Origin: an uncultured cyanobacterium
GTDB taxonomy: Bacteria; Cyanobacteriota; Cyanobacteriia; CAKZMO01
Direction of reading: 5' to 3'
DNA: 64,000 nucleotides
Assembly: GCA_963719515.1 (NCBI GenBank)
Contig: CAVRCJ010000014.1
Coordinates: 1-64,000, forward strand
Made by a program: the position numbers and the translations under genes. The notes under the pieces were generated by a model. The model worked only from the letters and a program-made list of their open reading frames with translations, searched no databases and was not told the origin of the DNA. Positions 1 to 64,000 of the stretch are shown piece by piece (positions within the stretch are counted from its first letter, which is position 1; every line of letters begins with the position of its first letter).

Positions 1-1
1 C

Positions 2-400
2 TCATCGATCACCCTTGAGGAACAGCCCGATCTGCTAGAGATTCCGGCAGTCTATCAGCAGGGCAAGGGCAACTTTTGGGTGGCGATCGCCCAGCGCGAG
101 GTAGTGGGTACGGTGGGGGCAATCGACATTGGCCCTGGCCGGTTGGCTTTGCGCAAAATGTTTGTCGCAGCGCCCTATCGCGGCAAGGCGGTGGGTCAGC
201 AGTTGATAGATACGCTGCGACAGTGGGCGATGGAGCGCGAGGTTGCCGATATCTACCTGGGGACCATCGAAGCGTTTACGAGGGCGCACCGCTTTTACGA
301 AAAGAATGGATTTGAGCGCGTGGAGGTGTCAGAGCTGCCGCCACAGTTTCCTCGCATGCCAGGGGATACGCGGTTTTATCGGCTCAAGCTAGCGGCATAG
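2..400 (+). CDS. GNAT family N-acetyltransferase (5' end outside window)
   Basis: Frame is open from base 2 (SITLEEQPDLLEIPAVYQQGKGNFWVA...). Acetyl-CoA motif A-like RKMFVAAPYRGKAVGQQL and C-terminal AHRFYEKNGF. Confidence 0.85.
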   Translation, partial: SSITLEEQPDLLEIPAVYQQGKGNFWVAIAQREVVGTVGAIDIGPGRLALRKMFVAAPYRGKAVGQQLIDTLRQWAMEREVADIYLGTIEAFTRAHRFYEKNGFERVEVSELPPQFPRMPGDTRFYRLKLAA

Positions 401-452
401 CTACCGTGTCCTAACGCGGTATTATAGCGGCGCTGCTACCTGCGAACCCGCT

Positions 453-1427
453 ATGCCCACCCCATCACCACTCCACCTCCCCCCCATGGGCTGCGGCACT
501 TGGGCCTGGGGAAACCGCCTCCTTTGGGACTACAGCCCCGACATGGACCAGTCTCTCCAGACTGTCTTCAATACCTGCGTCCGCCACGGCATCACCCTCT
601 TCGACACGGGCGATTCTTACGGCACCGGCAGGCTCAACGGGCGCAGCGAAACCCTGCTGGGGCAATTTAGTCAAGCCTACAGCGGCCCCAACGAAGACAA
701 AATTTGCTTGGCGACTAAGCTCGCGCCCTACCCCTGGCGGCTAACGCGCGGGTCAATGATTTCCGCCCAGGAAGCCTCCGCCGAGCGCATGGGCCGCGTC
801 GACCTGGTGCAGCTCCACTGGTCTACCGCCAACTACTTTCCCTGGCAAGAAAACGTCCTGCTCGATGGCCTCGCGGATTTGTGTGAGCAGGGCAGGGTGA
901 AGGGGGTCGGCCTCTCTAATTTTGGTCCCAAGCGGCTACGGCTCGCCTGCGATCGCCTCGGTAAGCGGGGGATACCCATCAAAACCCTGCAGGTGCAGTA
1001 TTCGCTGCTGTCTACCTACCCCATCGACGAGCTAGGGCTAAAGACGACCTGCGACGAGCTGGGTATCCAGCTCATTGCCTACAGCCCGCTGTGTCTGGGG
1101 ATTCTCGCGGGTAAGTATTCCGAGGACGGCCCTTACCCCAAGGGCTTGCGAGGGCTGGTGTTTCGGCAGCTGCTGCCCAAGGTGCGTCCGGTGCTGCAGC
1201 GGCTAGAAGGTATCGCCCAGCAGCGCGGCAAGACGATGGCGCAGGTGGCGTTGAACTGGTGCATTTGCAAGGGTACGATGCCAATTCCGGGGGCAAAGAG
1301 TGAAAAGCAAGTTGAAGAGAATTTGGGGGCGATGGGCTGGGCGCTGACGGCGGATGAGGTGGGGCAGCTGGATGAGGCGATCGCCCGCAGCGGCTCGGCG
1401 GTGCAAAATCCATTTCAATCTAAATAG
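453..1427 (+). CDS. Aldo/keto reductase
   Basis: GTWAWG, FDTGDSYG, LATK, VQLHW, GVGLSNF, QVQYSLL, AYSPL, PIPGAK motifs. Confidence 0.93.
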   Translation: MPTPSPLHLPPMGCGTWAWGNRLLWDYSPDMDQSLQTVFNTCVRHGITLFDTGDSYGTGRLNGRSETLLGQFSQAYSGPNEDKICLATKLAPYPWRLTRGSMISAQEASAERMGRVDLVQLHWSTANYFPWQENVLLDGLADLCEQGRVKGVGLSNFGPKRLRLACDRLGKRGIPIKTLQVQYSLLSTYPIDELGLKTTCDELGIQLIAYSPLCLGILAGKYSEDGPYPKGLRGLVFRQLLPKVRPVLQRLEGIAQQRGKTMAQVALNWCICKGTMPIPGAKSEKQVEENLGAMGWALTADEVGQLDEAIARSGSAVQNPFQSK

Positions 1428-1440
1428 GAGGAATATCCAA

Positions 1441-1944
1441 ATGCCAAAATCTGACCCTGCTAAGCTCACGCGCGTCAGCATCAACCTGCCCTTTGGCATC
1501 GGCGGGGCCGCTTGGGAAGCCGACCCCACCGAGCGCAGGGCCGCCTGGGAGCTCTATGTGGAGCTGGTGACCCGCGTCGCGGTGCAAACGCTCAACCCGC
1601 AGGAAGGCTCGGTGCGCGAAGCGATGAATTCGCTATATAGCCTGTTTGGTTCAACGCGGGAAATTTTACGCAAAGCCGGCCCTGATGTAGGGGCGTCCCA
1701 CGACTCTGTGGGGGGAATTGCGATCGCGGTTTTGAACAACGGTCTGCGGCCATTTTTGTCGAGGTGGCACCCGATGCTGCAGGCTTGGGAGACAGCGCGA
1801 CCTATGGGGGTGAGCCCGCAAGACCATGAGAAAAATTGGGAGCAAGAGCCAGCGCTGCGGCGGGAGCTGGAGGCGCTGCGAGGAGATTTGGAGCAGTATG
1901 CAAAAGCGCTGGCGGCGATCGCGGGTATTGAGGCGTCGTCTTAG
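1441..1944 (+). CDS. Hypothetical protein (167 aa)
   Basis: AGGAGG SD at 1427-1432 precedes ATG 1441. Helical protein with AAWELYVELVTRV and LRPFLSRWHP motifs; function unknown. Confidence 0.75.
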   Translation: MPKSDPAKLTRVSINLPFGIGGAAWEADPTERRAAWELYVELVTRVAVQTLNPQEGSVREAMNSLYSLFGSTREILRKAGPDVGASHDSVGGIAIAVLNNGLRPFLSRWHPMLQAWETARPMGVSPQDHEKNWEQEPALRRELEALRGDLEQYAKALAAIAGIEASS

Positions 1945-1995
1945 GTGTCGGGTTGAAAATCGAGCCTACAACAGGGCTATGCTTCTGTCGACGCT

Positions 1996-2070
1996 ATGAT
2001 TACCACCCCTACTACTACCGACTCCGCCTGATCACGGCTGCTGAATACCATCGTATGGCTGAGGTCGGCG
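1996..2070 (+). pseudogene. 5' remnant of a Uma2-family endonuclease gene
   Basis: ATG at 1996, then in a shifted frame LRLITAAEYHRMAEVG, typical of a cyanobacterial Uma2 N-terminus. The rest of the gene is absent. Confidence 0.5.
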
Positions 2071-2172
2071 GAGTGCTTTGGGGTGTTGTAGCTGACCTCA
2101 ATGCCCTGACCGACAGAGAAAAAGCAGGTAAATTAGGGGAATGCGGACTTATCATTTGGGAGCGCCCTCTCC

Positions 2173-3237
2173 ATGACGGAGCAGTTTGATGTCTTTCTGT
2201 GCCACAACAGCGAAGATAAGCCTGCCGTCATTGAAGTCGCCCGGCAGCTTCGGCAATTTGATTTGCTGCCCTGGCTAGACGTATGGGAGCTGCAGCCGGG
2301 TGCGATTTGGCAGTTTGCGCTGGAGCAGCAAATTGAGAATATTGGCGCTGCCGCTGTATTTGTGGGTAAGGAAGGGTTGGGGCCTTGGCAGAGCGAGGAG
2401 ATCTATGCGTTTTTGCAGGAGTTTATCCGGCGCAAGTGCCCGGTAATTCCGGTGATGCTTTCTGATGCGCCGAAGCAGCCGCGATTGCCCATCTTTTTGC
2501 GTAGCCGACATTTTGTAGATTTTCGCAAGGCGGAGCCTGACCCGCTAAAGCAGCTTATTTTTGGGATTACGGGGCAGCGACCAGAAGGCTCTTCAAATAC
2601 GGCAGCAACCATTCCTGTTTACGACGTGCGCGACGTCCAGTCTCCGGAGGTGAATTCGGAGGTAGAGGCGCTGCGTCGGGAACTAGAAGCCCTAAAGGCT
2701 CAGCAGGCGTCGCCGATGGAGTCTTTCAAGGCTGAGACGCAGACCTCGCTAGTCGAGGATGAGTTGTCGTCAGAAAAGGGCGTTGACTATACGCGCTTGC
2801 GCGATTTATTAAAGGCGGGGAAGTGGAAGGACGCGGACTATGAGACCTATCTGCGAATGCTGGAAGCGGTAGGGCAGGAGGAAGGGGACTGGATTCGCCC
2901 AGAAGGGTTGCTGAAATTTCCCTGCGCTGACCTTAAAACTATCGATCGCCTGTGGGTGAAACATAGCAAGGGCAGATTCGGCTTTAGCGTGCAAAAGGAA
3001 ATTTATGTTCAGTGTGGCGGAAAACTCGATGGTGAATACCCTAGTGATAAAATCTGGGAGGAGTTTTGCGATCGCGTCGGATGGAAAGCGAAAGGTTCCT
3101 ATATCTCGTACTCACAAGTGACATTTAGCACTTTGGCCCAAAGAGGGCACCTGCCGGTGTTGAGGAAAGGGCGGGTGGGCGTGAATATCGGGTGGAAGTT
3201 GGTTTTGGGTTCTCTTTTCTCGCATCCAGACTTGTAA
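2173..3237 (+). CDS. TIR domain + coiled coil + GUN4-like domain protein
   Basis: N-terminal FDVFLCHNSEDK...WLDVWEL...GPWQSEEI (TIR_2-like). C-terminal DYTRLRDLLKAGKWKDAD...FPCADLKTIDRLWVKHSKGRFGFSVQ...GHLP (GUN4-like). Confidence 0.88.
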   Translation: MTEQFDVFLCHNSEDKPAVIEVARQLRQFDLLPWLDVWELQPGAIWQFALEQQIENIGAAAVFVGKEGLGPWQSEEIYAFLQEFIRRKCPVIPVMLSDAPKQPRLPIFLRSRHFVDFRKAEPDPLKQLIFGITGQRPEGSSNTAATIPVYDVRDVQSPEVNSEVEALRRELEALKAQQASPMESFKAETQTSLVEDELSSEKGVDYTRLRDLLKAGKWKDADYETYLRMLEAVGQEEGDWIRPEGLLKFPCADLKTIDRLWVKHSKGRFGFSVQKEIYVQCGGKLDGEYPSDKIWEEFCDRVGWKAKGSYISYSQVTFSTLAQRGHLPVLRKGRVGVNIGWKLVLGSLFSHPDL

Positions 3238-3421
3238 AGTGTAAAGCATAAGCGCTTCAGAATTTTCAAAAGATTTATTTCAGCTGCCACAAGTCATGAA
3301 GAATCAGGGTTTGCCCGATCCGATACCTGGCACCTAGGGGCATGGGGCATCCGAGAAAGTGCGTAGTTTGTTGCAAAGAGAGGTTCTATAATCCTCTAGA
3401 AATCAGACCTTAAGCTCAGAA

Positions 3422-4195
3422 CCCCTCAGAATTGGGGGGCAGGGGGGCCTCCGAAGTTCAACGCTTTGCTAGCCCCCTAAATCCCCCAATTCTGGGGGAC
3501 TTCGGAGAGGTTTATCCCTAAAATTAGAATAGAATTACTTTTTACTTAAATCATTAGAGGCATACTCTGAAAAGGTTGCTTGCCTAATTTCATCTAGAAC
3601 TGTCTCTAAGTCATTCATGACTGCTTGATTGGTAAATCGTAGGACCTTGTATCCGTATTGCTCAAGGTATTCAGTCCTTGCATCGTCATATTGCTCTTGT
3701 TGTTGGTGATAGTCTCCATCAACTTCGATAACTAATTTGTGAGAGGGACAGTAAAAGTCGAGGATGAAGTTCCCGACGGGATGCTGTCGCCTGAACCGTA
3801 GGCCGTCGAGTTTTTTATTTGAGATGGCTTGCCACAAACGAGTTTCTGTTAGGGTAGGATTTTTACGGAGTTCTCGGGCAGCTTGTCGTATGGCTGGCGA
3901 ATTTTCTCGGATATGCCGGGATTGGGAAACGGCTTTTCTTCTATGCATAAATAAGCTTCAGAGTCTGACGTTTATATCAAAGTCATCGATTAGAAGTTTG
4001 ACTCATCTATAGCCCCCTAAATCCCCCAATTGAGAGGACTTCAGAGAGGTTAGAACTCCTTAAAGTCAATAGCCGCGAATAGTATGGCCACTGCTCCGGT
4101 TCCCCCAGAATTGGGGGTTAGGGGGCCTCCAGAGCGTGCAGCTCGATTACGAAATATTTCGCCAGTGGTATCAGAATTGGGGGGCAGGGGGGCTT
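3422..4195. repeat. Five REP-like GC-rich palindromic repeats (CCCCCTAAATCCCCCAATTCTGGGGGACTT family) flanking the DUF559 gene
   Basis: Copies at about 3422-3449 (reverse), 3471-3511, 4011-4050, 4102-4130 (reverse) and 4171-4195 (reverse). 3471 and 4011 share AGCCCCCTAAATCCCCCAATT. Confidence 0.85.
3535..3948 (-). CDS. DUF559 / Vsr-like PD-(D/E)xK endonuclease
   Basis: ARELRKNPT.TE..LW, FRRQHPVGNFILDFYC, LVIEVDGDYH, DDARTEYL..GYKVLRF. Confidence 0.92.
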   Translation of the reverse strand: MHRRKAVSQSRHIRENSPAIRQAARELRKNPTLTETRLWQAISNKKLDGLRFRRQHPVGNFILDFYCPSHKLVIEVDGDYHQQQEQYDDARTEYLEQYGYKVLRFTNQAVMNDLETVLDEIRQATFSEYASNDLSKK

Positions 4196-4287
4196 CAAGG
4201 ATTGGGCGAGCGCGAAACAAGTCATCCATAGCGTCTTCACCCATTACCTCACCGCCAACCTAGCTATCCCAAAACCCAAAACAGTAT

Positions 4288-4515
4288 CTACACCTCATCC
4301 CCCAAATACCGATCCGCGAACGCCTTCGCCGCCTCAGGATCGATCGCCTTCAGCGCCCTGACAATCTCCAAAACCGTCTCCGCCGTTGGGTCACGCTTTT
4401 CATTTACCCAACGGTAGACGTTGTTGCGCTCAACATCTAGCTCAACAGATAACCGATATTGACTAATCTGATACTCCTCAAGCACTTGCTTGAGCGCCTG
4501 CCCTGCTTTTCCCAT
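4288..4515 (-). CDS. XRE-family HTH transcriptional regulator (copy 1)
   Basis: MGKAGQALKQVLEEYQISQYRLSVELDVERNNVYRWVNEKRDP. Paralogous to 60114 and 61216; start at ATG 4515 chosen by alignment. Confidence 0.88.
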   Translation of the reverse strand: MGKAGQALKQVLEEYQISQYRLSVELDVERNNVYRWVNEKRDPTAETVLEIVRALKAIDPEAAKAFADRYLGDEV

Positions 4516-4631
4516 GGCAACCATCGTGTCAGAGGATTACAACCTATCAAACAACCCTGTGGTTGACAGAGCACTTAATGGATGACAACATGATGTCGTT
4601 GTAATGGATGACGTTTAACTACGCTATGACT

Positions 4632-6113
4632 GAATGGCACTGACATAAGCTGTATCAGGCTGCCAGTTTAGCTTTGAGGACAGAACGCGGTTGCTGCATG
4701 CGAGGAAAAGGCTTGGGTCTGCGTTTGACCACTCTCGGTTCGTGGCGATTGGGGCGAAAGGGAACGATGAGCTGAGCAATCAGACGCAGCAATATCTGAT
4801 ACTGCTGGGAGCGTTGCTGGTGGGTTGCGCCAATAAATGCAGGACGGGCGTGATTCAGCTGCTGTCTTGTGCCCTGCAGCGACAAGCGCAATGCCGCTGC
4901 TGTTGAGCGCTCCGAGGCTTGCCACATCAAGGTGCGCAGCAGATTGTAGGCGAGCAGGTGCATCCATAGGTCCTTTTTGACCATCTGTGGGGTCTTGGCT
5001 GCAATCATCTCCATGCCTAGGGTGGTTTTGAGGTGCTTGAGGTTGACCTCAGTGGCCTGCCAGCGCTGGTGATAGAGGTCAATGAGCTTGGCCTTTGGAT
5101 AGCGTTTGGGATCGCTTAAGGTGGTCACCACAATGATCTCAGTTGGCCGAAATCCGCGCTGAGTAATCAGTAGATGCACTTCCCTCACCTCCAGATACAA
5201 CGGCAGCGACTCAAACGCTGCGCTGCTCATTGAGGCTGGACAGCGGGCGGGGCGCTGCCAAACGACCCGGTGGTCGCCAATGCCCAGCTTCTTGCCTCGG
5301 CGAAAGTCGCAGCGGCGAGCATGATGCTTGCGAAACACTCCATCAGCACCAGCCGCCTGGACAAGCGCTAAGTCAGCATAGGTGCCATAGGCGGAATCAG
5401 CTACCACCACATCCTCTGGAGCCAAACAGGCATACAGTTGCCGCGCCAGTTGCCATTCGCTGGTGCCAAACGGAGCAATGGCCGCTTCGAGTACCGCTCC
5501 ACTGGTCAGACAAAACCACACCACCACCCGGGCGATGGGAAACCCACAGCCGGGCTTTTGCGTACTCACCTGCGGATATTCCGCCTGATTGGCAGCAGTA
5601 TCGCTCATCTGTACTCCGGTGCCATCAAACGCTTTCACCCGTCTGCCACACCAGTACTGCTCAACTGGTACTTGCGCGTGTAGGGCACTCGCGCTGCGCT
5701 TGAGTAACGATGGGAGAATCGCCCAGGGCAGCCGTTTGCGGGCTTTGCTATACCCTCCAGTATCCGATGACGGCACCGCCTCACCTGTCATCGCCATCCA
5801 GGTGGTCACCCGCTTGACTGCGTTGCTCAGGCTGCTGTCACCATCTATCACTTGCGATATCCACGCCCACACAACCACCATCGGCGTGTAAAGCACTTGT
5901 CGATAAGTTACTTGGTGTTCCTCTAGCACCTGGGCAATTTGAGATTCGCTGAGCACCTGGGCAAACGGCAGGCCCAGACTGTTTTGGTATTGCTGCTTGA
6001 GAATTTCGGCTCGATTCGGCATAGTAGAGACAGTATTTTGTGGCTTTGATCCCCTGATTGTCCCTAATCATGGGGCTCGAAGCCTTTTTTTGTCTCTTAC
6101 GTCAGTGCCATTC
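4632..6113 (-). mobile_element. Complete IS4-family insertion sequence (1482 bp)
   Basis: TIRs GAATGGCACTGACATAAG (4632-4649) and CTTACGTCAGTGCCATTC (6096-6113) match 17/18. 10-bp TSD CGCTATGACT at 4622-4631 and 6114-6123. Confidence 0.95.
4655..6022 (-). CDS. IS4-family DDE transposase
   Basis: YSKARKRL, KAFDGT, VVADSAYG, LYHQRWQATEVNLKHLK (YREK-like), C-terminal RPNRHEPRVVKRRPK. Confidence 0.95.
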   Translation of the reverse strand: MPNRAEILKQQYQNSLGLPFAQVLSESQIAQVLEEHQVTYRQVLYTPMVVVWAWISQVIDGDSSLSNAVKRVTTWMAMTGEAVPSSDTGGYSKARKRLPWAILPSLLKRSASALHAQVPVEQYWCGRRVKAFDGTGVQMSDTAANQAEYPQVSTQKPGCGFPIARVVVWFCLTSGAVLEAAIAPFGTSEWQLARQLYACLAPEDVVVADSAYGTYADLALVQAAGADGVFRKHHARRCDFRRGKKLGIGDHRVVWQRPARCPASMSSAAFESLPLYLEVREVHLLITQRGFRPTEIIVVTTLSDPKRYPKAKLIDLYHQRWQATEVNLKHLKTTLGMEMIAAKTPQMVKKDLWMHLLAYNLLRTLMWQASERSTAAALRLSLQGTRQQLNHARPAFIGATHQQRSQQYQILLRLIAQLIVPFRPNRHEPRVVKRRPKPFPRMQQPRSVLKAKLAA

Positions 6114-6117
6114 CGCT

Positions 6118-6405
6118 ATGACTCCTTCTACCACCCCAGCCCATCAAAGCTTCCTGTCCGAAATTCCCACAGCCCAATCCTCAGCCCTCGAATCACCCCT
6201 CCAGCTCTATTCCCACCCGCAAGAAGGTCGCGAGCCCGTCAAAATCCTGATCATCGGCAGCCGCCCCGGCGTCAACACCATCGTCCATCGCCTCCACCAG
6301 GTCCGCTTCGCCGAAGTCTTCGAATGGACCCACTTCCTCGACGTCCCCCCAGCCCTCAACACCCAACCTCACGAAACCATGAAGGTACTAATTCGGTACC
6401 TATAA
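6118..6405 (+). CDS. Small uncharacterised cyanobacterial protein, divergent partner of XRE copy 1
   Basis: ATG lies within the right TSD. KILIIGSRPGVNTIVHRLHQVRFAEVFEW aligns with QIMLIGATAWVKNMIAQLYSARIAEVGSW of 59749-59994. Confidence 0.75.
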   Translation: MTPSTTPAHQSFLSEIPTAQSSALESPLQLYSHPQEGREPVKILIIGSRPGVNTIVHRLHQVRFAEVFEWTHFLDVPPALNTQPHETMKVLIRYL

Positions 6406-6531
6406 ATGCAGCCGTAAATGCAAGACGTATAGCTCAGCCCAAAAAGCCCACAAAACAAGCGATCGCTCCTACCCAGCTCAGAATCCAGCCGCGCCCAAGC
6501 CCCCCAGCCTCCACCAGCAGACCCTTTTGGA

Positions 6532-6592
6532 GGGGGCCTGGGGGACGCAATCGTCCTCCAGAAGCGGGGGTTTGGGGGCAGGCCGCCCCCAA
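6532..6592. repeat. Pair of GC-rich REP-like hairpins
   Basis: GGGGGCCTGGGGGACG-CAAT-CGTCCTCCA and GGGGGTTTGGGGGC-AGGCC-GCCCCCA between convergent genes. Confidence 0.6.
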
Positions 6593-6703
6593 GACAATCG
6601 GCACAGGCGCAGCCAAACCCTGCAGCTTCAGGGCGTCACCCTACGCCAACGACACCCCACACCGTGGCTCTAGTGCGTCACGCTAAGCTGACATTCTACG
6701 GAC

Positions 6704-8455
6704 TCAAACCTTCGCCTCTGGCCGATCTCCAAGGGCGATCGCCTTCCCCACCTGAGGGTGTCCCCAGATTATCGTCTCCTCCTTATAAATCACCATCCCC
6801 GGCTTCGCCCCCTTCGGCTTATACACATGCTTCAGGTCCGTATACACCACCGGAGCCTGCTCACCCTCACGGGCGCGGCTGTGGTAGGCCGCCAAATCCG
6901 CCGCCTGCTGTAAATCCGCTGCTTGCGCCACCGCGCCGGGGTCTAGTCGCAGCAGCAAATGGCTTCCCGGAATCTCCTGGGTGTGGAACCACAGATCGTA
7001 CTCGGTAGCCACCTTAAAGGTCAGCTCGTCGTTTTGGCGGTTGTTGCGGCCCACCACAATATCAAAGCCGCTCGGAGACCGATAGCGGTGAAACTGCGTC
7101 TTCTCCGTACGAACCTGGCGCGAGGCTTCGTTGAGGTAGCCTTGCTGCTGCAGCTCCTCTTGGGTATCCCGCAGGGACGCTAGGTCGTCGGGGACCTGAT
7201 AAGTCTCCGGCTGAGCGATTGCCACCTCCACCTGCTCTAGGTAGGCTATCTCCGTCTCTACATCCTGCAGCAGCGGCTCGATGGCCCCCCGCGATCGCTT
7301 CATTTTCTGGTGGCGCTTGTAGAAGGCTTGGGCGTTCTGCACCGCGTTCTTTGTGGGGTTAAGGGGAATTTCTACGGGCTTCTCCGTCTCGAAGTCCGCG
7401 AGCTGAATGGCGGTCATGCCCGGCTGCCACTCGTGCAGATAGGCCATCAGCAAGTCTGCCCGCTCCCGATACTCGTCAGCTCGGTCAGACTGCTGCAGCC
7501 GCTGCCGGAAGTCAGTCGCCTTCACCCGCAGCTTTTTGAGCAGATTGGCGAGCTTTTGCTGCAGCTGGTGGCGCAGCTGGGCAAACTCCTGCTGGTTGAG
7601 CTGATCCCGGTAATACTGGGCCACCAGCGCCTGTACCGACGGCGCAGGGACTGTGGGGGCGATCGCCGTCCAGGGCATCACCGTATAGCCCGACTCCAGC
7701 CAGCCTGGAGCAAACGTCTTCTTCTCTAGAGTGTGCAGCCACTCCCGCCAACAGACAAACAGCCGCGCCCAGTCCGACGGATCGAGGTCATCTGTAGACT
7801 GATCGGGGTCCAGGCCAGCAGCTTGAGCCATCTGCCGCGTCAAAGACGGACTGAGGCCCCGGTAGGTCTTGAGCAGCATTTTCCAAAGCTTTCCGGGCAC
7901 TAGGCCGACGCGCTCTTGCCAGTGGGATTGGGGCTCATCGAGCTTTGGCTGAGGGTCGCGTAGCGCAGGGGGAGGCTGGTAAGGCTGACCCGTTTGAATT
8001 GTTCTGACGCTTGACTGCTGCGTTCCTACCTGGTGGGCAGCTGTGACGATTTGCTGATCGGCTGTTGTCAGAATAATATTGCTGTACTTGCCCATAATCT
8101 CAATATAGAGATGCCATAGGCATACCTCGTCGGGGCGGCGGGCAAAGCGCAAATCAACGATTCGCTCCCAGGGCGATGTCTCAATCGATACAAGGGCCAG
8201 GCCACCCAGCTGGTGGCGGAGCTGTTGACTAAAGGTAAAAGTGTCAGGGACCTTTGGCGGCGGCGTATCGAGACAGAGACGGGCCGATTGAGGGTGCCAC
8301 GATGCCGTCAGCCAGCCGCGCCCCTTCAGGGTTCGCAGGGCCAGCGCAATAGTGAAGCGATCGCGCTGATAGACCTGCTCTAGACGAGACGGCAACCAAT
8401 CTTGGCGCAGCTCAGCACAAAGCGCTGTCAGTGTTGTAAAGTCGACGGTCTGCAC
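6704..8455 (-). CDS. rqcH: NFACT/RqcH (FbpA-like) ribosome quality-control protein
   Basis: LYIEIMGKYSNIIL, NAQAFYKRHQK, VGRNNRQNDEL, WFHTQEIPGSHL, KPKGAKPGMVIY. Confidence 0.9.
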   Translation of the reverse strand: MQTVDFTTLTALCAELRQDWLPSRLEQVYQRDRFTIALALRTLKGRGWLTASWHPQSARLCLDTPPPKVPDTFTFSQQLRHQLGGLALVSIETSPWERIVDLRFARRPDEVCLWHLYIEIMGKYSNIILTTADQQIVTAAHQVGTQQSSVRTIQTGQPYQPPPALRDPQPKLDEPQSHWQERVGLVPGKLWKMLLKTYRGLSPSLTRQMAQAAGLDPDQSTDDLDPSDWARLFVCWREWLHTLEKKTFAPGWLESGYTVMPWTAIAPTVPAPSVQALVAQYYRDQLNQQEFAQLRHQLQQKLANLLKKLRVKATDFRQRLQQSDRADEYRERADLLMAYLHEWQPGMTAIQLADFETEKPVEIPLNPTKNAVQNAQAFYKRHQKMKRSRGAIEPLLQDVETEIAYLEQVEVAIAQPETYQVPDDLASLRDTQEELQQQGYLNEASRQVRTEKTQFHRYRSPSGFDIVVGRNNRQNDELTFKVATEYDLWFHTQEIPGSHLLLRLDPGAVAQAADLQQAADLAAYHSRAREGEQAPVVYTDLKHVYKPKGAKPGMVIYKEETIIWGHPQVGKAIALGDRPEAKV

Positions 8456-8595
8456 GGGTAATGTTTAGCGATTGTCAGCAACAGATCCCTACACGAACAA
8501 GATTCAGTAAATTACGCACCATATCTTGGATATTACGCAGAATATCGCCAGAATGGTATCAAATTTAACTCCTGCGCCTGTAAGCTTAAATTGCT

Positions 8596-8859
8596 ATGGA
8601 TATTAAGCTAATCAACATTGGATTCGGCAATATCGTCTCTGCTAACCGCGTTATTGCGATTGTTAGTCCGGAGTCAGCTCCCATCAAGCGTATCATTAGT
8701 GATGCCCGAGAGCGAGGAGAGCTGATCGACGCCACCTACGGTCGCCGTACGCGGGCTGTCATCGTCACAGATTCAGGGCATATTGTTCTGTCGGCAATTC
8801 AGCCGGAAACCGTCGCCCATCGCTTTGTCAGCAACAAGGAGTATACAAACGGCCAGTAA
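8596..8859 (+). CDS. remA: RemA / DUF370 family protein
   Basis: [28 protein letters not shown]...[14 protein letters not shown]...LSAIQPET. Confidence 0.92.
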
Positions 8860-9324
8860 GCGGTACCATACCGCCCTGTAGTAAGGTGTCTTAGGTTAAC
8901 TTTCCGGTAAGTATAGAGGTTTGGGTAAGAAATAGGTTGTTTTGTGCATCTGAATCCCAGAATAATCCAGTGTGGGCCTATGCCTTTTGGTACAATACGG
9001 ACACAAATCGGTGTGGCAACCGATTTACATCCGCTATGGGCCTATGCATTAATCTACTTAGGCCGTAGTCTGATTAGGCCGTAGTCTGAGTCCGTAGTCT
9101 GGAGCGGCATGATTCGAAACAATACGGTTTGAGCAATACACCACTGCATCACAACCCGTCAGGGAGCTCTTGATATAGGCATTGAGTGTAGCAACTCAAC
9201 GGTCCGCGTTACATAAGTTTTATGTCTGTATCCACGTTTATTGTAATTTCGCAGCGTAGTTACTAATAGTGACAACGATGCTTCCCTATGTGAAATAGGA
9301 CACGATCTACCCAAGGTTGCGCAC

Positions 9325-9981
9325 ATGTTTTTAGTTGTTGATGATCACGACATGGTGTTGGATGGAACGCTCAGCCGTCTCCAGAGCCGATATCCCGATA
9401 CTGAAATTTTGACGGCGCAGTGCGCTGATGATGCCCTTAACCATCTGCAAACAGCGACCCCCGACCTGCTGCTGCTTGACCTATCTATTCCTAAGGCTAC
9501 GGGCGGCGAGGCCCAGGTTGATGTCGGCCTACAGCTGCTGCGATCGCTGATGACAAACTACCCTGAGCTAAACATCACGGTGCAGAGTAGCTACGTCAAG
9601 GCGCTAGTGAGAGTCGTCCACAACATTGAAAGCCACGCGGGCGGGTTCACCGTTGCCAACAAAACGCTCCCCGCTCAAGAGATGCTGGCGCGGGTAGACT
9701 GGGCGCTACAGGGGCTCACCCACACTAAAGATATTGACGGTATGCGGGCCGGCCTAGAGATTAAGCCGGAGTGGTTTGAGGTGCTGCACTTGGCCTTTAA
9801 GGAAGGACTGCAGGACAAAGCGATCGCCCAGCGCATGTCGATTTCCGAGCGCACGGTCCGCCTTTACTGGAGCAAAGTCTACGACGTTCTGGGGATCTAT
9901 CCGGAAGATGGCCGCAGAGATGGGAAAAATATTAGAATTCAGACTGAGATCAAGGCCCGCGAGCTAGGGCTGATTGATTAA
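9325..9981 (+). CDS. NarL/LuxR-type response regulator
   Basis: LVVDDH and PDLLLLDLSIP receiver motifs; C-terminal GLQDKAIAQRMSISERTVRLY HTH. Confidence 0.9.
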   Translation: MFLVVDDHDMVLDGTLSRLQSRYPDTEILTAQCADDALNHLQTATPDLLLLDLSIPKATGGEAQVDVGLQLLRSLMTNYPELNITVQSSYVKALVRVVHNIESHAGGFTVANKTLPAQEMLARVDWALQGLTHTKDIDGMRAGLEIKPEWFEVLHLAFKEGLQDKAIAQRMSISERTVRLYWSKVYDVLGIYPEDGRRDGKNIRIQTEIKARELGLID

Positions 9982-10007
9982 AGCGGGTTCTAATTTGGAG
10001 GCGCATC

Positions 10008-11909
10008 ATGCCTCAGAAAACACCTTTCGCTAAACGGGCAGCAGAGCTGTTGCGCCGCGTGCTGCCTGGCCTCGGGGTAACGGGTTTAGTTATTGGCGCT
10101 CGGGCGCTGGGCCTACTGCAGCCGCTGGAGCTGTTTGCCTTCGATTGGATGCTGCGGTTTCGCCCTTCTGAGCCGCGCAGCGAGCGGGTTACCATCGTCA
10201 AAATTGATGAGGCTGACGTCGAGAAGTTGGGAGGCTATCCCATCACCCAAGAGACGCTGGCGAATATCGTAGAGCAGGTACGGCGGTATCAGCCAGCAGC
10301 TATCGGGGTCAATATCCTCAGCGACTTACTGGCAGAGGAGTCTTCAGACAAGCTAGTGAGACAATTTCAGCAAACGCCGACTCTATTTGCTGCAGATAAG
10401 GTGCTGCTGCCGCAAATTGCCCCAATCAATGGCGTTCCGTCAAGTCGGGTCGGCTTCTCTGATATTTATGTTGACAACCAAGATAGTCACCTGCGCCGCA
10501 TTATTCTTGGCGTGAGCGATCCCCTAAAGCCTAAGAACTACCGCTTCTCTTTTGCGATTCTTTTGTCACAGGCATACCTGGAGCCGCTCGACTACGAGCT
10601 ATTCAACGGGGTTGCTGACCCCCACACGATGCGGTTTGGCGAGGCCGAGATTCCACGGCTCAACTCGTACTCTGGAGGGTACATCGGCAGCATTCAGGAC
10701 AATGGTGTGCAAACGTTGATGAACTTTCGTAGTGGACCCGATCCGTTTCCTGTTCTCCACCTTCAGGCTTTAGGGTCACCTGAGCGGGCTGAAAACCTGA
10801 TCAAGGATCGGATCGTGATTATTGGCGTTTCCGACGTCCAGACCCGTCCCCCTGTCAAAACTAATGCGATCGCCATCAGTCAGCCCGACGGAACACCACA
10901 GGATAGAGTCGACGCCGTCGATATTCAGGCCCACGCCGTCAGCCAGATCCTCAGCGCCACCCTCGACAACCGTAAATTTCTAAAGACTTGGTCTGAGCCC
11001 TGGGAATACGCCTGGATTCTCCTATGGAGCGCCGTCGGCCTTGCCGTTTGGATCCGCCTCAACGCGCCCAACCGCATCTTGATGTACGTCCTCGCCACCA
11101 GCATCTTAGTAGCCGGCGTAAGCTACGTCTCTATCCTTTGGGGCTACTGGATTCCGCTAGTGCCGCCGCTGCTGCTGATTGCCTTCAACGGGTTTGAATG
11201 CGTCATTTTGAACGAGTATCAAGGTCTACAGGCCCGCAGCCGGGAGCGCAGACGGATTGCCAACGAGCGGCAGCGCGCCATCAAGCAAGCCTTCAACATC
11301 ATCCACAATGGTCCGCTGCAAAACCTAGCGAGCTTAATGCGCGCAACCCAAGATGAGGACATTCCCAAACAGCAGCTCGTTGACCAGCTTATTGCCTTGG
11401 ATGCCGAGATTCGGCAGATTAGCGACTATCTGATCAGCGAGGCCTTTACAAAAGAGAGCAGCTTTTACCTACAAAATGACTCCAGACTAGACCTAAAGCT
11501 ACCGCTGCACGAGCTGTTCTACCAGGTCTTCAGTAAAACTCTAGAGCGGGATTTGGTCGGATTTCGCGACATCAAGATCAAAATGCGGTCTTTTGAGCCA
11601 CTGGGCGAGAACAAGCTTGATTTTGACCACAAGCGGGAGCTGTGCCGTTTCTTGGAGGAGATGCTGTGCAACATCGGCAAGCACGCCATTGGCACCTCTC
11701 GGGTGCAGGCAACGGGCAAAATCAGCGATACCCACTACATCCTGCGGGTGGAGGACAACGGACCTGGCTTTTCCTCAGGGCGGAAGGGAGAAGGCACCAA
11801 ACAGGCTCACGGCATTGCCTCTCGGCTGGGGGGAGCCTTTAAGCGTCAGTCCAACAGCCGCCGCAAAGGAACGGGCTGCGAACTCGTTTGGCCGCTAAAA
11901 TCGATGTAA
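10008..11909 (+). CDS. CHASE2-domain sensor histidine kinase
   Basis: CHASE2 (LELFAFDWMLRFRP, IQAHAVSQILSA), three TM helices, IHNGPLQ His-box, NIGKHA / EDNGPG / GTG ATPase boxes. Confidence 0.88.
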   Translation: MPQKTPFAKRAAELLRRVLPGLGVTGLVIGARALGLLQPLELFAFDWMLRFRPSEPRSERVTIVKIDEADVEKLGGYPITQETLANIVEQVRRYQPAAIGVNILSDLLAEESSDKLVRQFQQTPTLFAADKVLLPQIAPINGVPSSRVGFSDIYVDNQDSHLRRIILGVSDPLKPKNYRFSFAILLSQAYLEPLDYELFNGVADPHTMRFGEAEIPRLNSYSGGYIGSIQDNGVQTLMNFRSGPDPFPVLHLQALGSPERAENLIKDRIVIIGVSDVQTRPPVKTNAIAISQPDGTPQDRVDAVDIQAHAVSQILSATLDNRKFLKTWSEPWEYAWILLWSAVGLAVWIRLNAPNRILMYVLATSILVAGVSYVSILWGYWIPLVPPLLLIAFNGFECVILNEYQGLQARSRERRRIANERQRAIKQAFNIIHNGPLQNLASLMRATQDEDIPKQQLVDQLIALDAEIRQISDYLISEAFTKESSFYLQNDSRLDLKLPLHELFYQVFSKTLERDLVGFRDIKIKMRSFEPLGENKLDFDHKRELCRFLEEMLCNIGKHAIGTSRVQATGKISDTHYILRVEDNGPGFSSGRKGEGTKQAHGIASRLGGAFKRQSNSRRKGTGCELVWPLKSM

Positions 11910-11925
11910 GTTTGGAACATATTTC

Positions 11926-12507
11926 ATGATCACGACTCTGGTTGTCGCTACGGGAAACCCCGGCAAGGTTGCCGAAATGGAGACCTATCTCAAACCCCTA
12001 GGGGTATCGCTACTTCTAAAGCCGAAGCACATCGACGTTGAAGAGACCGGCAGCACCTTTATGGAAAACGCTCGTCTCAAGGCATCTCAGGTGGCTAAGA
12101 CCATGAACCAATGGGCGATCGCCGACGATTCGGGGCTACAGGTCGACACCTTGGGCGGGGCTCCGGGACTCTACTCGGCCCGCTACGCCGCCACGCCTGA
12201 GGCCTGCATTGAACGGCTGCTTGAGGAGATGAGGGGCGATCGCGATCGCGGTGCCCAATTTGTATGCGCCATCGCAATCGCCGACCCCAACGGAGCGATC
12301 GCAATGGAGGCCGAAGGGCTCTGCCGCGGGCAAATCTTAGAGCACTCTCGCGGTGAGGGCGGCTTTGGCTACGACCCGGTGTTTTACGTCCCGACCGAGG
12401 AAATGACCTTTGCGGAAATGCCGCCGGACGTCAAAGACAAGATTAGCCATCGAGGACGGGCTTTTCAAGCGCTGATACCCGCCCTTAAGCCGCTGCTCGC
12501 AGCTTAA
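11926..12507 (+). CDS. rdgB: Non-canonical purine NTP pyrophosphatase (RdgB/Ham1)
   Basis: ATGNPGK, ENARLKA, ADDSGL, GAPGLYSARY, GFGYDPVF, KISHRGRA. Confidence 0.95.
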   Translation: MITTLVVATGNPGKVAEMETYLKPLGVSLLLKPKHIDVEETGSTFMENARLKASQVAKTMNQWAIADDSGLQVDTLGGAPGLYSARYAATPEACIERLLEEMRGDRDRGAQFVCAIAIADPNGAIAMEAEGLCRGQILEHSRGEGGFGYDPVFYVPTEEMTFAEMPPDVKDKISHRGRAFQALIPALKPLLAA

Positions 12508-12518
12508 ACGACTCCGCC

Positions 12519-12890
<372 letters not shown>

Positions 12891-12939
12891 CTACCGCCAT
12901 CGCCTCACCGTTTCTAGCACCGCCCCTCCCCCCTGGGTT

Positions 12940-12953
12940 GTTACGAGAGATAC
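12940..12953 (-). promoter_or_regulatory. Possible NtcA box upstream of glnB
   Basis: Minus strand GTATCTCTCGTAAC (GTA-N8-AAC) lies about 23 nt before TAGAAA, itself preceded by TGn. glnB is a known NtcA target. Confidence 0.45.
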
Positions 12954-12997
12954 TATTTTACTTTGCTGGGCTGTCTCATCCAGTGCGCATCAGCGGG

Positions 12998-13738
12998 CTA
13001 CGGCTGGGATTGACTCCAGGCAGGATGAGCCATGAGCGCGGCCATTACCCGTACCCCCCGAAGCTGGTTTGATAGAGGCAGGTGACCTTGGGGGGCCGCC
13101 AGGCTCCAGGTAAATCCGTCCGGGTAGCGAGTCCAGGTTTCACTACGCCAGCCAATTTTAGGCCAAAGGCGCTCCCAGTTTTCTCCCAGACTAAGCCACA
13201 GGTCGCGCTGCACCGAGAAGCCGAATTTGCCTTGGGAGAAGATGCGCCACAGCAAATCCATCGTCTTCAGGTCAGCGACGGGAAACTGCTTCACCTCTGA
13301 GAAGTACAGCCATTTGCGATCGATTGCCGCCGGTCCTGCTAGCTCACACAGCTTCTCTAGGGTGGTGCGGTCGGCGGCCTGGAAGTCCTGAGCCATCAGG
13401 TGCTGACGCAGCGGTGCGTAGTCGATATGGCGATCGCTCGGCATCGGGATGAGGGCAGCGGCTAGCGCTTTTAGGCTGTCGTCAGCCGCGGGCTCTTGGG
13501 CCAGCATCTGCAGCGCATAGCCTTCCGCAGGCGTCGCTTGAGACTGTCGCTTGAGAAAGCGTAGCAGCACCTCTGATTGTCCCGCCTTAGAAGCGGAGTC
13601 GATTAGGGTCAGCTGCTGCTTTAGTCCGCTGTTGCACAGCTGCTCAACCACGTCTTCCGGCAGATCTTCCCCAACCCCAGCATCGGCGGAGGCCGCATTG
13701 GTCGGTATCTCAGGGGTGGATGAAATCAAGTCGTTCAT
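12998..13738 (-). CDS. gun4: GUN4 (Ycf53) porphyrin-binding Mg-chelatase activator
   Basis: IDYAPLRQHLMAQDFQAADR, RKWLYFSEV, GKFGFSVQ, WTRYPDGFTW, GHLPLSNQLRG. Start taken at ATG 13738. Confidence 0.9.
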   Translation of the reverse strand: MNDLISSTPEIPTNAASADAGVGEDLPEDVVEQLCNSGLKQQLTLIDSASKAGQSEVLLRFLKRQSQATPAEGYALQMLAQEPAADDSLKALAAALIPMPSDRHIDYAPLRQHLMAQDFQAADRTTLEKLCELAGPAAIDRKWLYFSEVKQFPVADLKTMDLLWRIFSQGKFGFSVQRDLWLSLGENWERLWPKIGWRSETWTRYPDGFTWSLAAPQGHLPLSNQLRGVRVMAALMAHPAWSQSQP

Positions 13739-13970
13739 TGTGTTGGGGCGAGAGCGAGTATCTATCACCAATTGTCTACCAAATTGAAGATGACCCAACG
13801 CCAGAGTAGCCTCTGGCAAAGCCTCAGCAGGGCTGAATCACCCCTCATTCTAATGGGTATTCCTACCGGTTAGGCGCGGGAAGCCATTAGTTAATGCAAT
13901 ACTTAGCATCAATATCATGGCCCTTTGCGCTGTGTAAACTTCTGAGCGTATAAATCGACTCTGTAAGCTT

Positions 13971-14474
13971 TCAGCAGGCCGTCACCTCGAGAATCCGCTT
14001 CACAATAGCGGTCGTTGAGGACGGCACCTCAATGGCAATGAGTTCCACCCGTCCTCCGTAGGCGGCGACAGCAGCGGCTTCTGGTAAAGTCTCGATTTGA
14101 TAGTCGCCGCCCTTAGCGTAGACCTCGGGCTGCAGCGCCTCGACCAAAGCCGTGGCTGTCGTCTCAGAAAAAATGACTACGGCGTCTACGGCCCGTAAAG
14201 CCGCTAAAACTTCAGCCCGGCCCTGCTCTGGGACAATAGGGCGGACGGGCTTGCCCGCTGAGGCGGGCTTGATTTGCTGCACAGAGCGATCGCTGTTGAG
14301 CCCCACGACCAAGGCCCCCCCCAGCGCTCGGGCAGCGGTGAGGTAGCGCACGTGACCCGCGTGCAGGAGGTCAAAGCAGCCGTTGGTGACCACTAGGGGT
14401 CGCCAGGTCTCGGGGGAGGCCGCGATCGCCTGCTGAAGGTCTCTGAGGGTATACAGACCAGAAGCTGGGGGCAT
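13971..14474 (-). CDS. RfaE/HldE domain II-type adenylyl/cytidylyltransferase
   Basis: TNGCFDLLHAGHVRYL, VVGLNSDRSV, KGGDY, SSTTAIV. Confidence 0.9.
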   Translation of the reverse strand: MPPASGLYTLRDLQQAIAASPETWRPLVVTNGCFDLLHAGHVRYLTAARALGGALVVGLNSDRSVQQIKPASAGKPVRPIVPEQGRAEVLAALRAVDAVVIFSETTATALVEALQPEVYAKGGDYQIETLPEAAAVAAYGGRVELIAIEVPSSTTAIVKRILEVTAC

Positions 14475-14554
14475 GGGATATAGGAGACGGTGGTAACACC
14501 ATTCACGTTATCCTGTTTCGGTCGAGCCTCACAGGTAAGCTGCCCTCGAAGGTC

Positions 14555-16390
14555 ATGTCGATTCGCCGTTCCGCTGACAACAGAGAGGGACGCCCCGCAC
14601 CGTTTTGGGCCGGAGGGGTCTCCTACCCTATCCTGCTGCTGGTCATTACCCTGCTGGGCGCGGGGCTACGGCTGTGGCACCTGGGCGATAAGCCTCTCTG
14701 GCTCGATGAGGCGATCGCTGCGCTGTTTAGCCTAGGGCGGAAGCTAGAGGATGTGCCCCTCAATCAAGCATTTCCCCTAGAACGGCTTGACGACCTGTTC
14801 ACCTACCGTCCTGGCGTCTCCTGCAGAGACATTGCCCAAACGGTCGCCACCCAGTCGGTGCATCCGCCCGTCTTCTTTTGCCTTATGTATCGCTGGATGG
14901 GAGGAATACTGCCCTACGCCGATAGCTGGGTTTGGGCAATGCGGGCGCTGCCGGCCTTGTTCGGAAGCCTGATGATTCCCCTGGGGTATGGGTTGGGCCG
15001 TCTGGCGGTGTCCCCGCGCGTCGGGCTGGCTACGGCGGCGCTCATTGCCGTCTCCCCCTTTGCCGTCTACCTGTCTCAGGAGGCGCGCCACTACACCTTG
15101 CCGATGGCGCTGATCGCCGTTGCTCTAGGACTGCTGCTTCGGCTTCAGCAAGCCTCAGAGCGCTCCGGTCGCTGGACTAGGCGCGGGCTGTGGGTGGCTT
15201 GGGCCATAGTCAACCTCATTGGCCTTTACGTCCACTACTTTTTTTTACTGACGGTAGTGGCTCAGGCGATCGCCTTTGGCCTGTGGGTTGGGCTGGAAGC
15301 TGGGGGCACAAAGCCATCATCTCGGTGGACCTGTCTGCAAGACTTGGGGATTGCCCTGGTGATCATCGTTCTCGGCTATCTGCCGTGGTTGCCCACAATG
15401 CTGAGCCACCTTGGCCGCCCTGAGACCGACTGGCTTAAGCCCTATAATCCTGACTGGCGCGATCGCCTTGCGCCGCTGTATCAGCTCCCCAGCGGCTGGA
15501 TTTTGTCCGTCGTGGCCCTGCCCTTAGAGAATCAACCCACCGCGATCGCCGTTCCCGCCGCGATCGGGATGCTGGTGGTCGGCGTTGGGTTGGGCGGGTA
15601 TACGGTTCGAGGGCTGTGGCAGCTGCGCCGTGCGCCAGCGATTCGCTTTCTAGCGACGTTCGTCGGGGGAGTGCTGCTTCAGTTTTTGGCGATCGTCTAC
15701 ATTCTAGACAAAGACATCACCGCCATCCCCCGCTACAACTTTGTGTACTACCCTGCGCTGGTAGTTCTAATTGCCGCTGGACTCACCGCAAGCCCCCAGC
15801 AGGCGATTAAGAAGGGGCGGAGAGGCTATAGCCTGTGGTCCCCCCTCACCGTGGCCCTACTCGCCGGAGTCGTGAGCAGCCTGCTTGTCGTCCAGGGAAT
15901 CGTATTTCAAAAAGGCTACCGCCCCAATCAGGTGGCTCAAGACATGACATTCGAGGCCGATGTCCCTATTCTGATGGCCGTCAGCTATCAATCGCTGCAG
16001 GAGGTGGCCTTAGGGCTGAGCTTTGCCTTAGAGCTGCAGCGGCAAACCGACAGGGACGCGGTAGCCCCAAGCCCGCCCATAGCCTTAGCGTTTGTCTATC
16101 GCGAAGGGGGCTACGGGCCGGTGTGGCAGCAGTTTCCACAGCTGCGACCCGATCTGCCGCTGCCGCTCAATCTCTGGGTTGTGGCTTCCCCAGGCATGAA
16201 AACGAAGGACTATCCCAACCGCCTGCGTCTGCGCACCCTAACCGATGACGCAAACCGAACCGGTGGCACAGGACGCTGCGCCATCGTGCCCGAGCGCTTC
16301 AACCGCATTGGCTTCCCCTACCAGCTGTTTCGCTGCCAAGCGCCGGGGCAGCTCTCTAGGCAATCCCCTAAACAATCTTCTGGCGAATAG
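14555..16390 (+). CDS. Glycosyltransferase family 39 (PMT-like) membrane protein
   Basis: LWLDEA, HPPVFF, SQEARHYTL and many TM segments. Confidence 0.85.
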   Translation: MSIRRSADNREGRPAPFWAGGVSYPILLLVITLLGAGLRLWHLGDKPLWLDEAIAALFSLGRKLEDVPLNQAFPLERLDDLFTYRPGVSCRDIAQTVATQSVHPPVFFCLMYRWMGGILPYADSWVWAMRALPALFGSLMIPLGYGLGRLAVSPRVGLATAALIAVSPFAVYLSQEARHYTLPMALIAVALGLLLRLQQASERSGRWTRRGLWVAWAIVNLIGLYVHYFFLLTVVAQAIAFGLWVGLEAGGTKPSSRWTCLQDLGIALVIIVLGYLPWLPTMLSHLGRPETDWLKPYNPDWRDRLAPLYQLPSGWILSVVALPLENQPTAIAVPAAIGMLVVGVGLGGYTVRGLWQLRRAPAIRFLATFVGGVLLQFLAIVYILDKDITAIPRYNFVYYPALVVLIAAGLTASPQQAIKKGRRGYSLWSPLTVALLAGVVSSLLVVQGIVFQKGYRPNQVAQDMTFEADVPILMAVSYQSLQEVALGLSFALELQRQTDRDAVAPSPPIALAFVYREGGYGPVWQQFPQLRPDLPLPLNLWVVASPGMKTKDYPNRLRLRTLTDDANRTGGTGRCAIVPERFNRIGFPYQLFRCQAPGQLSRQSPKQSSGE

Positions 16391-16411
16391 CTTCTGAAGA
16401 ATAGCCCGGCC

Positions 16412-17392
16412 CTAGCGGCTGAACATCCGCATGCCCTCGACGTAGTTAGACGGGTCTTGAGCCACCCATCCCATATCAGAGTTTTCCCGGACCTCAAAGT
16501 GCAGGTGCGGCGAAGGGACTGCCGACTGCCCCGAGGCAGCGATCGCCTCTCCTCGGTCCACCGATTGCCCAACGCTCACCTGAATTTCTCCAAGCTGAGC
16601 GTAGCGGCTCTGTAGCCCATCGCGGTGGTTAATGACTACGAGATTGCCGTAGCTGCCCTGCTCCCCGGTAAAAGCAACAACACCGCCGTCAACGGCTAGC
16701 ACGGGGGTTCCGATCGCCGCCTCTAAGTCGACGCCGCTGTGAAACTCTACGTCGTCCTGAGCGGCGTTCACCTGCCAGCCATAGTCTGCAATCACATCCG
16801 CTGCCGCCGGTAGCGGGTAGCCCGGCAGCTTGCGCGCCTGGGAGGGCTGAGCCACGCTAGGGGACCAGTTCACCCCTGGCACAAACACTAAGTCGGCGAT
16901 CTCCCGGCAGCCGTTGAGCTCAAACAGCACGTCAGCTCGGACCCCGTAGCGAGCGCCCAAGTCTTGCCAGGTCATATCAGGGCTGGGCCGGGTGACAATC
17001 CCGTTGTAGGGCGGAATCTGCAGCGTCGTTCCAGCCGCTGGGGCTCGGTTGGCAAGACCTGGGTTGAGGCCAATCAGGGTCGCGGGCAGCAGCGTGTAGT
17101 CGCGAGCAATACTGTCCAGGGTTTCCCCTGCCGTGACTTGATGCTCCACTAGGCGAGATAGAACCGGCGGCGGGCAGGCGTCTTCTAGCGCAGTCGGTTC
17201 CGCCGCGTGGGTGACCGACGGGAGCAGGGCCGAAGCGATCGCCGTGAGGGCGGCAAGCCGGCGGGCCCAATCGGTTCTAGAGGGATATACGCTGGAAACC
17301 GGCGGGCAAAAGCGTTGAGATTTACAGAAACTAAACATAGGCAATTTTTCAAAGTTTGTTGGCGAAGATAGAGGGACAGACAACGCCTTCAA
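16412..17392 (-). CDS. LysM + peptidase M23 family protein (true start possibly 17338 or later)
   Basis: LysM HQVTAGETLDSIA...NPGL. M23 FHSGVDL, YGNLVVINH, PHLHFEVR. Confidence 0.88.
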   Translation of the reverse strand: MKALSVPLSSPTNFEKLPMFSFCKSQRFCPPVSSVYPSRTDWARRLAALTAIASALLPSVTHAAEPTALEDACPPPVLSRLVEHQVTAGETLDSIARDYTLLPATLIGLNPGLANRAPAAGTTLQIPPYNGIVTRPSPDMTWQDLGARYGVRADVLFELNGCREIADLVFVPGVNWSPSVAQPSQARKLPGYPLPAAADVIADYGWQVNAAQDDVEFHSGVDLEAAIGTPVLAVDGGVVAFTGEQGSYGNLVVINHRDGLQSRYAQLGEIQVSVGQSVDRGEAIAASGQSAVPSPHLHFEVRENSDMGWVAQDPSNYVEGMRMFSR

Positions 17393-17739
17393 CGCTGTCG
17401 CTATTGACCTGAACTAAACGGGCTCCAAAAGCCAAAATACCCATTCCCATCTATAGCCTCTCTACCAGTATCCATTTCAGGGCAAGCCCAAACGGAGGCT
17501 GAGCCCTCTAGGCGCTAAACCCTCTAGAACTATCCGATTCTAAGTGGCCTCGATCCGGAGTGTCTCTCGCTCCCCATACGCCGACGCGGTAGAAATGCCG
17601 CTACGACCTCTCTTTCGCATTTTAACCAACGAGAGAAAGCCCTCAAGAATTCACCGACTTCTAGGGCAGCTCAGCTACACTGAAGGGGAAGGATGTAGGA
17701 CGCTGCTGAACAATTAGGCTTGGGGATGTCGTCAGAGCT

Positions 17740-18930
17740 ATGGGTAACTTTTCGAAGAAGCTGCAAATTTTAGCCGCGTTTTTAGTTGGGGGCAGCGTTG
17801 GCCTTGGGGTCAGTCAAGCCCAGCGTCTACCGCAGCAGACGCTACAGCCCGCTACTCCCCCCACTGCATCCTTCACGGCAACGCCGAGCACCCTACTCCA
17901 GCGGCCGCCAGAGCCCCAAAGCAACAACGCTAATTTTATTGCAGCTGCAGCTGAGCAGGTTGGGCCTGCCGTAGTTCGCATTGATTCTTCGCGCACCGTT
18001 TCAAATCGCTTACCCAGCGCATTTCAAAACCCCATGTTTCGGCGCTTTTTTGGGGAAGAAACTCCCGACTCCGAACGGGTGGAGCGAGGCACCGGTTCGG
18101 GCTTTATCCTGAGCGCTGATGGGAGGGTGGTGACCAATGCCCATGTGGTGGACAACGCCGACAGCGTTGAGGTAACCCTCAAGGACGGGCGCACGTTTGA
18201 AGGTCGGGTGATGGGCACTGACCCCGTCACCGACGTCGCCGTCATCAAAATTGAAGCGGATAGTCTACCGGTAGTTACCCTGGGCAGCTCCGAAGATTTG
18301 GTGCCAGGGCAGTGGGCGATCGCCATTGGCAACCCCCTGGGCCTCGACAATACCGTGACAGCAGGCATTATCAGCGCCTTAGAGCGCTCAAGTTCCCAAG
18401 TTGGGATTCCCAACAAGCGGGTGCGCTTTATCCAAACCGACGCTGCTATTAATCCCGGAAACTCAGGGGGGCCGCTGCTTAATGACCGAGGCGAGGTCAT
18501 CGGCATCAATACCGCTATTCGAGCAGATGCCCAGGGATTAGGGTTTGCCATCCCCATTGAGACGGCCTTTCGCATTGCCGAAGAGCTGTTTTCCAACGGC
18601 GAGGTCCAGCATCCCTACATCGGCATCCAGATGATTGAGCTGTCAGCCGAAACGAAAAAGCAGTTCAACGAAGACAATCCTTGGGGACTCAAGGTCAGCC
18701 CAGAGTTGGGGGTGCTGATTTTGCGGATTATGCCGAACACCCCTGCGGCAGAAGCCGACATGAGGATCGGGGACGTAATTCTATCGATCGATGGCTTTGA
18801 GGTCGCGACCGCTCAAGATGTTCAAGATCGCGTCGAGGCGAGCGACATCGGTGAAGCGCTGAGCATTGAAATTGACCGTGAGGGGAAATCAATGACCGTT
18901 GACCTCAGGCCCACAAAGCTGCCTAGCTAG
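17740..18930 (+). CDS. HtrA/HhoA/HhoB family serine protease with PDZ domain
   Basis: GTGSGFI, TNAHVV, DVAVIK, IQTDAAINPGNSGGPL, C-terminal PDZ. Confidence 0.95.
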   Translation: MGNFSKKLQILAAFLVGGSVGLGVSQAQRLPQQTLQPATPPTASFTATPSTLLQRPPEPQSNNANFIAAAAEQVGPAVVRIDSSRTVSNRLPSAFQNPMFRRFFGEETPDSERVERGTGSGFILSADGRVVTNAHVVDNADSVEVTLKDGRTFEGRVMGTDPVTDVAVIKIEADSLPVVTLGSSEDLVPGQWAIAIGNPLGLDNTVTAGIISALERSSSQVGIPNKRVRFIQTDAAINPGNSGGPLLNDRGEVIGINTAIRADAQGLGFAIPIETAFRIAEELFSNGEVQHPYIGIQMIELSAETKKQFNEDNPWGLKVSPELGVLILRIMPNTPAAEADMRIGDVILSIDGFEVATAQDVQDRVEASDIGEALSIEIDREGKSMTVDLRPTKLPS

Positions 18931-18991
18931 CAGGGTCTGAGGCGGTCTTATCTGCAGGCGGTCTTATCCGCGCGGGGGCGTGCCTCTGCGG

Positions 18992-19360
18992 CTACTCTTC
19001 AGTGTCGCAGTCGCCGTATTCACGAGTTGAGATGCGTACCGACCCCGCTACGCCGTCCTCTAGCTCCATCCGCTGCTCCATCCGTCGCAAAAAATATCCC
19101 GTCATCATGGCAGAGGCAAGCAGGCTGGCCAGGTTGTCCTTATCCGTCGTCACCTGGATGTTGAAGGCCTCGTTGGGGAGCACACCGACAAGCCCCTGAA
19201 CGTTCTGGGAGACAATTTCCTTGACGTCTGCCGTTACCGTCTTGGCTACGCGCGACAGCACCTCCGGTGGCTGATGCTGCATATACTGCAACAGCTGATT
19301 GGCCTGATTCTCGTCATCAGACTCTTCAAAAAAGCTGGCGCTGTTGGAAGGAAAAACCAT
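18992..19360 (-). CDS. DUF760 family protein
   Basis: NQLLQYMQHQPPEVL...QNVQGLVGVLP...LASAMMTGYFLRRMEQRMELE. Confidence 0.85.
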   Translation of the reverse strand: MVFPSNSASFFEESDDENQANQLLQYMQHQPPEVLSRVAKTVTADVKEIVSQNVQGLVGVLPNEAFNIQVTTDKDNLASLLASAMMTGYFLRRMEQRMELEDGVAGSVRISTREYGDCDTEE

Positions 19361-19464
19361 GAGTGCCTGTTCGCTCTACATTGATACCTATTGTTACATC
19401 TATATAGACGAGTCTGCCCACCCGAGCAAGGGGGAAAATCATACCCTCATCGTTTTTTCACACG

Positions 19465-19947
19465 CTAGGCCGGGCTGTCGAAGGGCGCTGGCAGCTTATC
19501 GACCTGGAAATATTGGTAGAACTTATCAGTGACTTGAAGCCAAAAGGAGCGTCCGTCAGACTGTCGTCGCTTGCGCACAAGCCCTAGGCTCACCAGCTCT
19601 TGCACATGCTGATACGCGCCCGATCCCCGCAGGTCGATGAGGTCGGTTTGTACAATTGGTCCGTTGAGGGCGATCGCCGCCAGGGTGCGCAGTGCCCCGA
19701 CCCCTAGGTCTACCGGCACCAGGGTCTCTACAAGTCCCTGATAGGCCTCCCGCAGCTGCAGGCAGTATCCCGATTCAACTTTAGCGACCTCTAGCGCCCC
19801 TTCTCGCTCACCGTAGCGCGCTATCAGCTCAGCTAGCCCCGACTTGATCTGCTTGCGATCGCAACCCGCGTGCTCTGCAATCTGGGCCACCGTCAAGGGC
19901 TGGCCTTTGAGGTACAAAATGGCCTCAATAGTATCTGCAAGCGCCAT
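19465..19947 (-). CDS. scpB: SMC-Scp complex subunit ScpB
   Basis: IEAILYLKGQPL, ALRTLAAIA, LIDLRGSGAYQHVQEL, VTDKFYQYF. Confidence 0.92.
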   Translation of the reverse strand: MALADTIEAILYLKGQPLTVAQIAEHAGCDRKQIKSGLAELIARYGEREGALEVAKVESGYCLQLREAYQGLVETLVPVDLGVGALRTLAAIALNGPIVQTDLIDLRGSGAYQHVQELVSLGLVRKRRQSDGRSFWLQVTDKFYQYFQVDKLPAPFDSPA

Positions 19948-19980
19948 CTCATCTAACCTCTCTGTGAGAACAAAGCACCG

Positions 19981-20829
19981 CTAATCGAGATTGTGCCCCG
20001 TCAATTCGACAAAAATATCCTCTAGATTAGACGCGCGCACCATGCGGCCCGACTTGTCCGGCTGCGCCGCCAGATGCCGCTCCGCCTCGGCCACCGTCGG
20101 GAAGAACTCGTAGCTCCAGCGATCGCCGCTTTGGGTCATCATCAACCCCTCCCCATGGATCTGTCTGAACTCGGCTAAGGTGCCCATCTCAATGAGCTTG
20201 CCGCTATCCATAATGCCTATGCGATCGCACAGGTACTCTACCTCCTCCATATAGTGGGTGGTGAGCAGCATAGTCATGCCCTGTTTGTTGAGGCCACGAA
20301 TGATCTCCCACAGCCGCCGTCGCGTTTGCGGATCAAGGCCCACAGTGGGCTCGTCCAAAAACAAAATCTCGGGCTCGTGGAGCAGCGCTCTGGCAATTTG
20401 TAGCCGCCGCTTCATGCCGCCGGAGAGGGTTTTGACCAAGTCATTTCGCCGCTCTGCTAGCGCCACAAAATCCAGCCATCGGCCAATCTCCTGACGCCGC
20501 TTGGGGTTAGGGATGTGGTGCATGCGGCCATGGAACTCCATGTTCTCCCACACGCTCAGGTCGCCATCTACGCTGGTCTGCTGTAGCACAACGCCGATCT
20601 TCTGCCTCACGCCTAGCGGCTGGCGCACGACGTCGTAGCCTGCTACCACCATGTCCCCCTGAGTGGGTTCCGTCAGGGTGGTCAGCATGCGAATCGTGGT
20701 GGACTTACCTGCCCCATTGGGACCGAGCAAGCCGAAGATTTCGCCGGGCTTAATAGACAGCGAAAGGTCGTTGACAACCGCTACGTTGTTGTAGACCTTG
20801 TGTACGTTTTGCAGACAGACCGCATCCAT
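19981..20829 (-). CDS. ABC transporter ATP-binding protein (DrrA/NodI-like)
   Basis: GPNGAGKST, LSGGMKRRL, LFLDEPTVGLD, LTTHYMEE. Confidence 0.92.
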   Translation of the reverse strand: MDAVCLQNVHKVYNNVAVVNDLSLSIKPGEIFGLLGPNGAGKSTTIRMLTTLTEPTQGDMVVAGYDVVRQPLGVRQKIGVVLQQTSVDGDLSVWENMEFHGRMHHIPNPKRRQEIGRWLDFVALAERRNDLVKTLSGGMKRRLQIARALLHEPEILFLDEPTVGLDPQTRRRLWEIIRGLNKQGMTMLLTTHYMEEVEYLCDRIGIMDSGKLIEMGTLAEFRQIHGEGLMMTQSGDRWSYEFFPTVAEAERHLAAQPDKSGRMVRASNLEDIFVELTGHNLD

Positions 20830-20980
20830 AGCTCCTATCCCTGTATCCCATCAACGTTGTAGCTGGCAGGCAGCATTCTTAGCACGGTAAGGCTTTGGCC
20901 AGCAACGTCCTGAGGATTAAGGGTAGCACGTCAGCAATGCTAAGGATTGATCAATGCCGCAGCTCTGCAGACCCGCCTCG

Positions 20981-22525
20981 CTAGCCGGTCGAGGTTCGCT
21001 GCTGCGATCGCCACCTCTCTAAAAAGCACGCTTGATAGGGAAGCTGGGGAAACAAACTCCGTACAGCGCTTGAAACCTTTCCCAGGTAAGGATTACCGCA
21101 AATCAGCAGCTGATCTAAGCGGTCCAAACCTTTGCCTACAGCAGGATTACCGGCTAGAGAGGGTAATAAGCTTGTCAGTTTAGCTTGAGGTTCAGCTGCT
21201 GCTTTATTGGACTGAACGCTGCTGGAGTTTTCTTCAACAGAAGTGCCTTGGCTATTCTCTAAGTCAGATTTAGGATCTACTACCTCCTCCATCAAACTAA
21301 AATCTATGGCACTCTGCCGGCAGTCGGAGTTCAAATGGTCTGGATGCCAAAGCTTTTTGTGCCGGTAGAGAGACCCACCACCAATTCCACAAGCCGTTAG
21401 TGCTTTAAATCGTGCAGTTGCGCCTTCAGGTAATTCCTGCTGACTTAAATGCTGAACAGCGGCTTTGATCTTCTCTGCTGTTCTAGAAAACTGCTCTTGG
21501 TTCCAGTCCCGTTTTTCAGTGGTAGATTCGGCAGGTTTTTGGCTAAGTCCATAGGGATAGTACTTACTGCTTTCAACACACCGCGCCCAGTCTACTGACC
21601 GCTCGTAGATCTCGTGCTTGTGTTGACACCAGTCATCGTATCCAGGAAGAGCGCGGGCGATCGCCACAATCTCCTCGACTAAAGCTTGTCCCGATAGTGG
21701 GGGTTTTCCAGATAGAACGTGACCGAACACATAAGAGCGTAGGGCGATTCGACCCAGGATGTAGTTGGTCTGTGAGGCCCCAGTCCACCCTGGCTCGATG
21801 TCGGCGTTGAGGTCGTTGAGAAACTTGTTGGCTTTTCCAGAAACAATGTACCGTCGTCGCTGCTGCTTTAAGACGCGGCGTAGCACCGTTGCGGTGACGT
21901 CATTTTGAGCTACGCAGTATCGCCACTGGTCCACAAACCGTTCTTGGCTTGTCCAGATGGGATGCAGGTTTGAGTTGAGGAGATAGCTTCCGGTTTGTAG
22001 CGGAAGGCGGTGGCCGTTGAACAACGCCTTTCCGTGAGAGTAAGGGCGGGGGTTGGGAAATAGCTCTAGCTGCCCTGCTGCTAAAGGCAGTCCAGCCTGC
22101 TGCAGGAGCCCCTTCATCGCATGGGCTAGGCGCTGCGAAGATTGAGGAGCATTGAAGGGGAAATAAAGGTGCAGTCCGCCGCTGTAGCTTGAGGTGCAGG
22201 CGATATAAGACAGTAGTCCCAGCGGTTCAAGCGCGCCGAGGATTCGCTCAATGCCTTGGAGGTCCTGCTGGGGGTGATATTGGCTTGTTGTGTCAATGTC
22301 GAGTAAGGCGTAGGCCGTTGTCGACCCAAACCGCACCCCCAACAGCTGGTCCCCTTGATTGATCAGGCGATCGCCCAGTGGATAGCGATGTTCGGTCTTC
22401 CAGCTGGGTCGCTGGCCCGGAGTAGGGTGGTCAGCGTATAGAAAGTCGTATCGATGGGGAAACAGAGACAAGAAGTCGCTGTCTTCCTTTACGTAGGTGC
22501 TTACAGTGGCGGTGGCACCGTTGAT
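20981..22525 (-). CDS. Primase/polymerase (AEP)-like putative replication protein; probable ATC start at 22525 (first canonical start TTG 22471)
   Basis: AEP-like motifs LLDID, SSYSGGLHLYF, LELFPN, GHRLPL and C-terminal HTH-like GIGGGSLYRHKKLWHP. AAGGAG SD is 8 nt before an in-frame ATC. Confidence 0.65.
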   Translation of the reverse strand: MNGATATVSTYVKEDSDFLSLFPHRYDFLYADHPTPGQRPSWKTEHRYPLGDRLINQGDQLLGVRFGSTTAYALLDIDTTSQYHPQQDLQGIERILGALEPLGLLSYIACTSSYSGGLHLYFPFNAPQSSQRLAHAMKGLLQQAGLPLAAGQLELFPNPRPYSHGKALFNGHRLPLQTGSYLLNSNLHPIWTSQERFVDQWRYCVAQNDVTATVLRRVLKQQRRRYIVSGKANKFLNDLNADIEPGWTGASQTNYILGRIALRSYVFGHVLSGKPPLSGQALVEEIVAIARALPGYDDWCQHKHEIYERSVDWARCVESSKYYPYGLSQKPAESTTEKRDWNQEQFSRTAEKIKAAVQHLSQQELPEGATARFKALTACGIGGGSLYRHKKLWHPDHLNSDCRQSAIDFSLMEEVVDPKSDLENSQGTSVEENSSSVQSNKAAAEPQAKLTSLLPSLAGNPAVGKGLDRLDQLLICGNPYLGKVSSAVRSLFPQLPYQACFLERWRSQQRTSTG

Positions 22526-23022
22526 ACGGCTGTCTCCTTGCGCAAATCATTTGGGTGGCCCTCATTCTTGCAAAGGAGACTTGGTCTGCAGGGCAGCGTG
22601 CTTTTTACTTTCTAATTAGGTTGTCTCATTGACTTCAACGCCTTGCTCAACAGCGGCTGTGTAAGTCTGAGGGTGATGAGACTAGGACGTAGAGGTGAGG
22701 CCGTTGGGAAAGAGGGTGACGAGAACAGGATGGCTGTGTCTTGTCTCGTTATGGTTGAGCTGACAACGTTTGAGCGCTAATACGGGCAGAACTTTAAACG
22801 AGACAGCAGGTTAGGTCTGCTGCGGCGATAGCAAGGTTCTAGGGAGTAGCGCAATGGGTATTACTGCGAGAGCTCTCGCAGCACAAGGAGGTGAAGTGAT
22901 GCGGATACTGTGGTCTCATAATGTCTCAGTTGGCCCTCTTAAGGGCGAGGTGATGCCATACGGAGAATACTGTCTTGCAGAAAGGGACCTGCATTTTGTT
23001 GATGAGCGCATTGAACGGAGAA

Positions 23023-24195
23023 TCAGACCCGCTGCGCCGGCTGACCAAGGGGGGGCAAAGTGGGCAGAACGCGATCGCACACAAACAGCGTCCCCGCCGC
23101 GACGCACATGGGAATCGCCAGCAGGTTAATAAACGGCACGCTCACCAGCGCCAGGCAGACGAGGGCAAAGGTCGCGCTCGCGGGCAGGCTGCGCGCGACG
23201 ATGCCCAGCTTGCGGCGAAAGCTCAGTCGCCGCCGCTCTAAAGGAGAATCGAAGAAATCTAGGCAGGTTAAGGTGCCCGCCACGCCGACGCTGCCAATGC
23301 TAGTGACCAGCGGCCCGACCCCCGGCACCAGCCCCGCCGCCAGCAGCGGTAGCCCGAAGCCCAGCGCGATCGCCAGCTTCTTCAATTCAAATAAAATAGC
23401 CCGCCAAATATCGCGAGCCGGCCCGACCTCGACCACTACCGCTCCCCCCGTTTTTAGGGTTTCTAGCTCTTCTGAAAGCTTGCCGTACCACGGTGCCCCC
23501 AGCAGCACGCCGAACTGCAGCAAGATAAACCCGGTGACGACGAGCAGCAGCAGCGTCAGTACGGCTCTCAGCAGCCACAGCAGCAGCCCCCCAAACAGGC
23601 GAGGAATCACCCGCAGCCATTCTAAAGATCGCCCCAGGCCCTCGGCAACGGTGGCGATCGCCCCAACAGCGCGCTGCCAAAAAGGCGAGATGCCGCTAGG
23701 CAAAGACAGTGAGGGAAAAGACCAATTCCAATGGGGCCAGCGGAAAGAGAGGGAAGGCCAGTGAAAAGTGGGCCAGCTTAGCCAGGGCCAATGACCCCAG
23801 CTTGGCCAGTGAACCCAGCCGAACAGCCCCGCCAGCGCCTGACCCAGCCAGGCCTCCCACGCTACAGCCCAGTCAGGAAAACGAACCTGGGCGGCGAGCT
23901 GCCCGACTTCGGGTGAAATAGCCTGCAGGTCACTGGTCCAAAGGGCAGCCTGCAGCATAACGCTGTCTATTAGCCGCAGCCCGAAGAACAGCAGCCCGGC
24001 GTAGAGGGTGACCCCAACGATGATGTTGACCAGGATGGGAAAGATTACGTAGCGGCGCAGCTTGGGCTGAGTGGCAAACAGCCGCAGCGCCCGTAGGGGA
24101 TAGCTGGCTCCGGCGATGACGCTGCCCGGACCACGGCGGATAGGTTTGGGTGGGGGTGGGGTGATTGCGTCTGGAGAAGGGGAGGGGTCAGGCAT
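23023..24195 (-). CDS. EI24/CysZ-like membrane protein with Trp/Pro-rich insertion
   Basis: GASYPLRAL, GAPWYGKLSEELE, RAILFELKK, LDFFDSPLERRRL, CVAAGTLF. Confidence 0.85.
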   Translation of the reverse strand: MPDPSPSPDAITPPPPKPIRRGPGSVIAGASYPLRALRLFATQPKLRRYVIFPILVNIIVGVTLYAGLLFFGLRLIDSVMLQAALWTSDLQAISPEVGQLAAQVRFPDWAVAWEAWLGQALAGLFGWVHWPSWGHWPWLSWPTFHWPSLSFRWPHWNWSFPSLSLPSGISPFWQRAVGAIATVAEGLGRSLEWLRVIPRLFGGLLLWLLRAVLTLLLLVVTGFILLQFGVLLGAPWYGKLSEELETLKTGGAVVVEVGPARDIWRAILFELKKLAIALGFGLPLLAAGLVPGVGPLVTSIGSVGVAGTLTCLDFFDSPLERRRLSFRRKLGIVARSLPASATFALVCLALVSVPFINLLAIPMCVAAGTLFVCDRVLPTLPPLGQPAQRV

Positions 24196-24261
24196 GGTTC
24201 AATGCAGAAAAAGAAACGCTGGCGTTGTGCGAAATAGGGCGAGGGAGGACGTGGTGTGTCC

Positions 24262-25368
24262 CTACGGGGTTGTCCAACCGTGGACGGGGCGCAACCCTCG
24301 GGACTGCATGGTGCGCTCGAACAGGGGCGTTGGCAATGCTCGCTCCACAGGGTAAACCCCCGGCTGCGCTAGCTTGCCTGCCAGAAGCAGCTGAGCCAAA
24401 GCGCCGGTCCCAAACCCAGCGGCGATCGCGGTATCGTCATACACCAAGGTAGAGCGATAGTGCCGTCCAGCCTGTCCAAAAACCTCGGCTAAAATACCAA
24501 TACCAACCCCGCTCCAGCGATCGCTCACCTGAGTCATACGATAGCTCACTTGAGAGAGAAACTCGACAGCCACAGGCCGCTTGAGCAGGGCCGGGGGACA
24601 GCCGCGGGCCACAAGATGGGTCAGTCGATTGTAGAGGTCGGGGGCAGAGCCAAATTTGGTAACCACGGTGCGCACCGGAAACGACTCGACTAGAGTGCGG
24701 GTTTCGGGCACCTCATACCAGTAGACGCCGGTAGGGCCAAAGGGGGCTGGGAAGGGAACCACCTGGCGGTCGCAGTAGGGCCGCTGCTCCTGCCACTGAC
24801 CGTCAATCCAGGCCTTGAAGGAGTGCTGCAAACCCAAAAACGTGGTGCGCATTACGGTGACCCCAGCACCCCCTGACCCGCCCACTACATAGCCTAAAAA
24901 GATGTCTGTAGGGCTCTCATCAACGGCGTCAAACGCCTCAACGCACTGCCGCACCATGCTGTTGGAGACGCCGGGAAATACCCCGGTATTGATAATCGCC
25001 GTCACCCCCGCCGCTTGGGCCGACTCGTGCAGCGCCAGGGCTCTTTGGGTGAAGGGGACGCAGTCGCTCACGTCTAGGTAGGTCGCCCCACGGCGAATGC
25101 AGGTCTGCAGGACGCGGCCGTCGCGGTTGTGGAATGGCCCGGCGCAGTGGATAACCAGGTCACTGCGGGCGATCGCCTGCTCAAGGGCGTCTGTGTCCGC
25201 AAGGTCGAGGGACTCTGCTCTGATTCGGCCCCCCTCTAGCTGAGTGGGGGGAGATTTTCGGCGGCGGGTGACGGTGACCTGGGCCTCAGTATGGCGGACC
25301 ACATCGCGGGCAATGCTGCTGCCGATGCGTCCTTGCCCGCCGAGCACCAACACCTGTGGCGGGGCCAC
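24262..25368 (-). CDS. Saccharopine dehydrogenase-like NAD(P)-dependent oxidoreductase
   Basis: VLGGQGRIG, HCAGPF, YLDVSD, NTGVFPGVSN, GSGGAG. Confidence 0.88.
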   Translation of the reverse strand: MAPPQVLVLGGQGRIGSSIARDVVRHTEAQVTVTRRRKSPPTQLEGGRIRAESLDLADTDALEQAIARSDLVIHCAGPFHNRDGRVLQTCIRRGATYLDVSDCVPFTQRALALHESAQAAGVTAIINTGVFPGVSNSMVRQCVEAFDAVDESPTDIFLGYVVGGSGGAGVTVMRTTFLGLQHSFKAWIDGQWQEQRPYCDRQVVPFPAPFGPTGVYWYEVPETRTLVESFPVRTVVTKFGSAPDLYNRLTHLVARGCPPALLKRPVAVEFLSQVSYRMTQVSDRWSGVGIGILAEVFGQAGRHYRSTLVYDDTAIAAGFGTGALAQLLLAGKLAQPGVYPVERALPTPLFERTMQSRGLRPVHGWTTP

Positions 25369-25370
25369 GG

Positions 25371-25655
25371 CTACACCTTCTCTAGGTACTGCCGATCGAT
25401 GAGAAACGTACCCCCTTCAAAGCGAATGCTCCAGTAATCGCCGGGGCGGTAGTCGACGATGGTTCCCTCTTCCCCAAGGCTCACCACGTGGGGAGGCCGG
25501 AGCATCGGCATGGGCTCGGCGGTTTTGACGTATGGCGGCTGAACGGCAATGCGAATGCGATCGCCTACGGCTAGCTCCAGGCTGGGCTCAGCCTGAGAGG
25601 CGGTGGGCTCGGCCTGAGAGGCGGTGGATTCGGCTTGGTCGTGGGGGTCGGTCAT
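25371..25655 (-). CDS. sipA: NblS-interacting regulatory protein SipA (DUF3148)
   Basis: PPYVKTAEPMPMLRPP...GEEGTIVDYRPGDYWSIRFEGGTFLID. Confidence 0.85.
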   Translation of the reverse strand: MTDPHDQAESTASQAEPTASQAEPSLELAVGDRIRIAVQPPYVKTAEPMPMLRPPHVVSLGEEGTIVDYRPGDYWSIRFEGGTFLIDRQYLEKV

Positions 25656-25721
25656 GGATGTTCTACGGTCGGGGCGTGTGGCCGCATGCCCCCGCGGAGA
25701 GGCTGTCAGCTCGCTCACATG

Positions 25722-27036
25722 CTAGCGCAGTCGCCGGTAGACCGTTAACAACCCGTCCTCGTTCCCGACGTTACCCGGAAACAGCACCACCGGCAGGTCA
25801 GGAAATCGGGGGTGGGTGTCGGGAGTGCGCACAACAGAGCACCCCGGCAGAATTTGGCCCAGCAGCCTGGCGCTGCGCAAAGAAAGACCCGTGCTGAGGA
25901 CGTCGTTGGAGGTGATGCCGCCCTTGCTGATGAGGTAGCCAATAGTGGTGGGTAGCCCTCTCACCACGTCCATTAGCAGCGCCGACACCGCCGTCCCAAA
26001 GGTGAGGCGAACGTCAGTGCTGGGGAAGGTCAGCTCCTTGCGGGTGGTGTAGACAACGGGGGTCTTTCCGTCGGCGTGGGCCTCCGAGGCTTTGCTTGAG
26101 GGTTGACTCCAGCAGCAGCTTATGGTCGTCGGTGGTGCCCTCTACAAGGCGGGCCACCTCTACCTCAATGCCCACGGTGTCCGGGTCTTCCAGCAGCCGG
26201 TACAGCTGCTTCGTGGTCATCTGCACGTGGGAGCCCACCAGTACGGCCCCGGGACGATGCCCTGAGAACTGGGCCATATCTTCGGCGGGGACGGGCTGGG
26301 GGGGGAGATTGGCCAAAGCGGTGAGCAAGCTGGCGGCGCTGCGGAACAGGAACCGCTTGCCCTGCCCTGCCGCCGTCAGCACGGCTTGGGCAAACTGGTT
26401 GAGGTCGCTCTGGGCCTCTGCGTCGACGGCGACGCATTGGTTACCGCTTAGCGCCATTAGCTGCTCTAGCACCCCGCTGCGAATTTCTTCTAGGCGGAAC
26501 ACCTCTACCTGGTCTGCCATAATGCGACCGCCGGTCTTTTCTTCCACATAGTCCGGCAGATGGCTGTGGAAATAGCCAAACACCGAGTCTTGGGCAAATT
26601 CCGTCTCGTGAACGGGCACAGGCTCGCCGTTGACCATCAGGTAGTGGACGCCGCCCTTGGTGACGCGCCCCCCTTCAAAAAAGGCCGGGGTGAGGAAGTG
26701 GGCGTCAAATGGTCCCATCTCATCGGCGATCGCATCTGTCTCGACGGGGTAGTGGCCCCGCAGGGTGGAGTCAGAGCGGCTGACCACCAGAAAATCTTCG
26801 ACCCCGACTTGGGCGATCGCCTCTCGCAGGTGCGCGCACACCTCGCGGGTGACCTGATTGGCCTGTTGGGGCGTCATGGAGCGGGTGTTAGTGAGCACGA
26901 ATACGATAGGCGACTCGTCCTGTAGCCCCATCGCAAGGGTCTCGACGTCCCACCGCATGAGCAGCAGACAGCCATGCACCGTTTGAGAGCCGGTGGGGTC
27001 GTCGTCTAGGACAATGATTTTAGGAGTGGCAGCCAT
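25722..27036 (-). pseudogene. Four-carbon acid sugar kinase family protein (DUF1537), split by one frameshift
   Basis: IIVLDDDPTGSQTV, SRSDSTLRGH, FLFRSAAS. Removing one base from the T3 run at 26091-26093 joins it to KTPVVYT...ISKGGITS...FPGNVG. Confidence 0.8.
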
Positions 27037-27093
27037 AGGAGTCTGGGGGAAAGGAAGGCTAGAAGGAAGATAGTCTCGATCCGGAAACAGATC

Positions 27094-27804
27094 CTATTCT
27101 CCCTCTAATTCTTGCAATCTCCGCTGCAGCTCCTCTATTTTTTGCTCAGCCTGCTCAGCTCGCAGACGTTCTTGCTCAGTTCGTAGACGCTCTTGCTCAA
27201 TTTGCCGCTGCGCTTCCTCAAGCCCAGCCATCAGCTCATCGGGTATGAGCAGCTTCTCGCCGTTGTCTTCCCGGTAAAAGCCGATCAGCGCGCCTTCCAC
27301 GGTCAGCCTTAGCTTTAGCGGCTCGCTGCGCCCATCGGCAATAGAGACATATTCCCCCCACTGCAGCCGGTAGCCTATCAGCTGCTCTGGAATCCACTCC
27401 CCCTTGGGGTCAAACAGCCAGTACTCCTGTACGCCGAGCTGCTCATACAGGGTTTTCTTGAATCCCTCGTCCTGGCTGCGGGTGCCTTTGGAGGTAAATT
27501 CGAAGATCACCGACGGGACTTGTCCTTCTTCCCAGATTTTATAGTTGTCCCGTCCCCCCGGCTCCACGTTGAAAATGACCATGGTGTCCGGTGCCACCCG
27601 CAGCTTGGGGTAGCCCTGGGAGTAGTAGAGAAACTGATTGCCCAAGACGGTACCCTTGGGTTCAGAGGTGAAGCGCTGGGTGTACTGCCGCAGCACTTCT
27701 AAAGTAGTCAGCAGGACATAGAGGTGCAGGTAAGTTTCGGCCACGGGTTCGCCGTCGGAGGAGGGGTAGAAGAGGGTGGCCGAGTCGGGCAGAGTGGCCG
27801 TCAT
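27094..27804 (-). CDS. Uma2 family endonuclease
   Basis: YPSSDGEPVAET, VAPD, IFEFTSKGT, GVQEYWLFDP, C-terminal EQERLR coiled-coil repeats. Confidence 0.92.
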   Translation of the reverse strand: MTATLPDSATLFYPSSDGEPVAETYLHLYVLLTTLEVLRQYTQRFTSEPKGTVLGNQFLYYSQGYPKLRVAPDTMVIFNVEPGGRDNYKIWEEGQVPSVIFEFTSKGTRSQDEGFKKTLYEQLGVQEYWLFDPKGEWIPEQLIGYRLQWGEYVSIADGRSEPLKLRLTVEGALIGFYREDNGEKLLIPDELMAGLEEAQRQIEQERLRTEQERLRAEQAEQKIEELQRRLQELEGE

Positions 27805-27949
27805 GGCGGTGGGGCCGGTAGTAGGTTGGGTCGGTTGGGACTTTAGATCTATGATATCGCCAGATGTTGCCAGACTTATGGCGCTGCCTCAACCGCTCGA
27901 GGCAGCGCCTTTGGCTCGACGCGCCACCCGACCTCCCAAAATGCCCAAC

Positions 27950-28528
27950 ATGACACTCGCACCCTGGCGATCGCCCCTCTCCCGTGCCCTGCACCGCAAC
28001 CGCTCACTCCCCAACGCCCGCTACTTCCAGCTGGCTACGGTGCGCCCTGATGGCTCACCGGCCAACCGCACCGTGGTCTTTCGGGATTTCCGAGGAGAGA
28101 CAGATGAGGTGCAGATGGTGTGCGATCGCCGCAGCGAGAAGCCAGAGCAGATTCGGGAGCAGCGGCAGGGCGAAATTTGCTGGTACTTTCCCAAGACCCG
28201 CGAGCAGTTTCGGATGGCGGGGGGGCTGTCGCTGATCACTGCCGACGAGCCTGACCCCGATTTGCAGCAGGCGAGAGTTCAGGCTTGGCAGGCAATGTCA
28301 AATTCTGGACGACTGCTGTTTGTCTGGCCCCACCCCGCCGAGCCCCGCCAGCCCAACGCGCCCTTCTCCGAGCAGCCGCCCCCCGCCGCCAGCCCTGAAA
28401 ATAGCTTTTGCCTGCTGCTGCTATCGCCGAGCAGAGTCGACCACCTAGAGCTGAGAGGCGAGCCGCAAAATCGCTGGCGCTACAGCTATGACGGTGAGAC
28501 CTGGGCGGTCGTGGAAATCAATCCATGA
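27950..28528 (+). CDS. FMN-dependent pyridoxamine-5'-phosphate oxidase-like flavoprotein
   Basis: YFQLATV...PANRTVVFR...DRRSEK...EICWYFPKTREQFR...VDHLEL. Start ATG 27950 or 27941. Confidence 0.88.
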   Translation: MTLAPWRSPLSRALHRNRSLPNARYFQLATVRPDGSPANRTVVFRDFRGETDEVQMVCDRRSEKPEQIREQRQGEICWYFPKTREQFRMAGGLSLITADEPDPDLQQARVQAWQAMSNSGRLLFVWPHPAEPRQPNAPFSEQPPPAASPENSFCLLLLSPSRVDHLELRGEPQNRWRYSYDGETWAVVEINP

Positions 28529-28613
28529 GGATTCTCGGGATACCCTTGCAGAAAAATCCATTATTTGGGGCAGGTTTTAGTTTATAACCCTTAATAGCGC
28601 GTGAGATGAGCCC

Positions 28614-28868
28614 ATGGATAACTTTCAGCCCTATGCAATCGAAGAGCTGCCCTCCGAGGATACCGATTATGAACTGCCCTCGGAGCTATACCTCAATGAG
28701 ACACCCCACGTCGGCGAAACGTTTGTCTACAGCTCGACCACCTACCGCGTTGAGGCCGTCGTCTATCGCGCCTTTGACGAACTCAACGACGCCGTCAAGC
28801 CTCACCGCACCAAGACTATTTTGCGCGTCAGGCTCTACGACGAGCTGTCAAAAGCCTCTCGCCCTTGA
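28614..28868 (+). CDS. Hypothetical protein
   Basis: 84-aa ORF with ATG and protein-like composition filling an intergenic gap. Confidence 0.55.
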   Translation: MDNFQPYAIEELPSEDTDYELPSELYLNETPHVGETFVYSSTTYRVEAVVYRAFDELNDAVKPHRTKTILRVRLYDELSKASRP

Positions 28869-28918
28869 CTTGAAATCTCCGGTTTCCAACCTAGACGAGC
28901 TTAGAGCAATTTCAGCCT

Positions 28919-31471
28919 TTAGCGACGATTCAGACAGTAGTCCGTTGTCTTGAGGCTGAAGGGGAACGCCGTCCCAAACCACTCGGCGAAGACGGTGTCC
29001 TCATCGTCTGATACCAAAAAGCGATCCACCATGGCCTTCCAGCTCGCGTCATTGTTGGGCAAAATCAGCCCATAAAATTCGCAGGAGAGCGGCAGCTCCG
29101 GCACCAGCGAAAACGCGTTGACGTCTCGACCGTCCTGCAGCAGTTCTGCGTAAGCCAAAACATCCTCGTCAACAAAAGCATCGATTTGTCCTGAGGCGAT
29201 CGCCTGTAGCGCCGCTTGCCTGCCGTCCGGTTCTGCAAACGGAACAATAGTCGCTCCAGGATACGACTCCTGCACGAGAGTCTCTGCCGTTGTGCTGGGC
29301 AGCACGCCGAGCCTGACGTCGTTTAAAGGAAGGTTGGGATTGATGGCGCTGGCGCGATCGCGCGAGACGAGAAATCGATTGCTGGCCGTGAGGATAGATT
29401 GAGAAAAGGTGACGCCTTCAAGACCGGTGCGAATGACGTTTGGGCCGCATTCTAGATGAACGCTGCCGTCTCTCACCAGGTCAAAGCGATTTTGCAGGGT
29501 TGAAGCCAGCTCCACTAGCTCCACCGCCACAGGGCTCTCAAGCGTTTTTGTCAGGTAGTCACTCAGGGCGATCGCCATCGCGCCGCAGTAGCCGTCCCAC
29601 TCGTCGGCCTGGTTGAGATAGCCAAAGGGGGGAGCGTCTTTGCGAAATCCGACTTTTAAGACCCCGGTGCGCTGAATTTCAGCTAAGACGCTTTCGTTGC
29701 GGGGAGCAGGGCGGGGGGCGATCACCTCGGGGTTGATGGGAATGGGGGGCTTGCGGCCATAGACCTCTTCTATGTGCTCGGCAGTCAAAGACTGGATAAT
29801 TTCGAGCTTGAGGGGCTGGTTGGCGCTCAAGGCGCGGCTATAGGCTGCCGTTAGGTAGGGAGAGCCGGTACCGCCTGCGGGGCCGTCTGTCTCTGAATCG
29901 CCGCCGAGGTAGGTTTGGAAAAATGCCGCCACCATCGTTTTAGCGTAGCTTGTCCCGATGTCGCGGTGCTCGCCAGTCAGTAGACTGAAGATGCCGTCTG
30001 CTTGGACACGGCCTGGCTTGGAGGTGAAGTGGGTGCCCACCTGCAGCAGTGCTAAATACTTAGGATTGGGTTGCGTCCAAAGAAAGGGATGGATCTGCTC
30101 GGTGACCACAGGAGCCACGATGTCGGCGCTTCCCGAAATCATCAGCAGCGGAATATCAATTTGGCCCATGCCCTCTGGTCCATACAGATAGCCTCCCATG
30201 GGGTGCATTGCCACGACGGCCTTGACGCGCTCGTCCCCCAGCTGATAGTTTTTAGGCGGCAAAAACCGGGCGCGGCACTCTAGGTAAAGGGTGAAGTTGA
30301 GAATAACGTTGTCGCGATCGCAGGCTGCGGCGAGCTGCCCGTAGTTAAGTTCTGCGCCCGCTACGGCCAAGGCTGTGGCGCCCCCCAGAGAATCTCCCAT
30401 AATGCCAATGCGCTCTAAGTCCAGGCGGGCTGACCACTCTGGGCGGCTGCTCGTCAGCTGCTCTAATTCATCTATCAAAACGGAGATTTCCTGGGGACGA
30501 TTGAGAAACTCCATAGGGCTGAGGAGCGTGTTGAGTCGACCCTGTAAAAAGGCTTGGCGGTAGCTCAAGTCGCTGCCCACGTGATCTGTCAGCAGCGTCA
30601 CAATCCCGTGGGAGGCGAGGTGTTCCGCCATGAAAATAAAGCTCTCTTTCACATCCCCAAAGCCGTGAGAGATGATGACGACGGGGGCAGGCTCGCCTAG
30701 AGCCTGGGGATAGTAGATATCTACAGGAAAATCGTAGTTGACGGCGAATCCAGCTACGGTTTGACGGACGCTCCTGGCTTCAACAGTCAGCGTCGTCTGA
30801 CCAACGGCATAGCGCCCTGGTTGGCTGAGGTCGGCAAGGCGGCTGGGCACGACGTCAGTTTGGGTCGCGGCCTCGACATCTGCCTGCTGGTGAACGGCCT
30901 CCACAACGGCCTGGTTGTAGTCGAAATAGACCCTGAGACCCTGGCGCAGCGCCAGCACATCTCGAAGGTTGACGTTGATGCTCTGGGAGGGAAACTGGCG
31001 CAGGGCATCCAGCATTGTCCAGCCCTCTGGCCCAGCCTGCGCTGCCGCCCCGATGACGGCGGCCCGCAGGCCGTAAAATCCATCCACCTCTGGATGGACG
31101 CGAATCACCTTGCCCACGTTGGAGATGACGTCCCGTCCCAATGGGGAATAGGCTAGGTTGCTCACCGTCACTAAGTCTAGGCGGATGGGCTGAAGTAGCC
31201 TTTGACGGATGCTCTCTTGAGCCGAAACGTTAACGAAGCCGGCGATTAGCGCTAGATCGCCCGTGGTCTCTCCGGTCTCCGCAAACTGCCCTAGGGCATC
31301 GACGGAGACCGAGAGCGTTAGCGGCCCGCCGACCACAATTCGGATTTCTTCTGCCCCTGTCGCAGCTTTGGGGCGCACCACTTCCCCTAAAGTGCCGACG
31401 GTGAGCAGGCAGGCGATCGCCAGGCAACCCCTCCGCAGGCGGGGTAGTAGGCGGGGCAACAAATGGACCAT
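28919..31471 (-). CDS. DUF1400 + alpha/beta hydrolase fused to a C-terminal amino-acid-binding (SBP family 3) domain
   Basis: IISHGFG, DHVGSD, GDSLGG nucleophile elbow, GTHF. Then LAEIQRTGVLKVGFRKDAPPFGY...RFDLVRDGSVHLECG...EFYGLILP. Confidence 0.85.
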   Translation of the reverse strand: MVHLLPRLLPRLRRGCLAIACLLTVGTLGEVVRPKAATGAEEIRIVVGGPLTLSVSVDALGQFAETGETTGDLALIAGFVNVSAQESIRQRLLQPIRLDLVTVSNLAYSPLGRDVISNVGKVIRVHPEVDGFYGLRAAVIGAAAQAGPEGWTMLDALRQFPSQSINVNLRDVLALRQGLRVYFDYNQAVVEAVHQQADVEAATQTDVVPSRLADLSQPGRYAVGQTTLTVEARSVRQTVAGFAVNYDFPVDIYYPQALGEPAPVVIISHGFGDVKESFIFMAEHLASHGIVTLLTDHVGSDLSYRQAFLQGRLNTLLSPMEFLNRPQEISVLIDELEQLTSSRPEWSARLDLERIGIMGDSLGGATALAVAGAELNYGQLAAACDRDNVILNFTLYLECRARFLPPKNYQLGDERVKAVVAMHPMGGYLYGPEGMGQIDIPLLMISGSADIVAPVVTEQIHPFLWTQPNPKYLALLQVGTHFTSKPGRVQADGIFSLLTGEHRDIGTSYAKTMVAAFFQTYLGGDSETDGPAGGTGSPYLTAAYSRALSANQPLKLEIIQSLTAEHIEEVYGRKPPIPINPEVIAPRPAPRNESVLAEIQRTGVLKVGFRKDAPPFGYLNQADEWDGYCGAMAIALSDYLTKTLESPVAVELVELASTLQNRFDLVRDGSVHLECGPNVIRTGLEGVTFSQSILTASNRFLVSRDRASAINPNLPLNDVRLGVLPSTTAETLVQESYPGATIVPFAEPDGRQAALQAIASGQIDAFVDEDVLAYAELLQDGRDVNAFSLVPELPLSCEFYGLILPNNDASWKAMVDRFLVSDDEDTVFAEWFGTAFPFSLKTTDYCLNRR

Positions 31472-31540
31472 AGCAACACCCTCATAAATCCGCGTGACTT
31501 TTTAGCTAATTCGTGAAAGCCCGCGCTGTAACCGCAGAGT

Positions 31541-31888
31541 CAAGAGCGTAAACATTGGATAAGCTCTAGGACGTGCTCGATTGATGCCTGCTCGCTTCAC
31601 TCTGAGTCTATTATCCCAGCCGATGCACCTTCCCCTGACTACTACAGTCAACGATCGCTGAGCGCCGCCAAGAAGCAGTTTCCGCAGGACGTACAGTCGC
31701 AGGTACTTCAAGACGTCATAGGCAGAATAGAATCGGCGTTTGCCGCCAGGAAGACGCGAGGCTATGGTTTCCCGCGCTTCAAGAAGTTCGGGCGATGCCG
31801 CTCGTTTTTGCTTCCGCAGTTCAAGGACAACCCCGTAACAGGCGAGCAAATTAAGCTGCCAAAGCTGGGAGAAATGCGCATCGTGCTG
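31541..31888 (+). pseudogene. tnpB: Internal fragment of IS200/IS605 TnpB
   Basis: One frame reads ERKHWISSRTCSIDACSLHSESIIPADAPSPDYYSQ...VQSQVLQDVIGRIESAF...GYGFPRFKKFGRCRSFLLPQF...IKLPKLG. No start codon and no RuvC half. Confidence 0.85.
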
Positions 31889-31975
31889 CTAGGGCCTCGT
31901 CAGTGTCTCTCATCATCGGCGCTTAGGCGAGTTCTTAGGGTGAGTCAAGCGCGCCGAGCAGAGGGCGTGCCGCGC

Positions 31976-34645
31976 CTACTGCAATCGAAGATCCTGCAGA
32001 ATTTCCCATTCCTTGACCATCGCGTTTGGCCAGAGCCAGTTCTGCCCTAGATTTTCAGGCTGAAATTGGATTGGATCTCCCTGCAGCACCACCTGCTGAA
32101 TTTGCACGGCCTTGCTCAACAAATCGGCGGGCTGATCTGGGGTGGGCTCCGCTGCCATTTGGGCCAGCACCAGGGCAATGCCTGAGTAGGCGGTCAGGGC
32201 GTCCTGATTTGTGATTTGGTCCGGTACGCCCACTGTGGTGAGCGCGCTGCCGGTGGACAGGGCCTCATCGGGATAAACGGCAACTCCCTGATCCTCCAGC
32301 AGCGCCAGCGTCTCGAACCAGGTATCCATGGCGGCTTCCGTCCGGCCCTCGGTGTAGAGAGCAAACCCCAAAGCGTTGTAGTACAGCGGCTGGGGAGACT
32401 GCTGTACCGCAAAGTCCCAATATCGGCGCGCATCGCGGACATTCACTTCGCGATCGCCGCGCTTGATACCTTCCCACTCAAGTCGCCCCTGTAAAAAACT
32501 GATGCGAGCATCGGCAATTTGCTCATCAGGGATAGCCTGGAGCACCTCCTCCGCTTCCTCTAGGGTGCCTCGATTGAGAAGCTCTGTCAGCGCCACCTCC
32601 CCCGACTCGATATCCCCATCGCGGAAGAACTGGCTCGCCAGCGCGACCACATCCGCTGTGCTAGCGTCGCTGAGGTTGCCTAGGGGGACAGTTGTGTCAA
32701 CCTCAACCGCCCCGCCATCTGTGCGGTCAAGCTGCTGGGAGAGCCTGATCCCACCTAGACCTAGACCTAGACCTAGAGGCAGCAGCAGCAGCAGCCAAAC
32801 GGCTCGCCCAGGTATCAGACGGGACCAGGGAGAATCGGCCAAAACCGCTGTGTTGGGGCCATAAGCCTGACGCTGAGGCCTGTTCATCTGGGACTGTTGA
32901 GATTGAGGGGCAGCAGGGCTATCTCTTTGCGGTTGGGGCAGCTCTGCCGAGGTTGCGGCTCTAGAGGCTGCAATCCCTGGCGCTGTAGTCCCTGACGCCA
33001 TGGCCCCGGACGCGATCGCCCCGGAACTAGAGTCCGCAGGTCTGGTCGCCACCGACTCACCAACGCCTGTAGGCGTTGTGGAAATTTCGGAACGTCCCGG
33101 CTGCGGCTGGAGCAGGGCTGTTGCGTCAGGCTGCTGCGATTCACTCTGGGTGACGGTGGCCTGGTCGCCATCAAATTCGATGAACGGCTCGACAGCCGCC
33201 ATGTCATCTTCTAGGTCCAGCGCGGCCAAATCGTCTAGCTCATCTTCCGACAGGTAAACTGGGTCGACAGCGATGGCTTCCTCTAGACCCTCTTCGTCTA
33301 AACCGCCTGCGTCAGTAGCGTCAGTAGCGAACTCTGCATCGCTGGCATCAGCGTCAATATCAGAAGCTGTGGGCAGCGAGATGGCGTGGAAATGGGGGAC
33401 GCGGGCGAGTGAATCTGCGGGGTTATTCAATCGGCGATCGCTGACGGTGAGGTAGCCGTTGAAGTCGGGGTGGAGGTATAGGGTTGGCAGCGCCCAGTAG
33501 AGCTGAGCTGAACCGTAGGCCGCTACTAGGCCCTGTCTGGCGCGGCTGAGGCTCAAATCGATGGGGTAGCCCTGCTTGAGGTTGCGGTACAGCAGCCGGG
33601 TAAGGGTGAGCGCCACATCGTCGGGAATTTGCTCCGCCATTGCGATTACGGAGGGGACGCCCCGGTTGACCAACGCTTCGGTTAAAGAGCGGCTGGAATC
33701 AGCGCTTTGAGCGGCGGTATAGCCCCCCCGACAGGAATTAAAGACGGCGACGCGAACGCCGTTGTTGACCAGCAGGCCCGCCAGGTCATTGCCGCTGAGG
33801 GACTCTGTCAACCCGGTGCGAGAGTTTACCAGGTACAGCTGTCCGCCAGCGGAGGCCAAATCGCTGTGTCCGGCGTAGTGAAGAATCTGGTAGTGGCCCT
33901 GCTCTAGCGCCTGGGCCAGCTCTTTGCGCCCGGGCTGCTCTAGGATGGTCACCTGGATGTTGGGCAGCCCTTCCACAGGGCCGTTACTCAACGTGGCGGA
34001 CCGCATCCCCAGCTCCTGCTGGAGCTGATGGGCCTCTTGCTTGAGGGTCAGCTGCTCTTGATCGTTGGGGGCAGCAATCACCATCAGCATGCGAATTTGC
34101 CCTGAAGGATGCTGAGAAAAATTGGATTGGGCGATCGCGACGCTAGGCTGGTAGCGAGAGAACAGGACGTTGGTGCCCGTCGCTAAGGGGCGGGCCGCCA
34201 AACCCGCTTGGCTACTGCTGTGCATCACCTCCCAGGGCAGACGGGGTAGGGTGGGGCCTTTGAGTCCCAGCCGCAGCCGCAGCACCTCGCCTCGATGCTG
34301 GGCGATGCCCTGAGAGGTCATCCAGCTGTCTCGCAAAATGCCCTGAAACAGATGGTTGTACATCTGCTGCCCCAGGTCCATGAGACTCAGCAGCGAGTCC
34401 GCCGCGTCTGACGTTCCTGCCTCTGGGGAAGGCCCCGGGGTAGCGATCGCCGCCGGCAGCCGGTTGTTCTGCAGGAGCCCGGCTAGCGGATCTCCCATCA
34501 GCTGTCGCGCCTGCTGTAGCCAATCTTCAACGGGCCAGATTAGCTGCTGCTCGGCTAGCGGCACGCCAGCGGCGGCCTTCTCTGTTCGAATCAGATACTC
34601 GTCACCTCGAACAGGCGTAATCGAAACATGAAATTCCTGAGTCAC
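31976..34645 (-). CDS. hetF: HetF-like CHAT-domain (caspase-like) protein with TM helix and C-terminal TPR-like region
   Basis: MTQEFHVSITPV...GVPLAE N-terminus as in HetF; LHYAGHS and AVFNSCRG His/Cys dyad; YWALPTLY. Confidence 0.82.
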   Translation of the reverse strand: MTQEFHVSITPVRGDEYLIRTEKAAAGVPLAEQQLIWPVEDWLQQARQLMGDPLAGLLQNNRLPAAIATPGPSPEAGTSDAADSLLSLMDLGQQMYNHLFQGILRDSWMTSQGIAQHRGEVLRLRLGLKGPTLPRLPWEVMHSSSQAGLAARPLATGTNVLFSRYQPSVAIAQSNFSQHPSGQIRMLMVIAAPNDQEQLTLKQEAHQLQQELGMRSATLSNGPVEGLPNIQVTILEQPGRKELAQALEQGHYQILHYAGHSDLASAGGQLYLVNSRTGLTESLSGNDLAGLLVNNGVRVAVFNSCRGGYTAAQSADSSRSLTEALVNRGVPSVIAMAEQIPDDVALTLTRLLYRNLKQGYPIDLSLSRARQGLVAAYGSAQLYWALPTLYLHPDFNGYLTVSDRRLNNPADSLARVPHFHAISLPTASDIDADASDAEFATDATDAGGLDEEGLEEAIAVDPVYLSEDELDDLAALDLEDDMAAVEPFIEFDGDQATVTQSESQQPDATALLQPQPGRSEISTTPTGVGESVATRPADSSSGAIASGAMASGTTAPGIAASRAATSAELPQPQRDSPAAPQSQQSQMNRPQRQAYGPNTAVLADSPWSRLIPGRAVWLLLLLPLGLGLGLGGIRLSQQLDRTDGGAVEVDTTVPLGNLSDASTADVVALASQFFRDGDIESGEVALTELLNRGTLEEAEEVLQAIPDEQIADARISFLQGRLEWEGIKRGDREVNVRDARRYWDFAVQQSPQPLYYNALGFALYTEGRTEAAMDTWFETLALLEDQGVAVYPDEALSTGSALTTVGVPDQITNQDALTAYSGIALVLAQMAAEPTPDQPADLLSKAVQIQQVVLQGDPIQFQPENLGQNWLWPNAMVKEWEILQDLRLQ

Positions 34646-34959
34646 TGCTTCCGCACCCTCCTAATCGCGAGTTTCCCGGTTATGACGTGAGGCATTACCC
34701 TAAACCTCGATTGAGTCAACGCTTCGGTAGCAGCACCCAAACTACACCGCTGATTGATGCGGTGCATCTACTCTATTCTAGCCAGGTTCAACCCCAACCC
34801 GTCACGTCAGTCCGACCTAGCCCTGGGTTTGACCACAAGCTTTGGACATGACGCGACCCTATGGATTAGAGCAAGCGCTGCAGGGAGCCACCGATGACGA
34901 TACCTATGTCTTTCGAGGTGACCAAACCCGCATCAGGACATAATCTCGGTCATTTCTCT

Positions 34960-35144
34960 AAAGCGGCTCGCGGCGGCAAACCGGTTGGAAAAGGTGCCTT
35001 CTACTGGTCTGCTGGGCAAACACCCATAGCGCTCTTGAGAGTCTTGACGCACCGCCGGTGCGGCGAAGGGAAGGGCGGTGCGTCAAGACTGAGTTCCCAA
35101 GCTTGTAACTGCTTACAATCGTGAAGTTTGCGGCAGAACAGTCG
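34960..35144 (-). ncRNA. ssrS: 6S RNA (cyanobacterial SsaA type); ends approximate
   Basis: Minus strand GGGAACTCAGTCTTGACGCACCGCC...GGCGGTGCGTCAAGACTCTC...AAGGCACCTTTTCCAACCGGTTTG forms a long perfect stem with a central bubble. -10-like AATAAT at about 35151-35156. Confidence 0.8.
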
Positions 35145-35223
35145 GCGCGGATTATTGAAGCGATCGCCGGAATTTTCTTGGACCTGGAGACCTGCTCGCA
35201 CTGGGGCAGAAGGCTCAAGTCGT

Positions 35224-35442
35224 CTACTCGCTCAGTAAATCCTTTTGATGGAGCCGCCGGGTCCCCAGTAAAGCCGCGACTAGCGCCAGCTGAATGGGCC
35301 AAGGGGCAGAAACGAGAGTTAGCAGTATGCACGCTAGAGCAATGCCGACGCAGAGAATGGCAAGCTCTTCAGACACAGACTCGAGCCAGGCGTAGGCCCA
35401 GGCTGCACCAATGGCGATTACGAAAGAGGTAACAAACCACAT
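35224..35442 (-). CDS. Small hydrophobic membrane protein
   Basis: 72 aa with ATG start and 2-3 TM segments (LVSAPWPIQLAL). Confidence 0.65.
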   Translation of the reverse strand: MWFVTSFVIAIGAAWAYAWLESVSEELAILCVGIALACILLTLVSAPWPIQLALVAALLGTRRLHQKDLLSE

Positions 35443-35839
35443 AGGTAATACCCAAAATTGACGACGAAAATTAATATTGATTGTTATAAAAGTTAATTGT
35501 TAACACCGTATTAAGTAGCATAAGACACTTTTTGAAAGATGCCTACCCTCGCTCCCTTTAAATGTCAAAAAATCATCAACCTACTTTCCTCTATGAATTG
35601 ACGGCAGTCCCTGAAATGACGTTGGGGAGGGCTAACAGGTGCCTGACGGCTGCTTTTTGCTTAACAAGATTTAACTAAGATTCTTTAAGGTTTTGGTCAT
35701 GCAGCAGGATTTAGCCCTCAGTCAGTAAGGCGCTTGACCGTCGCTCGACCGGCAGCGCTAGTCTGGGCTCAGCTCGTCTTCGTCTTTGCAACAATTCTGC
35801 AACAATGGCTTAAATGCCACTACTACTGTTACAGCTGAC

Positions 35840-36109
35840 ATGCCGAAGTACATTGCCTGGGGACGCTACTGCGACAACGTTCTAGAAAAGCGTGCCCCCT
35901 ATCGCCAGGCCCACCTCGACGGGCTCACGGCCCAGAAAGCCTCGGGCACCCTAATCACCATTGGACCCACAACAGATTTATCTCTGTTTTTTGCAATTTA
36001 CGACGCCGAAAGCGCCGCTGTTGTGACACAGCTCGTCGAGAATGACCCCTATTGGCAAAACGACATTTGGACCGAGTACGAGGTGAAGGAATGGATTCAG
36101 GCCCTGTAG
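35840..36109 (+). CDS. YciI family protein
   Basis: MPKYIAWG.YC..VLEKRAPYRQAHL...IGPT...DPYWQNDIW. Confidence 0.88.
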   Translation: MPKYIAWGRYCDNVLEKRAPYRQAHLDGLTAQKASGTLITIGPTTDLSLFFAIYDAESAAVVTQLVENDPYWQNDIWTEYEVKEWIQAL

Positions 36110-36139
36110 TGGGGAAGCTGGCCCCCGGGGTAAGCCCGT

Positions 36140-36913
36140 CTACAGCGCCACCGGAGCGCAGTAGCGATCGCAAAACGCAATGGCCTCATCGAGCCGGCTG
36201 GTTTGGTTGGGGTACTGAACGGCTGGGCGACGGATGGTAATCAGGGTCACATCTAGAGACTGGGCCACCTGCTGTTTAATCAGCTCTCCGCCAGCCTCCC
36301 CTGAAGCCTTCGCCACAACCAGGGAAATTTGCCAGTTTTGCCAAAGCGCCTTTTCTAGGCTGGCGGAGAGGGGAGGACGCAGCGCGATGAGGCGATCGGG
36401 GGTGAAGCCGGCGGCGAGGGCAGCCTCTAGCGCCACCTGGGACGGTAATATGCGGGCAAACAGGGTGGCCCGCTCCTGCCAAGGCTTAAACAGGGGGAGA
36501 AGGCGATAGCCAACGGTCAATAGGACGCGCTGGTCGACGAGATAGTTGTTTGATAGAAGCGTCTCAACATTATCAACTTCTAGGGTAGAGGCCGCCTTGA
36601 GAGGTGGACGCTCGTATCGCATATAGGGGAGGTTATGCTGCTGGGCAACGGCGATCGCCAGCTTGGAAATCTCGACGGCGTAGGGGTGTGAGGCGTCCAA
36701 GATAGCCCCCACCTGCTCCTGCTGAACAAAGCGAGACGCTTGGGCCTGATCGAGCGCCCCCACGCGAATGTGAACGGAGGGCAGCGTTGGGTAGAGGGCA
36801 CGGGCGGCTTCTGTCGTCACGCTGACCACAGAAGGAATTTGCTGCCCTGCCACCATGCGAACGAGCTGGGCACTCTCCTGGGTACCGCCAATGAGCCAAA
36901 TGCGCGCTGTCAT
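36140..36913 (-). CDS. cobK: Precorrin-6A / cobalt-precorrin-6A reductase
   Basis: IWLIGGTQES, ILDASHPYA, RYERP, VVAKASG..GG...K. Confidence 0.92.
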   Translation of the reverse strand: MTARIWLIGGTQESAQLVRMVAGQQIPSVVSVTTEAARALYPTLPSVHIRVGALDQAQASRFVQQEQVGAILDASHPYAVEISKLAIAVAQQHNLPYMRYERPPLKAASTLEVDNVETLLSNNYLVDQRVLLTVGYRLLPLFKPWQERATLFARILPSQVALEAALAAGFTPDRLIALRPPLSASLEKALWQNWQISLVVAKASGEAGGELIKQQVAQSLDVTLITIRRPAVQYPNQTSRLDEAIAFCDRYCAPVAL

Positions 36914-37104
36914 ACGTTAAGTCCTAAGTCTTAATGTTGGTTACGTCATCGGTAGACACCCCGGTCTAAACCCAAGATTGAGCGTTGCTCTCCCAACACC
37001 GCGTTGCCCACGCTGGACAACATTACGAGAGGGATATTGGACTTAGACCTCGCGAAAATGCACAGCTCGTTTGCCTTAAATATCGTCAAATATACAGAAT
37101 CGTC

Positions 37105-37845
37105 CTACTTCACCCCAACCTTGTACAGGTTGAAGATTTCTCCGGAGCGCTGACCCATCACCTTCATGCCGCTCTGTTGAATTAGCTTTTCCCAGGCAGC
37201 AGCTGGCTCTAACAGCACCTCGGCCCCCAAGTAGGTTTCTAAGATAGCCCAGTTCTCAGCCAGCTCTTTTTCTGCGTCAACCACGTCAAACACAAACAGC
37301 CCCCCCGGTTTGAGCACCCGCTTCACCGCTGCCAACACCGTTCCCCAATATTCCAGGGGGTAGTAGCAGCTCACACCGGTGGCGATCGCCAGGTCAAACT
37401 GCTCGGGATCATACTCCAGCCGGTGGGCCGGGGCCTGGACCACCCCCTTAAAGAGCTTGGAATTGAGCTGGGGGCTGCGGGTGTTGAGGATTTGCTGGGC
37501 AACGGCGCTGACCTCCTGACCGTAGAAGAATGCGTTCCATTCGCACCAAGGGTAAATCAAAAAGCTGACGCCGCAGCCAATATCTAAGCACCGCTGATTC
37601 TTTTTTGGCTTAGCCAGCTCCCAAAAGGGGGCGGCCAGCCGGGGGGCCAGTCGCCCCGAGGACCAGTCGTGAAAGATAGGCATCGCTTCCACCTCTTCGG
37701 GCAGGTCGAAGGCATCGCCCCGGTAAGCCTGGTCATAGCGGCGGGCCACCGCAGTGATGGCAGAGGCCACCTCTTGCGCCGTTCGCCCGACTTGACCTAC
37801 GCCGGTATTCATCCAGTCCGACGATTGTGCTGAGTTGTCTGCCAT
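37105..37845 (-). CDS. Class I SAM-dependent methyltransferase
   Basis: CLDIGCGVS, FDLAIA, RVLKPGGLFVFD. Confidence 0.88.
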   Translation of the reverse strand: MADNSAQSSDWMNTGVGQVGRTAQEVASAITAVARRYDQAYRGDAFDLPEEVEAMPIFHDWSSGRLAPRLAAPFWELAKPKKNQRCLDIGCGVSFLIYPWCEWNAFFYGQEVSAVAQQILNTRSPQLNSKLFKGVVQAPAHRLEYDPEQFDLAIATGVSCYYPLEYWGTVLAAVKRVLKPGGLFVFDVVDAEKELAENWAILETYLGAEVLLEPAAAWEKLIQQSGMKVMGQRSGEIFNLYKVGVK

Positions 37846-38045
37846 CAGCCTTTCAGGGCTCGGTTAAAGTTGCTTCGATAGGACTTATTTACAAGCAGAA
37901 CGGGCCACAACAGGGACAAGTAGAGTTTTCCTTGGCTAAAGTTGGTGCGGCGAAACCCTGTCCAGAACTTCCAGATGCCACCCCCATAGACAACCAGGGC
38001 AAGTAGACCAATTAAATTAAGCATATTGCTGTCTTTTTTCTCCAC
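37845..38045 (-). CDS. Small conserved membrane protein
   Basis: VYGGGIWKFWTGFRRTNFS...LSLLWP...YRSNFNRALKG. Stop overlaps the methyltransferase ATG. Confidence 0.7.
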   Translation of the reverse strand: MEKKDSNMLNLIGLLALVVYGGGIWKFWTGFRRTNFSQGKLYLSLLWPVLLVNKSYRSNFNRALKG

Positions 38046-38403
38046 AGTTTGGGCTTACCCTCATTATGCCGTCAATCCGTTGCCAGCCGCCGCTGCGACC
38101 AGCGCTGGCCTACCGAGGAAACTTGCCGCAGGAACTCGCTTGGAGGCCATGAAACTACATAAGACGATTCCTTGGTCTGATAGGCTAGGTCTTGTTGAAA
38201 GCGTGATTGACCTCTTCTCAACCCTCTACCAAGCTGGCTAGCTCAAGTTAGCAATTGGAACAATGGTGGTTTCTAATACCGAGGAGGTCTCTAACGTTCG
38301 ATAGAGTACTAACGTCTTACGAACTCAGATAATCTCTATGGGAATTAGCCTTTAGAGATAGGGCGTTGCAGACACGGCGACTGTTAGTCGCTAAGGAGGA
38401 TCT

Positions 38404-40963
38404 ATGCGAGCAGTACTTATGGCGGGTGGTTCAGGGACTAGGCTCCGTCCACTGACCTGCGATCTCCCCAAACCGATGGTGCCGATCTTAAACCGACCTA
38501 TTTCTGAGCACATCATCAATTTGCTGAAGCGGCACGGGATCACCGAAGTGATCGCAACGCTGTTCTATCTGCCCGACGTTATGCGGGACTACTTTCAAGA
38601 CGGCAGCGACTTTGGCGTTCAGCTCACCTATGCGGTGGAAGAAGACCAGCCCCTGGGAACGGCAGGCTGCGTCAAGAACGTCAGCGAGCTGCTTGACGAG
38701 ACCTTTTTGGTCATCAGCGGCGATAGCATTACGGACTTTGACCTAACAGAGGCCGTGGCCTTTCACAAAGCTCGAGGGTCGAAAGCAACGCTGGTGCTGG
38801 CCCGGGTTCCTAATCCGGTCGAGTTCGGCGTGGTGATTACCGATGAGAATCAGCGCATCCAAAGGTTTTTAGAGAAGCCCTCAACAAGCGAAATCTTCTC
38901 TGACACGGTCAACACGGGCACCTACATTCTGGAGCCGGAAGTTCTGGCCTATCTGCCAGAAGATCAAGAGTGTGACTTCTCCAAAGATTTGTTCCCCAAG
39001 CTGCTGGCGGAAGACGAGCCGATGTACGGCTACGTGGCTGACGGCTACTGGTGCGATGTCGGCCACCTAGAAGCATACCGAGAAGCCCAGTACGACGGCC
39101 TGCAGCGCAAGGTGAAGCTCGATTTGGAGTACTACGAGGAAAAGTCGCCCGGAATTTGGATCGGCAAAAACTCTGCCATTGATCCCGAGGCCCAGATCGA
39201 TTCACCCGTGATGATCGGCGATAACGTTCGCATTGGACCTCGGGCAAAGATTGAAGCCGGTAGCGTGATTGGAGATAACGTCACGATCGGGGCCGACGCC
39301 GACCTGAAGCGGCCCATTGTCTGGAATGGCTCCATCATCGGCGATGAGGCGCAGCTGCGAGCCTGCGTCACCGGACGGGGAACCCGCATCGATAGGCGGG
39401 CTCAAATTTTAGAAGGCGCAATTGTGGGGTCGCTCTCCACCGTGGGCGAGGAAGCCCACATCACACCCGAGGTCAGAATTTGGCCGAGCAAGAAAATCGA
39501 GCCGGGTGCAACGCTGAACATGAACTTAATCTGGGGACAAGTGGCTCGACGAAATCTATTTGGTCAACGTGGGGTATCTGGCTTAGCTAACGTAGACATT
39601 ACCCCAGAATTTGCCGTCCGCCTCGGGACGGCCTACGGCTCAACTCTCAAAGCGGGCGCAGACGTGACGGTCTCCCGAGACCAGCGCAGCATCTCTCGCA
39701 TGGTGTCGCGATCGCTAATTTCGGGGCTGATGTCGGTGGGAGTTAACGTCCGCAACCTAGAAGCGACAGCGATCCCCATTGCCCGGGTGGTTGCTTCCTC
39801 TATGGACGTCGACGGCGGTATTCACGTGCGCATCCACCCCGATCGCCACGACCACATCTTGATCGAGTTCTTTGACAGCAACGGCATCGATCTGTCCAAG
39901 AGCCGCGAGAAGAAGATTGAGGGCTCTTACTTCAAAGAAGATTTCCGCCGGGTGCCCATCCAAGAAATTGGCAACATGGTTTACCCCAGTGAGGTCATCG
40001 ACGCCTACAGCACCGCTTTTGAAAAGCACCTCGACGTTGAGGCCGTCCGCAACAGCAAGACGAAAGTCATCATCGACTACGCCTACGCCGTCTCTAATGC
40101 GGTACTGCCTCGGCTCTTAAACAAGTTTGGCTGCGACGCTGTGGTCCTCAACGCCAGCTTAAGCCAAATTATGCCCTCCATGGAGGAGCGGGAGCAACTG
40201 CTCAATCAGCTGGGTCAGGTGATCGAAGCGCTGAAGGCCAATTTGGGGGTACAGGTTGCCGCGAACGGGGAACAGCTCGTCCTGGTGGACGAGACCGGTA
40301 GCCCCGATTCGCGGCGAGATGCTGACGGCGCTGATTACCCATATGTTCTTGACGGTCCAGCCCCGAGGCACGGTGGTGGTGCCCGTCAATACATCGAGCG
40401 CCGTAGAGCAAATTGCCCGCCGCCACGACGCCACGGTGATTCGCACCAAGGTCAACCCGACAGCTTTAATGCAGGCCTGCCACGAAAACTCCAACGTGGT
40501 GCTGGGGGGCAGCGCCGACATCGGCTTCATCTTCCCCGAGCTGCACCCCGGCTTCGACGCCATGTACTGCATCGCTAAGCTAATTGAGCTGCTGACGCTA
40601 CAGGATCGCTCCCTCGGCCAGATTCGCTCTGAGCTACCCCGCGTGGCCTACCGTAGCGCTAGCGTTCGCTGCCCTTGGATGGTGAAAGGGGCGTTGATGC
40701 GCCATCTGGTGGAGAACAATCCCAGCGAGATGATTGATTTGACCGATGGCGTGAAGATCTTTAAGTCTGAAGAAGACCGAGAGAGCTGGATTTTGGTGCT
40801 GCCGGATGCTGGGGAGCCGCTGGTTCACCTCTACGCCAACAGCGTTGAGCGCAAGTGGGTTGATGATACGCTGCGCAACTACCGCACCCGCGTGCAGGAG
40901 TTCGTTGAGGCTGAAGAGGGCATGGTCGACAGCGCTTCTGTGGCGGAGCCGGTGTATTCGTAG
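38404..40963 (+). CDS. Mannose-1-phosphate guanylyltransferase fused to a phosphomannomutase-like domain; single frameshift at about 40302-40305
   Basis: [29 protein letters not shown], hexapeptide repeats, LFGQRGVSG. Removing one C from AGCCCCG restores [15 protein letters not shown] continuing to 40963. Confidence 0.85.
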
Positions 40964-40996
40964 GACTGCCTACCTCTCTCACAGGTTGATTTTTCA

Positions 40997-41030
40997 GGGG
41001 CACAGTAAAGGCTGTGTCCCTTTGTCTTTT
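40997..41030 (+). terminator. Probable intrinsic terminator
   Basis: GGGCACAG-TAAAGG-CTGTGTCC followed by TTTGTCTTTTT. Confidence 0.55.
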
Positions 41031-41042
41031 TAGTACCGGGAG

Positions 41043-41513
41043 GTGAAGGTGAATAAGCCAGTCGATGAAGCCCTATCCAATCAGGTGGCGGGCGCAATCA
41101 GCAGCAAAGCGAGTCAGCCGTTTCAAAACGCCTATCAGGCTCTCCAGCAGGTTGAGCAAGGGCGCTACGTCCAGGGATTTCTGGTCATCATCGAGAACCC
41201 CTTTAGCCTCCAAGAGCACGCCTGGGTCGAGACAGATGACGCCATTATTGAGCCGTCGCTGCCTCATATTGGCTATTCTGCTGATGCGCTCAGATATTTT
41301 CCGGCCCAAATCTTAAGCGAGGCTGACCTGGCGTCAGCAATAGAAATTGCCAAAGAAGACTATCCGGAAGACAACCCGCTGCCCGTCTATGGCGATGCTC
41401 CCTACGCGTATTACGGTGACGTGATGCTAGGGGGAGAGCCTTACCAAGAGGCTTACCAGCAGGCGCAGGCGCTGAGTCAGCAGCTGACTCAGCAAGCAGC
41501 GGAGCAAAATTAA
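41043..41513 (+). CDS. Hypothetical protein
   Basis: YVQGFLV, EHAWVE, EDYPEDNPLPVYG, YYGDVMLGG; SD GGGAGG upstream. Confidence 0.75.
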   Translation: MKVNKPVDEALSNQVAGAISSKASQPFQNAYQALQQVEQGRYVQGFLVIIENPFSLQEHAWVETDDAIIEPSLPHIGYSADALRYFPAQILSEADLASAIEIAKEDYPEDNPLPVYGDAPYAYYGDVMLGGEPYQEAYQQAQALSQQLTQQAAEQN

Positions 41514-41569
41514 GCCAGTGAGAAGCGTGCTCAGGTCAGCTGTGGTTGCCCCGTTGTGCTCCCTTTCCG

Positions 41570-42193
41570 CTAAGCGTCTGAGCTCGGCTGAGCGGCTTCA
41601 GCGCGGGCCTTAAAGAATTCTTTTGCCCGCTTGGGGTCAGGGGTCAGGGTTTTCTCGCCGGGCTGCCAGTCTGCAGGACAGACCTCGTCGGGATGAGATT
41701 GGACATATTGAACGGCCTGCAGCAGCCGTAGGGTTTCGTCCACGTTACGACCAAAGGAAAGGTTATTGACCGTGATATGCTGCAGCGCGCCTTCGTTATC
41801 GATGATGAACAGCCCTCGCAGCGCAATGCCCGCCTCCGGCTCTAGAACGTTGTAAGCAGCGCTGATGTCTTTGCGGATATCCGACACCAGTGGGTAACTA
41901 ATATCTCCCACTCCGCCGAGCTTGCGCTCGGTTTGAATCCAGGCCAGGTGAGAAAACTCGCTATCTACCGATACGGCCAGAATCTCCGTGTTCAGCTGCT
42001 TGAATTCTTCAAAGCGATCGCTAAAGGCAATCACCTCCGTCGGGCAAACGAACGTGAAGTTGAGGGGATAGAAGAACAGCACCACGTACTTGCCCCGGTA
42101 GTCCGACAGCTTAATGGTTTTGAACTCTTGGTCGTAAACCGCTGTAGCCGTAAAGTCAGGGGCCAGCTGACCGACTCGCAGACACTCTTCCAT
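41570..42193 (-). CDS. 2-Cys peroxiredoxin (AhpC/TSA)
   Basis: [34 protein letters not shown]. Confidence 0.95.
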
Positions 42194-42293
42194 GGTGATA
42201 TCTCCTGGTTCTGGTTGTAAATCTTAACACAGTTGGTTTAGAGGCTGTAAAGTGTGGCGCTGGCTACAGCGGTTTTAGAAAAACGCTACAGCG

Positions 42294-43592
42294 CTACTGC
42301 TGAGGTGATCCCACCCGCTCAAAGGTCCCAGGAATCTGCAGCGCCAGCGTCACGGCGCGGCCTCCCATAAACAGCGTCAGCGCCAGCCAAAGAATGTGGA
42401 CGCTGCCCAGCTGCTGAGCTACGATCGCCGCCGGTAAAAACCCCACCGCCACCGCCGCGATGCTGGAATTGCGCAGCACTCGCCCCGCCGTCAGCCCCAG
42501 GAAATAGCCGTCTAGCGTGAAGGCGATCGCGCCAAACCCCAACACCGGCAGCAGCCACAGGGTTGTGGTTTGCAGCTGGGCGAGAACAGCCCTATGGTCG
42601 GTAAGTAGGCCAAACAGGGGCTCAGGAAATAGGTTAAACAGCGCGGCAAACAGCAGACCCATCGCCAGACTCACGCTGCCCGCACCGTAGACCAGAGCCA
42701 CCAGCCGGGAGCGCACCTCTGCTGGCTTGCCGGCTGCAGACTCAATTTGAGCTTGGCCTATGAGGCTGCCCACTAGACTCTCGGTGGCAAAGGCAAACCC
42801 ATCAATAAAATAGGCTGATAGGGTCACGACCTGCAGCAGTAGGGTGTTGGCTGCCAAAACGTTTCGCCCCAAGCCGCCACTGAGGTTGGTAAACAGCCCA
42901 AACGCCGTCAGTAGCGCAAAGGTGCGCAGCAAGATATCGCTGTTGAGCTGAAATACCCGCCGTAGCGCCGCCCCCTTGAACAGCGATCGCCAGGAAACCT
43001 GTACATGCTGGCGGTAGGGCATCAGCAGCCCCAGCCCAACCGCCAGCATGGCGTACTGACTCGCGGCGGTGGCTAGCCCCGCGCCGCCGCTGCCCCAGTC
43101 CAGACGGTAGACCGCTACATAGTCCAGCACCACATTCGTCGCGTTGCCCACCAGCGACAGTAGCAGCACCTGCCGCCCGCCTTCCCGGCCCAAAAACCAG
43201 CCAATCAGCACAAAGTTGATTAGGGTTGCTGGGGCACCCCAAATCCTAGCGTTGTAAAACTCGACGCCGGCCTGCCGAATGTCAGGGGCGACCTGCATGA
43301 TCCAAAAGCCTAGTTCCCGTAGGGGCACCTGCAGCACCAAGAGCGCTAGGCCCACGCCCAGAGCGATCGCCCCGTGGCGGAGCCCCACGGTAAAGACTTC
43401 TTGAGTGTCCCCTCGGCCGCTGGCCTGAGCTACGAGGCCGGTGGTGGCCATGCGCAAAAAGCCAAAGGACCAGTAGAGGTAGTTGAAAATGACGGTAGCG
43501 ATCGCGACGCCTGCCAGGTAGCGGATGTCGTCTAGGTGGCCCAGAAATGCTGTATCCACCAGACCGGCAATGGGCACCATGAGGTTGCTCAA
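42294..43592 (-). CDS. MATE (DinF-like) efflux transporter; true start probably about 50 nt further upstream
   Basis: GLVDTAFLGHL, FGFLRMATTG, GAGLATAASQY, FIDGFAFATESL. Confidence 0.9.
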   Translation of the reverse strand: MSNLMVPIAGLVDTAFLGHLDDIRYLAGVAIATVIFNYLYWSFGFLRMATTGLVAQASGRGDTQEVFTVGLRHGAIALGVGLALLVLQVPLRELGFWIMQVAPDIRQAGVEFYNARIWGAPATLINFVLIGWFLGREGGRQVLLLSLVGNATNVVLDYVAVYRLDWGSGGAGLATAASQYAMLAVGLGLLMPYRQHVQVSWRSLFKGAALRRVFQLNSDILLRTFALLTAFGLFTNLSGGLGRNVLAANTLLLQVVTLSAYFIDGFAFATESLVGSLIGQAQIESAAGKPAEVRSRLVALVYGAGSVSLAMGLLFAALFNLFPEPLFGLLTDHRAVLAQLQTTTLWLLPVLGFGAIAFTLDGYFLGLTAGRVLRNSSIAAVAVGFLPAAIVAQQLGSVHILWLALTLFMGGRAVTLALQIPGTFERVGSPQQ

Positions 43593-43897
43593 GATGTTGA
43601 ATAGAGACAGCTTGAAGAATCGCTGATAGAGGTGGGTTACGATGGCTCCCCCTGATGACGGCGTGAGCTGAGAGTGCTCCTTTGATGATAGCTAGGGGAG
43701 TCGCCTACTTCGTGACGACTCTGCTTCTCGGTGACTCTACTTCTCAACCTAGACAAGGTTATGGTTAAATCTTGGCGTGAGGTGACGCGGGGTGGGTCGA
43801 TCGCGACGGTAAAGCCGGCGAAAAATTTGTAATATTTTTGTACTCTTCTAGCGTCACCGCCTAAACTAGTCGGGTAGGTCCCCATTCGCATCCCGCC

Positions 43898-45655
43898 ATG
43901 GCTAAGTCCCAGACTCCCGCTGACATCACCGCTCCTCAAGCCACTGACGCCTCCAAGTCCGAGGCTGTAATTCAGGGGGCGATCGGCACCGTCAAAGGAC
44001 CGGGAGAAACGGGCAACCAGTACGTCTTCATCACTGCCGACAACCGCCAGGTGAAAATTGGTGAGTTTGTCTACTACGAAGTTGCCGCCCAGCGGGTGAC
44101 GCTATCGGCAGCCCCCGAAGACGCCCCGCTCCAGATCTTGGGCAAGATCTCTGACCGCCGCCTCATCGACCATCTCCCAGACCGCCTCTTCGCCGATCCG
44201 GCGATCAGCCCTAAGGCCGTAGCGGCGCTAGTCGGATTTGCCCACGCGGATGCCGCAATTTACGAAGTTACCGTCGATGTCATCGGCTACTTCGACCCGC
44301 GGTTGGGCTTTATGAACCCGCGACAGGCCCCGGACCCGGGTGCCAAAGTATTTTTGTCGGACGATGAAACCCTGATTGGCGTAATCAACAAGAAGCAGCA
44401 GGGGGCCGTAGGCACCGCCCATGTGGGCCACCTGCTGCTTCGGGAGGCGGGGGCCGTGCCGGTGACGCTAGACGTCAAAGACCTGGTGAGTACCCACATG
44501 GCGATTTTAGCGGGCACCGGATCGGGAAAGTCCTACACGGCGGGAGTCTTGATTGAGGAGATGATGCGGCCTTACAACCGGGCGGCGGTGCTGGTATTTG
44601 ACCCTCATGGAGAATATGACACCTTGGGGGAAATGCAGGGCCATCCGCAATTTGGCGATGAGGATGGCTACAGCCCTCGGGTGAAAATTCTTAAGCCTGA
44701 GGATGTGCAGATCCGCATCTCGTCTTTGGACTACTATGACATTCTCACCCTGCTCCCTAACATGAGCGATCGTCAGCAGGCCATTCTCAACAAGGCCTAC
44801 GGCATTTTACGGCGTCATCGGGGCGGCGAATATCGCTGGGGGGTAAACGATCTGATTGCGGCGGTGTTTGAGGCCGACAGCTCTCAGGACGATGAGGGCA
44901 ACGAGAAAATTGGCTCCTCCGCCCCCGCCATCGAGTGGAAGCTAGACCGGCTGGCGAGCTCGCCCTACTTCCATCCCTTTCAGCATCTTTCCCCGCAGGA
45001 TCTGTTTCAGCCCGGTCAGGTGACGGTGCTGCAGATGAGCGAAATCAGCCAGGAAGAGCAGCAGGTCATCTGCGCAGCAATTTTGCGGCAGACCAACCAG
45101 GCCCGTATGGATACCCAGAAAGAGCGCGTTACTCCTCAAGACGAGACCTATCTCCCCTACCCGGTATTTGTGCTTCTAGAGGAGGCCCACCGCTTTGCCC
45201 CAGCCCATGAACCGGCTCGCTGCAAAATGATTCTGCGGACAATTTTGAGCGAGGGCCGTAAGTTTGGGGTGGGGGTGGGGCTAATTACCCAGCGTCCCGG
45301 CAAGCTAGATGCTGACGTGCTCTCCCAGTGCATGAGCCAGTTTTTAATGCGCATTGTCAATCCTGCGGACCAAGAAAGCCTCAAATATGGCGTAGAAGCG
45401 GCGGGGCGAGACCTGCTTAAGGAGCTGCCCGCCTTGACCAAAGGGCAGGTGATTTTGGCGGGGGCCTGCATCAACACGCCGGTGCTTTGCCAAATCCGCC
45501 AGCGTCTTACCACCCACGGCGGCGAAACCTTGAACGCACCGGAGCTGTGGCAGCAGCACTTCGCGGGCCATCAACAAAAGGCCCGTGCTGTCGCGGAGGC
45601 TCCTCTGGCGGGGCTGTCTGTGGCCGATATGTTTGACGGGGTTAGCATCGACTAG
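43898..45655 (+). CDS. HerA/DUF87 family FtsK-HerA ATPase
   Basis: N-terminal HAS-barrel-like region, HMAILAGTGSGKS, VFDPHGEY, LLEEAHRF, EGRKFGVG, ITQRP, LPALTKGQ. Confidence 0.9.
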   Translation: MAKSQTPADITAPQATDASKSEAVIQGAIGTVKGPGETGNQYVFITADNRQVKIGEFVYYEVAAQRVTLSAAPEDAPLQILGKISDRRLIDHLPDRLFADPAISPKAVAALVGFAHADAAIYEVTVDVIGYFDPRLGFMNPRQAPDPGAKVFLSDDETLIGVINKKQQGAVGTAHVGHLLLREAGAVPVTLDVKDLVSTHMAILAGTGSGKSYTAGVLIEEMMRPYNRAAVLVFDPHGEYDTLGEMQGHPQFGDEDGYSPRVKILKPEDVQIRISSLDYYDILTLLPNMSDRQQAILNKAYGILRRHRGGEYRWGVNDLIAAVFEADSSQDDEGNEKIGSSAPAIEWKLDRLASSPYFHPFQHLSPQDLFQPGQVTVLQMSEISQEEQQVICAAILRQTNQARMDTQKERVTPQDETYLPYPVFVLLEEAHRFAPAHEPARCKMILRTILSEGRKFGVGVGLITQRPGKLDADVLSQCMSQFLMRIVNPADQESLKYGVEAAGRDLLKELPALTKGQVILAGACINTPVLCQIRQRLTTHGGETLNAPELWQQHFAGHQQKARAVAEAPLAGLSVADMFDGVSID

Positions 45656-45715
45656 CCCCATCAGACTGGTCCGGGCACAGCCTGTCATACGCTTTCAGCC
45701 GCGCCGGGGGATGCC

Positions 45716-46681
45716 TTAGGATCGCTGCTGAGCCTGCGATCGCGCTGCAGCTTCGTACGTCTGATACAGCTGATGCCGGTCTTCGGCAATGGCGCTGCGG
45801 CTGTCTGTAGGGAGTACCTGGCCCATAAGCTGAGAGGCCTGCTGCCAAGAGTCCGCAATCTTCAGCCACTCCGCGGTGGTGGAGGCCGTTTGACCCGCGA
45901 TCGCCGCCTTTTCCGCTAAGCGAACGGCCTCGGCAAAGGGATCGGCAGCCGCTGCCGGTGGCTTCGCTTCCGATTCCGGCAGCGGCCCGGGCTGAGCGCC
46001 AGTTTGGGCCGCTGCGCCGCTAGTCTGCTCAGCTTCAGAGCCGGAGCTGAGTACCCCCGGGGCGGAGGCCTGCTCTCGGGCTCCGAGCTTGTCATCGGGC
46101 GATCGCGACCCGCGCAATAGCCCTACAGAGTCGCTGAGCGTTGTCTTTTGTAGCCAGCCGTAAATTAACCCGCTTACCAGCAGTAGCCCTAGAGCCAGCA
46201 GCACCCCACCCCCGAGCCCGCGAAGAAACTGCCGCTTTTCCCGCTGCTCACGGGCAGTCGCGGTAGTAGCAATTGTGGATTCCTTGGGCTGGTCTTGCCA
46301 GGTTTTGACAAGTTGGGCGATGGGATTCTGCCGCGATAAAATGATGTCCTCTGACCACAGCAGCTGACTGTTGGGGTCGCGGTTGATTTCATCTAGCCAG
46401 AGCAGCTGCTGCTCTTTGACGATGCGGCTGTTGATGCGAACGCGGCGAATGTGCTTGGGATGCAGCGACTCTAAAATTTTCTGGATACGCTGAACCAGGT
46501 TTTGACGGTCTAATCGAGCGGCGTCGGCGGCTTCACACAGCAGCTGCAGCACGCCCCGAACCAGCACCGCCCGGACGCGAACGCCAGAGGTGGAGAGCTG
46601 TTCGTTGAGCACTTGGATGATAGCCGCAACGCTACCTTGCTCAGCCTGGACCACGATATCGTTCGAATTGACCATAGACAC
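45716..46681 (-). CDS. Conserved cyanobacterial hypothetical membrane-anchored protein
   Basis: QGSVAAIIQVLNE, LQLLCEA, NSRIVKEQQLLWLDEI, one TM, DPFAEAVRLA. Confidence 0.75.
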   Translation of the reverse strand: MSMVNSNDIVVQAEQGSVAAIIQVLNEQLSTSGVRVRAVLVRGVLQLLCEAADAARLDRQNLVQRIQKILESLHPKHIRRVRINSRIVKEQQLLWLDEINRDPNSQLLWSEDIILSRQNPIAQLVKTWQDQPKESTIATTATAREQREKRQFLRGLGGGVLLALGLLLVSGLIYGWLQKTTLSDSVGLLRGSRSPDDKLGAREQASAPGVLSSGSEAEQTSGAAAQTGAQPGPLPESEAKPPAAAADPFAEAVRLAEKAAIAGQTASTTAEWLKIADSWQQASQLMGQVLPTDSRSAIAEDRHQLYQTYEAAARSQAQQRS

Positions 46682-46853
46682 TTAGCGGCAAAATGGGGGC
46701 TTTGTCCGCGCTAACGGCAACTAGGAAGGCGATCGCATCAAGAGACGTGAGATTGTAACGTTATAACTTTAAAGTGTTGCTTGTTACTAGCCGCTGCCGA
46801 TGCCCTCAATAAAGCGTTAACCCCAAACTGCTGAATTTCGAAGGAAATGCAAG

Positions 46854-46893
46854 GAAGGGGATAGCGACTATTTCGGTCATCGCTATCCCCTTC
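46854..46893 (-). terminator. 14-bp stem-loop downstream of gnd
   Basis: GAAGGGGATAGCGA (46854-46867) / TCGCTATCCCCTTC (46880-46893). Confidence 0.65.
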
Positions 46894-46975
46894 AGGATAA
46901 ATGTCGGACTAAACCTAAATTCTCTTGAGAAGTAGAGTTCTCTCTAAGTGGAACTCTACTTCTCAGCCTATAGGC

Positions 46976-48382
46976 CTAGAACCACTGGGTGTGGAAAGAT
47001 CCCTCTTTGTCCACCCGCATGTAGGTGTGGGCTCCAAAGTAGTCCCGCTGGGCCTGGGTGAGGTTTTGCGGCAGCACCTCACGCCGGTAGCTGTCGAAGT
47101 AGTCCAGAGAGGCGCTGAAGGCAGGCACCGGAATTCCTAGCGTATTGGCCGTAGCCAGCACTTCGCGCCAGGCCTCTTGGCGATCGAGAATCGTCTGGAT
47201 AAACTCGGGGGCCATCAGCAGATTAGCCAGCTTGGGATCTTGATGGTAGGCCGCCTTGATTTTGTCGAGGAAGCGAGCGCGGATAATGCAGCCGCCCTTC
47301 CAGATGCGGGCCGTCTCGCCGAGGTCGAGGTTATAGCCATACTCATCTGAGGCTTTACCCAGCAGCGCCATGCCCTGGGCGTAGGAGCAGATCTTTGAGC
47401 AGTACAGCGCGTCTCTGATTTTGTCGACAAACGCCTTGGCGTCGCCGGTATACTTACCGGTGGGTCCGGTGAGCTGCTTAGAGGCGGCAATCCGCTCCAC
47501 CTTATAGGACGACATCACCCGAGCGTTGACGGCGGCAAAAATCGTGGGAATTGGAACCCCCAGCTCTAGCGCCGTAACCACCGTCCAGCGACCCGTTCCC
47601 TTTTGACCGGCGGAGTCTAGGATAACGTCAATTGTCGGCAGTCCGCTGTCGGGCTCAGTCTTAGCGAAAATATCCGCCGTGATTTCAATCAAGAACGAGT
47701 CTAGCTCTTCGGTTTTGTTCCACTGGGCAAACACCTCCTGCATCTGGTTGGCGTCTAGACCAACGGCGTTTTTCATCAAGTCGAAGGCTTCTGCAATCAG
47801 CTGCATATCGCCGTACTCGATGCCGTTGTGCACCATCTTCACGTAGTGCCCTGCCCCGCCTGGGCCGATGTAGGTGACGCAGGGGCCATCGTCCACCTGG
47901 GCCGCAATTTTGGTGACAATAGGCTCAATGGACTCATAGGCGGCCTTGGTGCCCCCAGGCATGAGGCTAGGGCCGTTGAGGGCACCTTCTTCACCACCGC
48001 TGACGCCCATGCCGATGAAGCTCAGTCCGGCAGCCTCTAAATCCTTCACCCGACGCTCGGTGTCCTCGTAGAGAGAGTTACCGCCGTCGATAATCATGTC
48101 GTCTTCCTGCAGCAGCGGCTTCAGCTGGTTGATGACGGCGTCTACGGGAACACCGGCTTTCACCATGACCAGAATTCTGCGGGGCCGTTCGAGAGACTCG
48201 ACAAACTCTTCTAACGAGTAGGTGGCTTTAATATTTTTCCCTTGAGCCCGCTCCGCCATAAAGCGCTCAGTTTTCTCAGCGGTGCGGTTGTAAACTGAGA
48301 CAGGAAATCCATTACGCTCGACGTTGAGCGCCAAGTTTTCTCCCATAACGGCTAGGCCGATTAAACCAAAGCTCTGTGCCAT
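46976..48382 (-). CDS. gnd: 6-phosphogluconate dehydrogenase (NADP+, decarboxylating)
   Basis: GLIGLAVMG, GMGVSGGEEGA, VKMVHNGIEYGDMQ, QKGTGRWT, QAQRDYFGAH. Confidence 0.97.
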   Translation of the reverse strand: MAQSFGLIGLAVMGENLALNVERNGFPVSVYNRTAEKTERFMAERAQGKNIKATYSLEEFVESLERPRRILVMVKAGVPVDAVINQLKPLLQEDDMIIDGGNSLYEDTERRVKDLEAAGLSFIGMGVSGGEEGALNGPSLMPGGTKAAYESIEPIVTKIAAQVDDGPCVTYIGPGGAGHYVKMVHNGIEYGDMQLIAEAFDLMKNAVGLDANQMQEVFAQWNKTEELDSFLIEITADIFAKTEPDSGLPTIDVILDSAGQKGTGRWTVVTALELGVPIPTIFAAVNARVMSSYKVERIAASKQLTGPTGKYTGDAKAFVDKIRDALYCSKICSYAQGMALLGKASDEYGYNLDLGETARIWKGGCIIRARFLDKIKAAYHQDPKLANLLMAPEFIQTILDRQEAWREVLATANTLGIPVPAFSASLDYFDSYRREVLPQNLTQAQRDYFGAHTYMRVDKEGSFHTQWF

Positions 48383-48563
48383 GTACTCTATACCTCTTAC
48401 CAAATAAGGAGATGTCTGTTCCAGGGTAGTCAAGATTGTTCGAAAGTTCCGCCCCTCCAAAGACTTTCTTTAGGCTTGGGTAAGGGTTTTATAACTCAGC
48501 GTACTAGATAGTTATAGCAGCGGCGCATGAAGGTGGGATTAATGCGCCGCTGGTTACGGGCCT

Positions 48564-51011
48564 CTAAAGCGTCACCGTTATCTGCACCTCGCCGTCGAGG
48601 CTTGCTGGCGATCGCCAGCCCTGTAAGCGCTGCCGCAGCTCCCCCAGCAGCGATCGCGTCTCCAGCGTGGAGGCAGCGTCGTCTAGCAGCACCTGCACCA
48701 CCCGCCCTTGGCGCAGCCTCACCCGCCACACGACAACTCCTGACGTCCCGTGGGTGATACCCTGCAGCTGCGATTCTAGGGACTGGATGAGCTGAGCTAG
48801 CAGATCATCCTCTAGCGTTACATCTACCCCGTCTATTTCTACGGTCAGCGCCTGAGCCCTGGGCCGCTCTGGCACCGGAGCCGCCTCAGCGTCAGGGGAC
48901 ACAGACGGCGTGGGGAGAGCTGGCATCCGAGGAGACAGCACATCTGCGCCGCTCATCGGGGCGGGAGCGCTTTGCAGCCTTGCACTCGCAGCCCTAGAGG
49001 ACACCATTCTCGCCTCTGCAGCAGCTGGGCCAAAGATACCCTCATCGCTCACTCCCTCCGGCAGCGCCACGGGCACCTCTACCCGGCGCCGGGTGCCGTC
49101 AGGGTCAACCCGCACCTCCTCGCTCACCGCCACAAACGCCGTGTAGGCCGACAGCAGCCGGTAGTCCAGGGCTGTTTGGGTCACCGTTTCTACCCCAGAC
49201 ACCGTCTCGCCGCTCGCCATCTCCAGCATCAGATCCTTGACGCGGGCGCGGCCCCACAGCTGGGCAACCGCCGGGTTCCCCGCGCCGTCGAAGCGCAGGG
49301 GCAGCGTGGTTTCGTAGGGGGCTCCATTGGCCAGCGTGCCGCTCACCCGCAGGCTCCCCGTCTGGCCGGCTTCTGCGCGGCCAAATACCACTAGAGGCTG
49401 CTGGTCAAATAGGTCGGGCAGCGCCTGGGGGTAGACCACAGGAGAGTTGCCCGTCCCCTCCCAGCTCACTTCCAGATTGGTAAGAACCGGGTTGCTGATG
49501 CGGCCCAAAAAGCGATCGATTATCGCCTCCACCGGTTCATCCTGGCGCACCACCAGCGACAAGCCGCGCCCCACCTCCCCTAGCCGGTCCAGCAAAAAGC
49601 GGTTTACCGAGCTGCCCACCCCAAAACTGTAGAGGCGGTTGCCCGCCTGCAGCCGCTGCTGCACCTCGTCGATCACCGCAGCTTCGTTGCCGATGTAGCC
49701 ATCGGTGAGCAGCACCACGCTGCGCAGTCGCCCTTCTGGCGCTGGGGGAAAGCTGAGCACCTCTTTGACGCCGTTGAGCAATTCGGTGCCGCCGCTGGCC
49801 GTCAGCTGCTCGACGTACTGGGTGGCGCGGCGGCGGTTGGCGGCGGTGTTGTCCAGCGGGGCGGGGGAAAGGCGGGTGGTGGTATTGGCAAAGTCGATGA
49901 TCGTAAAGGTGTCGTCGGGGTTGAGCCCCTCCAGCATGCGGGCCATCAGCCGCTTCGACTGGGCCAAGGGTTCCCCCTGCTGGGAGCCGGAGGTATCCAT
50001 GAGGAACACCACGTCCTTGGGCACAATCTCCTCAGGGCGGTAGTCCACTGCCGGAATCAGGTAGAGGGCAAAGTGGCCGCCCCGCTCGTCGGCCTGGGTA
50101 AGCAGGGCGGCTTGGGTGGTCTCGCCGCTGACCCGGTAGCGCAAAATGAAGTCTTTGTTGGGCAAGCTGTCGCTGGGGCTCAGCTGCACCTGCTGGGCCC
50201 CCTGGCCCGACACCACAATTTCGTGGGAGGGCGATCGCACTTCCTGAATGGGCAGGCCCGCATCGAAGCGCACCGTCACCGACAGGTCCTGGCCCGAGCG
50301 CACCTCCGGCGGCAGCACGGGAGGCGTGATTCGCTCGGCGTCGGGCACCTGATCAGTTCCGTCTTCTGGGCCATTGCCCAAAGGAGTGCCCGGAATGTAG
50401 CGCGGCCCCACCACCGTGGGAAACACAAACTCGTAGCCGTCGCCCTCAAAAGGCAAAGACTCGGTGTAGCGCAGGGTGACCTCGATCGCCTCTCCCGGAC
50501 GAATGTTGGCTACCGACTGGGTGAAGATATTGGCCCGCTCCTGCTCCAGTAGACCCGCTGTGCGCCCCGCTGCTCTGGCCTGCTCGTAGATTTCTTGGGC
50601 CTCTTCCCGCCGCTTGATGTTCCCCCGGATGACGCGATCGCCGACGCGAATTTCCATGTCGTCCACAGCGGCTTCGTCGGGTAGCGGAAAGACGTAGATG
50701 GCTTCTAGAGGCTCATCAAAGGGGTTTTCGAAGGTTTGGGTGACTTCGACTCGGGCTAGGTTGCCGCTGACCTGGGCCTGCATGTCGGTGCGTCGTAAGG
50801 TAAAGGCTCTCGCCTCCGCATAAAGCCCTGAGTGGGTATACGGTTGAGGCAGTTCGCTATCAGCGAGCGGCTCCGGTGCCCTATGCTGCGGCACCTGGGC
50901 GAGTGAAGTCGGCTCTAGCCCGACGACAGCCCCCGCCCCCAGCGTCATTGATACTAGGGCCGCGATCGCTAGAAACCGATTCTTAGGGGCCATCGCCAGC
51001 AGGCTTTTCAT
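48564..51011 (-). CDS. Secreted VIT + VWA domain protein
   Basis: Signal peptide; VIT (VTQTFEN, YVFPLP); VWA (DTSGS, GGTEL, LLTDG); LWGRARV. Confidence 0.9.
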   Translation of the reverse strand: MKSLLAMAPKNRFLAIAALVSMTLGAGAVVGLEPTSLAQVPQHRAPEPLADSELPQPYTHSGLYAEARAFTLRRTDMQAQVSGNLARVEVTQTFENPFDEPLEAIYVFPLPDEAAVDDMEIRVGDRVIRGNIKRREEAQEIYEQARAAGRTAGLLEQERANIFTQSVANIRPGEAIEVTLRYTESLPFEGDGYEFVFPTVVGPRYIPGTPLGNGPEDGTDQVPDAERITPPVLPPEVRSGQDLSVTVRFDAGLPIQEVRSPSHEIVVSGQGAQQVQLSPSDSLPNKDFILRYRVSGETTQAALLTQADERGGHFALYLIPAVDYRPEEIVPKDVVFLMDTSGSQQGEPLAQSKRLMARMLEGLNPDDTFTIIDFANTTTRLSPAPLDNTAANRRRATQYVEQLTASGGTELLNGVKEVLSFPPAPEGRLRSVVLLTDGYIGNEAAVIDEVQQRLQAGNRLYSFGVGSSVNRFLLDRLGEVGRGLSLVVRQDEPVEAIIDRFLGRISNPVLTNLEVSWEGTGNSPVVYPQALPDLFDQQPLVVFGRAEAGQTGSLRVSGTLANGAPYETTLPLRFDGAGNPAVAQLWGRARVKDLMLEMASGETVSGVETVTQTALDYRLLSAYTAFVAVSEEVRVDPDGTRRRVEVPVALPEGVSDEGIFGPAAAEARMVSSRAASARLQSAPAPMSGADVLSPRMPALPTPSVSPDAEAAPVPERPRAQALTVEIDGVDVTLEDDLLAQLIQSLESQLQGITHGTSGVVVWRVRLRQGRVVQVLLDDAASTLETRSLLGELRQRLQGWRSPASLDGEVQITVTL

Positions 51012-51093
51012 GGGCTTTTATGGGGCAACGTCATCCTTACTGTGGCACGGCGTCTGAGCCGATACCGGGGAGGTTACAGAAAGCGCAACCGGC

Positions 51094-52089
51094 CTAGCAG
51101 TCCCGATTAGAAACCGTGCCGTTGGGGAGCTGGGTACCGCACAGAAGAGCGCCGCTGAGGTCTACGCCTTCTAAATTGGCGTCTGTGAGATCAGCCCGAC
51201 GAAGATTGGTGTCTTGAAAAAAGGCTTCCTGCAGGTCAGCGCCTCTTAGATCGGCCTGAAACAGGCCCGCGCTGCGGAGGTTGCTGCCGCGCAGAGTAGC
51301 GCCGGAAAGATCGGTATCTCTAAAAAACGTCCGCGAGAGGTTGGCCTCGGAGAGATTAGCCGCTGAGAGGTTAGCGCTGCTAAGGTTGGCATCCCGTAGA
51401 TTGGCCTGGCGCAGCTCCGCGTTTTTCAAATTGGCCCGGCGTAGGTCTGCCCGGCGTAGGTCTGCCCTAAACAAATCCGCACCCCGCAGGTCAGCATCCC
51501 CTAAACTGATGCGGATCATCTGAGCCTGATGTAGCCGTGCCCCTCGCAGGTCCGTGCCGTCTAGGTCGGCCCGCTGCAGGTTGACGCCTCCTAGATGGGC
51601 CCGGCGCAGGTTAGCGCGGGTGAGGATGGCGTCTCCCAATACAGCGTCGTCTAAAATGGCCTCTTCTAGGGAGGCGTCGCCGATATAGGCCCCCCGTAGA
51701 TCTGCCCCGATCAAAACAGCTTGGTCGAGCACCACACCGCTCAGCACCGCACCGCTCAAATCGGCCCCCGACAAATTGACGCGCTCTAGGTTAGCACCGC
51801 TCAAAACCGACTCCGCAAGATTGATGCCGCTCATGTCGGTTTCGGTAAAGTCAACCTCTCGGAGACTAGCGTTGTGAACGTTGGTGTTCGAGAGGTCAGA
51901 CTGACGCAGCGTAATGCCGTCTAGGTCGCAGCTATTGCAGCTTCCGGTTTCCAGTAGCCGGTTGATGCGCTTGGTTTTGATGACCTGTCGCGAGAGAAGC
52001 GCTAGCCCAAGGCTTGCCAACAGCGTCACGAAAATGGCCAAAATCGTAAAGGCGCGAATGTCTCGCTTATCTAGAGTCCAGGCCACCAT
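51094..52089 (-). CDS. Pentapeptide repeat protein with N-terminal TM
   Basis: Extensive A(D/N)Lxx repeats, LLETGSCNSCDL, C-terminal LCGTQLPNG. Confidence 0.93.
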   Translation of the reverse strand: MVAWTLDKRDIRAFTILAIFVTLLASLGLALLSRQVIKTKRINRLLETGSCNSCDLDGITLRQSDLSNTNVHNASLREVDFTETDMSGINLAESVLSGANLERVNLSGADLSGAVLSGVVLDQAVLIGADLRGAYIGDASLEEAILDDAVLGDAILTRANLRRAHLGGVNLQRADLDGTDLRGARLHQAQMIRISLGDADLRGADLFRADLRRADLRRANLKNAELRQANLRDANLSSANLSAANLSEANLSRTFFRDTDLSGATLRGSNLRSAGLFQADLRGADLQEAFFQDTNLRRADLTDANLEGVDLSGALLCGTQLPNGTVSNRDC

Positions 52090-52136
52090 AGCGACGTCCT
52101 ATAGCAATCTCAAATGAGTTTGTGAGGGGGTGCTGT

Positions 52137-52171
52137 GAGGGGAGGGGTAAGTTCAGCCTGCCCCTCCCCTC
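52137..52171. terminator. GC-rich stem-loop downstream of the S13 peptidase gene
   Basis: GAGGGGAGGGG ... CCCCTCCCCTC, 11-bp stem. Confidence 0.5.
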
Positions 52172-52214
52172 TGTTTGCAATTGTAGTCAACCGCTGGTAG
52201 GCGTTGTCCGCACG

Positions 52215-53531
52215 TCAATCAAAATTTAAGGGGGTCACGGCGGGTTCTATCCTTGCCGGATCTCCCAGAATTTCTCGCGATCGCTGCCGCCGGGAGGATG
52301 CCGCTAGCTCGGCAGTCCCCCAGGTCTGGGTCAGATCCTGCAGCAGGTAGTCCTGCTGTGCCCGAAGCTCAACCAGGTTGCTGCCGGAGTTGATAATCGA
52401 GAACCACACCAGATCGCGATCGCGAGTGGGCAGCGCACCGGCTAGGGCGCTGACGGTGGCTAGCGTCCCCGTTTTGACGGCGGTGTCTGCGGGAAGATCG
52501 CGTCCCAGCAAGGTGCCCACGTCTAGGCCCGCCACTGGGAAAACGTCGGTCACTCCCAGATCCTGAGACGCTAGACGCGCCTGAATCGCTCGCAGCATAG
52601 CGCTCGCCGCCCGCGCCGACAGCTGGTTCTCCATCCCCAGCCCCGATCCATTGGCCAGCTGAATCTCGTTTGGCGGCACCCCGGTTAGCGCTGAGGCCTT
52701 GCGGCTGAGGGCTGCCCCCCCCCCCAGCATCTCCCCCAGCAAGTCCGCCATGAAGTTGTTGCTGTAGAGGTTCATCAGCTTTAGCAGCTGACCTAGACTG
52801 AGAGAGAAGTGATTGAGTAAGAGCTGAGGGGCAAGGGCTTCTGCCTGCGACTCTCTTAAGAAGGCGACTCCCCCGTCGATAACTATGTAGGGACGCGGCG
52901 TCTCTGGGGACATGAGGGCATACTGCTGCTCTACTCCTCCGATCCACAGCTCTCCGTTAAAGGCATTCTGCAGCAGCGTTCCCGCCACAATGGGATCTAG
53001 CTCGTAGTTCATGAAAAATGCCCCGGTGACGATCAGCTGCCCGGTGACCCGCTCCACCCCAAGCGCCTGTAGCTGATTCGCGACCGCGATCGCCTCTTCC
53101 CACACGAACAGCGGGTTCCCCCCTCCCTTAACGATCAAATCTCCCTGCAGGACGCCGTCTTCTATGGGGCCTGTGGCGCTGAGGGTGGTGACGAACTGGT
53201 GGTCGCTGCCCCAAGTTGCTAGAGCGACTAGCGTCGTCGCAATCTTAGTTAGGGAGGCTGCGGGTAGGGGCGTCCTACCCTGGTGCTGGGCCAGCACGGT
53301 TTGTCCTGACTGAATCCAAACGCCTTGCCCTTCCGCCCCCCAGCCGTAGCGTTCTAGAGTGTCGAGGTAGACCTGTAGATCTTGCAAGGCCGCACTGTCT
53401 AGCGTCTCTTTGGGCTCCAGCAGCTCCTGTAGGGGGACTTGAGCGATCCAGGCGGATAGATTTGTCGATCGCAGCTGCATAGGGGGTTCGGGTGCTGCAG
53501 CGAGCAGCCATACCGCAATCAGCTCAAACAC
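52215..53531 (-). CDS. dacB: D-alanyl-D-alanine carboxypeptidase (peptidase S13, PBP4-like)
   Basis: PAASLTK (SxxK), YSNN (SxN), NGSGL, KTGTL. GTG start at 53531 after GAGG SD. Confidence 0.88.
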   Translation of the reverse strand: MFELIAVWLLAAAPEPPMQLRSTNLSAWIAQVPLQELLEPKETLDSAALQDLQVYLDTLERYGWGAEGQGVWIQSGQTVLAQHQGRTPLPAASLTKIATTLVALATWGSDHQFVTTLSATGPIEDGVLQGDLIVKGGGNPLFVWEEAIAVANQLQALGVERVTGQLIVTGAFFMNYELDPIVAGTLLQNAFNGELWIGGVEQQYALMSPETPRPYIVIDGGVAFLRESQAEALAPQLLLNHFSLSLGQLLKLMNLYSNNFMADLLGEMLGGGAALSRKASALTGVPPNEIQLANGSGLGMENQLSARAASAMLRAIQARLASQDLGVTDVFPVAGLDVGTLLGRDLPADTAVKTGTLATVSALAGALPTRDRDLVWFSIINSGSNLVELRAQQDYLLQDLTQTWGTAELAASSRRQRSREILGDPARIEPAVTPLNFD

Positions 53532-53595
53532 AGTACTGTCCTCAACTAAACCAAAACCATAGACAATAAAACCACGGGCAATAAAACGACAGGCA

Positions 53596-54279
53596 ATGCA
53601 AACCGCTAGAACCGGGCGGCTAACTTCAGACGTGGCTAACTCAGACTCAAACACGCTACTGCGATGGCTCCCTATTATAGCGGGCGGCCTGGCGGGCACT
53701 CTACTGTTGCTCAACCGTCTACTCACCCCAGCGCTTACCGATGCTCAGGCCCGTTCAGACGTGCTGGGGGTGGTTATCAGCGCGGTGCTCATTTTGACGG
53801 GGCTGCTGTGGCAGCGAGTGCAGCCCGTGCCGCCAGAGGCTGTAGCCTTACTAGGGCAGGAGGGCTTCGAGCTAATGGAGGATTTGCCGGAGGCCGTCAG
53901 AAAAGAGCTGGCCTGGGCCTCCCACCTGCTGCTCACCAATACGGTCACCCGGTCGGTGGTGGTGTGGTACGAGGGCCGCGTTCTGCTGCGGCGCGGGGTT
54001 TTGGGGCCCTCTGCTGAGGTGACGCCGGGGGCGATCGCCCAGCGGGTAATAGACACCCAGCGCCCGGTCTATCTGGTGAAGCTGTCGATCTATCCGGGCC
54101 GGCTGGAGTTTGACTATTTACCGGAGAACACTCAGGGGGTGATTTGCCAGCCCTTAGGCGATCGCGGACTGCTGGTGCTGGGGGCGAACGCGCCTCGTAG
54201 CTACACCGTGCAGGACGAGCGCTGGGTTACTGGTTTGGCGGAGAAGCTGACAGATACGCTGGGCTGCTTCATTTCTTGA
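53596..54279 (+). CDS. ccb4: Cofactor assembly of complex C subunit B (CCB4-like); start may be GTG 53632
   Basis: LLLLNRL, QARSDVLG, ELAWASHLLLTNT, YPGRLEFDYLPENTQGVICQP. Confidence 0.8.
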   Translation: MQTARTGRLTSDVANSDSNTLLRWLPIIAGGLAGTLLLLNRLLTPALTDAQARSDVLGVVISAVLILTGLLWQRVQPVPPEAVALLGQEGFELMEDLPEAVRKELAWASHLLLTNTVTRSVVVWYEGRVLLRRGVLGPSAEVTPGAIAQRVIDTQRPVYLVKLSIYPGRLEFDYLPENTQGVICQPLGDRGLLVLGANAPRSYTVQDERWVTGLAEKLTDTLGCFIS

Positions 54280-54300
54280 CAAATCAACTAAACTTGATTT
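54276..54300 (+). promoter_or_regulatory. ArsR-type operator overlapping the -35 of acr3
   Basis: TTGACA at 54276 overlaps palindrome AAATCAA-CTAAAC-TTGATTT (ATCAA-N6-TTGAT), the form known for cyanobacterial ArsR sites. Confidence 0.7.
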
Positions 54301-54364
54301 GAGTAAGCCTAATGCTTTTGGGCGGTAAAAGCGCAGCTAACGCATCCTCCCCCTCCACATACCA

Positions 54365-55513
54365 ATGACAGTTCAAAAGTCCCCCTCTAAAGCGGTCCAA
54401 GCGGGCAGCCGGTTGAGCGTCTTCGAGCGCTACCTCACCCTCTGGGTCATCCTGTGCATCCTGGCGGGTGTTGTGCTGGGGAACGTTTTCCCTGGTTTGG
54501 CAGACACCCTCAACGCCATGAGCCTCTATCAGGTGTCGGTGCCCATCGCCGTCTGCCTATTCTTCATGATGTACCCCATCATGGTGAAAATTGACTTCTC
54601 TCAGGCCAAGCAGGCGGTGCGATCGCCCAAGCCCGTAGCGCTGACGCTAGCCATCAACTGGCTGGTTAAGCCCTTCACCATGGTGGCCTTTGCTCAGTTC
54701 TTTTTGGGCTGGCTGTTTCGCCCTTTGCTAGAAGGCAGCGAGCTGATTCGCGGGGTAGAAATCTCCCTGGCCAACTCCTACATCGCCGGGGCTATTTTGC
54801 TGGGTATTGCGCCCTGCACCGCCATGGTGCTCATGTGGGGCTACCTGTCCTATAGCAATCAGGGCCACACCCTGGTGATGGTGGCGATCAATTCCCTGGC
54901 CATGCTGTTTCTCTATGCGCCTTTGGGGGGCTGGCTGCTGTCGGCCAACAACCTGCTGGTGCCCTGGCGAACCATCGTGCTGTCGGTGCTAATTTACGTG
55001 GGGCTACCCCTGATCGCCGGGGTAGTGTCGCGGACCTGGATTTTGAGACACAAGGGCAAAGCCTGGTTCGACCGCGTTTTTCTCAGGTATCTCGGTCCGA
55101 TTTCCACTGCGGCCCTGCTGATTACCCTGGTGCTTCTGTTTAGCTTCAAGGCCGAGCTAATCGTCAGCAACCCCTTTCACATTGTTCTGATTGCGGTGCC
55201 TCTATTTCTGCAGACCAACTTCATCTTCTTGATCACCTACGTGGCGGCCCAGAAGCTGAAGATGGTGTACGAAGACGCCGCTCCGGCAGCGCTGATCGGG
55301 GCCAGCAATCACTTCGAGGTGGCGATCGCGACGGCGGTGACCCTGTTTGGCCTCAATTCGGGTGCGGCTTTGGCGACGGTAGTTGGGGTATTGATTGAGG
55401 TGCCGGCGATGCTGCTGCTGGTGGAAGTCTGCAAGCGAACGGCTTTTTGGTTTCCCCGAGAGCCTGAGAAGGCTACGCTACCCGACCCGCGCTGCTTGAA
55501 GGTCGATATCTAG
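54365..55513 (+). CDS. acr3: ACR3 family arsenite efflux transporter
   Basis: [54 protein letters not shown]. Confidence 0.95.
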
Positions 55514-55555
55514 CGCCTGCGCCGTTGGGCCTCTAGAGGGGAGCCCGGTTGTCTA

Positions 55556-55600
55556 GGGGCAGTGGGAGGCATAGCGGCCTTCACTGCCCCAGCGCCTTTT
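55556..55600. terminator. Stem-loop between convergent genes
   Basis: GGGGCAGTG (55556-55564) / CACTGCCCC (55582-55590). Confidence 0.55.
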
Positions 55601-56168
55601 AGGCCTCGTCAGTCTCGTCGTTAGCAGTGGCTTCGTCAGCTGGTTCGTCTACTGCAGATGTGGCTTCCGGCTCTTCGGCCTCAGGTTCTGTCGCCTCAGG
55701 CGCTGCTTCGGGCTCCGCTTCAACAACCGCTGATTCAGCGTCAGCCGCCAGAGCCGCCACGGCATCCTCAGAAGATGAGGCAGAACCTGGAGCCTGGGGT
55801 GGTGCCGCTTGGGTGGCGGCAGCCGTCGGGGATTCTGGAGTGGGGCTAGGGGAAGCGTTAGCGGCGCTGGCTAGGGACGGAATCTTTTTGTGAATCATCA
55901 GCTGCTGAATCACGCCCGCGTCGAGGTGGGTTCTTCCTCGCGTTTTAGACGCCTCAAGAATCAGCTCGCCTAGCTCTTTTCCGGTGGCATCGGCTTGCTC
56001 GCGGGTGTGATTGCTCTGCTGCGATACTTTCTTGAGCAGGTAGTCAAGTTCTCGGTTCCCGCGACGGGTCGACACCTGGAGACCGCCCTCGGAGAGGACT
56101 TGCTTTGCGCTTACTCGCATGGTTTTGACAGCTTGACGCTGTTCGAGACCGGACTGGGAATTTGCCAT
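55599..56168 (-). CDS. Hypothetical protein with acidic low-complexity tail
   Basis: Globular N-half (GLQVSTRRGNRELDYLLKK...RGRTHLDAGVI) and A/E/P-rich C-half. Confidence 0.7.
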   Translation of the reverse strand: MANSQSGLEQRQAVKTMRVSAKQVLSEGGLQVSTRRGNRELDYLLKKVSQQSNHTREQADATGKELGELILEASKTRGRTHLDAGVIQQLMIHKKIPSLASAANASPSPTPESPTAAATQAAPPQAPGSASSSEDAVAALAADAESAVVEAEPEAAPEATEPEAEEPEATSAVDEPADEATANDETDEA

Positions 56169-56219
56169 CTGAAGTTATGCTTCCTTGTTGCTGGGGCAGT
56201 TTTGGGCCGTCTATCACTC

Positions 56220-56607
56220 TACAGGAATATTACGTATTCGTGGCAACGGACTCAATCCGCCTGGGGGTGTCTCTTTTCTCGCGCCATAAGAGGGCGACGC
56301 TGGCCTAATATCTGCTTTGATGCCGATGGCGAGCCGCTGGACGATGTCTCGCATACCGCCTGACTGGACGATTGGAATTTTATCTCCTGAGCAGAGCGCT
56401 AACAGGGTGACGGGAAATATCTTGCACTGTTTAAACCACGGCTGCCAGTCGGGCTGGCTAGTGGACCCAGGCGATCGCTCGGTGCTAATGTTCCGCCCGC
56501 AGCGGCAGCCGGAGCCGTGCGCTGGGGAGGACAAGTTAATGGTGTTAGAGAATACAAATTTAGCGCTGACGACGAGTCAGATGTTTGGCTGGCTGCAGAT
56601 GAATTGA
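56220..56607 (+). pseudogene. Uma2 family endonuclease remnant
   Basis: PPDWTIGILSPEQSANRVTGNILHCLNHGCQSGWLVDP; 5' part frameshifted or missing. Confidence 0.75.
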
Positions 56608-56635
56608 TACTCCTTATTTGAATGGTGATGGCTCA

Positions 56636-56975
56636 TGGTTGCAGCATCTTCAAAGTGACTCAGCCTCGAAGCGTTTCTAGCGCTGCCCGATTGCAATAAC
56701 CATGACCAGACCTGACCTATGTCTCGTTTGAGCGCCTGCCTGTAGGTTGGCTGGAGGATGAGCCTTGCCCTGTTCCCCCGGATTTGGCAATCGAAATTAT
56801 TTTCCCTAATCAGTCGTTTGGCATGATGGCGGCGAAGGCGGCAGATTATATTGCGGCGGGAGTGGCGCAGGTTTGGGTTGTGGATTCTCAGGCGAGGACG
56901 ATTACGGTGTTTATCCCGAGCGCGGTTCCGGTAACGTATCGGGGTGAGGCGGTGTTCAGCGGGGCGGGCCTGTAG
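56636..56975 (+). pseudogene. Second Uma2 family remnant
   Basis: MVAASSK*LSLEAFLALPD, then PDLTYVSFERLP...PPDLAIEIIFP...YIAAGVAQVWVVD, with stop, internal deletion and truncation. Confidence 0.75.
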
Positions 56976-57178
56976 GTGATGTGTTGGGGTAGGAAAATTT
57001 GCCTTCAGAAAACTAAATAAGCACTGTTCTAATTTTGTCGTAAGACCACTTTGTCTCACAGGATTTGGGCCTACTTTTGGACTAAATTGAAAAGCTGTCG
57101 CAGGGCTCATCTCCTGATTGTCTCTCGGAAGATCATGAGATTTGAGTAGTTGTGGTTTTGGGGCAGCTATGCTGTGTA

Positions 57179-57265
57179 ATCCAACGGTGAAGTTGTGCGG
57201 CTACCAATAACCTTTGAATCCCAAGCAAAATCTTTCGCTAGTCCGCCCTAGCCTGATTGTTAGGT
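57179..57265 (-). other. Integron attC-like recombination site (87 bp)
   Basis: Minus strand ACCTAAC (RYYYAAC)...GCGGACTA...TAGCCGC...GTTGGAT (GTTRRRY); imperfect hairpin with a bulged base. Confidence 0.6.
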
Positions 57266-57383
57266 TGTGTTTCTGTTAGAGCCATTGGGAATAAGAATAG
57301 ATCTTGAACAGGCTATATCAGTACTTCAAAATCCAGGATTTGCACATGACGATTTAGCCAACACTCCGGACAGTTTTTGATGG

Positions 57384-58321
57384 CTAACGGTGGAATGCGG
57401 GTTTCAGGCCTCTTCCACGGCAGCTTGGCAACGAGAAATCGAGGGTTTCAGCGCTTGTCAGAAAAGTGTCCGGACATTGTTTAGCATAAGTAAATTGAAA
57501 GTGTGGCATAGGTACAGTTGAGTTAATACAGCAGTCACTATATTTGTTCTTGGAATCACATAGACAGAGATCTTGCTCTTCATAACCACGTTTTTTAAAG
57601 TAGGTATAATCCCTTTCAATTTGTTGAACTTCATAATTCCACCTTTGAAAAGGATTATTTAAAACTGAAGCTAGGCCTCCTACGAGAGTGTAATCATATT
57701 GATCAACTCGTTCCCCAGTTTGAGGATCTGCCGAAAACAAGACGGCAAACTTGTTTGCAGGATTTTTACAATAGCTAGATGATCATATCTGATATTTATA
57801 ATCACTCTTGCACGCATCTCACCATCGTATATTTCGCCATCATTATGACCTCATGGCTTGCGTGGATTAATCTCTTTATCACAGACGCCGCAATATTCTT
57901 TACGGATCATTCCAGAGCTTATGAATAATTTATAAGGAAATAGTTCTTGCCACTTCGCCACATGCTCTTCAATAAAATCGAATTTTCCAAGAATCCAAAA
58001 ATCTTTCCAGTAATCTGGCAGATACTTTTTCGGAGACTTAATAGACCACAAGCCCTTCTCAGTATTTTCAAGCTCACACCAAGCATCATAAAATTCACGC
58101 TTCTTGAGTAATGAAAATGCAAGAAAATAGCTGCTGTGAACAGCGACTGCCTCTTGTAAGCACCAAATATGAGCGGCTAATTCTTTCTGATGAAGTTTTA
58201 AAGCTTTTTCTTTCAGGGTTGCAAGTAATCCTATTGTTTGGCTTTCATCATATCTACACTCAGCAACCCTGGCAATGAAATTAACAATTTCCTCAAGTGA
58301 AAGATTACTACTACTCACCAA
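57384..58321 (-). pseudogene. Cys-rich protein with C-terminal SEC-C-like motif, disrupted
   Basis: CGVC...NPRKP-TGA(57851-53)-GHNDGEIYDGEM continues in frame. A one-base-short A5 run (57763-57767) shifts into ...CLCDSKNKYSDCC...PH. Confidence 0.7.
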
Positions 58322-58363
58322 AGCTCTCCAGGAGTCAGTTGAATATGCAAATGAAGATTTTAC

Positions 58364-59083
58364 TCAATCAAGAAGATCTGCATCTGAAATAGCTTGGCTC
58401 TTCTCAAGCCCTTCCATTCGAGGAACATTAGAAAACTCTGCCTGAGCTAAAATCTTATTCATCACTCTAGGCAGACTTTTCTCAATTTCGGTTGAAGAGC
58501 CGGAACATTGAATTTCACGAATGTATCCATTTTCATTATCAATAATGAGAGTAACACGGAACTCAGGATCCTTACTCAATCTTTCTCTATTTGCCCGGAT
58601 ATAGTCAAGAATTAAATCTTTAGCAATTGGCGCAATAATAGACGATATAACTATCGTCCCAATTACAGTAAGCGTAATTGGTTCAGAATACAAAGCTGAT
58701 GTTCGATATTCACCATCATTGACGCAGATATTTGCTTTTATTCTTTTTATTTTAGAGCTATTTAAATACTTAAAAAAGCTTTCTGCGCCAGAGGCGAATA
58801 CCTTTTCATGAAAAGAGCCTTCATTACCGTATTGATCACTTCCTAAAGGAACAAATAAGATATTTGCATCTACTATCTCTTGCCTAACATGAATAGACAA
58901 CTCTTCATTGTGCTTCCAGTAGCCCAATCCATGAGCTACATCTTCTTTCACTTTAATAGAAATGTTATCGCTATTGATACCTGCAAAGTTTTTACGCCCA
59001 GCACCAACCCGCCTGACTTGTAAACTTCGTAGGTCATATTCTGGACGTAAATCATCTTCCATCTCGGAGTTAACCTTCTTCAT
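58364..59083 (-). CDS. BrnA-like antitoxin N-terminus fused to an unrelated AT-rich protein with a hydrophobic helix
   Basis: MKKVNSEMEDDLRPEYDLRSLQVRRVGAGRKNFAG resembles BrnT-partner antitoxins and overlaps the brnT stop. The remaining ~200 aa are unrelated. Confidence 0.65.
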   Translation of the reverse strand: MKKVNSEMEDDLRPEYDLRSLQVRRVGAGRKNFAGINSDNISIKVKEDVAHGLGYWKHNEELSIHVRQEIVDANILFVPLGSDQYGNEGSFHEKVFASGAESFFKYLNSSKIKRIKANICVNDGEYRTSALYSEPITLTVIGTIVISSIIAPIAKDLILDYIRANRERLSKDPEFRVTLIIDNENGYIREIQCSGSSTEIEKSLPRVMNKILAQAEFSNVPRMEGLEKSQAISDADLLD

Positions 59084-59342
59084 ATAATTTCCGCTCCTGA
59101 CGAGTTACCTCTCTTGCACTAATCAGACGAATTGAACTTACTCTCTCTGTGTATGAAGAAATTAATATACGCCCTTGATTCGATTGACCAACAATTAGAT
59201 AACGGTCTTCATCTATAGAATGGTCTGGATCATAGAAGTCGATGTAAAAAGGATCACCGAAAACAGTCTTAGCCTCGTTGAAAGAAACTTGATGTTTCAG
59301 TATGTTCTTTTTGGCTTTATCCTCATCCCACTCAAACTGCAT
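59070..59342 (-). CDS. brnT: BrnT family ribonuclease toxin
   Basis: MQFEWDEDKAKKNILKHQVSFNEA..VF.DP...DPDHS..EDRY..VG...IRLISAR. Confidence 0.92.
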   Translation of the reverse strand: MQFEWDEDKAKKNILKHQVSFNEAKTVFGDPFYIDFYDPDHSIDEDRYLIVGQSNQGRILISSYTERVSSIRLISAREVTRQERKLYEEG

Positions 59343-59457
59343 ACAGCTATTTTAACATTGGCTACCTGAGTGGATCATAGCTGAGAGATGTATCTTTTAC
59401 TACTCATTGTCGTACGGCAACCTTAGCCTTCACCAGCAGTGTGAGCAACCTAATCAG

Positions 59458-59690
59458 ATATCCAACGTCATCTGACGGACAACACCCCACTTTCCGGATC
59501 TTATCAGTCATATCTGACTAATAACACTTTATTTCTCGGACTTATCCACCACGTCTGACGTCTAACTCTGGAAATCCAGGGGGTTATCCGTCACTTTTGC
59601 TTGATAATCCTGGCCTCTAGAAGACTATCTGTCACTTCTGACGGATAGCACAGCTATGTGGGGTGTTATCCGTCAATTGCTGGGGGACGT
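59458..59690. repeat. Array of six degenerate ~24-bp palindromes, period 41-43 bp
   Basis: Units start at 59458, 59501, 59542, 59584, 59625, 59666. Consensus TTATCCGTCA-N4-TGACGGATAA with unique ~17-bp spacers. Confidence 0.85.
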
Positions 59691-59748
59691 TGAGCATAAA
59701 GAGCGGTGCAGCATAGTTGCCGGGCGCTGCAATTCATCTAGTACTGTT

Positions 59749-59994
59749 TTACCGACTTCCCCGAGGCCGCTGCAACACAGCAATCACCTCATCCGGCTTC
59801 CCCGTCGGCACCAGCCGTGACCAGCTCCCCACCTCCGCAATCCGGGCGCTGTACAGCTGAGCAATCATATTCTTCACCCAAGCTGTCGCTCCAATTAGCA
59901 TAATCTGATCCATCGGAGGCTCTAGCGCACTCGTAGGATTGAGAGTGTTAACAGCAGGTTCTTTCGCGGCATCAGACGGCAGATGTCTCGACAT
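59749..59994 (-). CDS. Small uncharacterised protein, divergent partner of XRE copy 2
   Basis: Homologous to 6118-6405 (I..IG....V......L...R.AEV..W). Confidence 0.75.
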   Translation of the reverse strand: MSRHLPSDAAKEPAVNTLNPTSALEPPMDQIMLIGATAWVKNMIAQLYSARIAEVGSWSRLVPTGKPDEVIAVLQRPRGSR

Positions 59995-60023
59995 AGGAAG
60001 TATCCAAGATAGAAAGAAAAGTG

Positions 60024-60078
60024 ATGTTGACAGTTGGCAACACTCTCATTGTAGCTTGATGTCGCCAATCGTCAACAT
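60024..60078. promoter_or_regulatory. 19-bp imperfect inverted repeat between divergent genes (candidate operators / divergent -35 boxes)
   Basis: ATGTTGACAGTTGGCAACA (60024-60042) versus reverse complement of 60060-60078 ATGTTGACGATTGGCGACA. Confidence 0.65.
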
Positions 60079-60113
60079 TTACTTAATTTTGGCCCTCTGA
60101 CACGATTAGAGGC

Positions 60114-60362
60114 ATGGGAAGAGCCGGAAAAGCGCTACGACAGGTGTTAGAGACTTACAGCATCAGCCAAAACCAGCTGGCTGTCACTATGGACGTTGGG
60201 CGATCGAGCATCAACCGCTGGGTTAACGAAAGCCGCGACCCTGCCGCCGAAGCCGTCGCCGATATCGTTCACGCGCTAGAGAAAATCGATCGCTCAGCCG
60301 CCGAAGATTTTCTTACTCTCTACCTCGACCGTAATACAGACGGAGAATCTCTAGATGGCTAG
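60114..60362 (+). CDS. XRE-family HTH regulator (copy 2)
   Basis: MGRAGKALRQVLETYSISQNQLAVTMDVGRSSINRWVNESRDP. Confidence 0.9.
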   Translation: MGRAGKALRQVLETYSISQNQLAVTMDVGRSSINRWVNESRDPAAEAVADIVHALEKIDRSAAEDFLTLYLDRNTDGESLDG

Positions 60363-60491
60363 GATTTTCGTTAGAACTACAGCGATCGCCATAATTCTGA
60401 TGCATAAACACACCTGCGCAAAACGCTTGCGGGGTATTTGGGCATCGGCTGATTTATAGTCGCAAACGGATCGCGCCACAAAAGCGAATTC

Positions 60492-60740
60492 TCAAGCAAG
60501 AGCTGTTTCAATATCATCACTCGAAGCCACAGGCTGCGCCCTGAGCAGCTTATGGTGCCCAGGGCGCAGCCCCAATGATTCGTAAGTTCGCCCGCTCCTA
60601 TCGCTAAACTCGATCTCAAACGCCGAGCCCCCTGCCAAAGCTTCAACGACTGTACCCACCTGCCCCCGCCGCAGATTGTACTGTGGGAGTTCAGTCACTA
60701 GGGCAACAACATCAAGCAGTTTAATCGCGTCTTGTGACAT
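60492..60740 (-). CDS. DUF4926 domain protein
   Basis: IKLLDVVALV.ELP..NLRRGQVGTVVE.LA.G.AFEIEFSD..GRTY. Confidence 0.85.
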   Translation of the reverse strand: MSQDAIKLLDVVALVTELPQYNLRRGQVGTVVEALAGGSAFEIEFSDRSGRTYESLGLRPGHHKLLRAQPVASSDDIETALA

Positions 60741-60758
60741 TCTTCCTCTCCTCAAAAG

Positions 60759-61103
60759 TTATAGGGGATAGCAAGTTGTTAGTCTCGGAACAGTAGACCC
60801 ATGCTCAATGATCCAACCGCTGCGGACGGGCACACTTCTATTCTGCCATTGGAGTACAAAGTCTACAGTGCATCGCTGGCCAAAAGAATCACAGCGCCCA
60901 GCTTGAGCCTCATGCGTCCTGATCATTTGGAAGAGAATTCGGCGCAGCTCCTCAGCATCGGCAGCCGTCAGGCCCAACATTGAGGCAAACAACCTCGCTT
61001 TGTGCTTGTCCTCACGATGCTCCAGATTTAGACGATAGTCGCGGAGCTTGCGAATATCGATCGCTGCATTCTCAACGTAAGGCAGTAGCGTTGTCGAGTC
61101 CAC
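60759..61103 (-). CDS. DUF6883-like protein (putative toxin partner of DUF4926)
   Basis: LP..ENAAIDIRKLRDY.LN.EH...KHKARLF...LG...SGWIIE....PRLTTCY. Confidence 0.75.
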   Translation of the reverse strand: MDSTTLLPYVENAAIDIRKLRDYRLNLEHREDKHKARLFASMLGLTAADAEELRRILFQMIRTHEAQAGRCDSFGQRCTVDFVLQWQNRSVPVRSGWIIEHGSTVPRLTTCYPL

Positions 61104-61157
61104 GGGCTAAAGCACATTCGGCATATCCGCCAAAGAATGCCCAGTTTCGCGATCGCC

Positions 61158-61202
61158 CTACCGACTTCCCCAAGGCCGCTGCAGCACAGCAATTACCTCA
61201 CC
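61158..61202 (-). pseudogene. 3' remnant of the XRE-partner small gene
   Basis: Encodes GEVIAVLQRPWGSR*, nearly identical in DNA to the end of 59749-59994 (DEVIAVLQRPRGSR*). Confidence 0.8.
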
Positions 61203-61215
61203 TATATTGAACGGC

Positions 61216-61464
61216 ATGGGAAAAGCCGGAAAAGCCTTAAAGAAGGTTCTCGAAACCTATAGCATCAGCCAAAACCGCCTAGCCGTTACCATGGGCATTA
61301 GCCGCATCACCGTCAACCAGTGGTTCAACGAAACCCGAGATCCCCTCGCTGAATCTATTCCCGACATCGTCCCTGCCCTCGAAGCCTTAGACGCCGAAGC
61401 GGCCAAAGACTTCATCGCTTTCTACCTGAACCGCAACGCAGACGGAGACCCCTTAGATAGCTAG
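61216..61464 (+). CDS. XRE-family HTH regulator (copy 3)
   Basis: MGKAGKALKKVLETYSISQNRLAVTMGISRITVNQWFNETRDP. Confidence 0.9.
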   Translation: MGKAGKALKKVLETYSISQNRLAVTMGISRITVNQWFNETRDPLAESIPDIVPALEALDAEAAKDFIAFYLNRNADGDPLDS

Positions 61465-61551
61465 ATTTCCATCAGCGATCGCGGCAATGCTGAGACGCAA
61501 ATACACCTGTAGGGAACTCTTACAGAGTGCTAGAGCGCCAGCTGACAAAAC

Positions 61552-61890
61552 ATGGTTCAACCCTGCGGGTTTACGTTTCCTTCAGCAAAAGCCGAATACC
61601 TCCTAACCTACGCCTCTGAGCCAGGTCGGGGTGGAGATAAACAGAACTTCTGGCGACGAGTCCTCGGGTTTACCTCCGCTTCCAATATTCGAAAGGCCAT
61701 CCTAGCACTAGTCTCTGCCGATATATTGGTATTGATGAGGAGAGGTGCTTATGGCGATCGCTACGAGGCTTCAATCCAAATCACAGGCCCAAGCGGAAAC
61801 ACTCGCCAGGTGCGTACAGTTTGGATAGTCTTAAACGGAGAGAACACGGCTCGATTTGTAACAGCATTTCCGGCTCGCAGGCAGAAGTAA
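61552..61890 (+). CDS. DUF6883-like protein
   Basis: KAEYLL...GGDKQNFWRRVLGF...YGDRY....ITGPSG....VRTVWIV......ARFVTAFP. Confidence 0.7.
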   Translation: MVQPCGFTFPSAKAEYLLTYASEPGRGGDKQNFWRRVLGFTSASNIRKAILALVSADILVLMRRGAYGDRYEASIQITGPSGNTRQVRTVWIVLNGENTARFVTAFPARRQK

Positions 61891-61892
61891 CC

Positions 61893-62351
61893 ATGACCTT
61901 CAAGCTATTTGATACAGTCCAGCTCCTAGAAGACATTTCCTTAGACAACGACGCCACCGCCCCCGCCGGTACTCTAGGTTCCGTGGTAGACGTCCTCAAC
62001 CAGGGCGAAGCGTACCTAGTAGAATGCCTCGGTGGCTGGGTAAAATCCAATGCCGACGGAGATCTTGCTTCATCCGAACAGGAAGATCCCGAAGCCTTCA
62101 GGGAGACACTTGGCGTTGAAACACTCTATCCCAATCAGATCCAGCTTATGACGCCTGCTGAGGAGAGCGTAGGTGTCCGAGCACAATTGTTGCTGCTGAT
62201 TGAAGACATGCCCGATGTGCTCCTAAAAGAGGTCAAAGACTTTGCTGAGTTTATTCAGCAAAAGTCGACGCCGCTCAGGCCACATCAACAACCGCTCACT
62301 GATGACTCAACGTCGCTTACAGAATCAAAAAAGCGATCGCCCTCCCTCTAA
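61893..62351 (+). CDS. DUF4926-like protein with C-terminal helical extension
   Basis: FKLFDTVQLLEDI...PAGTLGSVVDVLNQGEAYLVE; tail LLKEVKDFAEFIQQK. Confidence 0.7.
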   Translation: MTFKLFDTVQLLEDISLDNDATAPAGTLGSVVDVLNQGEAYLVECLGGWVKSNADGDLASSEQEDPEAFRETLGVETLYPNQIQLMTPAEESVGVRAQLLLLIEDMPDVLLKEVKDFAEFIQQKSTPLRPHQQPLTDDSTSLTESKKRSPSL

Positions 62352-62518
62352 AAGACAACCTGCCGCACATTGGCCCAACAGTGCGTAATGCTCAACTATG
62401 ACTGCCGCTCATACACCTGATGACTGCAGGTTTTTGATCAGTTCTAACTGCAGCGATATTGTGAGGTTACTGGCAAAGACAGCCAGACATTCAAAGACTC
62501 TCACCGGTAGGTATCCCC

Positions 62519-62788
62519 ATGCAGACCATCCAACAACGCCTTCAGCACAACACATTTGAACTCATCGTCCCCCGGCCGTCACTAGGCGATCGCGTCTGTT
62601 CTGCACTCCATACCCTGAAGGAATTTACCCTTAATCTGGCGACCTCAACGCGAGAGCCCCAGATTAAGGTATCCCAGAATCGCGTCGGTCAATCTCAGTG
62701 GACTGTTTATGACCCCACTAACGGTTACAGAAACACCTTCGCATCTGAAGATGCGGTGCAGGCTTGGATCGAGAATCGGTATCGTTAA
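62519..62788 (+). CDS. Small hypothetical protein
   Basis: EPQIKV....G..QWTVYDP.NG....FASEDAVQAWIENRY motif typical of small cyanobacterial proteins. Confidence 0.7.
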   Translation: MQTIQQRLQHNTFELIVPRPSLGDRVCSALHTLKEFTLNLATSTREPQIKVSQNRVGQSQWTVYDPTNGYRNTFASEDAVQAWIENRYR

Positions 62789-62896
62789 GCATGCCGCGTT
62801 TTTGCACAGAGCAGGTAAGGCGATCGCCAGCAGCCTACACTACCGGCGATCGCCCTAACTATCACATTGGCGGGAATGACGTTACGCCAACCGGGA

Positions 62897-64000
62897 TTAA
62901 CAGATCGACATCACCTTCTCGCGCTCGGTCGGCACGTCGTAGCGGTCAAGCATCATCACCTTGTGCCAAGCCGCGACAAAATCCTTGACCATCCGCTCTT
63001 GGCCATCATTTGCGCCGTAGACTTCAGCGACCTGACGCAGCTCCGCGTTTGAGCCGAAGATGAGGTCACAGCGAGTGGCCGTGAACTTCGTTTCGCCCGT
63101 CTTGCGATCATCGATATTGAACATCATCTCGTGCTCGTCAGCCGGCTTCCACTCGTAGTCCATGCTCGTCAGGACGCGGAAGAAGTCGTTAGTCAAGACA
63201 CCCGGGCGATCGGTAAAGATGCCGTGCTTCGAATGGTCCCAATTCTGGTCGAGGGCGCGCATGCCGCCGACGAGGGCCGTCCATTCAGGCGCAGTCAGCG
63301 TCAGCAGCTGGGCGCGATCGAGGAAGATGCGTTCTGGCTGCACTCGGTAGCCGACGGCGTCATTGTGGTAGTTGCGGAAACCATCTGAGACCGGCTTCAG
63401 CCACTCGAAGCTCTCAACATCGGTCAGCTCCTGCGTCGTATCCATCCGCCCTGGGGTGAACGGAACAGTGACCTCAACCCCAGCGTCTCGCGCCGCCTTC
63501 TCCACAGCAGCGCCGCCGCCCAAGACAATTAGGTCCGCCATCGAAACCTTCTTGTTGCCCGACTGAGCGCCGTTGAAGTTCGCCTGAACACCCTTCAGCG
63601 TGGATAGAACCTGACTCAGCTCCTGCGGGCGGTTCACTTCCCAGTCCTTCTGCGGATCGAGGCCAACCCGCGCCCCGTTTGCGCCGCCGCGCTTGTCAGA
63701 GTCGCGGTAGTTTGACGCCGAGGCCCAAGCGGCAGATACGAGGGCGGAAACGGAAAGGCCGCTCGACAGAATCTCGTTCTTGAGCGATGCGATATCGCCG
63801 TCGTTGATCACCTCGTGGTCCAGCGCCGGAATCGGATCCTGCCAGGGCAGATCTTCCGCCGCCACTTCTGGGCCAAGATAGCGACTCTTCGGGCCAAGAT
63901 CTCGGTGAGTCAGCTTATACCAGGCTTTCGAAAACGTGTCGCTGAAGTAGCTAAAGTCGTTGAGGAAGCGCTGGCAGACCTCGCGGTAGGCCGGGTCTTC
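62897..64000 (-). CDS. katG: Catalase-peroxidase, C-terminal part (5' end outside window)
   Basis: Open to window end: [62 protein letters not shown]. Confidence 0.96.

Follow-up and report, generated by a model that had tools for sequence, protein, structure and literature searches.

A phased array of palindromic boxes as the probable attI platform of a decayed integron in a cyanobacterial genome

We analysed a stretch of 64,000 bp (hereafter, the window; C14:1-64000) from the genome of an uncultured cyanobacterium (5.28 Mb in 21 contigs, GC 0.56-0.58). It carries at 59458-59690 an array of six imperfect palindromes which, to judge from its homologs, very probably belongs to a sedentary chromosomal integron that has decayed, and forms its attI-side platform. 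The palindromes themselves we are somewhat inclined to read as binding boxes for the integron integrase IntI, a tyrosine recombinase, and the combined reading, a decayed attI platform lined with putative IntI boxes, appears probable. The copy in the window is a relic: its integrase gene (intI) is gone and its core has ATT for GTT. Since it has no intI, a mutated core and a weak attC site, its identity as an integron rests on homology to the other copies. The remnant of the platform extends over 59451-59678 on the plus strand, that is, ~230 bp located between the cassette insertion point, on the left, and the position at which intI starts in other copies, on the right.

The array had been singled out in an earlier note made from the letters of the window, and its positions and spacing were reproduced. 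The units start at 59458 (U1), 59501 (U2), 59542 (U3), 59584 (U4), 59625 (U5) and 59666 (U6), with steps of 43, 41, 42, 41 and 41 bp. A repeat search of the window retrieved families with 41/42/41 bp spacing, in agreement with these unit starts, and the 24-bp consensus palindrome, TTATCCGTCA-N4-TGACGGATAA, had three matches in the window with up to 3 mismatches (U2, U4, and U5) compared with none in 100 shuffles. Tandem Repeats Finder did not list the array because its units are only 65-77% alike. The initial description of six palindromes was correct in that the array is real, but its units are unequal and most of them have one good half. Unit 1 (59458-59482) retains the inner palindrome CGTCA..TGACG alone and carries a 2-bp deletion with respect to the other copies; a GTTA-type box, inversely oriented, makes up its right half, TGACGGACAAC. 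Unit 2 (59501-59524) is the palindrome TTATCAGTCA-TATC-TGACTAATAA, with 3 mismatches to the consensus, and unit 3 (59542-59565) is a weak palindrome with position-specific conservation between copies (..CACCAC.TCTGACGTCTAA). Unit 4 (59584-59607) combines a left half that is the exact consensus (GTTATCCGTCA) with a degenerate right half, unit 5 (59625-59648) is the palindrome CTATCTGTCA-CTTC-TGACGGATAG, and unit 6 (59666-59675) consists only of a left half-site (TTATCCGTCA), which in other copies lies 10-20 bp before the intI start codon. U1 and U2 thus retain the right half and U4 and U6 the left one, U3 being weak. The same was seen in an alignment of 18 arrays (the five copies of this genome plus 13 arrays from other genomes), where in most units one half only keeps the consensus, consistently across copies.

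Beyond the individual units, the whole block has an inverted arrangement about position ~59571; for example, the arms 59473-59490 and 59658-59675 are 94% complementary. The spacers, 17-18 bp long, are also mutually similar, with S1 resembling S2 directly and S3-S5 corresponding to the same sequence inverted. The best-conserved element is GGTGTTATCCGTCA together with its complement; units 1, 2, and 5 carry it one way round and units 4, 5, and 6 the opposite way. We infer that the array is composed of ~10 boxes, GTGTTATCCGTCA and its complement, alternating in orientation and forming six inverted pairs that recur every 41-42 bp on one face of the helix. The boxes start with GTTA, like the integron R box (GTTRRRY). 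As the earlier note had stated, none of this is CRISPR-like: CRISPR arrays have identical repeats and unique spacers of 21-72 bp, whereas the shorter spacers here are alike and conserved between five copies, the repeats within the array show the low similarity given above, and no cas families were found among the neighbours scanned.

Blastn searches detected the ~230-bp block, with both units and spacers, in four further places of the same genome, with 73-79% identity: C11:445464-445747, C1:255948-256163 (C1a), C1:277588-277803 (C1b), and C18:29363-29160. The spacers had initially been taken for unique, unrelated sequences, a view that has to be abandoned since they resemble each other and are conserved along with the units in these four copies and in relatives. 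A profile of the five copies of this genome matched the window at 59451-59678 (nhmmer, E 7.8e-71). Each of the four same-genus genomes searched contained the array, two of them in complete form and two in the form of partial matches, and it also occurred in a single genome from another family, making a total of 6 out of 61 genomes including that of the window. When the five copies of this genome were compared together with 6-kb flanks, the similarity began at the identical left base and extended to the right for 200 to 1300 bp, and the left flanks were mutually unrelated. This left edge reads AAC|, the complement of the integron G|TT crossover, in 17 of the 18 aligned arrays; the exception is the window, where positions 59452-59454 are AAT. 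On the opposite strand, the conserved part terminates in ...TATATAG and the variable part starts with TTAGGC, TTATGC, TTAGCC, and similar sequences. These letters identify the edge as the G|TT crossover in the core sequence of integrons (GTTRRRY), the attI "canonical insertion point" cited in passages of PMC9668308. In the window, the boundary occupies the homologous place, but it reads ATTAGGT (59448-59454, minus strand, crossover G|TT at 59454|59453) versus GTTAGGC, GTTATGC, or similar in the other copies, which would correspond to a mutated attI core or R box.

On the right side of the block, intI was found directly downstream, full-length or as a remnant, in 16 of the 18 aligned copies. 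In C1a, C1b, and C18, an ATG and codons for ..QPPRLLDQVKQVLR.. come immediately after the array. A search of the whole genome with the integron integrase family TIGR02249 retrieved a single place, the C18 remnant (C18:28932-29104), which was also matched by PF13495. The TIGR02249 match covers model positions 2-39 and 295-314 only; therefore, this gene has collapsed by internal deletion, and the same search yielded no intact integron integrase in this genome. Using an intact IntI as tblastn query, we located remnants to the right of the arrays in L001, L002, L003, L005, L006, L008 (two arrays), L009, and L010; 3 of the 4 own-genome copies other than that of the window have intI remnants beside them. 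Two of the remnants matched parts of the TIGR02249 model: L010:6013-6618 (positions 1-81, E 3.9e-24) and L005:5554-5808 (positions 133-183, E 1e-15). In the window, the tblastn search found nothing at E<1 in 56001-64000 and TIGR02249 had no match; likewise, tblastn detected no intI remnant beside the C11 copy. The window and C11 copies, and only these, have in common a right flank (59679-59731 in the window, plus strand) that occupies the intI start position of the other copies, with blastn similarity up to 59731 and no detectable intI remnant within it. Short reading frames of this flank end alike in the window (59679-59731) and in the C11 copy (L004 6224-6276), with ..HKERCSIVAGRCNSS and ..HEKQCSVAAGRSS, respectively, before the stop. 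After the intI remnants of C1a, C1b, and C18 there is a ~700-bp repeat (L001 6524-7222 and 8743-9465; L003; L002 6597-7259) with a 131-aa ORF belonging to no Pfam family, which recurs elsewhere without array.

In a sample of 401 genomes of the same class, 127 had TIGR02249 matches above the cut-off of the family, frequently with several matches each. Of the 30 loci with full-length intI (>470 bits, cut-off 265) that were retrieved, 7 had a match to the array profile directly upstream of the gene (L016, L020, L024, L031, L032, L035, and L038); four of these seven genes are uninterrupted and three have one stop. The other loci bear different boxes, outside the array family of the window. A complete integron was found in L044, where intI (322 aa, 11543-12511) and the array (11309-11531) are followed by a 2.3-kb AT-rich cassette and an attC site of 87 bp (8969-9055, GCCTAAC...GTTAGGC, dG -16.8), with further attC-like sites at 2198-2261, 395-484, and 120-211. 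The same locus, from the relative G089, contains at 2262-8968 an apparent 6.7-kb cassette with GC 0.61-0.69 between cassettes of GC 0.35-0.38; it is unusually large and of very different composition, both odd for an integron cassette. The start of many full-length intI matches lies close to the end of a contig, at a distance of 20-600 bp, suggesting that the repeated upstream platform may break short-read assemblies. Another genome, G051, has several arrays, each with a short intI remnant, in tandem and in one orientation, 2.5-5.4 kb apart (L011 3109-3346, 6204-6358, and 8702-8847; L008 6193-6419 and 11651-11876). Toxin-antitoxin and ATPase genes lie between them, and brnT/brnA come after one array, as in the window; these tandem platforms possibly originated by attI x attI recombination or by duplication.

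The left side of the array in the window shows the features of integron cargo. It is an AT-rich cassette block (57266-59453, minus strand), with GC 0.35-0.44 versus 0.57 for the genome, containing four ORFs that read away from the array: brnT (59070-59342; PF04365, E 5.4e-26), a 239-aa partner (58364-59083), a 156-aa ORF (57851-58321), and a 118-aa ORF (57384-57740). The 239-aa and 156-aa ORFs, as well as an 81-aa ORF on the other side of the array, had no Pfam or NCBIfam match. Each of the five copies of this genome has an AT-rich left block of this kind (GC 0.29-0.47), 2.1-5.4 kb long and with genes directed away from the array, but their contents are unrelated; the cargo of C18 includes a DNA methylase and a 386-aa partner, and that of C1b a DUF3800 protein, a dynamin-like GTPase, and a T5orf172 protein. 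The AT-rich block of the window ends near 57180-57270, where a candidate degenerate attC site may close it (57179-57265, minus strand; ACCTAAC ... GGCGGAC ... GCCGC ... CAACTTCACCGTTGGAT), with a weak fold (dG -5.7) and a 3' part resembling that of the attC-like site L008:17875-17961 (..CAACTTCACCGTTAGAC). An attC site is an imperfect palindrome of 55-140 bp with the layout R''-L''...L'-R'. Better attC-like sites of the same family border the cargo in the C11 copy (C11:442943-443023) and in the C1b copy (C1:273701-273785). Overall, clear attC sites exist in L044 (four), L002/C1b, C11, and L008, as compared with this single degenerate candidate in the window. A scan with a strict attC pattern found no sites, and relaxed patterns were noisy (45 matches with paired ends genome-wide; with the loosest one, 25 versus 54 in a reversed-genome control), so that the attC argument rests on the position, orientation, and likeness among the sites.

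Within the cassette block, we also considered as attC a 124-bp element at 57359-57480 with terminal inverted repeats (TCCGGACAGTTTT / AAAAGTGTCCGGA), and rejected it: it has 12 dispersed copies with 80-98% identity, unlinked to arrays and inconsistent in orientation. More copies occur in same-genus genomes, and it looks like a MITE-like repeat. In four metatranscriptome runs of one study, contigs ~93% identical to the brnT cassette (58300 to ~59400) were found and none on the array; these contigs, from RNA libraries, are those of a relative and do not bear on transcription of the array. The array lies, as originally described, between brnT on the left and the XRE-partner gene on the right, where the 81-aa ORF is accompanied by an HTH_3/XRE gene 420 bp from the array. 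A 42-bp stretch occurs twice there (59750-59791 and 61159-61200, 93% identical), upstream of two paralogous HTH_3/XRE genes (60114-60362 and 61207-61464), each of which adjoins a DUF6883 + DUF4926 pair (60492-61103, minus strand, and 61552-62351, plus strand). These sets have the appearance of a duplicated small-gene module of toxin-antitoxin type, in a region (59700-62900) whose GC content, 0.49-0.54, is below the genome average.

Similar phased boxes are found upstream of many of the cyanobacterial intI genes examined. We collected 75 upstream regions of at least 300 bp of full-length cyanobacterial intI genes, for which 60 extra loci were fetched beyond the first 30. A 9-mer box (one mismatch allowed) occurred in at least four copies in 63 of the 75 regions and in at least five copies in 37 of them; only 1 of 25 shuffled controls reached four copies and none reached five. 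Measured between boxes that point the same way, the distances are most often 40 bp (46 pairs) or 41 bp (43 pairs), with a further maximum at 80-84 bp. Among 30 upstream regions, those of other integrase lineages showed other boxes in the same layout, such as GTTAGACAGA..TCTGCCTAA in L021 and L027, TTAGGCGGAAA..TTTCCGCCTAA in L041 and L042, and TATACGGAAAGTTTCCGTATA in L037. In several upstream regions both the unit and the spacer are palindromic and the boxes therefore flip orientation about every 20 bp, and most boxes begin with (G)TTA, as the R box does. Phasing by approximately four helical turns is thus a family-wide design, within which the box sequence varies. IntIs sharing 95-96% identity have arrays whose units correspond one to one by homology, and the variable letters are not constant among the boxes of a single array. 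Concerted evolution of the boxes was considered and rejected. Since this difference between boxes of one array holds within a clade at 85-96% identity, a box type per locus is ill-defined. A limited test of whether IntI residues co-vary with box letters was uninformative, the columns with the highest mutual information being simply hypervariable, and a simple scan found no promoter inside the array. In seven loci (L015, L017, L021, L022, L027, L041, and L042), GTAC-type palindromes such as GTACTATTTAGTGCAC precede the start codon of intI by 20-50 bp; they are lacking in the array family of the window. They seem to resemble the cyanobacterial LexA box, which would point to SOS control of these integrases.

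The most likely binder of the boxes is the integrase, because of their position, their core-like GTTA start, and their phasing. Alternatively, they might be operators of a different regulator, a host transcription factor or a nucleoid protein, controlling the intI and cassette promoters on what would still be an integron platform. Inverted pairs of ~10 bp with a 4-bp centre are typical for dimeric helix-turn-helix proteins, the GTAC..GTAC palindromes just before the ATG in several other intI upstream regions may resemble the cyanobacterial LexA box, and no co-variation of IntI residues with box letters was seen in the limited test. In other phyla, intI is known to be under SOS control, as stated in passages of PMC3108266. 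However, we consider an operator function of this type unlikely. The exact half-site has 18 matches in the genome, 8 of them in the five arrays, compared with ~10 expected according to our own estimate; it is therefore at about chance level elsewhere, which would leave a global regulator without other targets. In addition, the box sequence varies by integron lineage and the architecture stays constant, which fits a factor encoded by the element itself, and the sole gene beside the array in most copies is intI. Much less probable is that the palindromes work as hairpins in RNA or single-stranded DNA, either as a series of stem-loops leading the transcript of intI or of the cassettes, close to the tandem stem-loop RNA array of the earlier note, or as folded attC-like sites. 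Each unit can indeed form a 10-bp stem with a 4-nt loop, and attC sites are described in passages of PMC8946536 as acting as folded single strands. Two units of the window, 2 and 5, have changes on both arms, which had been regarded as compensatory, but both are peculiar to the window copy. Across the 18 arrays, 73.3% of the cells were paired as compared with 72.5% after shuffling, where 53 of 500 runs gave a value as high; for covariation, the score was 0.137 versus 0.121 (15 of 500), so pairing was barely above that of the shuffled controls; inner stem positions were unpaired in 40-50% of the sequences and unit 1 never pairs at three outer positions. The array had no Rfam match, and the retention of the consensus in one half alone, the same across copies, also speaks against hairpins.

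Repeated phased sites are likewise typical of transposon ends, plasmid iterons, and centromeres, and the HTH_3 gene to the right of the array in the window would make an operator array of this XRE gene conceivable; we regard all of these as very improbable. Pfam scans of the neighbours of the window copy and of the four other copies of this genome found no transposase, Rep, or Par genes, all copies are located on chromosomal contigs beside intI or its remnants, and the XRE gene adjoins just 1 of the 5 copies of this genome and never adjoins the 13 arrays of other genomes. A Tn7- or Mu-like transposon end or a MITE, suggested by the 3+3 inverted layout, was rejected as well, as the similarity runs on the right into the intI remnants and stops on the left at AAC. 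The ideas of the earlier note fared accordingly. Its general proposal of a cooperative protein-binding array survives as the reading that we favour, and every specific version of it fails: the conserved neighbour is intI, which discards a centromere, an iteron, or a transposon end, and joint action with the XRE/small-protein module is at odds with 16 of 18 aligned arrays having intI or its remnant on that side and with the C11 copy having neither intI nor XRE. The check that it had recommended, co-occurrence with the XRE and small-protein pair in this genome and in relatives, revealed an array that recurs widely and a pair that adjoins the window copy only. It had also named a match to a catalogued repeat or insertion sequence end as something that would refute it; in spirit this is what happened, since the element class, the integron attI platform, is known, but the phased array itself is uncatalogued in the sources searched.

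Compared with known systems, the decayed platform with its putative IntI boxes resembles attI1 of class 1 integrons (a simple site, L and R, plus DR1 and DR2) in its location, in copies with intI, between intI and the first cassette, in its end, which outside the window copy is G|TT, and in the presence of extra recombinase-type boxes upstream of the core. Both DR1 and DR2 of attI1 begin with GTTA. The differences concern size and arrangement: ~230 bp here and ~65 bp in attI1, ~10 boxes as six inverted pairs phased by 41-42 bp here and two direct repeats in attI1, the boxes here, as putative IntI sites, reaching within 10-20 bp of the intI start codon. The attP site recombined by phage lambda Int offers another parallel, as its arm-type array makes up a ~240-bp recombination region with several phased accessory recombinase sites around the core. 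In lambda, Int contacts the arm sites through a separate N-terminal domain, and their sequence is unlike that of the core, whereas the boxes described here resemble the core type and IntI is not known to have an arm-binding domain. According to passages of PMC8946536, DR1 and DR2 are additional sites to which IntI1 binds; they favour attI x attC recombination, and the Vibrio attIA lacks them. With pseudo-integrons and CALIN, the window copy shares the condition of a chromosomal integron remnant whose recombinase gene is destroyed or missing and whose cassette is retained. As excerpts of these surveys have it, about a third of intI genes are pseudogenes (Nemergut 2008; PMC2426708), CALIN are integrase-less arrays with at least two attC sites (Cury 2016; PMC4889954), and integron decay is common (both sources). 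The window, with no intI nearby, differs from CALIN in having one weak attC candidate in its block and from pseudo-integrons in having no intI pseudogene. What has survived in it is the attI side, which was not searched for in these surveys as far as their excerpts describe them.

If the boxes are accessory IntI sites, they would represent a much longer version of the DR1/DR2 pair of attI1. IntI bound to them would form a phased protein-DNA array that could help to load the recombinase at the crossover point. Since the array reaches 10-20 bp from the intI start codon in intact copies, the intI promoter would lie inside it, and IntI sitting on the boxes might exert feedback on the transcription of intI and of the cassettes. 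More tentatively, we can imagine that the cyanobacterial attI is of a different design from all those studied, a ~230-bp landing pad with 10-12 core-like boxes in phase at intervals of two to four helical turns, on which about a dozen IntI protomers might assemble as an ordered filament or wrapped complex, positioning the crossover and shutting off the buried intI promoter. Such a design may allow for multi-gene cassettes of 2-7 kb with defence and toxin-antitoxin systems.

Both the presence of integrons in cyanobacteria and their decay are already known. The full-text literature that we searched, mostly without subscription journals, contained no description of an extended, phased, multi-box attI, and this architecture thus appears to be undescribed. 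The attI site has been dissected in few integrons only, mainly class 1 and Vibrio, and, as indicated in parts of Cury 2016 (PMC4889954), survey tools cannot search for it, its sequence being unknown for most integrons. The phased box array provides a recognisable signature of the attI side in cyanobacteria, by which integrase-less platforms can be found and their cassettes delimited, such as the toxin-antitoxin genes here and the DNA methylase in another copy. In the window, the array is a relic beside a captured brnT cassette, neither a new RNA nor a partition system; in the family at large, the box array gives a testable hypothesis for how the integron integrase may be loaded and regulated.
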